Assembly: GCA_951406725.2 (NCBI GenBank)
Contig: OX597829.1
Location: 2,542,001 to 2,606,000 of the forward strand
Length of the DNA stretch: 64,000 bases
Reading direction: 5' to 3'
From: Octopus vulgaris
Taxonomy: Eukaryota
Numbering within the stretch: position 1 is the first letter of the stretch; every line of letters starts with the position of its first letter. The position numbers and the translations under genes are program-made. This document shows, piece by piece, positions 1 through 64,000 of this stretch. Under the pieces are notes generated by a model that was given only the letters and a program-made list of their open reading frames with translations, had not been told where the DNA came from and made no database searches.

Positions 1-157
1 ATACACACATACATACACACGTACATACATACATACATACATACATACATACATACATACATACATACATACACACATACATACACACGTACATACATAC
101 ATACATACATACATACATACATACATACATACATACATACATACATACATACACACA

Positions 158-190
<33 letters not shown>

Positions 191-205
191 TCATACGTAC
201 ATACA

Positions 206-237
<32 letters not shown>

Positions 238-490
238 CATACATGCATGCATGCATGCGTGCATACATACATACATACATACATACATACATACATACAT
301 ACATACATACATGTATACATACATACATACATACATACATACATACATACATACATGCATACATACATGTATACATACATACATGCATGCAAGCGTGCAT
401 ATATACATACATACATACATACATACATACATACATACATACATACATACATACATACTTACGTACATACGTACATGCATACATACATAC
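1..490. repeat. (ATAC)n compound microsatellite
   Basis: Direct reading; produces spurious YIHT/MYVC ORFs. Confidence 0.97.
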
Positions 491-924
491 AAACAAGAAG
501 TACTGTGATTGTCGTGGGAGACTATCGACTATACGATGGAAGCTATCTCCAACTTTGAAGCCACAACTATCAGTCCTGTTAAATAACTGGTTAATCTTCA
601 GATAAATTTACTAAGGAAGCCTTTTATTCAAGATCGTAGTGATTTTCGACTGAGACTTGAATTTATCATTCAGAGAGATACTACAAACAGCATGGCTGGA
701 CAAACAACAACAACAACACGAATGAGGAACAAAACGAAAAGGATAGCACAACAGGTAGGCAAATTATTTCCGGCTGTGGTTACAGAAGAAACTGTAAATA
801 CAGTTTCTGTGGAGTTTCCCAAACCAAACAGATCAGGTGCTAAAACATAACAGACTGGACCTAATGGTGGTGGACAAGATGCACCACATGTGCTATGTAG
901 TTGATGCTGCATGACCCTTAATAG

Positions 925-1232
925 TCAAGAAGGGAGGCAGAAAATAGATAAATACATGTACGAAATAGCCCGGCTATGGAAAATGAAGAAGGTGAAGATA
1001 GTGCCAATTATTTTTGGGTCCTTGGGAACAGTATAAGAAGGCATCATGAGGAATATAAAGGAAATTGGAACAGAGTGCCCAGTAGAACTGTTACAAAAGG
1101 TTTGCCTCGTTGGCATGGCCAGAATAATTAGGAAAGTATTTGATAGATGAATAGAACGAATAGCATGGAACTGTAGGCTGCAGGCAGCAAGCCCGCAAAG
1201 CTTTCTCACAACGAAACCTGAGAGAAAGAGAT
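925..1232 (+). mobile_element. 3' end fragment of R4/Dong-like (RLE) non-LTR retrotransposon
   Basis: Translates KIDKYMYEIARLWKMKKVKIVPIIFGSLGTV*...ECPVELLQKVCLVGMARIIRKVFDR*, the typical C-terminus of R4/Dong ORFs; a short 3'UTR then runs into (TAA)n. Confidence 0.75.
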
Positions 1233-1245
1233 AATGATGATGATG

Positions 1246-1315
<70 letters not shown>

Positions 1316-1333
1316 TAATAATAATAATGATAT

Positions 1334-1412
<79 letters not shown>

Positions 1413-1442
1413 TATAATAATAATTATAATTATAATAATAAT

Positions 1443-1507
<65 letters not shown>
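1233..1507. repeat. (TAA)n/(CAA)n microsatellite
   Basis: Direct reading. Confidence 0.97.
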
Positions 1508-1509
<2 letters not shown>

Positions 1510-2343
1510 CAGTACCAGGCAGTGGTTCTCATGGCTTCTGATCTTAACCGATTGGAAGTGTTATCATGTACATTGTTTTGTCTTGGTATAAAAGATGGCC
1601 TACAGCAAATATTCTGCTCAATACCACAGATTTGCTGGTCAGTTGTTTGACCTTAACCAGTTGACCATGTCCCCTAGTGGCTGACGATATGTGCATCTCT
1701 GATCATGAGCAGAAGTAGTGGGGGAGCATCATAGCCATGTGTTGAGAGGGATTCTTTGGGGCTTGAATAATTCACCTTTCGAAACAATGGCCTGATGCAG
1801 TACCAGGCAGTGGCTCTCATGGCTTCTGATCTTAACTGATTGGAAGTGTTATCATGTACATTGTTTTGTCTTGGTATAAAAGATGGGCTACAGCAAATAT
1901 TCTGCTCAATACCACAGATTTGCTTGTCAGTTGTTTGACCTTAATCAGTTGAGCATGTCCCTTAGTGGCTGGCGATATGTGCATCTCTGATCACGAGCAG
2001 AAGTAATGGGGGAGCATCATAGCCATGTGTTGTGAAGGATTCTTTGGGGTTTGAATAATTCACCTCTGGAAACATGGGTGTTTCTTTCAACATCCTTAAA
2101 CAACCCTTATTCAGGGACCTTTTTAGCGGGATGAGCTACTCAACCTGAAGAAAATTCTAATTGAGCCCCACTTGCAGGGTCATGTGCTGTTTATCTTGAT
2201 ATCAGATCACCATGTCACGCACATATGGTTGTGATGCATGTACCAAGTGTACCCTTATCAGACGAGTAGTCTTGATGGGTATACTGGGTTCCGTATATTT
2301 TACCCCAGTGTCACTTTGATGGCATACACTGCTCTCTCACTCA
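1508..2343. mobile_element. Unclassified insertion between (TAA)n tracts with internal ~289-bp tandem duplication
   Basis: gcagtaccaggcagtgg...gaataattcacct occurs from ~1509 and again from ~1797; both outer flanks are TAA/CAA repeats. Confidence 0.55.
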
Positions 2344-2398
2344 ATAACAACAACAACAACAACAACAACAACAATAATAATAATAATAATAATAATAA

Positions 2399-2737
2399 CT
2401 AGCACTATGACCCGGCAACGCCGGGTCATATTGCTAGTGCGCACATATATGTGAGTACTGTCCAAATCTCCGACCAATCACATACAGCTAGCTGGCATTC
2501 AATTGGCGTATCAAGTTTCGGGCATTTTGATTGGGTTTTGGATAGAAAATTCACAAAAAAGTCACTTCTATTGATTTTTTAATGGCTTTGCGGGGTTACT
2601 GGGGAAATGTAAAGAAGTGCACGACCACCCTTGGACGGTTTTGAATGACTATAGAAAGTGCGAGCCCACTAACTAAAAAATTGTGGATTTGTATAAAGGA
2701 CACACAGACAGACAGACATTTTGCCGTTTATATATAT
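2399..2737 (-). mobile_element. Non-autonomous Helitron, family A
   Basis: Terminal CTAG with palindrome actagcactatgacccggc-aac-gccgggtcatattgctagt; other end gccgtttatata; close copies at 19823-20178 and 42681-43037. Confidence 0.8.
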
Positions 2738-2738
2738 A

Positions 2739-3581
2739 CTAGCAGAATTGCCCGGCGTTTCTCGGGGCTGAATTGCTTGAAAGTACTGTTAATGATTGCA
2801 CTGAATTATGATGATTATTCAGGCAAATATTGATATAAGTTTACGGTGGGAGATAAGGACTTAACGATAAAACGTGTGCCATTGCATTGTTTTGGGGGAA
2901 CCAAATTTCTGATGAGCATTATAGGGGCACCAACTTTAAGTTTGAGAAAGTGTGGTGGTAGTCCGGGGTGCTCAAAGGAATTGAGTACCTCTATTGGATA
3001 GTTGATGACGTCCTCTGGGTCAGGAGTTGTATCGATAGACTGATATACATAGACTTCCCCAGGAATGAGTTTTAGCATTTCATCATTAATATGGTGAACA
3101 GTTTTATTCCTCGGGGCCAGTATAGCCTTTTGCCAATCCAATCCATATTCTGATAATTAGCTTGTAGATCTGGGAACACTGCATCTCTGAGATCAGAAGG
3201 CGTCTTAACAATGGTACAAATGGAATCGATGGCAATATTACCATTTTCATCCCCTGGTATTTTGCCTTCGCCAAGTGCAAGGAGGGTGTGAGGAAATGCT
3301 GCTGATGTGATATTACGTCGCATATGAGCACGCATATTGTTGTGAAGTTTGAGAGTTACTTCCCTTTATTAAAAAAAATATGCATGAAAATGAAAAAAAA
3401 TGATGGTAAATTATTTTTAAAATCGTAGACTCATCGTAGACGCGCGCTAATACCCAGAAGGGCTCGATATGAATCACGACTATAAGATACCCGGTTTTGG
3501 TTAAACTGCATTGCAAAATGTGGGAGTAGTTAGGAATCTAAATCGGAGTAGACAGACACACAACCTTTCTTTTATATATAA
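2739..3581 (-). mobile_element. Internally deleted Helitron (family B) carrying a helicase fragment
   Basis: 3' end (rev-comp) ...cccgagaaacgccgggcaattctgCTAG with subterminal hairpin; internal PIF1-like sequence; TATATAAAA-type 5' end. Confidence 0.8.
2826..3335 (-). pseudogene. PIF1-family helicase fragment (Helitron RepHel C-terminal region), frameshifted
   Basis: NMRAHMRR...LLALGEGKI...AVFPDL / AILAPRNKTVHHIN...YPIEVLNS...GLPPHFLKLKVGAPIMLIRNL..CNGTRFIVKSL; frameshift near 3140. Confidence 0.9.
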
Positions 3582-3585
3582 ATAT

Positions 3586-4765
3586 TTTCGTCCTAAAAAA
3601 CTTTGTATGGATTGAATGGTTACCTCTATGGAAATATATACATGCACATTATACATACATGTGTGTATAGATGAATATATGAATACATTTAAATATCTAT
3701 ATGCACTTTTGGGCGATCTTTCTTTTTCTTAGAGATAACTTTAGATCTTATATTCGTCCGTCCTAAAAAACTTTGTATGGAGTGAAAGGTTACCTCTATG
3801 GAAATATATACACACACATTATACATACATCTGTGTATAGATGAATATATAAATACATTTAAATATCTATATACACTTTTGGGCGATCTTTCTTTTTCTT
3901 AGAGATAACTTTAGATCTTATTTTCGTCCTAAAAAACCTTTGTATGGAGTGAATGGTTACCTCTATGGAAATATACACACACACGTTATACATACATGTG
4001 TGCATAGATGAATATATAAATACATTTAAATATCTATATACACTTTTGGGCGATCTTTCTTTTTCTTAGAGATAACTTTAGATCTTATTTTCGTCCTAAA
4101 AAACTTTGTATGGAGTGAATGGTTACCTCTATGGAAATATATACACGCACATTATACATACATGTGTGTATAGATGAATATATAAATACATTTAAATATC
4201 TATATACACTTTTGGGCGATCTTTATTTTTCTTAGAGATAACTTTAGATCTTATATTCGTCCTAAAAAAACTTTGTATGGAGTGAAAGGTTACCTCTATG
4301 GAAATATATACACACACATTATACATACATCTGTGTATAGATGAATATATAAATACATTTAAATATCTATATACACTTTTGGGCGATCTTTCTTTTTCTT
4401 AGAGATAACTTTAGATCTTATTTTCGTCCTAAAAAACTTTGTATGGAGTGAATGGTTACCTCTATGGAAATATATACACACACGTTATACATACATGTGT
4501 GCATAGATGAATATATAAATACATTTAAATATCTATATACACTTTTGGGCGATCTTTCTGCTACTTGTATATACTTTAGATCTTATATTCGTCCTAAAAA
4601 ACTTTGTATGGAGTGAAAGGTTACCGCTATGGAAATATATACACACACATTATACATACATCTGTGTATAGATGAATATATAAATACATTTAAATATCTA
4701 TATACACATTTGGGCGATCTTTCTGCTACTTGGATATAGGTCTTATATTCGTCGTAAAAAACTTT
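3586..4765. repeat. Tandem satellite, ~167-bp unit, ~7 copies
   Basis: ttcgtcctaaaaaactttgtatgga recurs at ~3586, 3757, 3922, 4089, 4256, 4423, 4588, partial at 4748. Confidence 0.95.
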
Positions 4766-4783
4766 CCTGCCACACACTCACGC

Positions 4784-4824
<41 letters not shown>

Positions 4825-5238
4825 TCCTCACACACACACACACGCACACACACACACACTCACACACACACATTAGCTTACAATTTTATTTATATATTTG
4901 CGTGTCTATGTGTGTAAAGAGGAAGTGGGAATGTAGAGTGAAAGAGTCACTCACTACAGAAAGTGAATTACTTTCACTTTATTCGTTGCACACTGTGTGT
5001 GTGCGTTTGCGTGTGCTGTATCCCACACTAAGAGAAGCATTTGACTCATACACCACAATGTGAGTTTTCTCTAAATTTTGCTTAATTGGGGTTGAAATTT
5101 TAAAAAGTGGACCTGGCACGACCCGATGCATTCTACTCTTAAAAATGCTAGGTAAATTGTAATTGAAGAAATCCTATATTGTAGATTTCTATAAGATACA
5201 AAGGGAGGCAGATAAAATCTGCCTTTTATAATAAGAGA
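4766..5238 (-). mobile_element. Helitron-like family C 5' segment
   Basis: ~5000-5238 is the reverse complement of 17422-17650; begins A|TCTCTTATTATAAAAGGCAGATTTTATCTGCC. Confidence 0.65.
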
Positions 5239-5542
5239 TAGATGTTGTACAGGAAAACTGCGCACCCCTCCCGGTAAAAAGTGGTAGTAGCCAGACAGAC
5301 GGAAGTCAGAAGGTCGAGGTCACGTGTAGACTGTGTCGACAGTCGTGTCAGTGCTGATATAGTAACTATACTGTGGTATTGAGTGGAAGTTTTGAGGATA
5401 ACATTGTACGACTAGAGGTCATACAGTGCCAGATAGAACATTCTATCGATGACTTTGGAATATATGTAATAATATTTGTCACAGCGACAACCGTCGTCAA
5501 AAGACAGATGCAACAATGGCAAAAGATGACATTACAACAGCA

Positions 5543-6010
<468 letters not shown>

Positions 6011-6469
6011 AGGATTTGAGGTGAAAGAGAAGCAACATCAAAAGCAACTCTCCGAAAATCTGAAAGGCAAAAACTGAGAAAATTTCTAACTGAGAATTGT
6101 AAAAGGACGTAACTACCTTATCACGTGGCATATTTTCTTAGTGCTTCATTGGCTCTTAGTACTAACAGCAGTTAGTAGCAGAGAAACAACTCAGAGTAGC
6201 CAGAAAAATTCTCGCTGGTGTAATTCATGTACTCAGGTACGGCTCATCTCAGTACATATTAATATAAAATCATTTATTGATATAAGATGTGCACACACAA
6301 AAAAAGGGGTTTTCGGTTGCGCATACTATAAGAGTCACAAGGCGCTGCTCCACGTGGTCCCGCAATTACCATCCAACTAGGAATATTTAGGGGTCTCATT
6401 CATTGTCTTGTATTCAAGATCCTCTGCATGACATCCTGCTAGTTCAAAGCTAGGAATCTGATCTGTTCG

Positions 6470-6623
6470 GGGTCCTTATTTGCATAACTTACATTCGACG
6501 GATATTTGTCCTCGTCTTGTTTGTTTTTACCACAATGTTTTGGCTGATTTATTCTCCTGCCTTCATCAGGTGTCTTGGAGAAATTTTGAATCCAAACCAT
6601 TCCTAATGTATTTTTTGCTGATA

Positions 6624-6625
<2 letters not shown>
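6470..6625 (-). mobile_element. Short repeat (family H1) with decayed hammerhead motif
   Basis: Homologous to 8410-8605 and 48368-48510; rev-comp gacac-CTGATGA-a-ggcag...cagcc-aaaac (G12 lost). Confidence 0.7.
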
Positions 6626-6690
<65 letters not shown>

Positions 6691-6718
6691 CATTATTATT
6701 TTTATTTTTATTTTTATT

Positions 6719-8256
<1,538 letters not shown>

Positions 8257-8258
8257 GT

Positions 8259-8306
<48 letters not shown>

Positions 8307-8324
8307 TTATTATTATTATTTATT

Positions 8325-8605
8325 CAAGGCAATGTCTGTAATTGAACTCGAAATCATGGGGTTAATAGCCTGCGTTCTTAACCCTTACGCTATATGCTCG
8401 TGGGCATATAATAATAACATCAGCAAAAAATATATCTTAGCAATGAGAACCCAGGGTTGGGTTCAAAATTCTACCAGGACACCTGATGAAGGCTGGAGAG
8501 TAAATCACTCGAAACGTTGTAGTAACAAGATGAGGACACATATCCGTCCAATTTAGATAATGTAAATGATGTATATAATTCCTCATCTCTAAAACGTAGA
8601 ACACT
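8325..8605. mobile_element. Family H1 element: tRNA-like head (minus) back-to-back with HHR-bearing body (plus)
   Basis: 8325-8395 is similar to the tRNA-like head at 48540-48607; 8478-8523 gacac-CTGATGA-aggctg...c-GAAA-cgtt-gt. Confidence 0.7.
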
Positions 8606-9604
8606 GTTAATTCCTGCCGATAACTAAATCCACGCCCTGCAACCAACGCTTCGACTTATTGGCATTGAGGTTTATTCCTCTAATGGTTAAGGTTTTGTCT
8701 GTCTCCTACTCTTCCACCTGCCTAGCCTCGTAAGACCGGCTTGAAGATTTCTCTCGCTCCAGATAGCTTTCCGAGTCAATGGAGTACACAGGAACTTCAC
8801 CGCGACAAGTTACTTGCTGAATTGGCCGTTGACTACACAGTAGTTCTTCCGTCCTTTGACGGGCCTTATTTTTCGTCCCACAGGGTGTCCAACAATCATC
8901 CTCCTCACCAAGCAAGCTTAATGAGGCTGCCAGTTTAGTCGCTGACGATCCGAACATGTGATAGGTTGTACTGGGTTACATGTTACCAGTAGCGCTAAAG
9001 AACGACCTGACACTAAAAGAAAAAAAATATTAAGATAGGCTGTATATTACTGAAAATATATTATTGATTACCGAGAATGCGTCTTTTGTGCAAATTGGTG
9101 TATCCAGCTTAATAAAACCTTGAATGATGTCGTAGAGAGTCACAGTGGGCAATCAGCAGTGGATGAATTCTTGATAAACTTGTACCGTTGATTCCTTTCT
9201 TTTCCCACTGATGGTGATATTGTATCAAAAGGCTGTCGTTTATGATTCTCTAGACTTAAGTTACATATGCAGTGCCGACTGATTTGTATAGGTTTATCCT
9301 GGTGTACGTTACTGTTTGTAGAATGTGCTCGAAATCCCACCATTCTTCGAGAAACACAATACGTATCTTACGGGTGGTGTTTCAACTTCGCCTTAGTCAC
9401 GATGAATAAAAAAGTATAGAAGAAAAACAAAGAATTAAAGAATCTGTGTATATAAACACGAATTATTTTTCTTTCTTTATGACACAATTCTGAAAATTTT
9501 CTCCACGAAATGTTAAACTCTTTACTGACCAATTCACCCGAGACTACTACAGTTTCCATGATACAAACATGGCTATTTTTAAATATTTATATTTAAACTG
9601 AAAG

Positions 9605-9774
9605 ACGCAACGAACATTTTAGGAAAATAAAAATAAGAAAAAAGTGGAAATTTTACCGGTGACTGTGTTATATTATAAGGCACAAAAAGAAAATGACTCT
9701 CCCCAGACACATCAGAATATGCTTCAACACACGAACTCATATTAAGCATCTGGCAAACCAAATCCAAAAACGAA
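9605..9774 (+). mobile_element. Short repeat family H3, 5'-truncated, with 14-bp target-site duplication
   Basis: Homologous to 39985-40095 and 36175-36270; atttaaactgaaag repeated at 9591-9604 and 9775-9788. Confidence 0.7.
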
Positions 9775-9954
9775 ATTTAAACTGAAAGTTTCCATTTTAT
9801 TTTCATCTATGAAAATATTGTTGTTCTAAACAGTAATAACCATGTTACTTGTGCTACTAAATCCTACCAAGTTCATTTAAAATATACTACCAAGTATATA
9901 TTTGGTAGTATATTTCATTGTAAATAACGTTATGAAATGCTTTATATATGATAG

Positions 9955-10330
9955 ATTCACGTGCCAAAATAATTGTGCAGTATGTTCTACAAAGCCACAT
10001 ATGAACTGCAAAACCAAGAGCACTGTATACCAAATTAAGTGCCAAGAAGGAGCTTGCGCGACTAACCCAGAGTCATACATAGGCGAGACTTCTAGGAGTA
10101 TCAATGATAGGTTCAAAGAACACCTGGACAACTACATCGAAAAGAAACCAAACTCCATCTTCTATCAGCATGCTGTAGACTGCCTCAAGGGCTCCTTAGG
10201 GAGACTTGAGTTAAGCATCTTATCCACACATCCCACTGATGCAATGCTGAGACAGGTCACGGAAGCTGTCTGTATACAAGAATACAAACAAACCCACTCT
10301 CAACCAAAAATCCGAATGGGGTAACATCCA
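9955..10330 (+). pseudogene. GIY-YIG endonuclease domain fragment of a Penelope-like element
   Basis: C..C...NCKTKSTVYQIKC....C....YIGETSRSINDRFKEH...LRQVTEAVCI: VY/YIG motifs with PLE-type cysteines. Confidence 0.85.
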
Positions 10331-10379
10331 GATTCCACTCGGGAGTACCATTCTATAACCACCCCTCTCTCTCTCATTT

Positions 10380-11077
10380 ACATGTAGTAATCCATGCATA
10401 CATGTTGAAATGCATGGTACTAAAATACATATATGCAGTTATATATAACCGTACGAGTGTACATTGTTTGATATGTATGTACGTATGTGTAGATGTATAT
10501 GTGTGTATACATGTGTGTATGTGTTGTGTGTTGTGTATATTAGTGTATAAGTATGTACATGCATGCACATATGAGTATGTGTAAATATATATATGTATGC
10601 ATATAAAAAAAGAATAAATAGAATATAAAGCAAGTTTGAATTTTAACCGTTGTCCTCCAAAAGAGTGTCATATATGTGTTTGTGTGTGTGTGTGTACGTG
10701 TGTATGTATGTATGGGTATATATATATATATATATGTATGTATATATATGTATATGTATGTATATATATATATGTATATATGTATATATATATATATGTG
10801 TGTGTGTATGTGTGTACGTGTGTATATGTATATGTATATATGTATGTAGAGATGGATGAGCGTATATGTGTGTATACTTTAAGATTATACGTATATTTGT
10901 GAGTATGTGCAAGAGTCTATATGATTGTGTGTATACGTATATATATATAAGGTTATATGTGCATATATGTATCTAAGACGTTGTATCCATTCAGAGCTAG
11001 ACGGTGGTGAGAGGGACAAACACTCACGCACACTCATATATATATATATATGTGTGTGTGTGTCACATATATGTATA

Positions 11078-11115
<38 letters not shown>

Positions 11116-11609
11116 ACCGTCAACAAAGTAACAGTCATGTATACAACTTGAACTGACAGTACATATCAGTACATAAACATACGTTCACATGTACACACAC
11201 AGACACGTCTATACACTCTCTAAAATACTCACATACATACGTAAAAGCGTATAGGCATGCACACATGCATGCGTACATACATGTACACACATACATACGC
11301 ACATACACACATACATACATACATACATACATACATACATACATACATACATACATACACACATACATACATACATACATGCATGCATGCATACATACAT
11401 ACATACACACATACATACATACATACATACATACATACATACATACATACATACATACATACATACATACATACATACATACATGCACATGCACAAACAC
11501 ACACACACACATACATACATTCATACATACATGCATGCATGCACATACATACATACATACATACATACATACATACACACACATATACATACATACATAC
11601 ATACATACT

Positions 11610-11641
<32 letters not shown>

Positions 11642-11665
11642 CATACATACGTACATATATATATC
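10380..11665. repeat. Compound (TA)/(TG)/(ATAC)n microsatellite region
   Basis: Direct reading. Confidence 0.9.
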
Positions 11666-11685
11666 ATGAACTAACTGTTACTTCC

Positions 11686-11830
11686 TCAGATGCAGCACGA
11701 AGTTTTGTCAGTGAAGAGGTCGCGGTCTGAAAGCGACGAAAATATTTTGACAAATTAAATTTAAATGTTGAAGTGAATCTAACGGTTTTTGTGTGTTTCT
11801 TAAATGGCTTACAAACACCTTCCACGCTGA
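11686..11830 (+). mobile_element. Short repeat family H2 with hammerhead-like fold
   Basis: Homologous to 32970-33112 (minus) and 46422-46530; tttgtca-GTGAAGA-g-gtcgc-loop-gcgac-GAAA-atat-tt-tgacaaa at 11704-11754. Confidence 0.7.
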
Positions 11831-11982
11831 ATAGAGCTGAATAAGTCTTTTTTGAATTCGAAATATTGAAAATATAATTTACTCTTTTCATTTTTCATCT
11901 ACATTATTATTTGGTCATAATGTGAACACTTTAATCATGTTTAGTGGATCAGAGTCGACCTAGAGCTATATAGCAACAGCAG

Positions 11983-12345
11983 TGGAGGCGCAATGGCACA
12001 GTGGTTAGGGCAGCAGACTCGCGGTCGGAGGATCGCGGTTTCGATTCCCAGACCGGGCGTTGTGTGTGTTTATTGAGCGAAAACACCTAAAAGCTCCACG
12101 AGGCCCCGGCAGGGGGTGGTGACGACCCCTGTTGTACTCTTTCGCTCCAACTTTCTCTCACTCTTTCTTCCTGTTTCTTGTCCCCGACTTCCTACGCAAC
12201 CGCTGAGCCTGGAGGCGCATTCATCCATCCGTTGATGCTCTCGGTGCCGGGGTTTGACCTGCTTTCTCTTCTGCGGGTCTTACGAATAGCAAAAAGGACC
12301 ACGTTTCGGATTTCTCCCACTAACGGGACGAAGACCGCTTCGCTC
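11983..12345 (+). mobile_element. tRNA-derived SINE
   Basis: Box A tggcacagtggttagg, box B ggtttcgattccc, non-tRNA body, (CAAA)n tail. Confidence 0.8.
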
Positions 12346-12366
12346 AACAAACAAACAAGCAAACAA

Positions 12367-12398
<32 letters not shown>

Positions 12399-12802
12399 AA
12401 GCAAGGGAAGTCACTTTTGATAACAAAGAATTATTTATACTATGACCTTATAACAAAAATGGGATTTTCATAACGGAAGCCTCTTTTTACCATTGACTGT
12501 TATATGGTTGGCACCAACCCAAAGCTTAACAACATCAATAAGATAGATTCGTTCGATAATATAACCTTAAATACACTATGTCTGAATAAAAGATGGGATG
12601 GGCATTGCTGGAGCATTTTTAGATATTGCTGTGCTGGAACAAAACTGACCGAGGGTTAATAACATCACCAACATTACAACAGCATTTCAACATTCCAACG
12701 CATCTCTCTCGCTATCCACCGGAGCAAAGCTTTTACCATTTTGTCTGCTGGTGTCATGAGAAATGTTTCTATATTGTGAGAGGCAAGATTCTCCGTTAAC
12801 CT

Positions 12803-13226
12803 ATTTCTTTACTGCCCCCAAGGGGCTAAACACAGAGAGGACAAACGAGGACAGACAAACTGGTACTTAGTTTATCGACCCCGAAAGGATGAAAGGCAAA
12901 GTCAACCCCGGCGGAATTTGAACTCAGAATGTAGCGGCAGACGAAATACCGCTAAGCATTTCGCCCGGAGTGCTAACGTTTCTGCCAGCTCGCCGCCTTT
13001 TTCTGTACTACCCACAAGGGGCTAAACACAGAGAGGACAAACGAAGACAGACAAACGGATTAAGTCGATTATATCGACCCCAGTGCGTAACTGGTATTTA
13101 TTTAATCAACCCCGAAAGGATGAAAGGCAAAGTCGATCTCGGCGGAATTTGAACTCAGAATGTAGCGGCAGACGAAATACGGCAACACATTTCGCCCGGC
13201 GTGCTAACGTTTCTGCCAGCTCACCG
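12803..13226 (-). mobile_element. Tandem dimer of abundant tRNA-derived SINE (family S1)
   Basis: Two copies of ...cccgaaaggatgaaaggcaaagtc...gaactcag...gccagctc; flanked by direct repeat ctccgttaacc. Confidence 0.85.
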
Positions 13227-13890
13227 CTCCGTTAACCATTTACTTAAATCCTCAATGCGATTGATACTAATTGAGTGCCTCATAATGAGGAAACCTATTT
13301 TATTCGTAACTTGTATACACTTTCCTTAATAAACAACGGGTCCCACTTTCAACATTGCAATGAATTCAACGTGTAGATACGCGTAGATAGAATACCGTTC
13401 TTTGGAATAAACATGATTCGTTGACGAAATCTTGAATCTGATTCATCTCTAGAACTTAAATCGTTGAAAGAAGACCTCAATAAGAAAAGCATTTGTCGTA
13501 CCGACTACAATTCGGAGTAACAGCTTCATGGGAAAACCACTAAGAATACACACATACACGCACGCATTGTCTTCTAGACTTATAATCAATATCGACTCGA
13601 AAATTTTATTTTAGTACTTATTTTATCGATCTAACAAAACACGAAAGGCAGAGTCGGTTTGAGCATAATGGAATGCACCTGTTGCGCAGCAAAATACCAG
13701 CTGTTTTTGCTTGATAGACCAATTTTGTCTTTTTCTTTTGCACAAACTAACACTTTATACATACATTCACATGCTCATATACACGCAAACATATATGCAT
13801 ATGTGAATAAGTACACATGTCACACGCGCACGTAAACGCTCGCACAAACATACATATTTGCACACGCATATGTCTGTGAGTAAGTTGCAA

Positions 13891-13952
<62 letters not shown>

Positions 13953-14107
13953 GCCTGCTCGCTTGGCCAGCGAGGTGGCATCATTTGAAGGCTAAATCAA
14001 TGCGAAGCGCATTGTGATCAGCGATGTGTAGCAACATCTGATAGCCTGGTCGGTCACGGTGATATATATATATATATATATATATTCATCTGTGAGTAAG
14101 TTGTATA

Positions 14108-14165
<58 letters not shown>

Positions 14166-14206
14166 TACATACATATATATTATATATATGTATATATATA
14201 TATATA

Positions 14207-14403
14207 ACGGGAAAGTTTACGAAAATAAACAAAAGACGAAGGTAGGTGGAGTACAAACAAACAAATGTATTAGTATAGCGCTCAAGAATAGAAATAAAGT
14301 CTTTTACGTTTCGAGCCTACGCTCTTCGATAGATAGATACACAGAAAAAAAAACAAGGAGAGAAACAAGGAGAGAGAAAAAATGCGTGCTAACGATCTAT
14401 CAT
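14207..14403 (-). mobile_element. Short repeat family H4 inserted in (TA)n, HHR-like motif
   Basis: Homologous to 32648-32828; rev-comp ...ctatcga-a-gagc-gtag-gctc-GAAA-cg-ta-aaaga. Confidence 0.65.
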
Positions 14404-14435
14404 CATATACATATACATATATATCCATTTCTTTT

Positions 14436-14503
<68 letters not shown>

Positions 14504-14914
14504 TATAGAGAGAGAGAGAGAGAGAGAGATACGGCCATCTGTGTATCATACTTAATGTATATATATACTGTTGAAAAGTAAGATGCTGAGGCTCTTATCT
14601 AAGAGAAAATCTCAGATAAAACAGGAACGTAAAACACGTTTCGGCTTTTTGAGCCTAATGCTGGGCACTCGGCGATATATGTCTAGACGAAATTGACAGC
14701 CTAAGTCTATAGCGATGCTGGGTTGAAATTTACTTTGTCTACGCAATTAAAGAGCATTAAATAACCATCAATGTACCATACTTAAAGTATACACTCCATT
14801 AGAAGGCATGATGCTCTGGTTTTCGTTGAAGAGAAAATCTCTTCATAGACATGTTGAGTTAGAAACACAGTATATATTGAAGCAAGGTGAACATCGTCCT
14901 AGCATCGACCCACG

Positions 14915-14960
14915 AGAACGGTAGATGTGTTTCGGCTTTCTCATGCCTCGTCAGTATGTA
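14915..14960 (-). ncRNA. Decayed hammerhead ribozyme motif
   Basis: Rev-comp ta-CTGACGA-ggc-atgagaaa-gcc-GAAA-caca-tc-ta; canonical core and stem II, weak stem I/III. Confidence 0.5.
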
Positions 14961-15648
14961 TAACCGGTCGCCATATACTTTAGCGAACTGTGTGAATAAT
15001 TCATTCACTGATATTGCGGTAGGTTTTCCGGGCTAAAATAAACACAATGTATGCAATTGAAACAGTATTAAATCAAAATAATCATCTACATACCCTACTA
15101 AACGTATGTACACCAATGAGAGATATGACCCTGGCGTTTGTTTTCTAGAAAAGGTGGAAATACATCTGACGTTCTTGTGAATCAATGTTGATATGGTGTT
15201 CCAGTATATATTGTTTCTAAAACAATACGTCTAAGAAGAGATTCTCTCATAGATAAAAAAACATAGTACAATACTTTTCAACAGTGCATATACTTCGAGT
15301 ATAGTATACAGATGGCCATATGAATGTGTGTGTGTGTGTATACGTGTGTGTCTGTGAGCGCGCGTATGTGCGTATGTTGTATGAATGCATGTATGTATAT
15401 ATTTCGGTAATGCTAAGCTCAAATATGTCACAGTGACTAGCAGTTATATAATCTCTCTCTCTCTCTCTTCCTCTCTCTCTCTCTTTCTCCCTCTCTCTGA
15501 CACACACACACACATTTATTTCTTATCATGCCTTACAACGGTACATGTACGATTTTTAGACTGTGGGTGTTCTGGGTTGCATGTCTTGATATGGAAATTT
15601 ATAGAAATGTGTATCTTGGGAGAAGGGGAAATGAAGAGAGGTGGAAGA

Positions 15649-15693
<45 letters not shown>

Positions 15694-16999
15694 GAGAGAG
15701 AGGCACGCTATGGAACTTAGATGATTATTGAGATAGATACATAGAAAACATTAATTTGGTTAGCACTAATTAATAGAACTATGAATAAAAATTACAGCTG
15801 CTAAATGGCAAGATATCATCACTTTCTTTTCTTTAAATGCGTAGCAAGATAAAGCTGCGTCGTTGTTCTTACAAGTAAGACAAATAATTTTATTTACTAA
15901 TATACGCTTTAAAAAAAAAAGCTAAAAAGAAAAGATGGAGAAAAAAGGGACGAATCAGCGGAAGGCAGACAGAGAGGGGCGATGGATCACATATCCAGAA
16001 CACGAAAGATGCTCAGCTGCAACCCACGGTAATGACCGTGATTAGGTTGTCCTGTAGATTGGTCAGCGACACTCGTTGTAGATTTTCCTCTTCGCGTTAA
16101 GATCGGCGACACAAGGGTCTGCAGCAGATGCCGCGAGGTTGGAACCGGAGACCGTGTCGCTATAAGTTACATCCCAGACTAGGGAATAAATCTCTTCCCT
16201 CGAATAGCAAGAGGGTTACCCTGTCGAAGCGTTTACAGTGGCGTGGTCGAGACCTGGAGACTCAAGTTGAGACGGGAAGTTTTTAAAGAATTCTTTTTAT
16301 GGTTTGTATATTTATCATTCATACAAGCTTATGTGCGAATTTGCAGATGGTGGACCCTGCAGGAAACTGAACATTCGCTTGGTAGATTGTCGCTTGTGCA
16401 TTACATTTAAAACTGAAGAAGAGTAATTAGCCAATTTTGCAAATACATCGATAATCATTTTCGTATTTGTGAATATAGATAAACGAGTACAAACTTGAAT
16501 GCTGGTGAGATTACTGGGTGTATAATCACAGAATGACTTCAGTAGAAAAGAATGTACTTATTCTCTTACTTATGAGGAATTGGTTTATAGGAATTGCGTA
16601 TGTAGAATGGAGTTACTTTTATTTTTGGTTTATTGGAAAGCTCATAAGATTTCGAGTTTAGTTTAAGGGTGGCATCTAAGAAGTCTTTAATGTCCTTAAG
16701 TTTTCTTTAACCGCCATATTCAAACCGAATTTATTGAAAATTGTAAGCATTCATATCTTAGGGGCATATCATCATCAACATGACCATATATATATATATA
16801 TATAAATAATAACAAGTAGGTGCGCGGTATTTCGTCATGCAACCTTAATATACAATAAAGTATATTAAACGATTTTCTAAATCAACACCACATTCTACTG
16901 CGTAAGCAGTACGTTTAACATTATTTTATCAAGCTTATTTCTGCAGATATTCCATACAGATTATAACCAGCACCGATTTTTGTTACGACGTTTCCATAT

Positions 17000-17385
17000 A
17001 TATATATTACATCAACTCCAGTGCGTAACTGGTACTCAATTATATATATATTACATCAACTCCAGTGCGTAACTGGTACTCAATTTATCGACCCTGAAAG
17101 GATGAAAGGCAAAGTTGACCTCGGCGGAATTTGAACTCAGAACGTAGCGGCAGACGAAATACCTATTTCTTTATTACCCATAAGGGGCTAAACACAGAGA
17201 GGACAAACAAACGGATTAAGTCGATTATATCGACCCCAGTGCGTAACTGGTACTCAATTTATCGACCCCGAAAGGATGAACGGCAAAGTCGACCTCGGCG
17301 GAATTTGAACTCAGAACGTAGCGGCAGACGAAATACCACTAAGCATTTCGCCCGATGTGCTAACGTTTCTGCCAGCTCGCCGCCT
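17000..17385 (-). mobile_element. SINE family S1, with partial tandem copies
   Basis: Matches S1 consensus; ~45-bp local duplication at 17000-17085. Confidence 0.85.
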
Positions 17386-17421
17386 TATAATAGCGCACTG
17401 CTAACGCAGTAGAACGTGGTA

Positions 17422-18011
17422 TCTCTTATTATAAAAGGCAGATTTTATCTGCCTCCCTTTGTCTCTTATAGAAATCTACAATATAGGATTTCTTCAATTA
17501 CAATTTACCTAGCATTTTTAAGAGTAGAATAAATCGGGTCGTGCCAGGTCCAGTTTTTAAAATTTCAACCCCAATTAAGCAAAATTTAGAGAAAACTCAC
17601 ATTGTGGTGTGTAAGTCAAGTGCTTTTCTTAGTGTGGGCTACAGCACACACACACACACACACACAAAAACGGAGCGATGTGCTTCACTCACGCTATCAC
17701 CCTAATTTCTACTCCTTTCTCTTTGCAAGTGTGCAACGATTAAAGTGAAACTATTTCTATAAAACGAGAGAAGTGTACCTTAAACCACTACTCAAAAAAA
17801 AAAAAAAAACAGCAAACAGAAACAAATAAATACATAACGATTTACTCCTCACACAATTTCTTCAATTACAGTTTACCTATGATTTTTACAAGTACTTCCA
17901 TTCGGTCATGCCATACAAAATTTCTTTCAATTTCACCCCCAATTAAGACAAAATTCGAGAAAACTCAATATTTTAACATTTCACTCCGAAAGCATTGATG
18001 TACATGTGTGC

Positions 18012-18050
<39 letters not shown>

Positions 18051-18690
18051 ATGGGATGTGCGACACAGAAAGTGTGGTGTGTAAGTGAAGTGCTTTTGTT
18101 AGTATGTGTAAAGAGACAGAGAGAGTAATGTTGTGCTGTGTACCTAAAGCACGCACACACACAAGCGGAGCGCGAACTTCAAAAGAACTTCGCGCGCTAT
18201 CTATCTGGTTTGCCATTCCTCACACACGCATACACATACATATATGACAGTGACAAACACAAACGTTTCAAACAACTACATACAAACACTCAAACACACA
18301 CACACGTGTGTGTTTGTTATTAGTAAAAAAGGCGCCAAACACAACTCACTTCTCATTCGAACACATTTGCAAAAACACACCGACGGTCGGATTGCCATAA
18401 CAATACAGAAAAGGTAAATTGGTTTTTAATTTACTTTCTGTCGTTAAATTTTGGTAGTATTAATTGGCGAGCGTACTTCTGTTGTCAATTGTTGACAGAA
18501 AGAAATTGTAAGCTAAGAAGGTGTGTGTGTGTGCGTGTGTGTGTGTGTCTGTGTATGTGTGTAAGTGTGTGTGTGTGTATGTAGGAAGTGAAGGATAAAA
18601 ATATTGCAAGAAGTGGACAGATGTACATATATACATCCATACATACATGTGTGTGTGTGCCTATGTATGTGTATTAATGTGTGTGTGTTA
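17422..18690 (+). mobile_element. Helitron-like family C element (3' boundary uncertain)
   Basis: A|TC start with GGCAGA-tttta-TCTGCC hairpin, shared with the 5238 end; internal subrepeats (17500-17630 vs 17855-18100) and CA/GT microsatellites. Confidence 0.55.
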
Positions 18691-19047
18691 TCTCTATATA
18701 AACTGAAGTTGTCTGTGTGCACCACGTTTGGTAACCTTCAACTAACACTATCTCCTCCGAGACCCTGCGGCGCAAGTTGACCAAAATTGAAAGTATGATA
18801 GAAGAAGGGTTGCTCTTCCTTCCGTAGAACATAAAATTCAAATCGGACCATGTTAACACCAAAAAGTATTTACATCAAAATGCTGCTTTTTTCTATGAAA
18901 ATCCCTATTTTTTACGATTTTTTCACAGCTGTGTCGCCACTTTTCGGTATATTTCGACCAGAAAAATGTTCACAAAATTTTTACTTTTCAAAATTACAAT
19001 TCCAGCGGGTCGAAACAAACCCGAGCAACGCCGGGCGATACTGCTAG
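18691..19047 (+). mobile_element. Non-autonomous Helitron (family D)
   Basis: A|TCTCTATATAAA ... cccgagcaacgccggg hairpin ... CTAG|T: canonical Helitron termini and A/T target. Confidence 0.85.
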
Positions 19048-19822
19048 TCAACTTATAAAAGCATTTAACATCCCTTATAGTATATTACTATTGTATAACG
19101 AAATACCACGTACCTAAAATCATTAGTATTTACGTACAAGCTTCCAGGAATGCGTTTAATATGTAAAAATGTATATCCAATAACCATGCACTGCTATATT
19201 CAGTGGCTATTTAAGAAATGTGTTGGAGGATAATTAAAGGGTTAGACGGGTGCTGTACTATTAAATTTATTATTGTATTGTTGAATTTATTATTTATAGA
19301 ACTGTCAATAACAATAGAAAATGTGCATAGATCTGCTAATTTCTTGGATGTTACACTTGATGTTTACAAAAGAATTTATAAACTTTATCCCAAACCTAAT
19401 GAAAACATAAAACATATAAACATTGGTAGTAATCACCCCAAATCTGTAACAAACTCACTCGTAATGAACATTACGACGAGAATATTCATTGCATCGGCTA
19501 ATGAAAACTATTGTAACTTAGCACTTAAGAAAGCAGGATATAAAGTTTAATATAATAAATAATGAACATGATACAAATAATAAATTTAACAGTACAAAAC
19601 GAAAAGTCTAGTACTAAAAATAAATCTGTAAGTAAAGAAAACAGCAAAAGAATATTCGCATTAAATGAATGAAACTTAATGAAACAATGAAAATAGGGAA
19701 CTTTTAATCGGGAAAGTACTTCAATAAACTATAATAAGAATTCGAACAAAAGGGAAGATATAAGAATGTATATAACCAAGTTAAAACTTCTGGAACTGGT
19801 AACAAGAATAAAGATAAAATAT

Positions 19823-20178
19823 TCTCTCTATATATAAACGGCAAAATGTGTGTCCTTTATACAAATTCACAATTTTTCAGTTAGAGGGCTCGCACTTTCT
19901 ATGGTCATTCAAAACCGTCCAAGGGTGGTCGTGCACTTCTTTACATTTCCCCAGTCACCCTGCAAAGCCATTAAAAAATCAATAGAAGTGACTTTCTTGT
20001 GAATTTTCTATCCAAAACCCAATCAAAATGCCCGAAACTTGATACGCCAATTGAATGCCAGCTAGATGTATGTGATTGGTCGGAGATTTGGACAGTACTC
20101 ACGTGTATGTGCACACGCACGCAGCTGTATATGCATGCACTAGGACTATGACCCGGCGTTGCTGGGTCATAGTGCTAG
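19823..20178 (+). mobile_element. Non-autonomous Helitron, family A
   Basis: TCTCTCTATATATAAACGGC ... terminal palindrome and CTAG|T; reverse complement of 2399-2737. Confidence 0.85.
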
Positions 20179-20456
20179 TCTTTAATAAAAACTTAAACTC
20201 TTTCAAGATAAAAACAACAAAATGATTAAACACTAGTCTAAATAAGAATCAAAATGGTAAAAAGCTTACTCCTTCAAAAATCCGGTATAAACATCAAGAT
20301 TACGATTGTAATTATAACTCGAAGAATACTTTGTGGTTAATTATCCCAATTGGTATGCAAATAAATTATAATTTATCCAAATTGTTTAATAGACCAATAG
20401 AAAAATATTTTCCTAAAACTCATACGTATCATGAAATTTCAAACAAAAACAAAACC

Positions 20457-20666
20457 CATTTCTTTACTACCCACAAGGGGCTACACAAAGAGGGAACAAA
20501 CAAGGCAGACAAACGGATTAAGTCGATTATATCGACCCCAGTGCGTAACTGGTACTTATTTAATCGACCCTGAAAGGATGAAAGGCATCGGCGAATTTGA
20601 ACTCAGAAAGTAGCGGCAGACGAAATACCATTAAGCATTTCGTCCGGCGTGCTAACGTTTCTGCCG
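20457..20666 (-). mobile_element. SINE family S1
   Basis: Matches S1 consensus. Confidence 0.85.
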
Positions 20667-20903
20667 TTTGGCTTATTTTATTAGCAGAAACATTGCACAA
20701 ATAAATAATAGCAGCTCCCAACGGAAACATAATCTCGAAAATTCAAAAAAGCTATTCTAATCAGAGTGGGAAAGTGAATATTGAGAATAGTAATTGGCGA
20801 TATAAACAATGTCGAACTGAATACAAAAACTCAAATAGAAAGAAACGCTACAAATATAACCGTCGCTGAAAGGGAAACAATCCCGTTTAATCAAATAAAT
20901 GAT

Positions 20904-21358
20904 AGAGTGGTTGTATACTGTCAACACAACGTGACAGTCCTGTAAAGGGAATCACAGCACCACTATTTAGCCCTAGGAAGCATCGACGCTTCCTGATGGC
21001 TTTGACACATTTCCTGTGTCCTTATATTTTCGAAGCACCCCTACCAGCTAGGATTAGCAACCTGAAGACAAGCATATTTCTGGGTCTTGCTCGTCATTAG
21101 TCCAGGGTAGTAAGTCCTGCTAGTTGAAATGCCTGCCAAGCCTTCGCAAATATATATATTTATATATATTATCCCCTTCGCAAATATAAGGACACAGGAA
21201 ATGTGTCAATGCCGACAGGAAGCGTCGATGCTTCCTTGGGCTAAATAGTGGTGGTGTAATTTCCTTTACGGGACTGTCACGTTATGTTGACAATATACAA
21301 CCACTCTATCGCTCCACCACCGCTCATGTCTCTTTGAGACATTTAGAAATTCAATATT
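20904..21358. mobile_element. Fold-back element with ~130-bp inverted arms and 13-bp flanking direct repeat
   Basis: 20901-21032 inverted at 21177-21310; tcaaataaatgat at 20891-20903 and 21359-21371. Confidence 0.75.
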
Positions 21359-21499
21359 TCAAATAAATGATGTTGAATCGAATAAAAACTCCGCTAGAAA
21401 GAGAAGTAATATTACGTTACTATATGAAAGTGTAAGTTATAATAAAGAATTGTGGAAAAACGAATTCGGTTTCATCCCTAACAATCAAATTAATAAGAC

Positions 21500-21640
21500 A
21501 TCTACAAAATAATCTCTGCGATTGTTCAATTAGAAATATACAAAATAATCTCTGTAATTGTTCAATAAGAAATATACAAAATAATCTCTGCGATTGTTCA
21601 ATAAGAAATATACAAAATAATCTCTGTAATTGTTCAAAAC
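21500..21640. repeat. 36-bp minisatellite, ~4 copies
   Basis: caaaataatctctg(cg/ta)attgttcaataagaaatata repeated. Confidence 0.9.
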
Positions 21641-22199
21641 AAAACTCGTATTCTATCAATAATAAATGCAAAACAAAAATGTAGTGTATAGATGTAAAGT
21701 TACACCAGGGGGAACTTAATACTTTTACATCGGTGCAGCGTCGCTTATTTTCAAAAAAAAAAAAAAAAAAGACTGGCTACTCATTTAAGTTCGTTTAGAG
21801 ATAGAAATGAAAATTCCAAACAAGTCTAATTAAATTAATCTGGTTTATCAAACACTCTCGTTAAAAATTTACCGCCCAATGGCCTGCTTGAACATCGTGT
21901 ACAAATTATACAGTAGGTGCCTCAATCTGCTTTTATAGAATCATTGTGCCACCAACAGCATTATAACACTTAAGCAAATTGAACGAAAGAAGGAGGTGTG
22001 GACTTGTATACAGCAGCTACTAATTAACAAAATGATCCAAGAAAAAAAAAACAGAAAAAAATTTCAAGAACTTAACCGTAATGTAGTTGGACTACCCGTA
22101 GACTTTTATTAGTATACTATATGATTGGATTGTCTGGGCTTTACAGTTAGTCAAAGTTTCACAACCACTAGTGAGTGCTATTGAATGCCTGACCAAGAC

Positions 22200-22930
22200 T
22201 TGGTACATAATTTCCCTTTTTAGGAGTGATAAGGAGTTGATTGAGTCGGATAGCATACTCTACCAAAATGGCATCATTCAGGTGGTAGCCTTTTGGTGTT
22301 GCCATTCGTCCTCTCATTAAATCCACAAACATACCTGCTCACTAAACATAGTGGCCTCTTTCCGATCGTTCTGGCCATTGCATCATGCCTCATGGGAACA
22401 TAATATCTGGAAGTCTTTCTCCCACAATTGAAAATAATGTGATCGATGTCTTCAGCTTTGGTCTTGCACCGCTTACGTTTGTTGTCACCGTTTTCTGCTG
22501 CTTATGCTGTAGTTCTTGTTGAGAATCCCTTGTTCTCGAGTTGCATGAAGGCATCCTTCAAAGTGGGATGTCGTAAACTTGTTGGTATTACGTGCCAAGC
22601 TCTTATCACGAACAATCCTATCTTTGGTTCTTGTTTTCCGTGCTAAGTACACATATATTATATTCTCAATGAACTGGTCAATTTTCGTACTGTGTTCTGC
22701 TGATAAATAGATTTTATCAATGTTCCTTGGAGAGAGATCAGCTCTTATTTCATACCTCTTCTCAAGTTATGTTAACTATCCTAGTTAGATTGCTGATTTC
22801 ATAGTCGGTTATTGGCCGCTTTCCTCTGCTGCAGATGTTTCATTGTCACAATCCGGACTTCATATGACATCAATACAGATTTGACACCACGACCGCCATC
22901 CTTATGTGAGACATGTAGACTGTCTATATT
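22200..22930 (-). mobile_element. Highly degenerate R4/Dong-like LINE fragment
   Basis: Rev-comp reads LHVSHKDGGRGVKS and EDIDHIIFNC...YYVPMRHDAM (GGRG motif, knuckle and RHD motif). Confidence 0.6.
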
Positions 22931-23377
22931 TACATTGATTTAAAGGATGATGGTTAAAGCAAAACGCTTTTCTTAACAACCTTGCTACCAAGTAGGTGGA
23001 GGAGAACTCAAGTGGAAAAGGAGAGGAATACATACACATACATACGTATATAAAGACAAATTTATTTTTAAAAGAAATCAGATTTGTTTTGATTTTCGAA
23101 AGAAAACAATTAGAAAATGATTTATTGAATTAACCCATATGTAACATATGGATGATTCTGTGAAAGCAATTTTCTTTTTTTTTTTGCTACCTGTAAGCTA
23201 GTAGAAATGTTAGAGTGTCTGAAAAACGCTCTGTAATATTTGTCCCAAATCTTTATGTTCTGAGTTCAAATCCCACCGGGATGAATTTTGTCTTTCATCC
23301 CTACAAGGAATGCAAAATAAGTAACTTCCGGGGTAAAGGGGTAAACTTGTCTTACCTCCTTCTAAAGTAAGTATATG

Positions 23378-23605
23378 TATTTCTTTACTACCCACAAGGG
23401 GCTAAACACAGAGGGGACAAACAAGGAAAGACAAGGGGATTAAGTCGATTACATCAACCCCAGTGCGTAACTGGTACTTAATGTATCGACCCCGAAAGGA
23501 TGAAAGGCAAAGTCGACTTCGGCGGAATTTGAACTCGGAACGTAACGACAGATGAAATACGGCTACGCATTTCGCCCGGTGTGCTAACGTCTCTGCCAGC
23601 TCGCC
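23378..23605 (-). mobile_element. SINE family S1
   Basis: Matches S1 consensus; ctaaagtaag on both sides. Confidence 0.85.
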
Positions 23606-24262
23606 TAAAGTAAGAATAATAAGACCTAGGATCAATAGTATCGATTAAACTCCTCCCTCAAAATTGCTACACAAATGCTCAAAAAAAAAAAAAAGAAAAA
23701 ATACAAGCGAAAGCAGGAGATACCACCAACCTCGGAAGAACAAGTTTCTTAAAAAAAGCCTTCTCCCCAAACCAACAATGATGCTGACACTTTTCAACAT
23801 GACTTGACCAACCCCAGGGATTCCTCGGCAAATGTCACGGAGAAAGATGAGTGGACCGAAACATAGCAAACGATCACCAATGAGGGGAAACAAAAGAAGA
23901 GAAAAAGAGCATAAACCCACCACACAATATATATATATATAATAAATATTATTATTATTATTTGGGGGAATATTATTCCTAAATTACAGGGAAAAATTCA
24001 ATTTAGAAATACTAAATCAAATTTCACAAAATATATATGTTTTTATTATTATTTTGCAATTTACTTAATCATCGGTATATTATTGTTATTTTAATTTTAA
24101 TATTTCTATTATATGTAATTTTCTAGAAGGTGTAATTTAATTGTTCATTTTGAATTGATAAAATGGTTTTTTTTCCTAATATATATATATATAGGAAATT
24201 AGAAGTAAAACCCTTTGAAACACCGCAAATTCGTAAACTTGACACAAACGCCAAAGAGCATA

Positions 24263-25101
24263 CCTGGTCTGATCAATAAGTATCCGGACTGTTGCCATAG
24301 TAACGAAGCTAAAGCACAGATTGACCTTGAATTTTGCTGTGCATGCACACTAAGTTTTAACGTTCTAGCTCGCTTCTGCTGCTTACAGCAGTGCTTCGAA
24401 GGAACATGTGTAGCGTGTGATCGTCACATTGACCATGACAAAGTTGAGCAAACAATTTGCATCAAATTTTGCCAAAAGCTTGGCGATACTTGCTCAGAGG
24501 CCTGCGCAAAGTTTTCAAAAAGAAGATCTTGTGCAACTGAAACCCGAGTGTCTTTTTGGTCAGCTGAAAGCAGCTTTGGCACAAACTTGGTAGACACGCG
24601 TCTCATACCCAAATCTTCAGTGATAATGGACTGAACTGAACCGTAACAAATCTACGCATCCTCTAATAACCCACGGATGGTGATTTGACGATTTCCCCTC
24701 ACAGCTGCAAGCACATCTGCAATGGTTTTCTCAGTTCTGCTGGTTGCGGGTTTCCCTGAATGTTCGTCAGTATCGACATTTTTTCGACCATCTTGGAACG
24801 TCTGAACCACTCGTACACTTGTATGCGGCTCATACACTCCTCTCTATACACTTTCTGCAACTTTTGCATAGGTCTCTGAGCAGGTATCACCATGACAACT
24901 TTGTCATGGTCAATGCGACGATCACATGCTACACACCTTCCTTCCAAGTACTGCTGTAAACAGCAGAAGTGAGTTAGAACGTTAAAACTTAGTGCATATG
25001 CACAGTAGAGTTGAAGCTCAATTTCTGTCAAGTGGCCTTAGTCTGTATGCTTTAGCTTCGTTGATATGGCAACAATCTGGGTACTTATTGATCAGATCTC
25101 G
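24263..25101. mobile_element. Mariner derivative built from two inverted 5' ends
   Basis: TA-flanked TIRs (tctgatcaataagta / tacttattgatcaga); EQTICIKFCQKLG on plus; SRIQVYEWF, EHSGKP and MRRVSTKFVPKLL on minus. Confidence 0.85.
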
Positions 25102-26389
25102 TAATAATTCCAAAGCAACAAACCCTAGAACCACTATCAGCAGAGCCACCACCACCGCCACCGCCATTATCATTAACAACAACAACAGCACTTGAAAAAC
25201 CTACACATATATACGTATATGAGGGCAAATTTACTTTTTAAAAGCAATCAATAGATTTGTTTTGTTTTTTCCATGAAGACGATTAGAAAATGATTTATTG
25301 AATTAACCCATATGTAACATATGGAAGCAATTCTTTGTTAATCTTTTTTTTATTGGCATGCTAGCAGACATGCTAGAGCGTGTAAAAAATGCTCTACAAT
25401 ACTTTTCTCGTTCTGAGTTCAAATCTCGCTGAGAACAACTTTGTTTTTCATCCTTACATGATATGTAAAAGAAATAACTGCCAGAGTAAACTTTGCTCTT
25501 CTCTTCTCTAAAGTAAGTAAAATAAGTACTGGACTTGATAGTATCAGACTCCTGGTGTAGACGCTGTCAGATGTTTATAAAACCTTCCTTGATAAACTCC
25601 TGTCTGGCGTGTGAATTTTCAAGAATATAAGGTAAAAGACTATTAGGATGAGAATTCAGGAAACAGTCGCTTCAAAGGACAATGCGAATGACTTCCTTTC
25701 TAGTTTTCTTATAATCACGACTGTGTTGAGAGTGGTGTACGTGTATGTGCGCAGTCTGGAGTCAGCTTGGAAGCAAGGCCACTTGTTCAATGATTACATT
25801 TTTACTCGATATTCATGTGATAGCCATCAGCGAGACGAGGATCTCTAGAGCACACACACTCGCGCTCATTTTCGACGACTGTGGGGTCTTCTTATCTTGT
25901 GGACTGTCGGAATCTGAAGACGAGGAAGCAATGCTGTTCTCGAAATCCTTAGTTCTCATGGTGTGTGTAATTTTCTTGACATTAGTGATCCTAGACGTAA
26001 GCGGCAGCTAAATGGCTTCTTTAAAGCAGTGGACGTTTATGATCCAACAGGGGATGGAAGATCAGATTTTTTCAGACGTCTCGAAGCAATTTTTGTGGTA
26101 CCCATATCACTACTGCTAGAGGGGTGTTAAAATTGCATTTTGGAAGCATGGCAGAACTGAAGAGGCTAGTGCAATGGAGAATAGAATAAAAAAAACCTCG
26201 AAAATCTGCTCATGAGCTTTCAACTTCCCTGTTGTATAAATGTGGACATGGAGCAACCACAGCACATCATCCAGATTGCATTTAAAGTATTTGTTAGATC
26301 AGTGGATAAGGATAGTGTTGAATATCTACAATTCACACTGGTTGACTACAAAGAGTTCAAATGTGTTCTTTGTGGTCGATTTCAATAGG

Positions 26390-27365
26390 ACCCTACTTTG
26401 TTGATTTAAATTGGACCCGTAGACAGGAACCCGGTTACTGGAAGTTGAATGCGTCTTTACCAGCACGCAAAGACTACATTAACCGGATTAGTGAACTAGT
26501 TAAATGGAAGTTTACGGAGTCAATTGTCAGCAACTGGTGGTAGGTCACCCTGAAGACGGCAATTAGATTAGAATCGACAGCGTTTAGCAGACAGCTATCA
26601 ATAGAAAGAAAGAAATTAGAGGGAAAACTAGTTAGCAAACTAGAAAAAGCGATTGGTAAAGGTATCGCGAGTGATGGCCCTTGAGCTTTTCTTCAAGGTA
26701 AAACACGAAGGTTTCGTTGTTAGAGCTGAGATTCATGCGCCCAAACACGAAGGAACAAAAGCTATGAGATGGCCCAGATCAGCAAGGGCTCGATGTGATA
26801 ACTAAACCACGATTAGACTTCTGACATATAGAGATGGGAGAGTGCTATTCAGTGCCGAGCACATGTGTGTAGTTTTCCAGCAGCAATTCTTAGAACTGTT
26901 TAGAGCAAACGATGGATCGAAGACGAAGAGGACCTAAGTTCCTATTGGATGTACTGCTCGGCTCTTGGCAGAAGGCACGAGATTCTGAGGAAAATCGATA
27001 ACGGGTTTTCGCTGAGACTTACATCTTCTGTTAAATATGAAATACGCACAAGGCACAAATCTCTCGATTTGGATGAACTGCCTCATGAATTCTACGAGTT
27101 CATACCAGACTTTTTGGGCGGCATCTTGTTTGGCGTGTACCGTAAATGGTAGCAGAATGGTAGAATTCCTAGTACTGTGAATTGGTATGTAGTAACGCTG
27201 CCGGAAAAGGACGCCAACAAAGGAAACTTGCTTGGCAATTTTTGGCCCATAATTCTACTAAACACAGAATTTAAAACCTTGGCCTTCTGACCGATGTTTC
27301 AGCGAAAATGTTAGCCCCTGTCATGGGTGGTCTGATCAGGCAAGTCAAACGTGTGCTATCCTGAA
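26390..27365 (+). mobile_element. Degenerate L1/Tx1-clade LINE ORF2 fragment
   Basis: GYWKLNASL; KSLDLDELPHEFY (cf. KSPGxDGLPxEFY); GNFWPIILLNTEFK (cf. NxRPISLLNxDYK); many stops. Confidence 0.75.
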
Positions 27366-27974
27366 CAGGCCAATCAGCAACTTCTATCTTATTAGCGGTC
27401 ATTCGAATAGCGCTATAGTATAAATAGCGGTCAATAACATAGTAATTTCCCTTTGTATAACTGTCATTTTTCATATCATTTTTCCGATGGCCGGATTACT
27501 GAAGAGATGGTGGTGTGGATTTCCACCTCGGCATCCGAAACTCAGAGTTTTATCTTGGCTACCGAATAATTGTCACATATTATATTACAGATAAATTTCC
27601 TCTATTTACATAATATTGAGGTCTCTTTCTTTCTTTTGTTATCTTACCGTTTTTACCAATATATATATATATATATATTTTCACAGAAAACGCTATGGAT
27701 TGCTCTACTATACTCAAAGCATGAGAAGTACCAGCTTCCAATTTTTTTTCTTTTCCCCTATTTAGAAAAGCATACTCAATCTCACCGGTCATTCTTGTCT
27801 ATCTTTTGATAAACTCACTAGAGGGCAGTACCTCCCTCTCTATCCTCACCATCTTCTTAAAATGATATTAGAAGAAAGTGTTGAGAGCTCGGTCGGATAG
27901 GAATGTGCCTGTCTTCAAACCTTTCAAATGGGTCTGCCCCCTCGGCCTGTTTTTGCCACAGCCACTAAGCAGAG

Positions 27975-28105
27975 AAGCTTCACTGATACTTTATTGTAGT
28001 GACCTTGGAGACATGATGAAGCTTCACTGATACTTTATTGTAGTGACCTTGGAGACATGATGAAGCTTCACTGATACTTTATTGTAGTGACCTTGGAGAC
28101 ATGAT
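27975..28105. repeat. 44-bp perfect tandem triplication
   Basis: aagcttcactgatactttattgtagtgaccttggagacatgatg x3 with no spacers. Confidence 0.95.
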
Positions 28106-28174
28106 AGGTAAAGTTTTATCTCGGCAGGATTTGAATTACGCAGAGCAAGAACAAATATACTGCCATCGCAGTCA

Positions 28175-28231
<57 letters not shown>

Positions 28232-29425
28232 ATGATGCTGGTGGTGGCTAGTTGTGGTGGGTGGTGTGGTGGTGGTTGTGGTGGTGGCTAGTTGTGGTGG
28301 TGGTGGTGGTGTGGTGGTGGTTGTGGTGGTGGCTCATCAGTTGTGGTTGGCTGCAGTCAGATTGATTGAGGAGGAATTGGACTGACGACCACGACGACGA
28401 CGGAAAGGCAATGATGATGATGAGGAGGAGGAGGAGGAGGAGAGAGGAGGAGGAAGAAGAGAGATGTTGGTGATATTGTAATAGTGAGAACGACTGTAAT
28501 GATCATCAGTGACACGTTTTAAACTGGGGCAGTTCCATTCGAAAGTACTGTGTGACCTCAACTGTATTGCGTATACTTGCGTGCATGTGTGCATGTGTGT
28601 GTGTGCACGCGTGTGTGTGTGTGTGTAAGTGTTAGTGCCTTTGTTGACAGTAGTTTGTGAGAGCGTTTCCGGATGTTGATGTCAGTCTGTCTGTCTGTAT
28701 GTATGTATGTATGTATGTATGTATGTACGTATGTATGTATGTATGTATGTATGTATGTATGTATGTATGTATGTATGTATGTATGTATGTGTGTGTGTAT
28801 GTATGTATGTATGTGTGTATGTATGTGTGTATGCATGTATGTACGTGTGTATGTATGTATGCATGTATGTATGTATGTATGTATGTATGTATGTATGTAT
28901 GTGTGTATGTATGTATGTATGTATGTGTGTGTGTATGTATGTATTGTATGTATGTATGTATGTATGTATGTATGTGTGTATGTATGTGTGTATGTATGTA
29001 TGTATGTATGTATGTATGTATGTATGTATTATGTATGTGTATGTATGTATGTATGTATGTATGTATGTATGTATGTATGTTGTATGTGTATGTATGTATG
29101 TATGTATGTATGTATGTATGTATGTATGTATGTATGTATGTATGTATGTATGTATGTATGTATGTAGTGTATGTATGTATGTATGTATGTATGTATGTAT
29201 GTATGTATGTATGTATGTATGTATGTATGTATGTATGTTGATGTCAGTCTGTCTGTCTGTATGTATGTATGTATGTATGTATGTATGTATGTATGTATGT
29301 ATGTATGTATGTATGTATGTATGTATGTATGTATGTGTGTGTGTGTATGTATGTATGTATGTATGTATGTATGTGTGTATGTATGTATGTATGTGTGTGT
29401 GTGTAAGTATGTGTGTGTGTGTGAA
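28175..29425. repeat. (CTG)n/(GGT)n low complexity and long (TATG)n microsatellite
   Basis: Direct reading. Confidence 0.92.
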
Positions 29426-29959
29426 TATCCTAAATAAATAAGGCCACACGACTGATTATCATGATGTTGCTCATGAACAATACTCAGTCCCCTCTCTGCC
29501 TTTTCTTCCATAAGCACAGAGATTACAGCTCTTCAGTACTGGGTCTACTCGTGCCATCTCCATCGAAGAACTCCTTAGTTGCTTCAATCTCTGGAGATTT
29601 ATGTCTTCAGTCCTAGGACTCACAGGGCCATTTACCCAGTTTCTATGGCGCATAGATGACCAAGATCACAACATCCCTACTGAACGGGATGCCATTCCTT
29701 CGCAAGGTTTCTAATTTATAGTTATTGAATAACAAGATGCATCACATGGCCTGGGAATCGAAACCACAATCTTGCAATCATGAGTGAAACATCATAACGA
29801 TTAGACCAAACGCCTTCACTTTACCTAATGCTTCGTATTAACCACTTTATCCTGCCTTTCTGCACCATAACAATTAGCTTTACCATACACATTTTTCCTG
29901 CAGGGGCCGAGATGTTACTGTTCACTATGCATTTACACGGAGCAATTGTAACAGTATAC

Positions 29960-30161
29960 CACAGAGGGGACAAACAAGGACGGACAAACGGATTAAGTCG
30001 ATTACATCGACCCCAGTCCGTAACTGGTACTTAATTTATCGACCCCGAAAGGATGAAAGGCAAAGTCGAACTCGGCGGCATTTGAACTCAGAACGTAACG
30101 GCAGACGAAATACGGCTACGCATTTCACCCGGTGCGCTAACGTTTCTGCCAGCTCACCGCC
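29960..30161 (-). mobile_element. SINE family S1 with ~20-bp TSD
   Basis: aattgtaacagtataccaca on both sides. Confidence 0.88.
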
Positions 30162-31396
30162 CTAAATTGTAACAGTATACCACAGCCAAAAAGCAAAGCA
30201 AAACAGAAAAATACTTGTGAATAGAATGAAATTATATGGAATTCCCCACAACAAAATAAATAATAAAGTATAGAAGTAATAGTCATGCCTCAAGACAAAG
30301 CTAAAATGAACAAATAAAATGCAAACAGATCACAAATAGGATAAACATAAATTTAACGGACGAAATATGTACCTGATAACATCGAGAAGTCTAACTATCA
30401 ACTATTCTGGTGGTTAAGTCTGCATAAACAAAAGCCAGCCACTATGAAAGAGGCAGTACAGAAGCCAGTATAACTTCATATCCTAATGATAAAACTGGGA
30501 TAGTCTGGAAAAATACAAAGTGAAAAAGCAACACCGAAATTGAACTGAAACACAATCATTTTAGCGTAATACATATGAACACACACACACACATACACAC
30601 CCCTACGTCCACTGAGTTCTACAAGCATATTCTCTGTCTGTCTATCTGTCTATCTGTCTGTTTGTCTATATCTCTCGCCTATTCTGTTTGCCTGCCACTG
30701 CTAATATTCATGCAATTTAAATTTTAATCATACTAAACATATGCATAATATACACGCACACATATATGGACTGGTTTTATTCGTTCTAGCATTCACTGTG
30801 AGGAAGGCTACTACTGCTGATCCGCTGGACGGGGAAATCCTGTGATAGTCGTGTTGCCAACACGTAGGGGCATCGCTGGAAGTTGAACGGCAGTTTAAGG
30901 CGATCTAATCAACAGATCCAATTTAATTTGCATATGCTAACAGAGGGACTGTCGCTAATAGATAATTTATTCGTAGCCCACCGGATATGCCCGACGTTAC
31001 TGTTTGGCCATTTGTATACTATATCGGCTCGACTGATTTTCGTTATGGCATTCGGTGTGAGGCAGGCTGCGGCTGATGAAACGCAGAACAATGAAATTGT
31101 GTGATGCGATAGAACAATCCACTGGTGCAGACAATCATTTCGTCATCCGATATAATCAACGCTTAATGAGCACGTGTTGTCAAAATGAGTTATTAACGTC
31201 TCTGGACGTTACTAACTCATGTTATTAGTAATATTAAACTATTATTAATGTCTCTGGACGTTAATAATAGTTTAAGGTGACCTAAACAACATTTCCATTT
31301 GAAGTTAAATATCGTAATGATATATAATATGTGTGTGTGTGCGTGTGCGTGTGCGTGTGTATTACGTATACACACACATGTTATAAGTATTATATA

Positions 31397-31960
31397 CAGG
31401 GTGTTAAGGATAAATTTGACAGTTTTCATAAAAGGAAACGAAAACACACCTTTCACATCCCAAAAATAAAAGTATTTTTTTTTAAATCAAAAATATCAAC
31501 TAGATTATGGCTGAGAAAAGCCGACGCCAGATTCCACCGTGGCTTCAAGACTGATTCGGAATCTGGTGTATATGCTCCGCATTGTGTCCCTGGGAACACC
31601 TCCTTGTTCTTCCCCACCAGCTTGGCCTTGGTGTTGCAGGTAGAATAGTTGGTGTCTTACTCAACCGCACCCCTCACACAGTAATCCATGGAATCTCAAC
31701 CGGAAAATTTGGAGGCCAGAAATTGGAACTGGTGAAATAGTGGAAATTCTTCGACAACCACTTCTGACTATTTCTGGGGGTATGGAAACGAGTTGAATCC
31801 TGCTGTCATACATATGGCCATCCAGTGGCAACCCTCGCAAACCAGGGTTTGAACACAGTTTCCTGCAGTGTCATATGGAGCGGCCTGCCGTTACCTTCAC
31901 TGGAAGCACACCCAAAGACCATCACAGTTTAAGTGAACTTGGTTTTCATGGTGTCCATGT
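31397..31960 (-). mobile_element. Tc1/mariner-superfamily remnant
   Basis: TA|CAGGGTG terminus; rev-comp WPPNFP...MDYC resembles the WPPNSPDLNPLDY motif. Confidence 0.6.
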
Positions 31961-32099
31961 CATCTTACAGCCTTTACAGTGCTCACAGAGCATCGAGTAG
32001 CTGTCATGGCGGCAACATCTTGATATCCGCCATGATTCATCATGATTCATCATGATACTGATAACTCTTTTCCAATATTTAGATAGCTTTCATCTGAGA

Positions 32100-32127
32100 T
32101 AGAAAGAAAGAAAGATCGATCGATCGA

Positions 32128-32199
<72 letters not shown>

Positions 32200-32214
32200 C
32201 AGACAGACAGACAG

Positions 32215-32247
<33 letters not shown>

Positions 32248-32267
32248 CAGACAGACATATAGATAGA

Positions 32268-32303
<36 letters not shown>

Positions 32304-32319
32304 TATATAGATAGATTGG

Positions 32320-32407
<88 letters not shown>

Positions 32408-32440
32408 GGGATAGATAGATAGATAGATAGATAGGTATAC
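32100..32440. repeat. (GATA)n/(GACA)n microsatellite
   Basis: Direct reading. Confidence 0.95.
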
Positions 32441-32584
32441 ATATATATCCGCTTTTGGTCCAGGCAGTTTCTTGCTACTCTTACTTTTGCCTATGGTCTT
32501 TTGCAGGGTCTCTAGGCAAGTTATGGATTTCTCTCTCTTTCTCTTTCTCCCTCCTCTCTCTGTATGCACACACACACACGTATG

Positions 32585-32647
<63 letters not shown>

Positions 32648-32651
<4 letters not shown>

Positions 32652-32828
32652 AGAGTTTACGAAAAAACAAAAGACGAAGACAGGTGGTGTACAAAACAAA
32701 CAGATGTATTAGTATAACGCTCAGGAATAGAAAGGTCTTTTACGTTTTGAGCCTACGCTTTTCTACAGAAAGGGACACAGAAAAAACAAGGAGAGAAAAA
32801 AATGTGTGTAGTGGCTAACGATCTATCA
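32648..32828 (-). mobile_element. Short repeat family H4 in (TA)n
   Basis: Homologous to 14207-14403. Confidence 0.65.
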
Positions 32829-32904
32829 TATATATATATATATATAGACGTATTTGTTTATTGACAAATATGGGTATGTCAAATACTATAGAAACTAAAG
32901 TTTT

Positions 32905-33112
32905 TTACGGAGATGTACTTGTATAGCAAGTGACCTGATCTGAGATCGTGTGCTGGAACAAAAACAATTGCAGCGTGGAAGGTGTTTATAAGCTATTTAA
33001 GAAACACACAAAAACCGTTAGATTCACTTCAACATTTAAATTTAATTTGCGAAAATATTTTCGTCGCTTTGAGACCGCAACCTGTTCACTGACAAAATTC
33101 CGAGCTGCATCT
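32905..33112 (-). mobile_element. Short repeat family H2 with G3-C8 hammerhead-like core
   Basis: Rev-comp 33046-33096: tttgtca-GTGAACA-g-gttgc-loop-gcgac-GAAA-atat-tt-tcgcaaa. Confidence 0.7.
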
Positions 33113-33589
33113 AATTTTTTGACTTCTAAAAAGTATCTGCATAGAAGATGTGACATAATTACCAAATGGCAATCAAAACCAACAGTAATTGGGTAAGGTA
33201 TATAGTATTATGAATCAGGTATTCTCTAAAACAGACATGCCACTTAAGAAAAGGACTGGTTGATTGTCTGGAGATATAAAAGAAGAAAAGTGGACACTTG
33301 TTTCTGGCTTTGTAGCCTATATCAGTACGACAGCTGTCCAACCTTACTTCCAATAGACATAGGACTCGAACATTAAGAGTAGAACACGGTTGCATAATTT
33401 AGACAAAAGTAAGCTAAGGGAAATAACTCAGGGCAGCCAGTGGGCACATAGGCAAATACAACTACATCAAATGCCAAACATATCTTTTTTTTTTATGAAT
33501 ATTATCTTGGCCTTTAGACGATAAGTATGTATGTCTCTGTGTCTCTGTCTGCGTGTCTGTATACATCTATGCATGATATATATTTGTAG

Positions 33590-33725
33590 TGTGTGTGTGT
33601 GTATGCATGTATGTATGTATGTATGTATGTATGTATGTATGTATGTATGTATGTATGTATGTATGCATGTATGTATGTATGTATGTATGTATGTATGTAC
33701 GTACGTATGTATGTATGTATGTATG

Positions 33726-33759
<34 letters not shown>

Positions 33760-34250
33760 TGTACGTATGTATGTATGTATGTATGTATGTATATATGTAT
33801 GTATGTATGTATATATATGTATGTTTGTATGTATGTATGTATGTATGTATGTATATATGTATGCATGTATGTATGTATGTACGTACGTACGTACGTACGT
33901 ATGTATGTATGTATGTATGTATGTATGTATGTATGTATGAGTATGCGGGTATATCTATGTTTGAATGTGTTTGAATACGTATGGATGAATATGTATACCT
34001 ATGTATGTGTGTGCGTTTGTGCGTGCGTGTTTGTGCGTGTTTGTACTTTTATGCATATACATATATGTGTATGTATGTATTATGTAGGTAGGTAGGTAGA
34101 TAGATAGATTGGTATGCAGATAGATAGATAGATAGTTAGGTAGGTAGGTAGGTAGGTAGGTAGGTAGGTAGGTAGTAGGTAGGTAGGTAGATAGAAAGAT
34201 AGATAGATAGATTGATCAATCGATCGATAGATAGACAGATAGATAGATAG
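33590..34250. repeat. (TATG)n, (TAGG)n, (GATA)n microsatellites
   Basis: Direct reading. Confidence 0.93.
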
Positions 34251-34726
34251 ATCTGTATTTTCCTATATGCGAACAGAAAACCAAAGTATAGTCATTTTGT
34301 TTAGCTTTCCATAGTGTAGGCGGTGGTATGGGTTGCTGTCAACTAAATAAAAATTCAACTTACACCCACCCACCCAGACACACTCACATACGCACATAAC
34401 TTTTAACCCTTATGGATACGCGCACGCGCATTTATATATACAGCATACACTCTCAGACAAAAAATTATGCACGCCCGAGTATATCATTACAACGCACACG
34501 AATAAGCACGCACCCGACGCACGTGCGCGCATAGACGACATATCGGGTGTGGCGTCGAGAATTCAGTATTTATTATTTAATCCATTTGCTAACGATAGTA
34601 GGGAGGAGGAGGAGGAGGAGGAGGAGGTATCATTGGAGGTCTCGTTTGTCATGACCGGAATTCGTCAAGCAGCTACGTATACCCGAGTAGATCTACTTGA
34701 TCATATTTGAAGAACAATAAACAAAA

Positions 34727-34791
<65 letters not shown>

Positions 34792-35175
34792 AATTTCGTG
34801 TTGCCAAATTTTTCGCTATGCTCAAGTTACGCATCGCCAAGGTTTCGTATTGCCTAAGTTTTGCGTTCTAGTACTTCGCGTTAGCTGAAGTTCTTGTTCT
34901 TTTTTTGTTCTTTTCTCTTTTTCTCTCGGTTTTTAGTTGTACCATATTCAACAAAGGGAATGTTTTTGACAACAAAGCAAATGAAATCTTCCAACCGTCT
35001 CAAAAACAAAACAAAAAAATAAATAAAAGGAAAAGAAAAAGTAAAGAGCAAGTTTATTGAAATACGTAGCTAAGTGCAAGCAAATATATGTAATGTATTG
35101 AACCAGAAATAATCTTTGACCGATATGAGAATAAGAATGAAAACGAAAATGTGCCAGCATTAACGGTAATTCTTA

Positions 35176-35405
35176 AGGCGGCGAGCTGGCCGAAACGTTA
35201 GCACGCCGGGCGAAATGCTTAGCGGTATTTCGTCTGCCGCTACGTTCTGAGTTGAAATTCCGCCGAGGTCGACTTTGCCTTTCATCCTTTCGGGGTCGAT
35301 AAATTAAGTACCAGTTACGCACTGGGGTCAATGTAATCGACTTAATCCCTTCGTCTGTCCTTGTTTGTCCCCTCTATGTTTAGCCCCTTGTGGGTAGTAA
35401 AGAAA
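35176..35405 (+). mobile_element. Full-length SINE family S1 with TSD
   Basis: ggcgagctggccgaaacgttagc (box A), gagttgaaattcc (box B), core gcctttcatcctttcggggtcgataaattaagtaccag; ggtaattcttaa on both sides. Confidence 0.9.
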
Positions 35406-36035
35406 TTGGTAATTCTTAACAACGACTGCAAAAGAGACAACTTTGAGGTTTAAGTCGATTGGAAATTCAGTCTTAACATGTGGTGGGTGAGTAGATGGTG
35501 ATTGGGTCTAATATTTGTTAAGTACAGAGAACGTCAGATATATTTCAATCTCTTCAATGTAATGAAATGTCTAATCACTGACATGATTTTCTCAGAATAA
35601 TCGTTTTAAGATTCCACCAAGCGTACCAAGGGTGTCACCCTTAGTAACGCACGCACCAATACAAAACGTACGCATTTCAAGTAAATATGACACGGCATAA
35701 ATGTGGTTATAAAATACTTTGTCTTCTATTTAAGATTAGAAGATTACGCCCATCTTCGTATTTAAGGTTTTTAAACTTTTAAAAATAAACCAGTTGCTGA
35801 TAATGCAAAAGACGCAACTAAGTTACCGACTCATTGTGGCGAAACGAAGCATTCATTCTAGACATTTTTACATAAAAAAGAAAAAAGAAAATCTCGTACT
35901 AACGCTAATAATTTTGATGACAAGCCTAATGGTTCTCAGAACAGCAGCGGTTTCATCGCTAACGTAAACCACATAGCTCTATCCTGACATGAAACTTAAA
36001 CAGTGTGCTACAGGTGTAACAAATAAGATACTATT

Positions 36036-36083
<48 letters not shown>

Positions 36084-36087
36084 CATC

Positions 36088-36270
36088 GTGTCTGGGGAGA
36101 GTCGTTCTCTTTTAGTGCCTTATTAATTTAGCAGTCACCAATTTCCACTCATTTACTTATTTCTTTATTTATCGGTGAGTGTGTTAAATTAATAAGGCAC
36201 TAAAAGAGAATGACTCTTCCCAGAGACAGTAAGATATGCTCCAATACACAAATTCACATAAAGAATCTTG
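36088..36270. mobile_element. Family H3-related fold-back repeat
   Basis: 36090-36140 inverted at 36174-36228; similar to 39915-40095. Confidence 0.65.
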
Positions 36271-36849
36271 CAAATCAAATGCAAAAACTATATATATATA
36301 TATATCGGAGACCAAAGTGTATGTACGCTGCCATATGTATATAAAAAGGAACACAAAAAAAGGGACAAGTACTCAAGACATCCAGACTGAGGATATAAAA
36401 GCGGGGACAAGAAAAAACACGGACGGGTCATTCAAAGTTTTCTTTCCTCAGTCGAGTTCCAGATTATCTTTGCAATTTCGGCTGGTTATACTCGAGATTG
36501 CTCCAATCTGGCCTGCTCCAAGGAAAAACTAAGCTAAGAGCATTAGATTCCTTGGAAGAGAGCAGCGAATGTATACGAAAACAAGGACAGAAAAAAAAGA
36601 GAAATGGTACACAGATAAAAATGCAAAAAACAGGATATAACAACAGGTGTCTTTCGATTAAGGACGAATGACAAGTTTCCACCCAGTTTCTGAGTTTCTG
36701 ACTACAAATTTCACACCAAAATCATCAGTCTGCTCGACGCAGTATTAGAAAGCAGTTGCCCAACATACATTGATGTTGCAACTGTGACATAATGCACCTA
36801 GGTCTACATTATTTAATGTATAGTAGCTTGTATTTGTAGCTATAGCTGT

Positions 36850-38222
36850 TGCTTTTGTTTAGCCCCAGGTCATCCTTGGTCCAGACAGACTTATGAACAA
36901 GCATGTTCTAGACATAACCATTTTATCTTTTATTCAGACGCAGTATATCTAGGACTACAATATCTATTGTTTAGTACTTTGCTAGTAACTTCAGCTGATT
37001 CTGTTGTTGCTGTTATTGTTATAGCTGTTGCTTATGCCCAGGTCAATCCTGAGTCAATAGTCGAAAGTATAGTATGGTAGTTAGTATTAATGGTTATAGC
37101 TATTTCTCTACTACCCACGAGGGGCTAAACACAGAGGGGACAAACAAATGGATTAAGTCGATTGCATCGACTCCAGTGCATAACTGGTACTTAATTTATC
37201 GACCCCGAAAGGATGAAAGGCAAAGTCGACCTCGGCGGAATTTGAACTCAGAACGTAATGCCAGACGAAATACGGCTACGCATTTCGTCCGGCGTGCTAA
37301 CGTTTCGGCCAGCTTGCCGCCTAATGGTTATAGCTGTTGTTGTCTTTTAGTCTCTGGTCAATCCTGATTCAACAGTCCTATGATCAGAGATGTTTCAGCT
37401 ACGACAATCCCATTTTCTTTTTCAGACATAAAGAGTGTGGGCATGGCTTAGTGGTTGCGGTGCTGCACTCATGATCGTAGAACTGTGGTTTCGATTCTTG
37501 GATCAAGCAATGCGTTGTGTTCTTGAGCAAAATGCTTCATTTCGCGTTGCTCCAAGTCCACTCGCTTGCTTGCTTACTCGCTTGCTTGCTTACTCGCTTG
37601 CTTGGTTACTCGCTTGCTTGCTTGATATAGCTGGTATAATTGCAGGCTGTTGGTCCCACTAGTGCTCTCCATCGCAGACAGTTCCGTGCCAGCCCCTCTA
37701 CATCCCCCAAGGTGACGTCAAGCCTCAAGAGATCTTCCCAAAATCACATCCTGCCGTATGGTGCAGGGCATGCCATGAAACATCTTCCACTCAGTCAGTT
37801 GGCAAAAATGAGAAAGTCCTGCGATGGACCGGCGTCCTGTCCAGTGGGTAATATATACGCCACAGAAACTGGAAAACCGGTCTTATTTGTTTATATGGCG
37901 TCGATATAATCGATTTAATTCATTTGTTTGTCCCCTCTGTGTTTAGCCCCTCGTGGGTAGTAGAGAAATAGCTATAACCATTAATACTAACTACCATACG
38001 ATACTTTCGACTATTGACTCAGGATTGACCTGGGCATAAGCAACAGCAATAACAATAACAGCAACAACAGAATCAGCTGAAGTTACTAGCAAAGTACTAA
38101 ACAATAGATATTGTAGTCCTAGATATACTGCGTCTGAATAAAAGATAAAAAGGTTATGTCTAGAACATGCTTGTTCATAAGTCTGTCTGGACCAAGGATG
38201 ACCTGGGGCTAAACAAAAAGCA
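36850..38222. repeat. ~320-bp near-perfect inverted duplication enclosing SINEs
   Basis: 36850-37172 equals the reverse complement of 37900-38222; encloses an S1 copy (37100-37322, TSD taatggttatagct) and an older tRNA-SINE (37435-37875). Confidence 0.9.
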
Positions 38223-39159
38223 TTATATATATATCTTTTTTGTTAGACATACCTCATCGAAAACATTCAATGTTCCTTTTTAAAAATTAATAGCTTCGTC
38301 CCATGCTTCTCAAACTGTTTATTTTAAATGTCCCCTTTTTCTTTTATAGACATTCTTTCAATGCCACTCCTTTATTATAATTCAACAACATCAGAAAGTA
38401 TTAAAACACCAGAAAAATAATTGCTGCCAACGTGTTTAATCGACTTGACCGACGAACCGCTCCTCTATACGAAGCATTGGCTTTGTCGCTTAGTTAGAAA
38501 TTTCCATTATTTGGCAGTTCAGGTCAAGTAGTTACTTAGAAGCAAGTTTTTCAGTTCTGATTTAAAAAGATAGGGAACTCTAAGGGAGTATGCGGGAAGG
38601 TGATTTGATTGTTAAACTTTACAGATTAAGCAACTACTTAGAACTACTTATATAATTAAGACACAAATTATACTAATTGTTCGAAGTACTAAGGCTGTAA
38701 AAAAAGTTTCAGTTACAATATATATCATGTAAAATAATGGCAGTTAAGAGCGAGTCCAGATTTATGATGTTAAACTGATGAGGAATAGATATCTCTTTTA
38801 CTGATATTTTTCTTTCTTATTTTGGTATAATTGATATATCTAGAGAGATAACGTCACTTGATTCTCACAGCTGTCCAGCAAAGGCATTTTTGCTTTTCAA
38901 GGATCTCTACAAATCTTAACACACATTTCTTAGAACAATTGTTTCGCTCTCAGCCACAATATAATAACGAAAAGGTCACGAAAATTAAATTACATACATT
39001 TCAAATTTGTGAAAAACAAAAATATAAAATATTCATTGATATGTATTAAATAATAAGCAATACAGACCACAGCACAACATTTATTTTAAATAAGGATAAT
39101 AAAAATATACAGGAATATTTCCTCAACAAAAGTACCAAATGTTTATGGTATTTTTTTTA

Positions 39160-39393
39160 AAAGCGGCAAGCTAGCAGAGTCATTAGCACGCCGGACGAAA
39201 TGCTTAGCGGTATTTCGTCTGCTGCTACGTTCTGAGTTCAAATTCCGCCGAGGTCGACTTTACCTTTTATCCTTTTGGAGTCGATTAAATAAGTACCAGT
39301 TACGCACTGGGGTAGATATAATCGACTTAGTCCGTTTGTCTGTCCTTATTTGTCCCCTTTGTGTTTAGCCCCTTCTGGGTAGTAAAGAAATAG
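39160..39393 (+). mobile_element. SINE family S1
   Basis: Matches S1 consensus. Confidence 0.87.
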
Positions 39394-39851
39394 GTATTTT
39401 TTTTTATCAAATTGTTTCATATTGAAATACCTTATGGAATTATTACGTCGCGATTACTCACCGTCTTTCGGGTTCTAAATCGCGAAACGTACTATCCAGT
39501 TTATTTTCATGCTTGTCGATATCTGTGAGACAAATGGATGAGAAAATGTGTTTCGCGTTACGAAGGTCTACCTTACGGCGAGATTGTCAGGAGCGCAACA
39601 CTTTCGTAATACAGGGGTGCCTTTGTTGAAAAAGGGGTCGGAGAGGCATTTTCGATTTGCCAAATTGGGTCGTAATAGGAATTACTGACATAAAAGCTCC
39701 CCAACTAGCGATTCAGATGGTCTTTTTCTAGGGAAGCTTATAGAAAATAATCTCATTGTTACAATAAATGTGGTCCCTTTATTTTATCTTTTTATTCGTT
39801 CAAAGCATTTCCATAGCTTTGTCATAAACGTTCATGTTTATTTTCAGACTT

Positions 39852-40096
39852 CTATATTTCGTTTTTGGTTTGCAAGATTCTTTATATGAGTTCGTGTGTT
39901 GAAGCATATCCTATTGTGTCTAGGAAGAGTCATTTTCTTTTTGTGTCTTATTATGTGACACACTCAAAACTATTGAAAAGGTTGCAAGACGCAACGAAAA
40001 TTTTAAGACAATAAAAATAAGAAAAACGTGGAAATTTTACCAGTGAGTGTGTTACATAATAAGGCACAAAAAGAAAATGACTCTCCCCAGACACAA
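39852..40096. mobile_element. Family H3 element, inverted arrangement, U3-A8 hammerhead-like motif, 9-bp TSD
   Basis: ttcagactt at 39843-39851 and 40097-40105; 39915-39966 inverted at 40043-40095; cta-TTGAAAA-g-gttgc-aagac-gcaac-GAAA-attt-taag at 39970-40007. Confidence 0.65.
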
Positions 40097-41199
40097 TTCA
40101 GACTTTTAGTTTGCCCCTATTTCAAACGTTCTGAGTAATATAAAGCTTTCCTTCCACAAGTCCCAATTTACTCTGGTGGTTGAAAAGAAATCGGAATGTT
40201 TTTATCACATGAAGGGAAAATATGTAAGACAGGCACAGAGATAAAGACGATTTAAAGGAGTTTACAGGTGACATTTGCTGAATATTTATGACACTGAACG
40301 TATCAAACTATAACTTCTTGGATTTGTGCGATTTTAAAAGCAACAAAAGGCTGGTATTTTGTCAAGGAAAAGTAGATTTAGATCTTTTCATTACAAAGGT
40401 TAACGAATTGTATTGTATCTCCTTCGTTGACTTATTTTGCCCTCATTTTAACAACAGTAACGTTCTTGGCAGGGGAAGATTTTGTTACATCGTTAAAGGG
40501 ATCAAGTAACAGCATAAAAGTTCCATTGGTAATCCGTGTTGTTGTTTTTGTTGTTTATCTCAGGTAGACCCAGATTGAGCAAACCTATCACCAAAACCAG
40601 CTGTAAATATCCGTTCTTTCTGTACATTTATGAATGTTAGGTATCGTATCCATACCAAAGGCGTTACAACTACGACCATTCTTCTCAGATTTCGATCACA
40701 ACCTACCAAGAACAGTGTGTCTTCAAGAAAGAGCAAATTGTGGTTTTTGAAAGATTTGGTTGCTATTTCTAGCTGACCGATTGTCTATATAACAGCTTCC
40801 TTGTCGCCTCCATCATCATTTATCGCCTGACCGCCATATCCTGCCCCGGTTACAGCTAGTTCAGGCTCTTATTGATTTTCTTCTTGAAGGGATGAGTTCC
40901 AGTGGTCAGGCAGTTTATTATCTTAATGTGGTTGATTGATACTGTTCATAATAATTTCAGTAACATGAAATACTATTTTATACAATGAAATTAAATCTAA
41001 GGTTAAAAAGATTACTTCTAGTAAGTTAATTATCATAAAAGTCAGAGCGGTACCATCTGCTTTTGCCATTTTCGGAACTTTCACCCACCTTTCAATACAT
41101 TCACTCAAGGATAACACCTCTCTTTCTACTAGAGTTCTACCAAAGGTTAATGTCTCTGTCCTTATTCCTCTCTGCTACAAGACAACTTCTTTCGCCTCA

Positions 41200-41470
41200 G
41201 TCACCAGGCAAAAGAAAATTGCCTTGCCTGCTTGATTAAAGGAGGGCGGTGGGCAATCATCACAATGGACTCGGCTCTGAGGTGACTGGTATTCCCACAC
41301 ACGAAACATTTGGGTTTTCTTCCCTCTATAATCACCAGCATCTGCTCGCATTGCCCGAAACAGTAAAAAAAAATCGGGAATTCCACAAGAATTGTGGTTT
41401 TACACCTTCAATTTTGCATTGACGAGCTTTACTTTTCAGAGTCTTCATCGAATACACTGTCCACTGGCAT
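41200..41470 (-). pseudogene. Zinc-knuckle (gag/ORF1-like) LINE remnant
   Basis: LVIIEGRKPKCFVCGNTSHLRAE resembles a CX2CX4H knuckle of L1/Tx1 ORF1. Confidence 0.45.
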
Positions 41471-41804
41471 AAAATAAAGAGATGTTGCCGTGGTCTATGT
41501 ATGTATGTATGTAGGTATATATATACGTGCATGTGTGTGTGCATGAGCGCGTGCGCGTGTGTGCGTGTCTGTATGTGTGTGTGTGTGTGTATGTGAGTCT
41601 TTGTACCTATGTTTGCCTTCCCACCATCGTTCAACAATGGTGTTGGTTTGTTTATGTCCCCGTAACTCAGTGGTTTGTCAAAAGAGAACGATGCAATAAG
41701 TACTAGGCTTTAAAAGTGTACTGGAGTCGATTCGCTCGAATGGAAACTTTTGAAGGTGGTGCCCCAGCGTGGTCGCAGCCAAATGACTGAAACACTAAGA
41801 AATT

Positions 41805-41868
41805 ATATAATAATAATAATGATAATAATAATAATAACATAATAATTAATGATAATAATAATAATAAC

Positions 41869-41927
<59 letters not shown>

Positions 41928-41934
41928 CAACAAC

Positions 41935-41987
<53 letters not shown>

Positions 41988-42010
41988 TAATAATAATGAT
42001 AATAATAATG

Positions 42011-42081
<71 letters not shown>

Positions 42082-42130
42082 TTGATGGAGGAGGAGGAGG
42101 AGGAAGAGGAAGAGGAAGAGGAGGACAGCA
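41805..42130. repeat. (TAA)n and (GGA)n microsatellites
   Basis: Direct reading. Confidence 0.95.
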
Positions 42131-42435
42131 GCAACAAGGGCAGAAAAGTATCCGTTTTGTTTGCGCCACGCCTGATAATGTGATCGTGAGAATTGAATGA
42201 AATAAGAAACCTTCAATACTTGTTACGTGTTTGTGTATATATATATATACACGTATATGTATATGCTTATGAGCATACAGAAATACAAGTATGTATGCAC
42301 AGTTACTAGTAATATGATAATAATTTTTTTTCTTTTAATGCTAAGCAATTCAAAATTTAAACTAAACATATATTAACAAAATTGTAGCAGTAACACAAGG
42401 TTATTCAGATTACTTACGAAAGTATTTGGTCTAAC

Positions 42436-42469
<34 letters not shown>

Positions 42470-42680
42470 TGCAACTTCATCAGTTGGTCTAAGGTTTAGG
42501 GCTTCATACCAAGACACACAATACTACAACATCAGTAGAAGAAAATAAACTTCAGCAATATATTTACAAGAATTAAGATACAGAACAGATTATATATTAT
42601 ATTATATTATATTATATTATATTATATTATATTATATTATATTATATTATATTATATTATATTATATTACATACAAGGAT

Positions 42681-43036
42681 TATGATCCGGCGTTGCCAGG
42701 TCATAATGCTAGTGCATGCATATACAGCTGCGTGCGTGCGCACATACACGCGAGTACTGTCCAAATCTCCGACCAATCACATACAGCTAGCTGGCATTCA
42801 ATTGGCGTATCAAGTTTCGGGCATTTTGATTGGGTTTTGGATAGAAAATTCACAAAAAAGTCACTTCTATTGATTTTTTAATGGCTTTGCGGGGTGACTG
42901 GGGAAATGTAAAGATGTGCACGACCACCCTTGGACGGTTTTGAATGACCATAGAAAGTGTGAGCCCTCTAACTGAAAAATTGTGGATTTGTATAAAGAAC
43001 ACACACACAGACATTTTGCCGTTTAACTATAGAGAG

Positions 43037-43037
<1 letters not shown>
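42681..43037 (-). mobile_element. Non-autonomous Helitron, family A (extreme 3' end lost)
   Basis: Homologous to 2406-2737; preceded by (ATATT)n 42592-42669 and followed by (TATG)n to ~43450. Confidence 0.82.
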
Positions 43038-43071
<34 letters not shown>

Positions 43072-43197
43072 TGTATGTATGTATGTATGTATGTATGTAT
43101 GTATGCATGTATGTATGTATGTATGTATGTATGTATGTATGTATGTATGTATGTATGTATGTATGTATGTGTGTGTATGTATGTATGTATGTATGTT

Positions 43198-43229
<32 letters not shown>

Positions 43230-44724
43230 TGTGTTTATATGTATGTATGTATGTATGTATGTGTTTATATGTATGTATGTATGTATGTGTGTGTGTATGT
43301 ATGTATGTATGTATGTATGTATGTATGTATGTATGTATGTATGTATGTATGTGTTTATATGTATGTATGTATGTTTGTATGTATGTATGTATGTATGCAT
43401 GTATGTATGTATGTTTGTATATATGTATGTTTGTATGTATGCATGCGTGCATGTAGCTTCAGGTTTTACACAGTGTCCCTTCCCTAGAAGGATGTTGTGA
43501 CAACAGCTAGGGACCCCTTACATCCGGTGGTTTTATTGTGCGTCCTGTCACCAACCAAAGGTATTATTGCGTCCGCACACTAAGAGAGATTGTCATCACA
43601 TTTGTTAATTAAGCCATTGTTGGGACCCTGACAGGTGCTATAATTCCGGATCAGTTTAGACATGAGAACAACAATGGCTAAGAGGTCGTTCCACACACCT
43701 CAACCATGGAATTCCCGAACAAGGTCTCCACTACCAGATGCAGTGATTATAGGTAATTTCGCGTTCACCTGTCACTGTGTGCTAATCACAGACACTCAAA
43801 GAACGACATATGCTATACAAGGGTACAATCCAATAACGGCTATAATCCAATGACGCACGTCTATCTCTTTATGATGACCTCAGTTGTTGTTCCATTTATT
43901 GAAAGTCCTATTACCATGGAAGTGTAGTGACGTGTGCAGACCTAACCAGTCGGAAGCACACAGTAAGTTACAACTGTCATCTGTCATCTATGCTTCAAAC
44001 CATGCAAATCTGCAACAGAAGTGAATAGTCACCTGAGAGGTCATGGAGGGAAAGCCAGAAATGCTATTGACAATAAGGAAGTGACAAGGCGACAGCAGCT
44101 GTTTGTGAAGATGTGTGATGTGGTGGAGGCTGTTGTTATGATTATGTTGGTTCCTTATACTTTAATTCAAAGCTCTGCTCTTGTCGCATATTTCTGTTGA
44201 ATGAGTCAACAAGGGAACCGCTAACGTGCTCGCATGATCTCCTAGAAAGAGCAGCCCAAATCTCCAACCTATTCACATCGCAACGTCTCAAAAAGAGACA
44301 CGCTGAATAGTGTGGTCACACATTCATTGAATATTGGGTAAAACAAACGGGATGGTCAGGAATGGAATAGTTTTGATTAAAGATCTGCTTGACCAAAGGT
44401 GACCTGGTGCTAAACAACAACAACAACAGTAACAAGAACTAAAACAATAACAACAGCAACAACTACAACTTCTGTAAACTGATTCCACAAGGGAATAACG
44501 TTTCCACGAAGGGAATTCCAGAAATCTGTCTTCCTGGAAATCAGCAGAGCAGGATACAATGGAAGAAGATTTAATCTTCATAGAGTAATTGACATCGCTC
44601 TCGTTTTGGTTCCGGTAATATATAAGTTTATTGTTTTTCGTTCTACGAGAGGAAGTTATCCTTCATTTCTTGAAAATGGAAAGCTAAGATTGGTTTGTAT
44701 GGCTCATCGAAAATTGCAATGAAG

Positions 44725-45050
44725 GCGATAGATAGATAGATAGATACATGGATATATAGATAGATGGATAGATACATGCATACATATATAGACAGACAAA
44801 TAGATAGATAAGCAAACAGACAGACAGACAAACAGACAGGCAGATAGATAGATAGATAGATAGATTGATTGATAGATAGATAGGTAGGTAGGTAGGTAGG
44901 TAGGTAGGTAGGTAGATAGATAGATAGATAGATATATAGATAGATAAACAGACGGACAGACAAACATACAGACAGGACAGGCAGACAGGCAGACAGATAA
45001 ACAGACAGGCAGGCAGGCAGACAGACTGACAGATTGACGTACATACACAC

Positions 45051-45081
<31 letters not shown>

Positions 45082-45090
45082 CACAGACAA
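44725..45090. repeat. (GATA)/(GACA)/(TAGG)/(ATAC) compound microsatellite
   Basis: Direct reading. Confidence 0.92.
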
Positions 45091-45354
45091 AAATGTGGGA
45101 TCTTATGTAAGCTTTTTAGTTGACTCAAAGCTGAAGTAGTTTCTAGCCCCAAAAGAGAAAGATTAGATCATTAAAAAATGTCTACAAATGAATTTAATTA
45201 CATTATCCAACACTAGTATGGTGTATTTTATAACACATCTGGTTGCTTCATGTCGATGTCAAGACTCTGTGACTCACCTGACTGGAAGGCGTCCACTTGT
45301 GTGCGTTTAATTATCGATGTATTTATTTATAATTATCCTTATTTAATTATCGTG

Positions 45355-45690
45355 AAGGCGCATGGCTCAGTGGTTAGAGCGTCGAGCTTACGATCGTGAG
45401 GTTGTGAGTTCGAATTCCGGACCGGGCTGCGTGTTGTGTTCTTGAGCGAGACACTTTATATCCCGTTGCTCCAGTTCACTCAGCTGCAGAAATATGAGTT
45501 GCGACGTCACAGGTGCCAAGTTGTATCAGTCTTTGCCTTTCCCTTGGATAACACTGGTGGCGTGGAGAGAGGAGGCCTTTATGCATGGGTTTCTGCTGGT
45601 CTTCCATAAACAAACTTGCCCGGACTTGTGCCTGGTAGGGTAACTTTCTAGGTGCAATCCCATGGTCACTCATGACCGAAGGGGGTCTCA
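45355..45690 (+). mobile_element. tRNA-derived SINE (second family)
   Basis: Box A tggctcagtggttagag, box B gagttcgaattcc, body tgtgttcttgagcgagacact; related decayed copy at 37435. Confidence 0.8.
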
Positions 45691-45814
45691 GCATTTAATT
45701 ATCAATTTCTATAATGGCTTGAACAGAGATAACATTTTGCATAACCGAGAGGAGGAGGAAGGATGAGGCATCTTCCGGTTGGTTTTCATCCCACCGGAAA
45801 TATGCCATGGATAT

Positions 45815-46028
45815 TCTTTTCTACTCTAGGTACAAGGCCCGAAATTATTAAGAGGGGAATCAGTCGATTAGATCGACCACCGTACGCAACTGGCACCTAA
45901 CTTATCGATCCTGAAAGGATGAAAGGCAAAGTCGACCTCGGCGGAATTTAAACTCAGAACATAAAGACTGACGGAATACTGCTAAGCATTTCGCCCGGCA
46001 TGCTAACGATTCTGCCAATCGCCGCCTT
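45815..46028 (-). mobile_element. SINE family S1 variant
   Basis: S1 head/core with alternative tail ctactctaggtacaaggccc, also seen at 5656. Confidence 0.8.
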
Positions 46029-46910
46029 AATATGGCATGAATGTTAGCAAGTAAATGGACTCATTTGAAGTCAGCCAACAGAGTAGGTGATAGTCGAAGT
46101 TGTGGAAGGGAAGCAGGTTAGTTGACAAAGCAACAGATTAAGTCTGCTTTCTAAACATAAAACAGTCTATCATAAGGGCTTCCGTAAAATTCCCGTCGAC
46201 CAAGTATTAATTGTAAGGTTGTGGTAGACCATTACTTTAAACGTTGCTGTTGCTGAAGAAGGTGATGTGATGATGACGACGATGATGATGATGATGATGT
46301 TGATGATAGTGGTGGTGTGGTGGTGGTGGTGGTGGTGGTGTAGATGGATGGTGATGAAGATGGTCGCATTGGTATTATTGATTTAGGCAAATTTTTGATA
46401 GCAGAAAATAATTGAAAATTTTCAGATGCAGCACATTTTTTTGTTCAGTGAACAGGTTGCAGTTTCGAGTGAAGAAAATTTGACACTGTACGACCAACGA
46501 TGAATGTTTAAGTTAAGTTGACGGTCTTTGTGTGTTACTGAATAGCTAACATGTACTGACCAAGCTACAATCGTTTTAGTGCCTAAGACCAAAACACTTG
46601 CCACCAAAATACGTCTCCATCATTCCGAAATAATAATTTGTCTTTTTTATAAGGCGGCGAACAATCAGAACTCTTTGCACACCAGAGAAAATGCTGGCCT
46701 TGTGCGAAAAATCGAAATCAATATAAGCAAAAGGCCATTAATTTGAGTGGAAGGGAGAGACGTTAATATAGGTTTCAAATTTTGGCACAAGGCCAGCAAG
46801 TTGGAAGAAAGGCGTAAGTCGATTAAATCGACTCCAGAGTTCGAGTGATCATTATTTTATCAACACCCCAAAAGGATGAAAAGCAAAGTCGATCTCGGGA
46901 AAAGAATATA

Positions 46911-47968
46911 CTGGAGGATCAGTTAATTATGATTTTATTCAACATATTCCTCTCTGATTCACACACCTATTGCAGCGGTCCTTCAGTTTTTCTAAGCCCT
47001 GGAAAAAGAACTCAGAAGGTGGGGGCCTTCAAACAGGCCTCTGTAGCAGTGATCACTTCCGAATCGGAGTGAAATTTCTTCTGTTGTGGAAAGAAGTGAT
47101 AGGTGAAAGGGGCCAGATCAGGAGAGTAAGGTGGGTGTCAGAGACATGTAGCATTCTGATTTGATGGTGCGACCCTTAGACAGATATTTTATGAGGAGTA
47201 TTCCGTCTTTGTCCCAGAACACTGAAGCCAAATTCTTTCCAGCTGATTTCTGGGTCCAAAACTTCTCGGGATGCAGTGAACTGATGTGGGGCTACCCCAT
47301 TGATTGCTGTTTGGTTTGGAGATCATAATGATGAAGCCAAGTTTCATTCTTAGTGACTAAACGAACCATAAAATCAGCATTTCCTTCTGCAAGCCACTCC
47401 AAAATTGCCTTTGATGCCATCACTCTGATGCACTTCTGATCTGCGTTCATGCATTTCAGCATCCATTTTGCAGACGGCGTTTTCATGTCCAGAATGTGAT
47501 GTGGCAACTCTTTCGCGTGAAATCCCCAGAGTCTCAGCTATAACTTTCACCGAAACCCGGTGTTCCTCGAGAACCATGACGTGCACAGCGTCGCCTTTGT
47601 CCTCAGTGGTAGCGGAAGTTGTCTGTCCTGACCCGGGTTCATCTGTGGCCTCGAAATGACCAGTCCGAAACCTCGAGACTCAGATTTTCACTGTAGAGTA
47701 AGATGGGCAGCCGTCCTTCAAAATTTCCTTCATCTTGCCATGGATTTCCGCCCCTCCTTTGCCTTGCGAAAAGAGGCACTTCATGACGGCCGGTGCTTCA
47801 ATTTTACCAAAATCCACTGTAGAGGCAACCATCATGCATTAAATCTGCAAAAAAAAAAAAAAAAAAAAAAAAGGAAGGTATATTGTATGCCATCATAATT
47901 CTTTTGCAAATGTCCTAAACAGTTGTCCTACCTCCATTGAAAATCAGGAAATTTTAAGCACACCCTCG
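46911..47968 (-). mobile_element. Degenerate mariner transposon
   Basis: VSVKVIAETLGISRERV (HTH), SAKWMLK, LVTKNETWLHHYD..TKQQS, HLTL/YSPDLAP-like motif at ~47105-47135; frameshifted. Confidence 0.85.
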
Positions 47969-48367
47969 TGTGCAGTTTCTATTACATCTATAAGTCCCAC
48001 TACCCAGAATTGTGAGATTGATATGGCTGATAATCACACGATAACTCAGTGAGCATGTCGACATGCCAATAGGTGGTGAAAATGATACCAACGAGGGAAA
48101 GAGGTGTGTAGGAGGCACGGTTTACAGCCGTAATGCTGACATTAAATTCAACTCGGTTAAAAACATTCAGTGGTAAAGAGATATTAATCTAGGTAGAACG
48201 TTAAGTCTATCACTATTAGTTATGCCCTAGATTTATTAGTTTAGCTTATCACACCTTGGAATCTCCTTTACCACATACCACAGAATATCAATATATTGTC
48301 GTACCTTTTTTTTTTTTTTTTAGTTTCAGCTCAGAGCTGCGGCCATGCTGATGCACCGCCGTTTAAA

Positions 48368-48607
48368 ATTATTTACATTTGACGGATATTTGTCCTCATC
48401 TTGTTTGTTGTTAACACAACGTTTCGGCTGATATACCCTCCAGCCTTCATCAGGTGACTTGGGAAAATTTCGAACCTGGGTTCTCATTCCTAAGGTATTT
48501 TTCGATATTATTATTATCATTATTAGCATTATTATTATTAAGGCCACTGCCTGGAACCGAACTCGAAATCTTGGAGCTAGTAGCCCGCGCTCTTAACCAC
48601 TACGCCT
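48368..48607 (-). mobile_element. Family H1: tRNA-like head + (TAA)n linker + hammerhead-bearing tail
   Basis: Rev-comp ggcgtagtggttaagagcgcgggc...gagttcggttcc; then aataat...; then gtcac-CTGATGA-a-ggctg-loop-cagcc-GAAA-cg-tt-gtgtt (48413-48458). Confidence 0.75.
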
Positions 48608-49048
48608 TAGGAATAATTACTTTTCGTTGATTTCATGATACTTGATCAGAAGCTGAGCTTCAATAAACAACCGCAAAAAAAAAAGCTGGATGGGGGAATT
48701 GTTGCACGGCAAATTCATTAAAACTACAGACAACTAACAAAAGTTTCACTCGTTCATATCCTGACACAGATGTTTTTTTATTTAAAGTAATTATAGTTGT
48801 TAGCCATGGTGTCTATGAAAATAAAAGTGTGTGATTTGACTGCAATTCAAGTAGAAAATGAATTATTGATTTAGATACAAATTGAATGATTAATTTAGGT
48901 ACATTTTCAAATAATTGAGATTTAAATAGGGCAGAAATTCGGAAGGCATAAAAATCTGATTCAAAAACGTAATCTATTTAGAGTATAATATTCATAATAC
49001 ATGAATGCATGCATAAATACGAAGGCGTATAAATGTATAGGTTATATG

Positions 49049-49285
49049 AAGGCGGCGAGCTGGCAGAAACGTTAGCACGCCGGGCGAACTGCTTAGGGGT
49101 ATTTCGTCCGCTGCTGCGTGTGAGTTCAAGTTCCGCCGAGGTCGACTTTGCCTTTCATCCTTTCGGGGTCGATAAATTAAGTACCAGTTGTGCACTGGGG
49201 TCGATGTAATCGACTTAATCCGTTTGTCTGTCCTTGTTTGTCCTCTCTTGTTTAGGCCCTTGTGGGTAGTAAAGGAGTAGGTATT
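49049..49285 (+). mobile_element. SINE family S1
   Basis: Matches S1 consensus. Confidence 0.87.
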
Positions 49286-49684
49286 TCGTTTGTTCGCCCC
49301 TTGTGGGTAATAAAAAACACAACGTATACCTTATATGATGTTATTTCGTTCTATAGATGGTGTAGAGAAGTATGTGGTATTTCGAGTCAGTTAACCAAAT
49401 GCCACATTGGTGTTTAGGGTCCTAGTGTCAACGACCGACTTCGTGTGTTATGGTTGCAGAATAATGATTCAGAAAACGAGTTTCAAAACAGGACAGTTAT
49501 AAAAATACTTTATTTTCCCCTTTAAGCACTCCAGAAATTAACTGAAGTTTAAATTTTACCTGTAATAGAATGGACAGAAAATAAAAAATCTTTGGAGAAC
49601 ACAAGGCCCCATTAATTCGTTTTAATTATTTATATTGTAATATATTTATTTTGGAATGTTTGTTAGATGCTTGGTAGAGCATGC

Positions 49685-49741
<57 letters not shown>

Positions 49742-49853
49742 AGTGTGTGTGCGTGCGTGCGTGTGAATGCGTGCGTGTGTGTGTGTAAAAGTGCATGAGC
49801 CACCGAGAAAGTAAGCTTGTAATGCACTTTTGACAGGGAAAAAACGTGTACGT

Positions 49854-52800
49854 TTATTGTTTAGCGACATAGCAGAGCTGGAGGCTGCTAACAACTCTTC
49901 GACAGGTGTTGCTCATTACGTTGTATTGTCGACAAGAATGTTTAACCAGGCACGATGGCTGGTAGGGGAGGAGTGCGATGGTTCGACGGGAGTGAAGGCA
50001 GCCTGATGGTGAGTGCGATGGTTGACGGGAGTGAAGGCAGCCTGATGGTGAGTGCGATGGTCGACGGGAGTGAAGGCAGCCTGATGGTGAGGCTGACGTG
50101 TTGACGGGAGTGAAGGCAGCCTGATGGTGAGTGCGATGGTTGACGGGAGTGAAGGAACCCTGATGGTGAGTGCGATGGATGACGGGAGTGAAGGCAGCCT
50201 GATGGTGAGTGCGATGGTTGACGGGAGTGAAGGAACCCTGATGGTGAGTGCGATGGATGACGGGAGTGAAGGCAGCCTGATGGTGAGGCTGACGTGTTGA
50301 CGGGAGTGAAGGCAGCCTGATGGTGAGGCTGACGTGTTGACGGGAGTGAAGGCAGCCTGATGGTGAGTGCGATGGTTGACGGGAGTGAAGGCAGCCCGAT
50401 GGCGAGTGCGATGGTTGACGGGATTGAAGGAACCCTGATGGTGAGTGCGATGGATGACGGGAGTGAAGGCAGCCTGATGGTGAGTGCGATGGTTGACGGG
50501 AGTGAAGGAACCCTGATGGTGAGTGCGATGGATAACGGGAGTGAAGGCAGCCTTGGTGAGTGCGATGGTTGACGGGAGTCAAGGAACCCTGAGGTGAGTG
50601 CGATGGTTGACGGGAGTGAAGGCAGCCTTGGTGAGTGCGATGGTTGACGGGAGTGAAGGAACCCTGATGGTGAGTGCGATGGATGACGGGAGTGAAGGCA
50701 GCCTGATGGTGAGTGCGATGGTTGACGGGAGTGAAGGCAGCCCGATGGCGAGTGCGATGGTTGACGGGATTGAAGGCAGCCTGATGGTGAGTGCGATGGA
50801 TGACGGAAGTGAAGGCAACCTGATGGTGTGTGCGATGGTTGACGGGAGTGAAGGCAGCCTGATGGCGAGTGCGATGGTTGACGGGAGTGAAGGCAGCCTG
50901 ATGGTGAGTGCGATGGTCGACGGGAGTGAAGGCAGCCTGATGGCGAGTGCGAGGGTTGACGGGAGTGAAGGAACCCTGATGGTGAGTGCGATGGATGACG
51001 GGAGTGAAGGCAGCCTGATGGTGAGTGCGATGGTTGACGGAAGTGAAGATAGCCTGATGGTGAGTGCGATAGTTGACGGGAGTGAAGGCAGCCTGAGGGT
51101 GAGTGCGATGGTTGACGGGAGTGAAGGCAGCCTGATGGTGAGTGCGATGGTTGACGGGAGTGAAGGCAGCCTGATGGTGAGTGCGATGGTTGATGGGATT
51201 GAAGGCAGCCTGATGGTGAGTGCGATGGTTGACGGGATTGAAGGCAGCCTGATGGTGAGTGCGATGGTTGACGGGAGTGAAGGCAGCCTGATGGTGAGTG
51301 CGATGGTTGACGGGATTGAAGGCAGCCTGATGGTGAGTGCGATGGTTGACGGGAGTGAATGCAGCCTGATGGTGAGGCTGACGTGTTGACGGGAGTGAAG
51401 GCAGCCTGATGGTGAGTGCGATGGTTGACGGGATTGAAGGCAGCCTGATGGTGGGGAGTGAAGGCAGCCTGATGGTGAGTGCGATGGTTGTTGACGGGAG
51501 TGAAGGCAGCCTGATGGTGAGTGCGATGGTTGACGGGATTGAAGGCACCCTGATGGTGAGTGCGATGGTTGACGGGAGTGAAGGCAGCCTGATGGTGAGT
51601 GCGATGGTTGACGGGATTGAAGGCAGCCTGATGGTGAGTACGACGGTTGACGGGAGTGAAGGCAGCCTGATGGTGAGTGCGATGGTTGACGGGAGTGAAG
51701 GCAGCCTGATGGTGAGGCTGACGTGTTGACGGGAGTGAAGGCAGCCTGATGGTGAGTGCGATGGTTGACGGGAGTGAAGGCAGCCTGATGGTGAGTGCGA
51801 TGGTTGACGGGAGTGAAGGCAGCCTGATGGTGAGTGCGATGGTTGACGGGAGTGAAGGCAGCCTGATAGTGAGGCTGACGTGTTGACGGGAGTGAAGGCA
51901 GCCTGATGGTGAGTGCGATGGTTGACGGGATTGAAGGCAGCCTGATGGTGAGTGCGATGGTTGACGGGAGTGAAGGCAGCCTGATGGTGAGTGCGATGGT
52001 TGACGGGAGTGAAGGCAGCCTGATGGTGAGTGCGATGGTTGACGGGATTGAAGGCACCCTGATGGTGAGTGCGATGGTTGACGGGAGTGAAGGCAGGCTG
52101 ATGGTGAGTGCGATGGTTTACGGGATTGAAGGCACCCTGATGGTGAGTGCGATGGTTGACGGGAGTGAAGACAGCCTGATGGTGAGTGCGATGGTTGACG
52201 GGATTGAAGGCAGCCTGATGGTGAGTGCGATGGTTGACGGGATTGAAGGCAGCCTGATGGTGAGTGCGATGGTTGACGGGATTGAAGGCAGCCTGATGGT
52301 GAGTGCGATGGTTGAGGGGATTGAAGGCAGCCTGATGGTGAGTGCGATGGTTGACGGGAGTGAAGGCAGCCTGATGGTGAGGCTGACGTGTTGACGGGAG
52401 TGAAGGCAGCCTGATGGTGAGTGCGATGGTTGACGGGAGTGAAGGCAGCCTGATGGTGAGTGCGATGGTTGACGGGAGTGAAGGCAGCCTGATGGTGAGT
52501 GCAATGGTTGACGGGAGTGAAGGCAGCCTGATGGTGAGTTCGATGGTTGACGGGAGTGAATGCAGCCTGATGGTGAGTGCGATGGTCGACGGGAGTGAAG
52601 ACAGCCTGATGGTGAGTGCGATGGTTGACGGGATTGAAGGCAGCCTGATGGTGAGTGCGATGGTTGACGGGATTGAAGGCAGCCTGATGGTGAGTGCGAT
52701 GGTTGACGGGATTGAAGGCAGCCTGATGGTGAGTGCGATGGTTGAGGGGATTGAAGGCAGCCTGATGGTGAGTGCGATGGTTGACGGGGAGTGAAGGCAG

Positions 52801-55800
52801 CCTGATGGTGAGGCTGACGTGTTGACGGGAGTGAAGGCAGCCTGATGGTGAGTGCGATGGTTGACGGGAGTGAAGGCAGCCTGATGGTGAGTGCGATGGT
52901 TGACGGGAGTGAAGGAACCCTGATGGTGAGTGCGATGGTTGACGGGAGTGAAGGCAGCCTGATGGTGAGTGCGATGGTCGACGGGAGTAAATGCAGCCTG
53001 ATGGTGAGAGCGATGGTCGCCAGGGGTGGCGGCGTCCTGATGGTGAGTGCGATGGTCGATGACAGTGAAGGCAGCCTGATGGTGAGTGCGATGGTTACGG
53101 TGGTGGCCGCGTCCTGATGGTGTGTGCGATGGCCAACGGGAGTGAAGGCAACCTGATGGTGAGTGCGATGGTCGACGCGAGTGAAGGCAGCCTGATGGTG
53201 AGAGCGATGGTCGCCGGTGGCGGCGGCGTCCTGATGGTGAGTTCGATGGTCGACGGGAGTGAAGGCAGCCTGATGGTGAGTGCGATGATCGCTGGAGGTG
53301 GCGGCTTCCTGATGGTGAGTGCAATGGTTGACGGGGTGGCCGCTTCCTAATGGTGACTGCGATGGTTGATTGGCGTGAAGGCAGCCCGATGGTGAGTGCG
53401 ATGGTCGCCGGTGGTCTTGATGGTTAGTGCGATGATTGACGGGTGTGGCGGCGTCCTGATGGTGAGTGCGATGATTGAAGGGAGTAAAGGCAGCCTGATG
53501 GTGAGTGCGATGGTTGACGGGAGTGAAGGCAGCCTGATGGTGAGTGCGATGGTTGACGGGAGTGAAGGCACCCTGATGGTGAGTGCGATGGTCGACGGGG
53601 GTGGCGGCACCTGATGGTGAGCGCTACGGTCAACGGGAGCGAAGGCTGCCTGATGGTGAGTGCGATGGTCGATGGGAGTGAAGGCAGCCTGATGGTGAGT
53701 GCGATTGTTGACGGGAGTGAAGGCAGCCTGATGGTGAGTGCGATGGTCGACGTGAGTGAAGGCAGCCTGATGGCGAGTGCGATGATTGACGTGAGTGAAG
53801 GCAGCCTGATGGTGAGTGCGATGATCGCCGGAGGTGGCAGCTTCCTGATGGTGAGTGCGATGGTTGACGGGGGTGAAGGCAGCCTGATGGTGAGTGCGAT
53901 GGTTGACGGAAGCGAAGGAACCCTGATGGTGAGTGCGATGGTTAACGGGAGTGAAGGCAGCCTGATGGTGAGTGCGATGGATGACGGAATTGAAGGCAAC
54001 CTCATGGTGAATGCGATGGTTGACGGGAGTGAAGGCAGCCTGATGGTGAGTGCAATGATCGCCGGGGGTGACGGCGTCCAGATGGTGAGTGCGATGGTTG
54101 ACGGGAGTGAAGGCAGCCTGATAGTGAGGCTGACGTGTTCACGGGAGTGAAGGCAGCCTGATGGTGAGTGCGATAGTTGACGGGGGTGGTGGCGTCCTTT
54201 TGGTGAGTGTGATGGTTGACGGGAGTGAAGGCAGCCTGATGGTGAGTGCGATGGTTGACGGGGTGTGAAGGAGGAGCAGCCTGATGGTGAGTGAAGGCAG
54301 CTGATGGTCGAGATGGGAATGACCTTGGTGATGCGATGGTGACGGGAGTGAAGGCAGCCTGATGGTGAGTCGAGTGTGACGGGTGAAGGTCGAATGTAGG
54401 CACCTGATGGGATGCGATGTTGACGGGGGAAGGCATGAGGTGAGTGCGATGGGACGGGAGTGAAGGCAGCCTTGGTGAGTGCGATGGTCGACGGGAGTGG
54501 AGGCATACCTGATGGTGAGTGCGATGGTTGACGGAAGTGAAGGCGCGTCCTTTTGGTGAGTGTGATGGTTGACGGGAGTGAAGGCAGCCTGATGGTGAGT
54601 TCGATGATTGACGGGAGTGAAGGCAGCCTGATGGTGAGTGCGATGGTTGACGGGAGTGAAGGCAGCCTGATGGTGAGTGCGATGGTCGACGGGAGTGAAG
54701 GCAGCCTGATGGTGAGTGCGATGGGCGACGGGAGTGAAGGCAGCCTGATGGTGAGTGCGATGGGCGACGGGAGTGAAGGCAGCCTGATAATGAGGCTGAC
54801 GTGTTACGGGAGTGAAGGAAACCTGATGGTGTGTGCGATTGTCGACGGGAGTGAAGGCAGCCTGATGGTGAGTGCGATGGTTGACGGGAGTGAAGGCAGC
54901 CTGATGGTGAGTGTGATGGTTGACGGGGGTGAAGGCGTCCTGATGGTGAGTGCGATGGTTGACGGGAGTGAAGGCAGCCTGATGGTGAGTGCGATGGTTG
55001 ACGGGGGGTGGTGGCGTCCTGATGGTGAGTGTGATGGTTGAAGGGAGTGAAGGCAGCCTGATGGTGAGTTCGATGGTGGACGGGGGTGGTGGCGTCCTTT
55101 GGTGAGTGCGATGGGCGACGGGTGTGAAGGCAGCCTGATGGTGAGTAAGATGGTTGACGGGAGTGAAGGCAGCTTGATGGTGAGTGCGATGATTGACGGG
55201 AGTGAAGGCAGCCTGATGGTGAGTGCGATGGTTGACGGGAGTGAATGCTGCCTGATGGTGAGTGCGATGGACGACGGGAGTGAAGGCAGCCTGATGGTGA
55301 GTGCGATGGTTGACGGGGGTGAAGGCGTCCTGATGGTGAGTGCGATGGTTGACGGGATTGAAGGCAGCCTGATGGTGAGTGCGATGGTCGACGGGAGTGA
55401 AGGCAGCCTGATGGCGAGTGCGATTGTTGACGGGAGTGAAGGCAGCCTGATGGTAAGTTCGATGATTGACGGGAGTGAAAGCAGCCTGATGGTGAGTGCG
55501 ATGGTTGACGGGAGTGAAGGCAGCCTGATGGTGAGTGCGATGGTTGACGGGATTGAAGGCAGCCTGATGGTGAGTGCGATGGTTGACGGGAGTGAAGGCA
55601 GCCTGATGGAGAGTGCGATGGTTGACGGGAGTGAAGGCAGCCTGATGGTGAGTGCGATGGTTGACGGGTGTGAAGGCAGCCTGATGGTGAGTGCGATGGT
55701 TGACGGGAGTGAAGGCAGCCTGATGGTGAGTGCGATGATTGACGGGAGTGAAGGCAGCCTGATGGTGAGTGCGATGGTTGACGGGAGTGAAGGCAGCCTG

Positions 55801-58800
55801 ATGGTGAGTGCGATGGTTGACGGGAGTGAAGGCAGCCTGATGGTGAGTGCGATGGTTGACGGAGTGAAGGCAGCCTGATGGTGAGTGCGATGATTGACGG
55901 GAGTGAAGGCAGCCTGATGGTGAGTGCGATGGTTGACAGGAGTGAAGGCAGCCTGATGGTGAGTGCGATGGTTGACGGGAGTGAAGGCAGCCTGATGGTG
56001 AGTGCGATGGTTGACGGGAGTGAAGGCAGCCTGATGGTGAGTGCGATGGTTGACGGGATGAAGGCAGCCTGATGGTGAGTGCGATAGTTGACGGGGGTGG
56101 TGGCGTCCTTTTGGTGAGTGTGATGGTTGACGGGAGTGAAGGCAGCCTGATGGTGAGTGCGATGGTTGACGGGAGTGAAGGCAGCCTGATGGTGAGTGCG
56201 ATGGTCGACGAGAGTGAAGGCAGCCTGATGGTGAGTGCGATTGTTGACGGGAGTGAAGGCAGCCTGATGGTGAGTGCGATGGCTGACGGGAGTGAAGGCA
56301 GCCTGATGGTGAGTGCGATGGTTGACGGGGGTGAAGGAACCCTGATGGTGAGTGCGATGGTTGACGTGTGTGAAGGCAGCCTGATGGTGAGTGTGATGGT
56401 CGCCAAGGGAGGCGGAGTCCTGATGGTGAGTGCGATGGTTGACGGGAGTGAAGGCAGCCTGATGGTGAGTGCGATGGTCGCCGGGGGTGGCGGCGTCCTG
56501 ATGGTGAGTGCGATGGTCGACGGGAGTGAAGGCAGCCTGATGGTGAGTGCGATGGTCGACGGGGGTGGCGGCGTCCTGATGGTGAGTGCGATGGTTGACG
56601 GGAGTGAAGGCAGCCTCATGGTGAGTTCGATGGTGGACGGGGGTGGTGGCGTCCTTTTGGTGAGTGCGATGGGCGACGGGTGTGAAGGCAGCCTGATGGT
56701 GAGTAAGATGGTTGACGTGAGTGAAGGCAGCTTGATGGTGAGTGCGATGATTGACGTGAGTGAAGGCAGCCTGATGGTGAGTTCGATGATTGACGGGAGA
56801 GAATGCTGCCTGATGGTGAGTGCGATGGACGACGGGAGTGAAGGCAGCCTGATGGTGAGTGCGATGGTTGACGGGGGTGGCGGCGTCCTGATGGTGAGTG
56901 CGATGGTTGACGGGAGTGAAGGCAGCCTGATGGTGAGTGCGATGGTTGACGGGAGTGAAGGCAGCCTGATGGTGAGTGCGATTGTTGACGGGAGTGAAGG
57001 CAGCCTGATGGTGAGTGCGATGGTTGACGGGAGTGAAGGCAGCCTGATGGTGAGTGCGATGGATGACGGAATTGAAGGCAACCTCATGGTGAATGCGATG
57101 GTTGACGGGAGTGAAGGCAGCCTGATGGTGAGTGCGATGGTTGACGGGAGTGAAGGCAGCCTGATGGAGAGTGCGATGGTTGACGGGATTGAAGGCAGCC
57201 TGATTGTGAGTGCGATGATTGACGGGTGTGAAGGCAGCCTGATGGTGAGTGCGATGGTTGACGGGATTGAAGGCAGCCTGATGGTGAGTGCGATGGTTGA
57301 CGGGTGTGAAGGCAGCCTGATGGTGAGAGCGATGGTTGACGGGAGTGAAGGCAGCCTGATGGTGAGTGCGATGGTTGACGGGAGTGAAGGCAGCCTGATG
57401 GTGAGTGCGATGGTTGACCGGAGTGAAGGCAGCCTGATGGTGAGTGCGATGGTCGACGGGAGTGATGGCAGCCTGATGGTGAGTGCGATGGTTGACGGGA
57501 GTGAAGGCAGCCTGATGGTGAGTGCGATGGTTGACGGGAGTGAAGGCAGCCTGATGGTGAGTGCGATGGTTGACGGGAGTGAAGGCAGCGTGATGGTGAG
57601 TGCGATGGTTGACGGGAGTGAAGGCAGCCTGATGGTGAGTGCGATGGTTGACGGGGTGAAGGCAGCCTGATGGTGAGTGTGATGGTTGACGGGAGTGAAG
57701 ACACCCTGATTGTGAGTGCGATGGTTGACGGGAGTGAAGGCAGCCTGATGGTGAGTGCGATGATTGACGGGAGTGAAGGCAGCCTGATGTTGAGTGCGAT
57801 GGTCGACGGGAGTAAAGGCAGCCTGATGGTGAGTGCGATGGTTGACGGGAGTGAAGGCAGCCTGATGGTGAGTGCGATGGTTGACGGGGGTGAAGGCGTC
57901 CTTTTGGTGAGTGCGATGGTCGACGGGAGTGAAGGCAGCCTGATGGTGAGTGCGATGGTTGACGGGATTGAAGGCAGCCTGATGGTGAGTGCGATGGTTG
58001 ACGGGATTGAAGGCAGCCTGATGGTGAGTGCGATGGTTGACGGGAGTGAAGGCAGCCTGATGGTGAGTGCGATGGTTGACGGGAGTGAAGGCAGCCTGAT
58101 GGTGAGTGCGATGGTCGACGGGAGTGAAGGCAGCCTGATGGTGAGTGCGATGGTTGACGGGAGTGAAGGCAGCCTGATGGTGAGTGCGATGGTTGACGGG
58201 AGTGAAGGCAGCCTGATGGTGAGTGCGATGGTCGACGGGAGTGAAGGCAGCCTGATGGTGAGTGCGATGGTCGACGGGAGTGAAGGCAGCCTGATGGTGA
58301 GTGCGATGGTTGACGGGAGTGAAGGCAGCCTGATGGTGAGTGCGATGGTCGACGGGAGTGAAGGCACCTGATGGTGAGTGCGATGGTTGACGGGTGTGAA
58401 GGCAGCCTGATGGTGAGTGCGATGGATGACGGAATTGAAGGCAACCTGATGGTGAGTGCGATGGTTGACGGGAGTGAAGGCAGCCTGATGGTGAGTGCGA
58501 TGGTTGACGGGAGTGAAGGCAGCCTGATGGTGAGTGCGATGGATGACGGGAGTGAAGGCAACCTGATGGTGAGTGCGATGGGCGACGGGTGTGAAGGCAG
58601 CCTGATGGTGAGTGCGATGGTTGACGGGAGTGAAGGCAGCCTGATGGTGAGTGCGATGGTCGACGGGAGTGAAGGCAGCCTGATGGTGAGTGCGATGTTT
58701 GACGGGAGTGAAGGCAGCCTGATGGTGAGTTCGATGATTGACGGGAGTGAATGCTGCCTCATGGTGAGTGCGATGGTTGACGGGATTGAAGGCAGCCTGA

Positions 58801-60392
58801 TGGTGAGTGCGATTCTTGTCGGGCGTGAAGGCAGCCTGATGATGAGTTCGATGATTGACGGGAGTGAAGGCAGCCTGATGGTGAGTGCGATGGTTGACGG
58901 GATTGAAGGCAGCCTGATGGTGAGTGCGATGATTGACGGGAGTGAAGGCAGCCTGATGGTGAGTGCGATGGTTGACGGGAGTGAAGGCAGCCTGATGGTG
59001 AGTGCGATGGTTGACGGGAGTGAAGGCAGCCTGATGGCTAGTGCGATGGTTGACGGGAGTGAAGGCAGCCTGATGGTGAGTGCGATGGTTGACGGGAGTG
59101 AAGGCAGCCTGATGGTGAGTGCGATGGTTGACGGGATTGAAGGCAGCCTGATGGTGAGTGCGATGATTGACGGGAGTGAAGGCAGCCTGATGGTGAGTGC
59201 GATAGTTGACGGGATTGAAGGCAGCCTGATGGTGAGTGCGATGGTTGACGGGTGTGAAGGCAGCCTGATGGTGAGTGCGATGGTTGACGGGATTGAAGGA
59301 AGCCTGATGGTGAGTGCGATGATTGACGGGAGTGAAGGCAGCCTGATGGTGAGTGCGATGGTTGACGGGAGTGAAGGCAGCCTGATGGTGAGTGCGATGG
59401 TTGACGGGATTGAAGGCAGCCTGATGGTGAGTGTGATGATTGACGGGTGTGAAGGCAGCCTGATGGTGAGTGCGATGGTTGACGGGAGTGAAGGCAGCCT
59501 GATGGTGAGTGCGATGGTTGACGGGAGTGAAGGCAGCCTGATTGTGAGTGCGATGGTTGACGGGATTGAAGGCATCCTTTTGGTGAGTGCGATGATTGAC
59601 GGGTGTGAAGGCAGCCTGATGGTGAGTGCGATGGTTGACGGGAGTGAAGGCAGCCTGATGGTGAGTGCGATGGTTGACGGGAGTGAAGGCAGCCTGATGG
59701 TGAGTTCGATGATTGACGGGAGTGAAGGCAGCCTGATGGTGAGTGCGATGGTTGACGGGTGTGAAGGCAGCCTGATGGTGAGCGCGATGATTGACGTGAG
59801 TGAAGGCAGCCTGATGGTGAGTTCGATGATTGACGGGTGTGAAGGCAGCCTGATGGTGAGTACGATGATTGACGGGTGTGAAGGCAGCCTGATGGTGAGT
59901 ACGATGATTGACGGGTGTGAAGGCAGCCTGATGTTGAGTGCGATTGTTGACGGTCGTGAAGGCAGCCTGATGGTGAGTTCGATGATTGACGGGAGTGAAT
60001 GCTGCCTGATGGTGAGTGCGATGATTGACGGGAGTGAAGGCAGCCTGATGGTGAGTGCGATGGTTGACGGGGGTGGCGGCGTCCTTTTGGTGATTGCGAT
60101 GGCTGACGGGAGTGAAGGCAGCCTGATGGTGAGTGCGATTGTTGACGGTCGTGAAGGCAGCCTGATGGTGAGTTCGATGATTGACGGGAGTGAAGGCAGC
60201 CTGATGGTGAGTGCGATGATTGACGGGTGTGAAGGCAGCCTGATGGTGAGTACGATGTTTGACGGAAGTGGCGGTATCCCGATGATGAGCACAATGGTTG
60301 ACGGGGGTGGTGACAGCCTGATAACGAGCACGATACGAGACGGGGGTGGCACAATGATTGACGAGGCTTGCTGTGGCCGGATGGCCAATCAA
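49854..60392 (-). CDS. Candidate repetitive His-rich protein exon (HHQAAFTPVNHRT)n, possibly pseudogenised or mis-assembled
   Basis: Long stop-free minus frames; recurrent variants often synonymous in the HHQ frame; no in-frame ATG seen and several frameshifts. Confidence 0.35.
49970..60370. repeat. ~10.4-kb GC-rich tandem array of 39-bp units (roughly 265 copies)
   Basis: Consensus gatggtgagtgcgatggttgacgggagtgaaggcagcct; variant units and block duplications; degenerate units at the right edge. Confidence 0.98.
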
Positions 60393-60534
60393 TAAAATTT
60401 TGCATCAGACAAAGTATTTCTCGTGAATGTCCCTCGACGATGAAAGATCTAACATTTCAATCATTGAATTAATGCATAAATGGCCAAGTATTACACTCAC
60501 TGGTGTTATTTTAAGAAAATAACATTGTCGAAGA

Positions 60535-60605
60535 AGCCACGACGTGGGATCGAACCAGGAACGTTATGGTTGCAAAACAAACCTCTAAGCCATTTCACCA
60601 TGCCC
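60535..60605 (-). mobile_element. Decayed tRNA-like SINE head
   Basis: Rev-comp ggcatggtgaaatggcttagagg...ctggttcgatccc. Confidence 0.5.
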
Positions 60606-60858
60606 CACCGACTAAAACCATCGCCATTGTTGGCAAGTGAATATGACTTGGTAGCATGTCTCAGGCTTTGCTGACATCAATAAAACACACACACTAACAC
60701 TGTAGGCCAACCAAACATTATAACGCACCCGTAACTAACAGCGCACATACATATAAATACGAGGAACAAAGTGTTGTCCTGAGGAATTCATTCGTCCGAA
60801 TTTTTCCAGAAAACTTCGTCTCAACTAACTTTTGTAATGCTTAAATAAGATAAATATA

Positions 60859-61547
60859 CGAGATGCGTTCAAAAAGTATTCGACTTCATTTTTTTCCCAC
60901 CAAAATTAATGCCGCGTAGAAAAGTCCTTAAGTTGGGAGCTGACGTCGACCTTCCTACGCATGCGCTGTTACTCTTCCAGTACAGATATTTAATGCGCGC
61001 TGGTCGTATTTTCGCTTTCACGCAAGCTGACCGAATGCATCGAACAGAGGCAATCATCACCAATGATGGTCTTCTTGAAGTCTGGTCCTGGTTTGCACAG
61101 TCTAGCATGTATCCTGAGGGATTTCTATGCGGAATTGCTTCTGCTACTCTGCCAGCATCTTGAGAGATTTACTTCACTAATACTTTCCGCATTCGTGAGC
61201 AATTTCCTGGATTGTTTCACGAGGATCTTCCATCTTTCTGCTTGTGGATGGCCTGCCTTTAGCGTACCTCGCTCACCACTGAAGTGGAGGCCATGTTTGA
61301 AGCAGTTTTACCACTCCTTCATCATCGCAAAGGCCTGCTGAATCTTCTGGATGGCTTGAGCTTGAGTATCAAATTCCGAAAAGAGCTCACTACACATCCA
61401 TACTCAAGGGATAACAGCCAGAATCTGACTCGGCTTACCGTCGGGAAAATTTTCACGCATGTTCAGGAAGAGTAGCATCACTTTCCACTCATGCGGCATT
61501 GGTTTTGCGGGGAAGATTAAAGTCGGATATTTTTTTAACGCACCTTG
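60859..61547. mobile_element. Mariner-type non-autonomous element
   Basis: TA|cgagatgcgttcaaaaagtattcgactt ... aagtcggatatttttttaacgcaccttg|TA imperfect TIRs. Confidence 0.7.
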
Positions 61548-61601
61548 TATAATTTTTATATTCCCGATAAGAGTCTAATATTCTATTATAAATCTAATAT
61601 T

Positions 61602-62101
61602 GTGACGTATATTTGCCATTTAAATATGGCTAACCCCTAAGGATGCTACTGTAGTTTGTAGCCCTAGGAGGACACCTCCTCCAGCTGGCTTTAGACCCGT
61701 CATCGGCGTGTGACAACCACAGTGTCGATGAAAAGTAGGTTCCCTTCACAAATACTTATCCCTTTTCCAGTATCATAAAGACAAAAGGTGTAATCAAGCA
61801 ATGATAAATCTTAGAGCGAGTTATAAACAGTAGCTGCAACACATCCCGCTGATGAGGGGTCAATAGCCAGAAACTCGAGTCCGTGTGTATCATAAGTTGA
61901 AGACGGGAAGGATGGCTTCCCTTTGCAAACACTGATAGGGCACAGAAAGTGTGTCTAAAGCCAGCTGGAGGAGGTGTCCTCCTGGGGCTACAAACTACTG
62001 TAGCATCCACCCTTAGGGGTTAGCCATATTTAAATGGCAAATATACGTCACGATGTGTTGCAGCTACTGTTTATAACTCGCTCTAAGATTTATTATTGCT
62101 C
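61602..62101. mobile_element. Fold-back PLE-like short element with minimal hammerhead and 12-bp TSD
   Basis: aaatctaatatt flanks both ends; 61602-61696 inverted at 61953-62051; 61798-61845 inverted at 62052-62100; CTGATGA...GAAA-ctcgag-tc at 61849-61881. Confidence 0.75.
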
Positions 62102-62395
62102 AAATCTAATATTCTTTTTATAAAAACTTCTCTTTTCTCAGATCGCTATTTTAGTATTTCCTAATCACCATCGTACCGTTTACACTGGTGACACCAAATT
62201 GAAATGAATCTTCAAGTTCCTAAATAGAACTGAACACTCTCGAATAGAATTGTCCATATTGGTAACCGTTTGACCAACGAAATATTCGTTTAGAGAAATT
62301 TTCTTAGGCGCTATACTGCGACATACAACCCAAAATGACCTAAAACCATTAAAAACATCTCTTGACAATGTTTTTACCCTTTTTTGAAAAGCAAC

Positions 62396-62477
<82 letters not shown>

Positions 62478-63389
62478 CAACGCTGAACATATTACGTCTA
62501 CAGGTGTAAAGCCTATCTTCTCTCAAGTCTGGAATATCGATTCCGCACTAACATCGTTATTTCCTGCTATGTATCGATCAATTGGTACACAGTTTCTTCT
62601 TGTAACCTATTCTTCTTTTTCTTTTGCAGCATTAATTATTGATTAATTTCAATGAAATCTGTGTTGGGACAGCTCTTCTTTGTCCGTTTATATTTCGTTA
62701 ATTTCCTCTGCCAGATGAACAATGTATATTTCTCTTTCCTGAATTTTTTTTATTCATTATTCAAACATTTTCTCCATTTTCGAAATGAATCTGCTCGGTT
62801 TCCGCTCAGTAACTTACATCTGTTTCTTGCTTTCGTTTTTATTTTCCTTCAAGATATTCGCCTTTTACTTTGTTTTGCAGAAAAGGTGTATTCATTTACA
62901 TGCACGCATGGACAAACTGTTTTGTGCATACACTCATATAAAGATAGGTAGATAACTAGATGCATAGGTCGATAGATACACAGATAGACAGATAAACACA
63001 TAAATAGATAGGCAGTCAGACAGACATATCATATATATCTCAGCATCCATTTTTTATTTTGATTTTTTGTCTCTTGTTTTTGTTTGTTTTGCAGTCTTTG
63101 CCCTAAATTTTGCATTATTGATACACCAAGTTGATATAGTCACTTTGACAAAAGTATTGATTTATACGTGTAAACGGCATGGCACGGCTGTTTGTTGTGG
63201 TACCAAAACTTTACCAGTTATGGTCTGATGTGTTATATCAGAGGCGATAGAGTTTATTTGAAAGGTTGGGTTGATTACCACAATGTTGGCTGTCGACCGA
63301 TTGAAAGTACCAAAAGATCTTTACATTTTCTCCCTCTGTTACAGCCACAGGGTGGTGCTGGTATCATTTTGTTGTTTGTTTATATTCCG

Positions 63390-63900
63390 GTTCAACACAT
63401 TGAAACTTTAAATAACAACTGGAACTGCTAAGGAATTTATAGCTAACACCTTGTTACGTGCATTTAACTCGGATTTTAGGACTGCTCGAACTCTCCTGGT
63501 CTTCTTTTTCATGATTGTATACTGAATGCCAGAGTCTTCATTTATTCCGAAAAATTTGCAAGTTTATTCCTGCTCAAGTTCTTCTATAACTGTGTCAACA
63601 TGTAACACCACCGAATGGGAGCTCTTCAGTTTCCCTTTCTGGAAAATGTCCTTGACACATTTACCATCATCAAATTCCACCCCGATGTCATCACTGAATA
63701 CTCTCACTGTGCGTAAAAGACCTTCAAGCTCATTATCGTCTTTGCCATAAGGTTTTAAGTCATCCATATAAAAGAGATGACTTAATTTCTTGAAGCCAAT
63801 CTTATACCCATACCCTGTTCTGTCAAGTTCACTTGTAAGAGGTGTTAGGGCTATGCAAAACATTAGAGATGAAAGTGAGTCATCTTTGAAAATTACACAA
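63390..63900 (-). pseudogene. Reverse transcriptase fragment of R4/Dong-like LINE
   Basis: IFKDDSLSSLMFCIALTPL...LSHLFYMDDLKPYG...FSDDIGVEFDDGKC; continues VLKSELNARNKVLAINSLAVP. Confidence 0.9.
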
Positions 63901-64000
63901 TTAATATTGTTTGTAGTCAGTATTCCATGTTATGATTCAGGAAGTTTGAAATCACAGGAAAAATTTTGAAGATATCCAGTGATTTCAAGATCCATGAATG

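Follow-up and report, generated by a model that had tools for sequence, protein, structure and literature searches.

A unit of 240 bases at positions 48368..48607 of a 64,000-nt stretch of Octopus vulgaris DNA (hereafter the window) joins a tRNA-like segment to a hammerhead ribozyme motif, and raises the question of what kind of mobile element produced it. The initial annotation took the unit for a stand-alone hybrid of SINE and retrozyme, derived from a tRNA, carrying a minimal hammerhead and mobilised by the machinery of a Penelope-like element (PLE). The last three of these proposals are supported by the results below. The first is not, the unit being, almost certainly, a terminal repeat of an autonomous PLE.

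The copy at 48.4 kb

The predicted arrangement on the minus strand, a tRNA-like head, a TAA linker and a hammerhead-bearing body of about 140 bp, was borne out. The tRNA-derived head occupies 48541..48607 (minus strand, as for all features of this copy) and is short of the family 5' end by about 13 nt. Its box A lies at 48597..48607, with A instead of the family T at the first base; box B follows after 33 nt at 48553..48563 and reads GTTCGG here versus GTTCGA in the family. The (TAA)n linker inside the repeat is 34 nt long (48507..48540). The body (48366..48506) is 141 nt long, corresponds to B1-141 of the model and has no 3' tail. It contains an ATG at 48485..48487, the predicted start codon, which is in frame with the PLE ORF in those copies that run into the ORF. 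A minimal type I hammerhead extends over 48413..48458, with its core CTGATGA...GAAA at 48453-48422. Its elements are a 5-bp stem I with one mismatch, CUGAUGA, a bulged A, a 6-bp stem II, GAAA-CG-UU and the palindromic AACGUU; the predicted cut falls between 48418 and 48417 and would need a dimer. ARAGORN and Rfam detected neither the head nor the hammerhead, both of which were identified by motifs, folding and alignment to host tRNAs.

A run TTTT at 48464..48467 in this copy (TTT in the family majority) would stop Pol III ahead of the ribozyme. Since the first 13 nt and the tail are absent, both boxes are changed and this T-run precedes the ribozyme, the copy is likely dead. It represents a short, decayed version of a terminal repeat belonging to a very abundant coding PLE.

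A second insertion and the abundance of the family

The inverted modules annotated at 8325-8605 and the body following (TAA)n at 6470-6625 are also real, but they are likely not two separate sites. The minus arm starts with a head at 8328..8406 (minus), which begins at the family 5' end (A432-502), and terminates in a tail-less body at 6476..6617 (minus; B3-147). Between them lies a 1.43-kb non-LTR fragment (6830..8260, minus) flanked by two TAA runs, which from its motifs we take to belong to the R4/Dong clade. A fold-back palindrome at 8392..8409, a junction type common to many loci, links the head 5' end to the inverted partner arm, a body with 3' tail at 8428..8602 (plus; B5-171). The 6.5-kb and 8.3-kb sites are thus likely one divergent pair, the minus arm of which was split by the R4/Dong fragment in its linker; no clear target site duplication was found for the pair. 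The same R4/Dong family is found at locus L039, where it separates head from body within the linker, and just upstream of head-less bodies at L024, L193, L276, L279 and L280. Many bodies follow bare TAA because this family interrupts the linker. The linker is highly variable in length, R4/Dong and SINE insertions in it are frequent, and it behaves as an insertion sink for at least two R4/Dong-like families, another repeat and a SINE (window 6830-8260, minus; L004, L006, L026, L039, L109).

In eighty evenly spaced 10-kb stretches (800 kb of the 2.8-Gb genome) we counted 13 loci with 18 body arms, which extrapolates to about 45,000 insertions (Poisson range 24,000-78,000, from these 13 loci). 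Co-occurrence of head and body is far above chance at such a density: when 30 loci were seeded by an exact 23-mer of the head, 26 had a body downstream on the same strand. Independent insertion of the two parts into TAA repeats is thereby ruled out. The ORF described below is carried by two of the 13 random loci, short copies being several-fold commoner than ORF-linked ones.

Association with a Penelope/Poseidon-like ORF

Coding sequence lies directly upstream of the head in four of the 30 head-seeded loci, and a search with the protein encoded there returned 3,924 candidates. In 28 of the 29 other endonuclease-seeded loci fetched, about 45 nt separate the RT/GIY-YIG stop codon from a head downstream of it; in 24 of these 29, a body comes next within 300 nt. 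At the other end, the repeat sequence directly precedes the ORF start in 30 out of 30 loci seeded with the ORF 5' region; two of them (L284, L302) start cleanly at the head and one (L306) has a full tandem repeat. The ORF is in the same frame as the body ATG, which precedes the hammerhead core by 34 nt. The frame from the ATG through the hammerhead into the ORF is free of stops for 100+ codons in L293 and L297 and has one in-frame stop in L284, L288 and L298, while the remaining 4 of the 9 copies shown are broken earlier. The complete architecture is thus [head-TAA-body(ATG, hammerhead)]-ORF(RT, GIY-YIG)-stop-45 nt-[head-TAA-body]. Because the head follows the ORF stop, the repeat precedes the ORF start and the in-frame ATG lies in the body, the unit can be identified with near certainty as the pseudo-LTR (pLTR) of an autonomous Penelope/Poseidon-like element.

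Locus L088 translates as a frame of 600 codons, interrupted by two stops, in which a DKG motif and an RT (Pfam RVT_1, E-value 6e-8) precede a domain with the motif YSIPCSxGRxYKGET. Pfam GIY-YIG gave no score for this family; the motif and a 52-69% identity to homologues bearing RVT_1 identify the C-terminal domain, by its sequence, as a GIY-YIG-type endonuclease. The matches with a named source were uncharacterised barnacle proteins. No extra zinc-finger linker separates RT and endonuclease in L088; such a linker is present in Neptune and Nematis and absent in Penelope/Poseidon, according to the accessible part of PMC8557442. With its single ORF of RT and C-terminal GIY-YIG, repeated pLTR, optional one-end 3' tail and minimal hammerhead, the element is an endonuclease-bearing (EN+) PLE by the features tested, its provisional assignment to Penelope/Poseidon being based on the linker architecture. 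We found no full-length copy that is intact and recently active; among the copies seen, divergence was at least 2%.

Other elements of the window

Remnants of PLE RT and GIY-YIG in the window had been noted alongside the proposal of mobilisation by PLE machinery. They are present, but they do not belong to the partner family, whose ORF has no match within the 64,000 nt. The GIY-YIG fragment at 9881-10321 (plus) belongs to a second, young PLE family (5,900 candidates; L326, L328, L336, L337), with open frames of 700-1,025 codons, a Neptune-like CxxxCxxC linker and several loci on the contig of the window itself. Within 650 nt downstream of this second family, neither a canonical hammerhead core nor a box A/B motif was found in 25 loci. 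Another hammerhead-like core, with a palindromic stem III, lies at 27498-27540 (plus); it occurs in inverted pairs at L075, L174, L181 and L129 and probably represents a terminal repeat from a third PLE family. Further CTGANGA...CGAAA matches were noted at 14930-14954 (minus), with no look-alike among the fetched loci, and at 25913-25945 (plus).

The window also contains a very abundant SINE-like family of about 240 bp, unrelated to the tRNA-derived head of the PLE, the copies of which are 75-92% identical (12799-13227, 17161-17386, 20435-20665, 23372-23605, 29960-30165, 35175-35410, 37096-37322, 39160-39399, 45856-46030 and 49049-49282). A long minisatellite of 39-bp units (49850-60450) has very long stop-free frames on both strands, and a tandem array of about 165-bp units occupies 3583-4765. 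A MITE-like inverted-repeat element is present in several copies (39912-40099, 36088-36279, 9599-9762). An RT fragment at 63564-63929 (minus) has a weak RVT_1 match, and a helicase-like fragment at 2815-3365 (minus) presumably resembles PIF1/Helitron.

Insertion signatures and the hammerhead

On the 3' side, the 294 unique body arms most often stop at B174 or B148, two fixed ends about 26 nt apart. Exactly one arm carries the longer end (the tail) in 73 of 92 divergent pairs (p = 6e-9), and flanking repeats of at least 8 nt, taken as target duplications, accompany 29% of divergent pairs versus 1.8% of mismatched controls. An inverted copy plus tail is the structure described for PLEs in the accessible part of PMC8557442. 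In PAc, the PLE of Anolis carolinensis, the available text of PMC11167929 ascribes the tail to two internal positions, shortly past the ORF start, at which RT begins, and the octopus ends B174 and B148 match this two-start-site tail. Mini-elements consisting of a pLTR, the first 160-600 nt of the ORF and another pLTR were seen at L285, L289, L291, L298, L304 and L306; identical junctions are shared within two pairs of them (L285/L289 and L291/L298), and in several the parts are rejoined at G433, the head start, or close to it.

The family hammerhead has the core, the bulged A, a G10.1-C11.1 pair, a 6-bp stem II, a 5-bp stem I and the palindromic AACGUU (loop 3). These features match minimal type I motifs, which proved inactive in monomeric form in the accessible part of PMC4209133, and the family hammerhead is likewise predicted to be inactive as a monomer. 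The core is kept in 107 of the 204 arms spanning it. Such a ribozyme could also belong to a non-LTR retrozyme, whose tandem units self-cleave, circularise and spread as circles, and some 5'-truncated arms do begin close to the predicted cleavage site: automatic calls place 28 of 109 starts at B86-100 and 2 at B66-85. On reading, at least 6 of these 28 are internal deletions, and a GTTAAC palindrome or stem pausing explains the remaining ends equally well. Copies occur singly or in divergent pairs, their ends are fixed and they form neither head-to-tail arrays nor permutations; the short ones run uncleaved across the cut site, and tandem retrozyme arrays of the unit were absent from the loci examined. 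A retrozyme is therefore a highly improbable source. In PAc, hammerhead cleavage is protein-assisted and dispensable for insertion.

The tRNA-derived head and its sharp 5' edge

The family head aligns colinearly with the host tRNA-Arg(TCG) over positions 1-72 (z = 8.6), the best match among 25 distinct host tRNA genes; the isotype is provisionally Arg, six isotypes having been sampled. Box A of the family majority matches TGGCNNAGTGG as given in PMC8969392. In the majority head, 33 nt separate box A from box B, and the head starts 13 nt upstream of box A. This spacing and this start distance both fit the rule for SINEs in the same paper; in tRNA-derived SINEs the boxes are expected 10-15 nt from the 5' end.

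Copies preferentially start at this edge. Of 140 heads, taken from all loci except those seeded in the ORF body or 3' end (head-seeded loci included), 112 start at A428-452, with a mode at 432-433, 13 nt upstream of box A. When head-bearing arms not selected for the head are considered, 42 of 54 start in the same interval, 9 inside the head and 3 upstream. The edge holds without an inverted head as well (73 of 94). The genome-wide counts of 23-mers were 9,727 for the body, 5,275 for the head in a CpG-degenerate form (1,824 without the CpG degeneracy), 746 for the UTR 42 nt upstream of the head, sevenfold below the head, and a practically unchanged 759 for the endonuclease 170 nt further upstream; these counts are not normalised for divergence, and the head pattern is degenerate at four positions. 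The same 23-mers were retained exactly in 3 (UTR), 10 (head), 7 (body) and 22 (endonuclease, selected for) of 30 long copies.

The edge may be understood in two ways. It may be the 5' end of a Pol III transcript, as developed below; the GCCC-NN-GGGC hairpin located there is a point against this reading, being able by itself to favour junctions. Alternatively, the head may be the passive remnant of a tRNA or SINE, with its edge created by a Pol II start, by RNA processing, or by an RT stop or template switch at the hairpin. The commonest junction is indeed a short fold-back on that hairpin, and the T-run evidence discussed below is modest. Moreover, PLE pLTRs typically contain a promoter according to the accessible part of PMC6765202, and the promoter of Drosophila virilis Penelope is one for Pol II, as inferred from an intron-containing 5' UTR in that of PMC8557442. 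However, ends fall at the 5' base of the hairpin, which the RT has by then traversed, and they also occur at junctions lacking any fold-back (exactly at G433 in L142, L285 and L289). A fold-back, moreover, can form only from a cDNA end that is free at G433. The edge is located at the usual start distance of Pol III. RNase P cleavage is unlikely, since the acceptor and T stems are, by reading, unpaired in the majority head. On balance, a passive head appears quite unlikely.

Origin of the short copies

If the head is an active promoter, the short copies could be either an independent SINE or by-products of the autonomous element. A true PLE-dependent SINE would consist of solitary copies transcribed by Pol III and spreading by themselves on PLE protein, the ORF being expressed by Pol II read-through. 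Its attractions are the several-fold excess of short copies already noted, the intact boxes of the majority sequence and the lack of T4 in the unit; the deleted pLTR-ORF5'-pLTR derivatives found twice each with the same junctions indicate that non-autonomous spread may exist. An independent non-autonomous family is nevertheless not what we observed: the head is part of the autonomous element's own repeat, and short and ORF-linked copies share one common majority sequence and a similar age. Their non-CpG divergences are 5.5% (37 short) and 6.3% (28 ORF-linked pLTRs), and none among about 230 sites tested distinguishes these two sets with p<0.01. In addition, the template of PAc RT must include the first 172 nt of the ORF and needs ORF sequence downstream of the RT starts, according to the available text of PMC11167929, and solitary copies lack this downstream sequence. 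The PLE-dependent SINE is therefore an unlikely explanation. Given the absence of distinguishing sites, and solitary copies without the ORF sequence that PAc requires, we favour the short copies being leader cDNAs of the autonomous element.

The leader model that we lean towards, and hold to be fairly probable on sequence and analogy, has the following course. Pol III would begin the RNA at G433, 13 nt upstream of box A, and the RNA would pass through the pLTR into the ORF. As in PAc, cDNA synthesis would then be primed by the PLE protein from within the RNA, at two positions shortly past the ORF start, each serving one side of the DNA break; the requirement for internal priming is taken from that element of another species. 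The cDNA would end at the RNA 5' end after about 250-300 nt and often snap back on the GCCC-NN-GGGC hairpin, and its joining to the second arm would give divergent pairs with one tail. PAc-type internal priming on an RNA running from G433 into the ORF would thus yield head-TAA-body with or without tail. Copies containing the ORF would require a tandem read-through RNA.

Is the coding element transcribed by Pol III?

Pol III normally serves small non-coding RNAs, and runs of four T (T4) are relevant here. T4 is absent from the 2.3-kb majority ORF, and individual copies have 0.32 T4 per kb versus 0.69 in the R4/Dong control. Phenylalanine is encoded by TTT in 2 of 15 majority codons, versus 47% T-ending codons in the other two-fold sets (p = 0.007). 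The probability of having no T4 is 0.04 with unbiased Phe codons, 0.24 when the codons are merely shuffled and 0.11-0.23 under Markov nulls. In the second PLE family, the T content of which is equal, five copies have 2-3 T4 runs in each ORF, and a sixth copy, whose frame includes inverted sequence, has seven; this family, too, lies under its shuffled expectation (2-3 versus 4-5). The scarcity of T4 thus lends modest support, at the sequence level, to a Pol III reading of the ORF.

Several observations count against Pol III. The depletion of T4 is weak under the stricter nulls (P of 0.11-0.24). Box B (conservation 0.97) is barely better kept than the rest of the head (0.94), and box A (0.94) not at all. 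Translation would be difficult from an uncapped Pol III RNA, and an upstream ORF of two codons lies in the head. Neither for nor against, three RNA-seq runs from 2026 gave equal depth on both strands, without pile-ups at start or end; such cDNA libraries pool many copies and are uninformative on Pol III. The stronger proposal, that the whole coding element is transcribed end to end by Pol III, its Pol II promoter having been swapped for a captured tRNA promoter, is put forward as a tentative possibility, somewhat short of an even chance.

Comparison with known elements

The following comparisons are drawn from the accessible portions of the papers cited. The octopus element resembles the Penelope/Poseidon PLEs, and PAc in particular (PMC11167929, PMC8557442), in its single ORF of RT and C-terminal GIY-YIG, the pLTR overlapping the ORF start, the hammerhead around the start codon, the inverted 5'-truncated partner and the optional tail from two internal RT starts. 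Unlike that of PAc, the octopus pLTR opens with a full-length tRNA-derived box A/B segment followed by (TAA)n, and most copies begin there. A tRNA-like or Pol III promoter is not mentioned for PLEs in the accessible portions of these two papers.

Schistosoma Sm-alpha and Sj-alpha (PMC6765202, PMC2770079) are likewise tRNA-related, apparently Pol III-transcribed hammerhead repeats with tens of thousands of copies. They are non-coding, often tandem, and cleave in vitro, whereas the octopus unit has a minimal hammerhead in a coding PLE; an autonomous element with the Sm-alpha/Sj-alpha unit as terminal repeat is not described in the portions of these papers available. The TRIMp3 elements Cassandra, Helenus and Ajax (PMC10886601) have a Pol III promoter derived from a small RNA in their terminal repeat, for which an origin by SINE insertion was proposed. 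These are non-autonomous LTR elements, whose autonomous partners must use Pol II as argued in that paper; in the octopus, the promoter-like segment lies in the autonomous PLE's own repeat. The octopus element thus shares the pairing of a tRNA-type promoter and a mobile repeat with Sm-alpha and TRIMp3, and is a member of neither. With non-LTR retrozymes it has in common the type I hammerhead, kinship to PLE pLTRs and many dispersed monomers (PMC7761336; bioRxiv 10.64898/2026.07.22.740005). Retrozymes, however, are defined by tandem arrays and circular RNAs and are said to be promoterless in the same sources, whereas the octopus copies occur singly or as divergent pairs and have a fixed, promoter-like 5' end.

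The unit is a terminal repeat of an autonomous element, but we found no description of that element in print, and no PLE with a tRNA-derived pLTR promoter, in the literature searched, which left out Repbase, Dfam, subscription journals and supplements. The octopus repeat library (PMC13282606, accessible in part) may hold a consensus of the element under another label.

Implications

The fixed 5' end offers a genome-scale read-out of the internal priming seen with PAc in vitro, in the form of short complete cDNAs, fold-backs and one-tail pairs. It also indicates a possible route from PLE ends to "SINEs with hammerheads" of the Sm-alpha kind, and suggests that part of what is annotated as SINEs in such genomes may be PLE ends. 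A Pol III promoter is considered the mark of a non-coding parasite; a coding PLE starting at a tRNA box A/B would, if true, contradict this view, and one would have to ask how its RNA gets translated. Should the whole-element reading be true, the leader of this RNA would have given rise, by internal priming, to tens of thousands of SINE-like, ribozyme-bearing copies.
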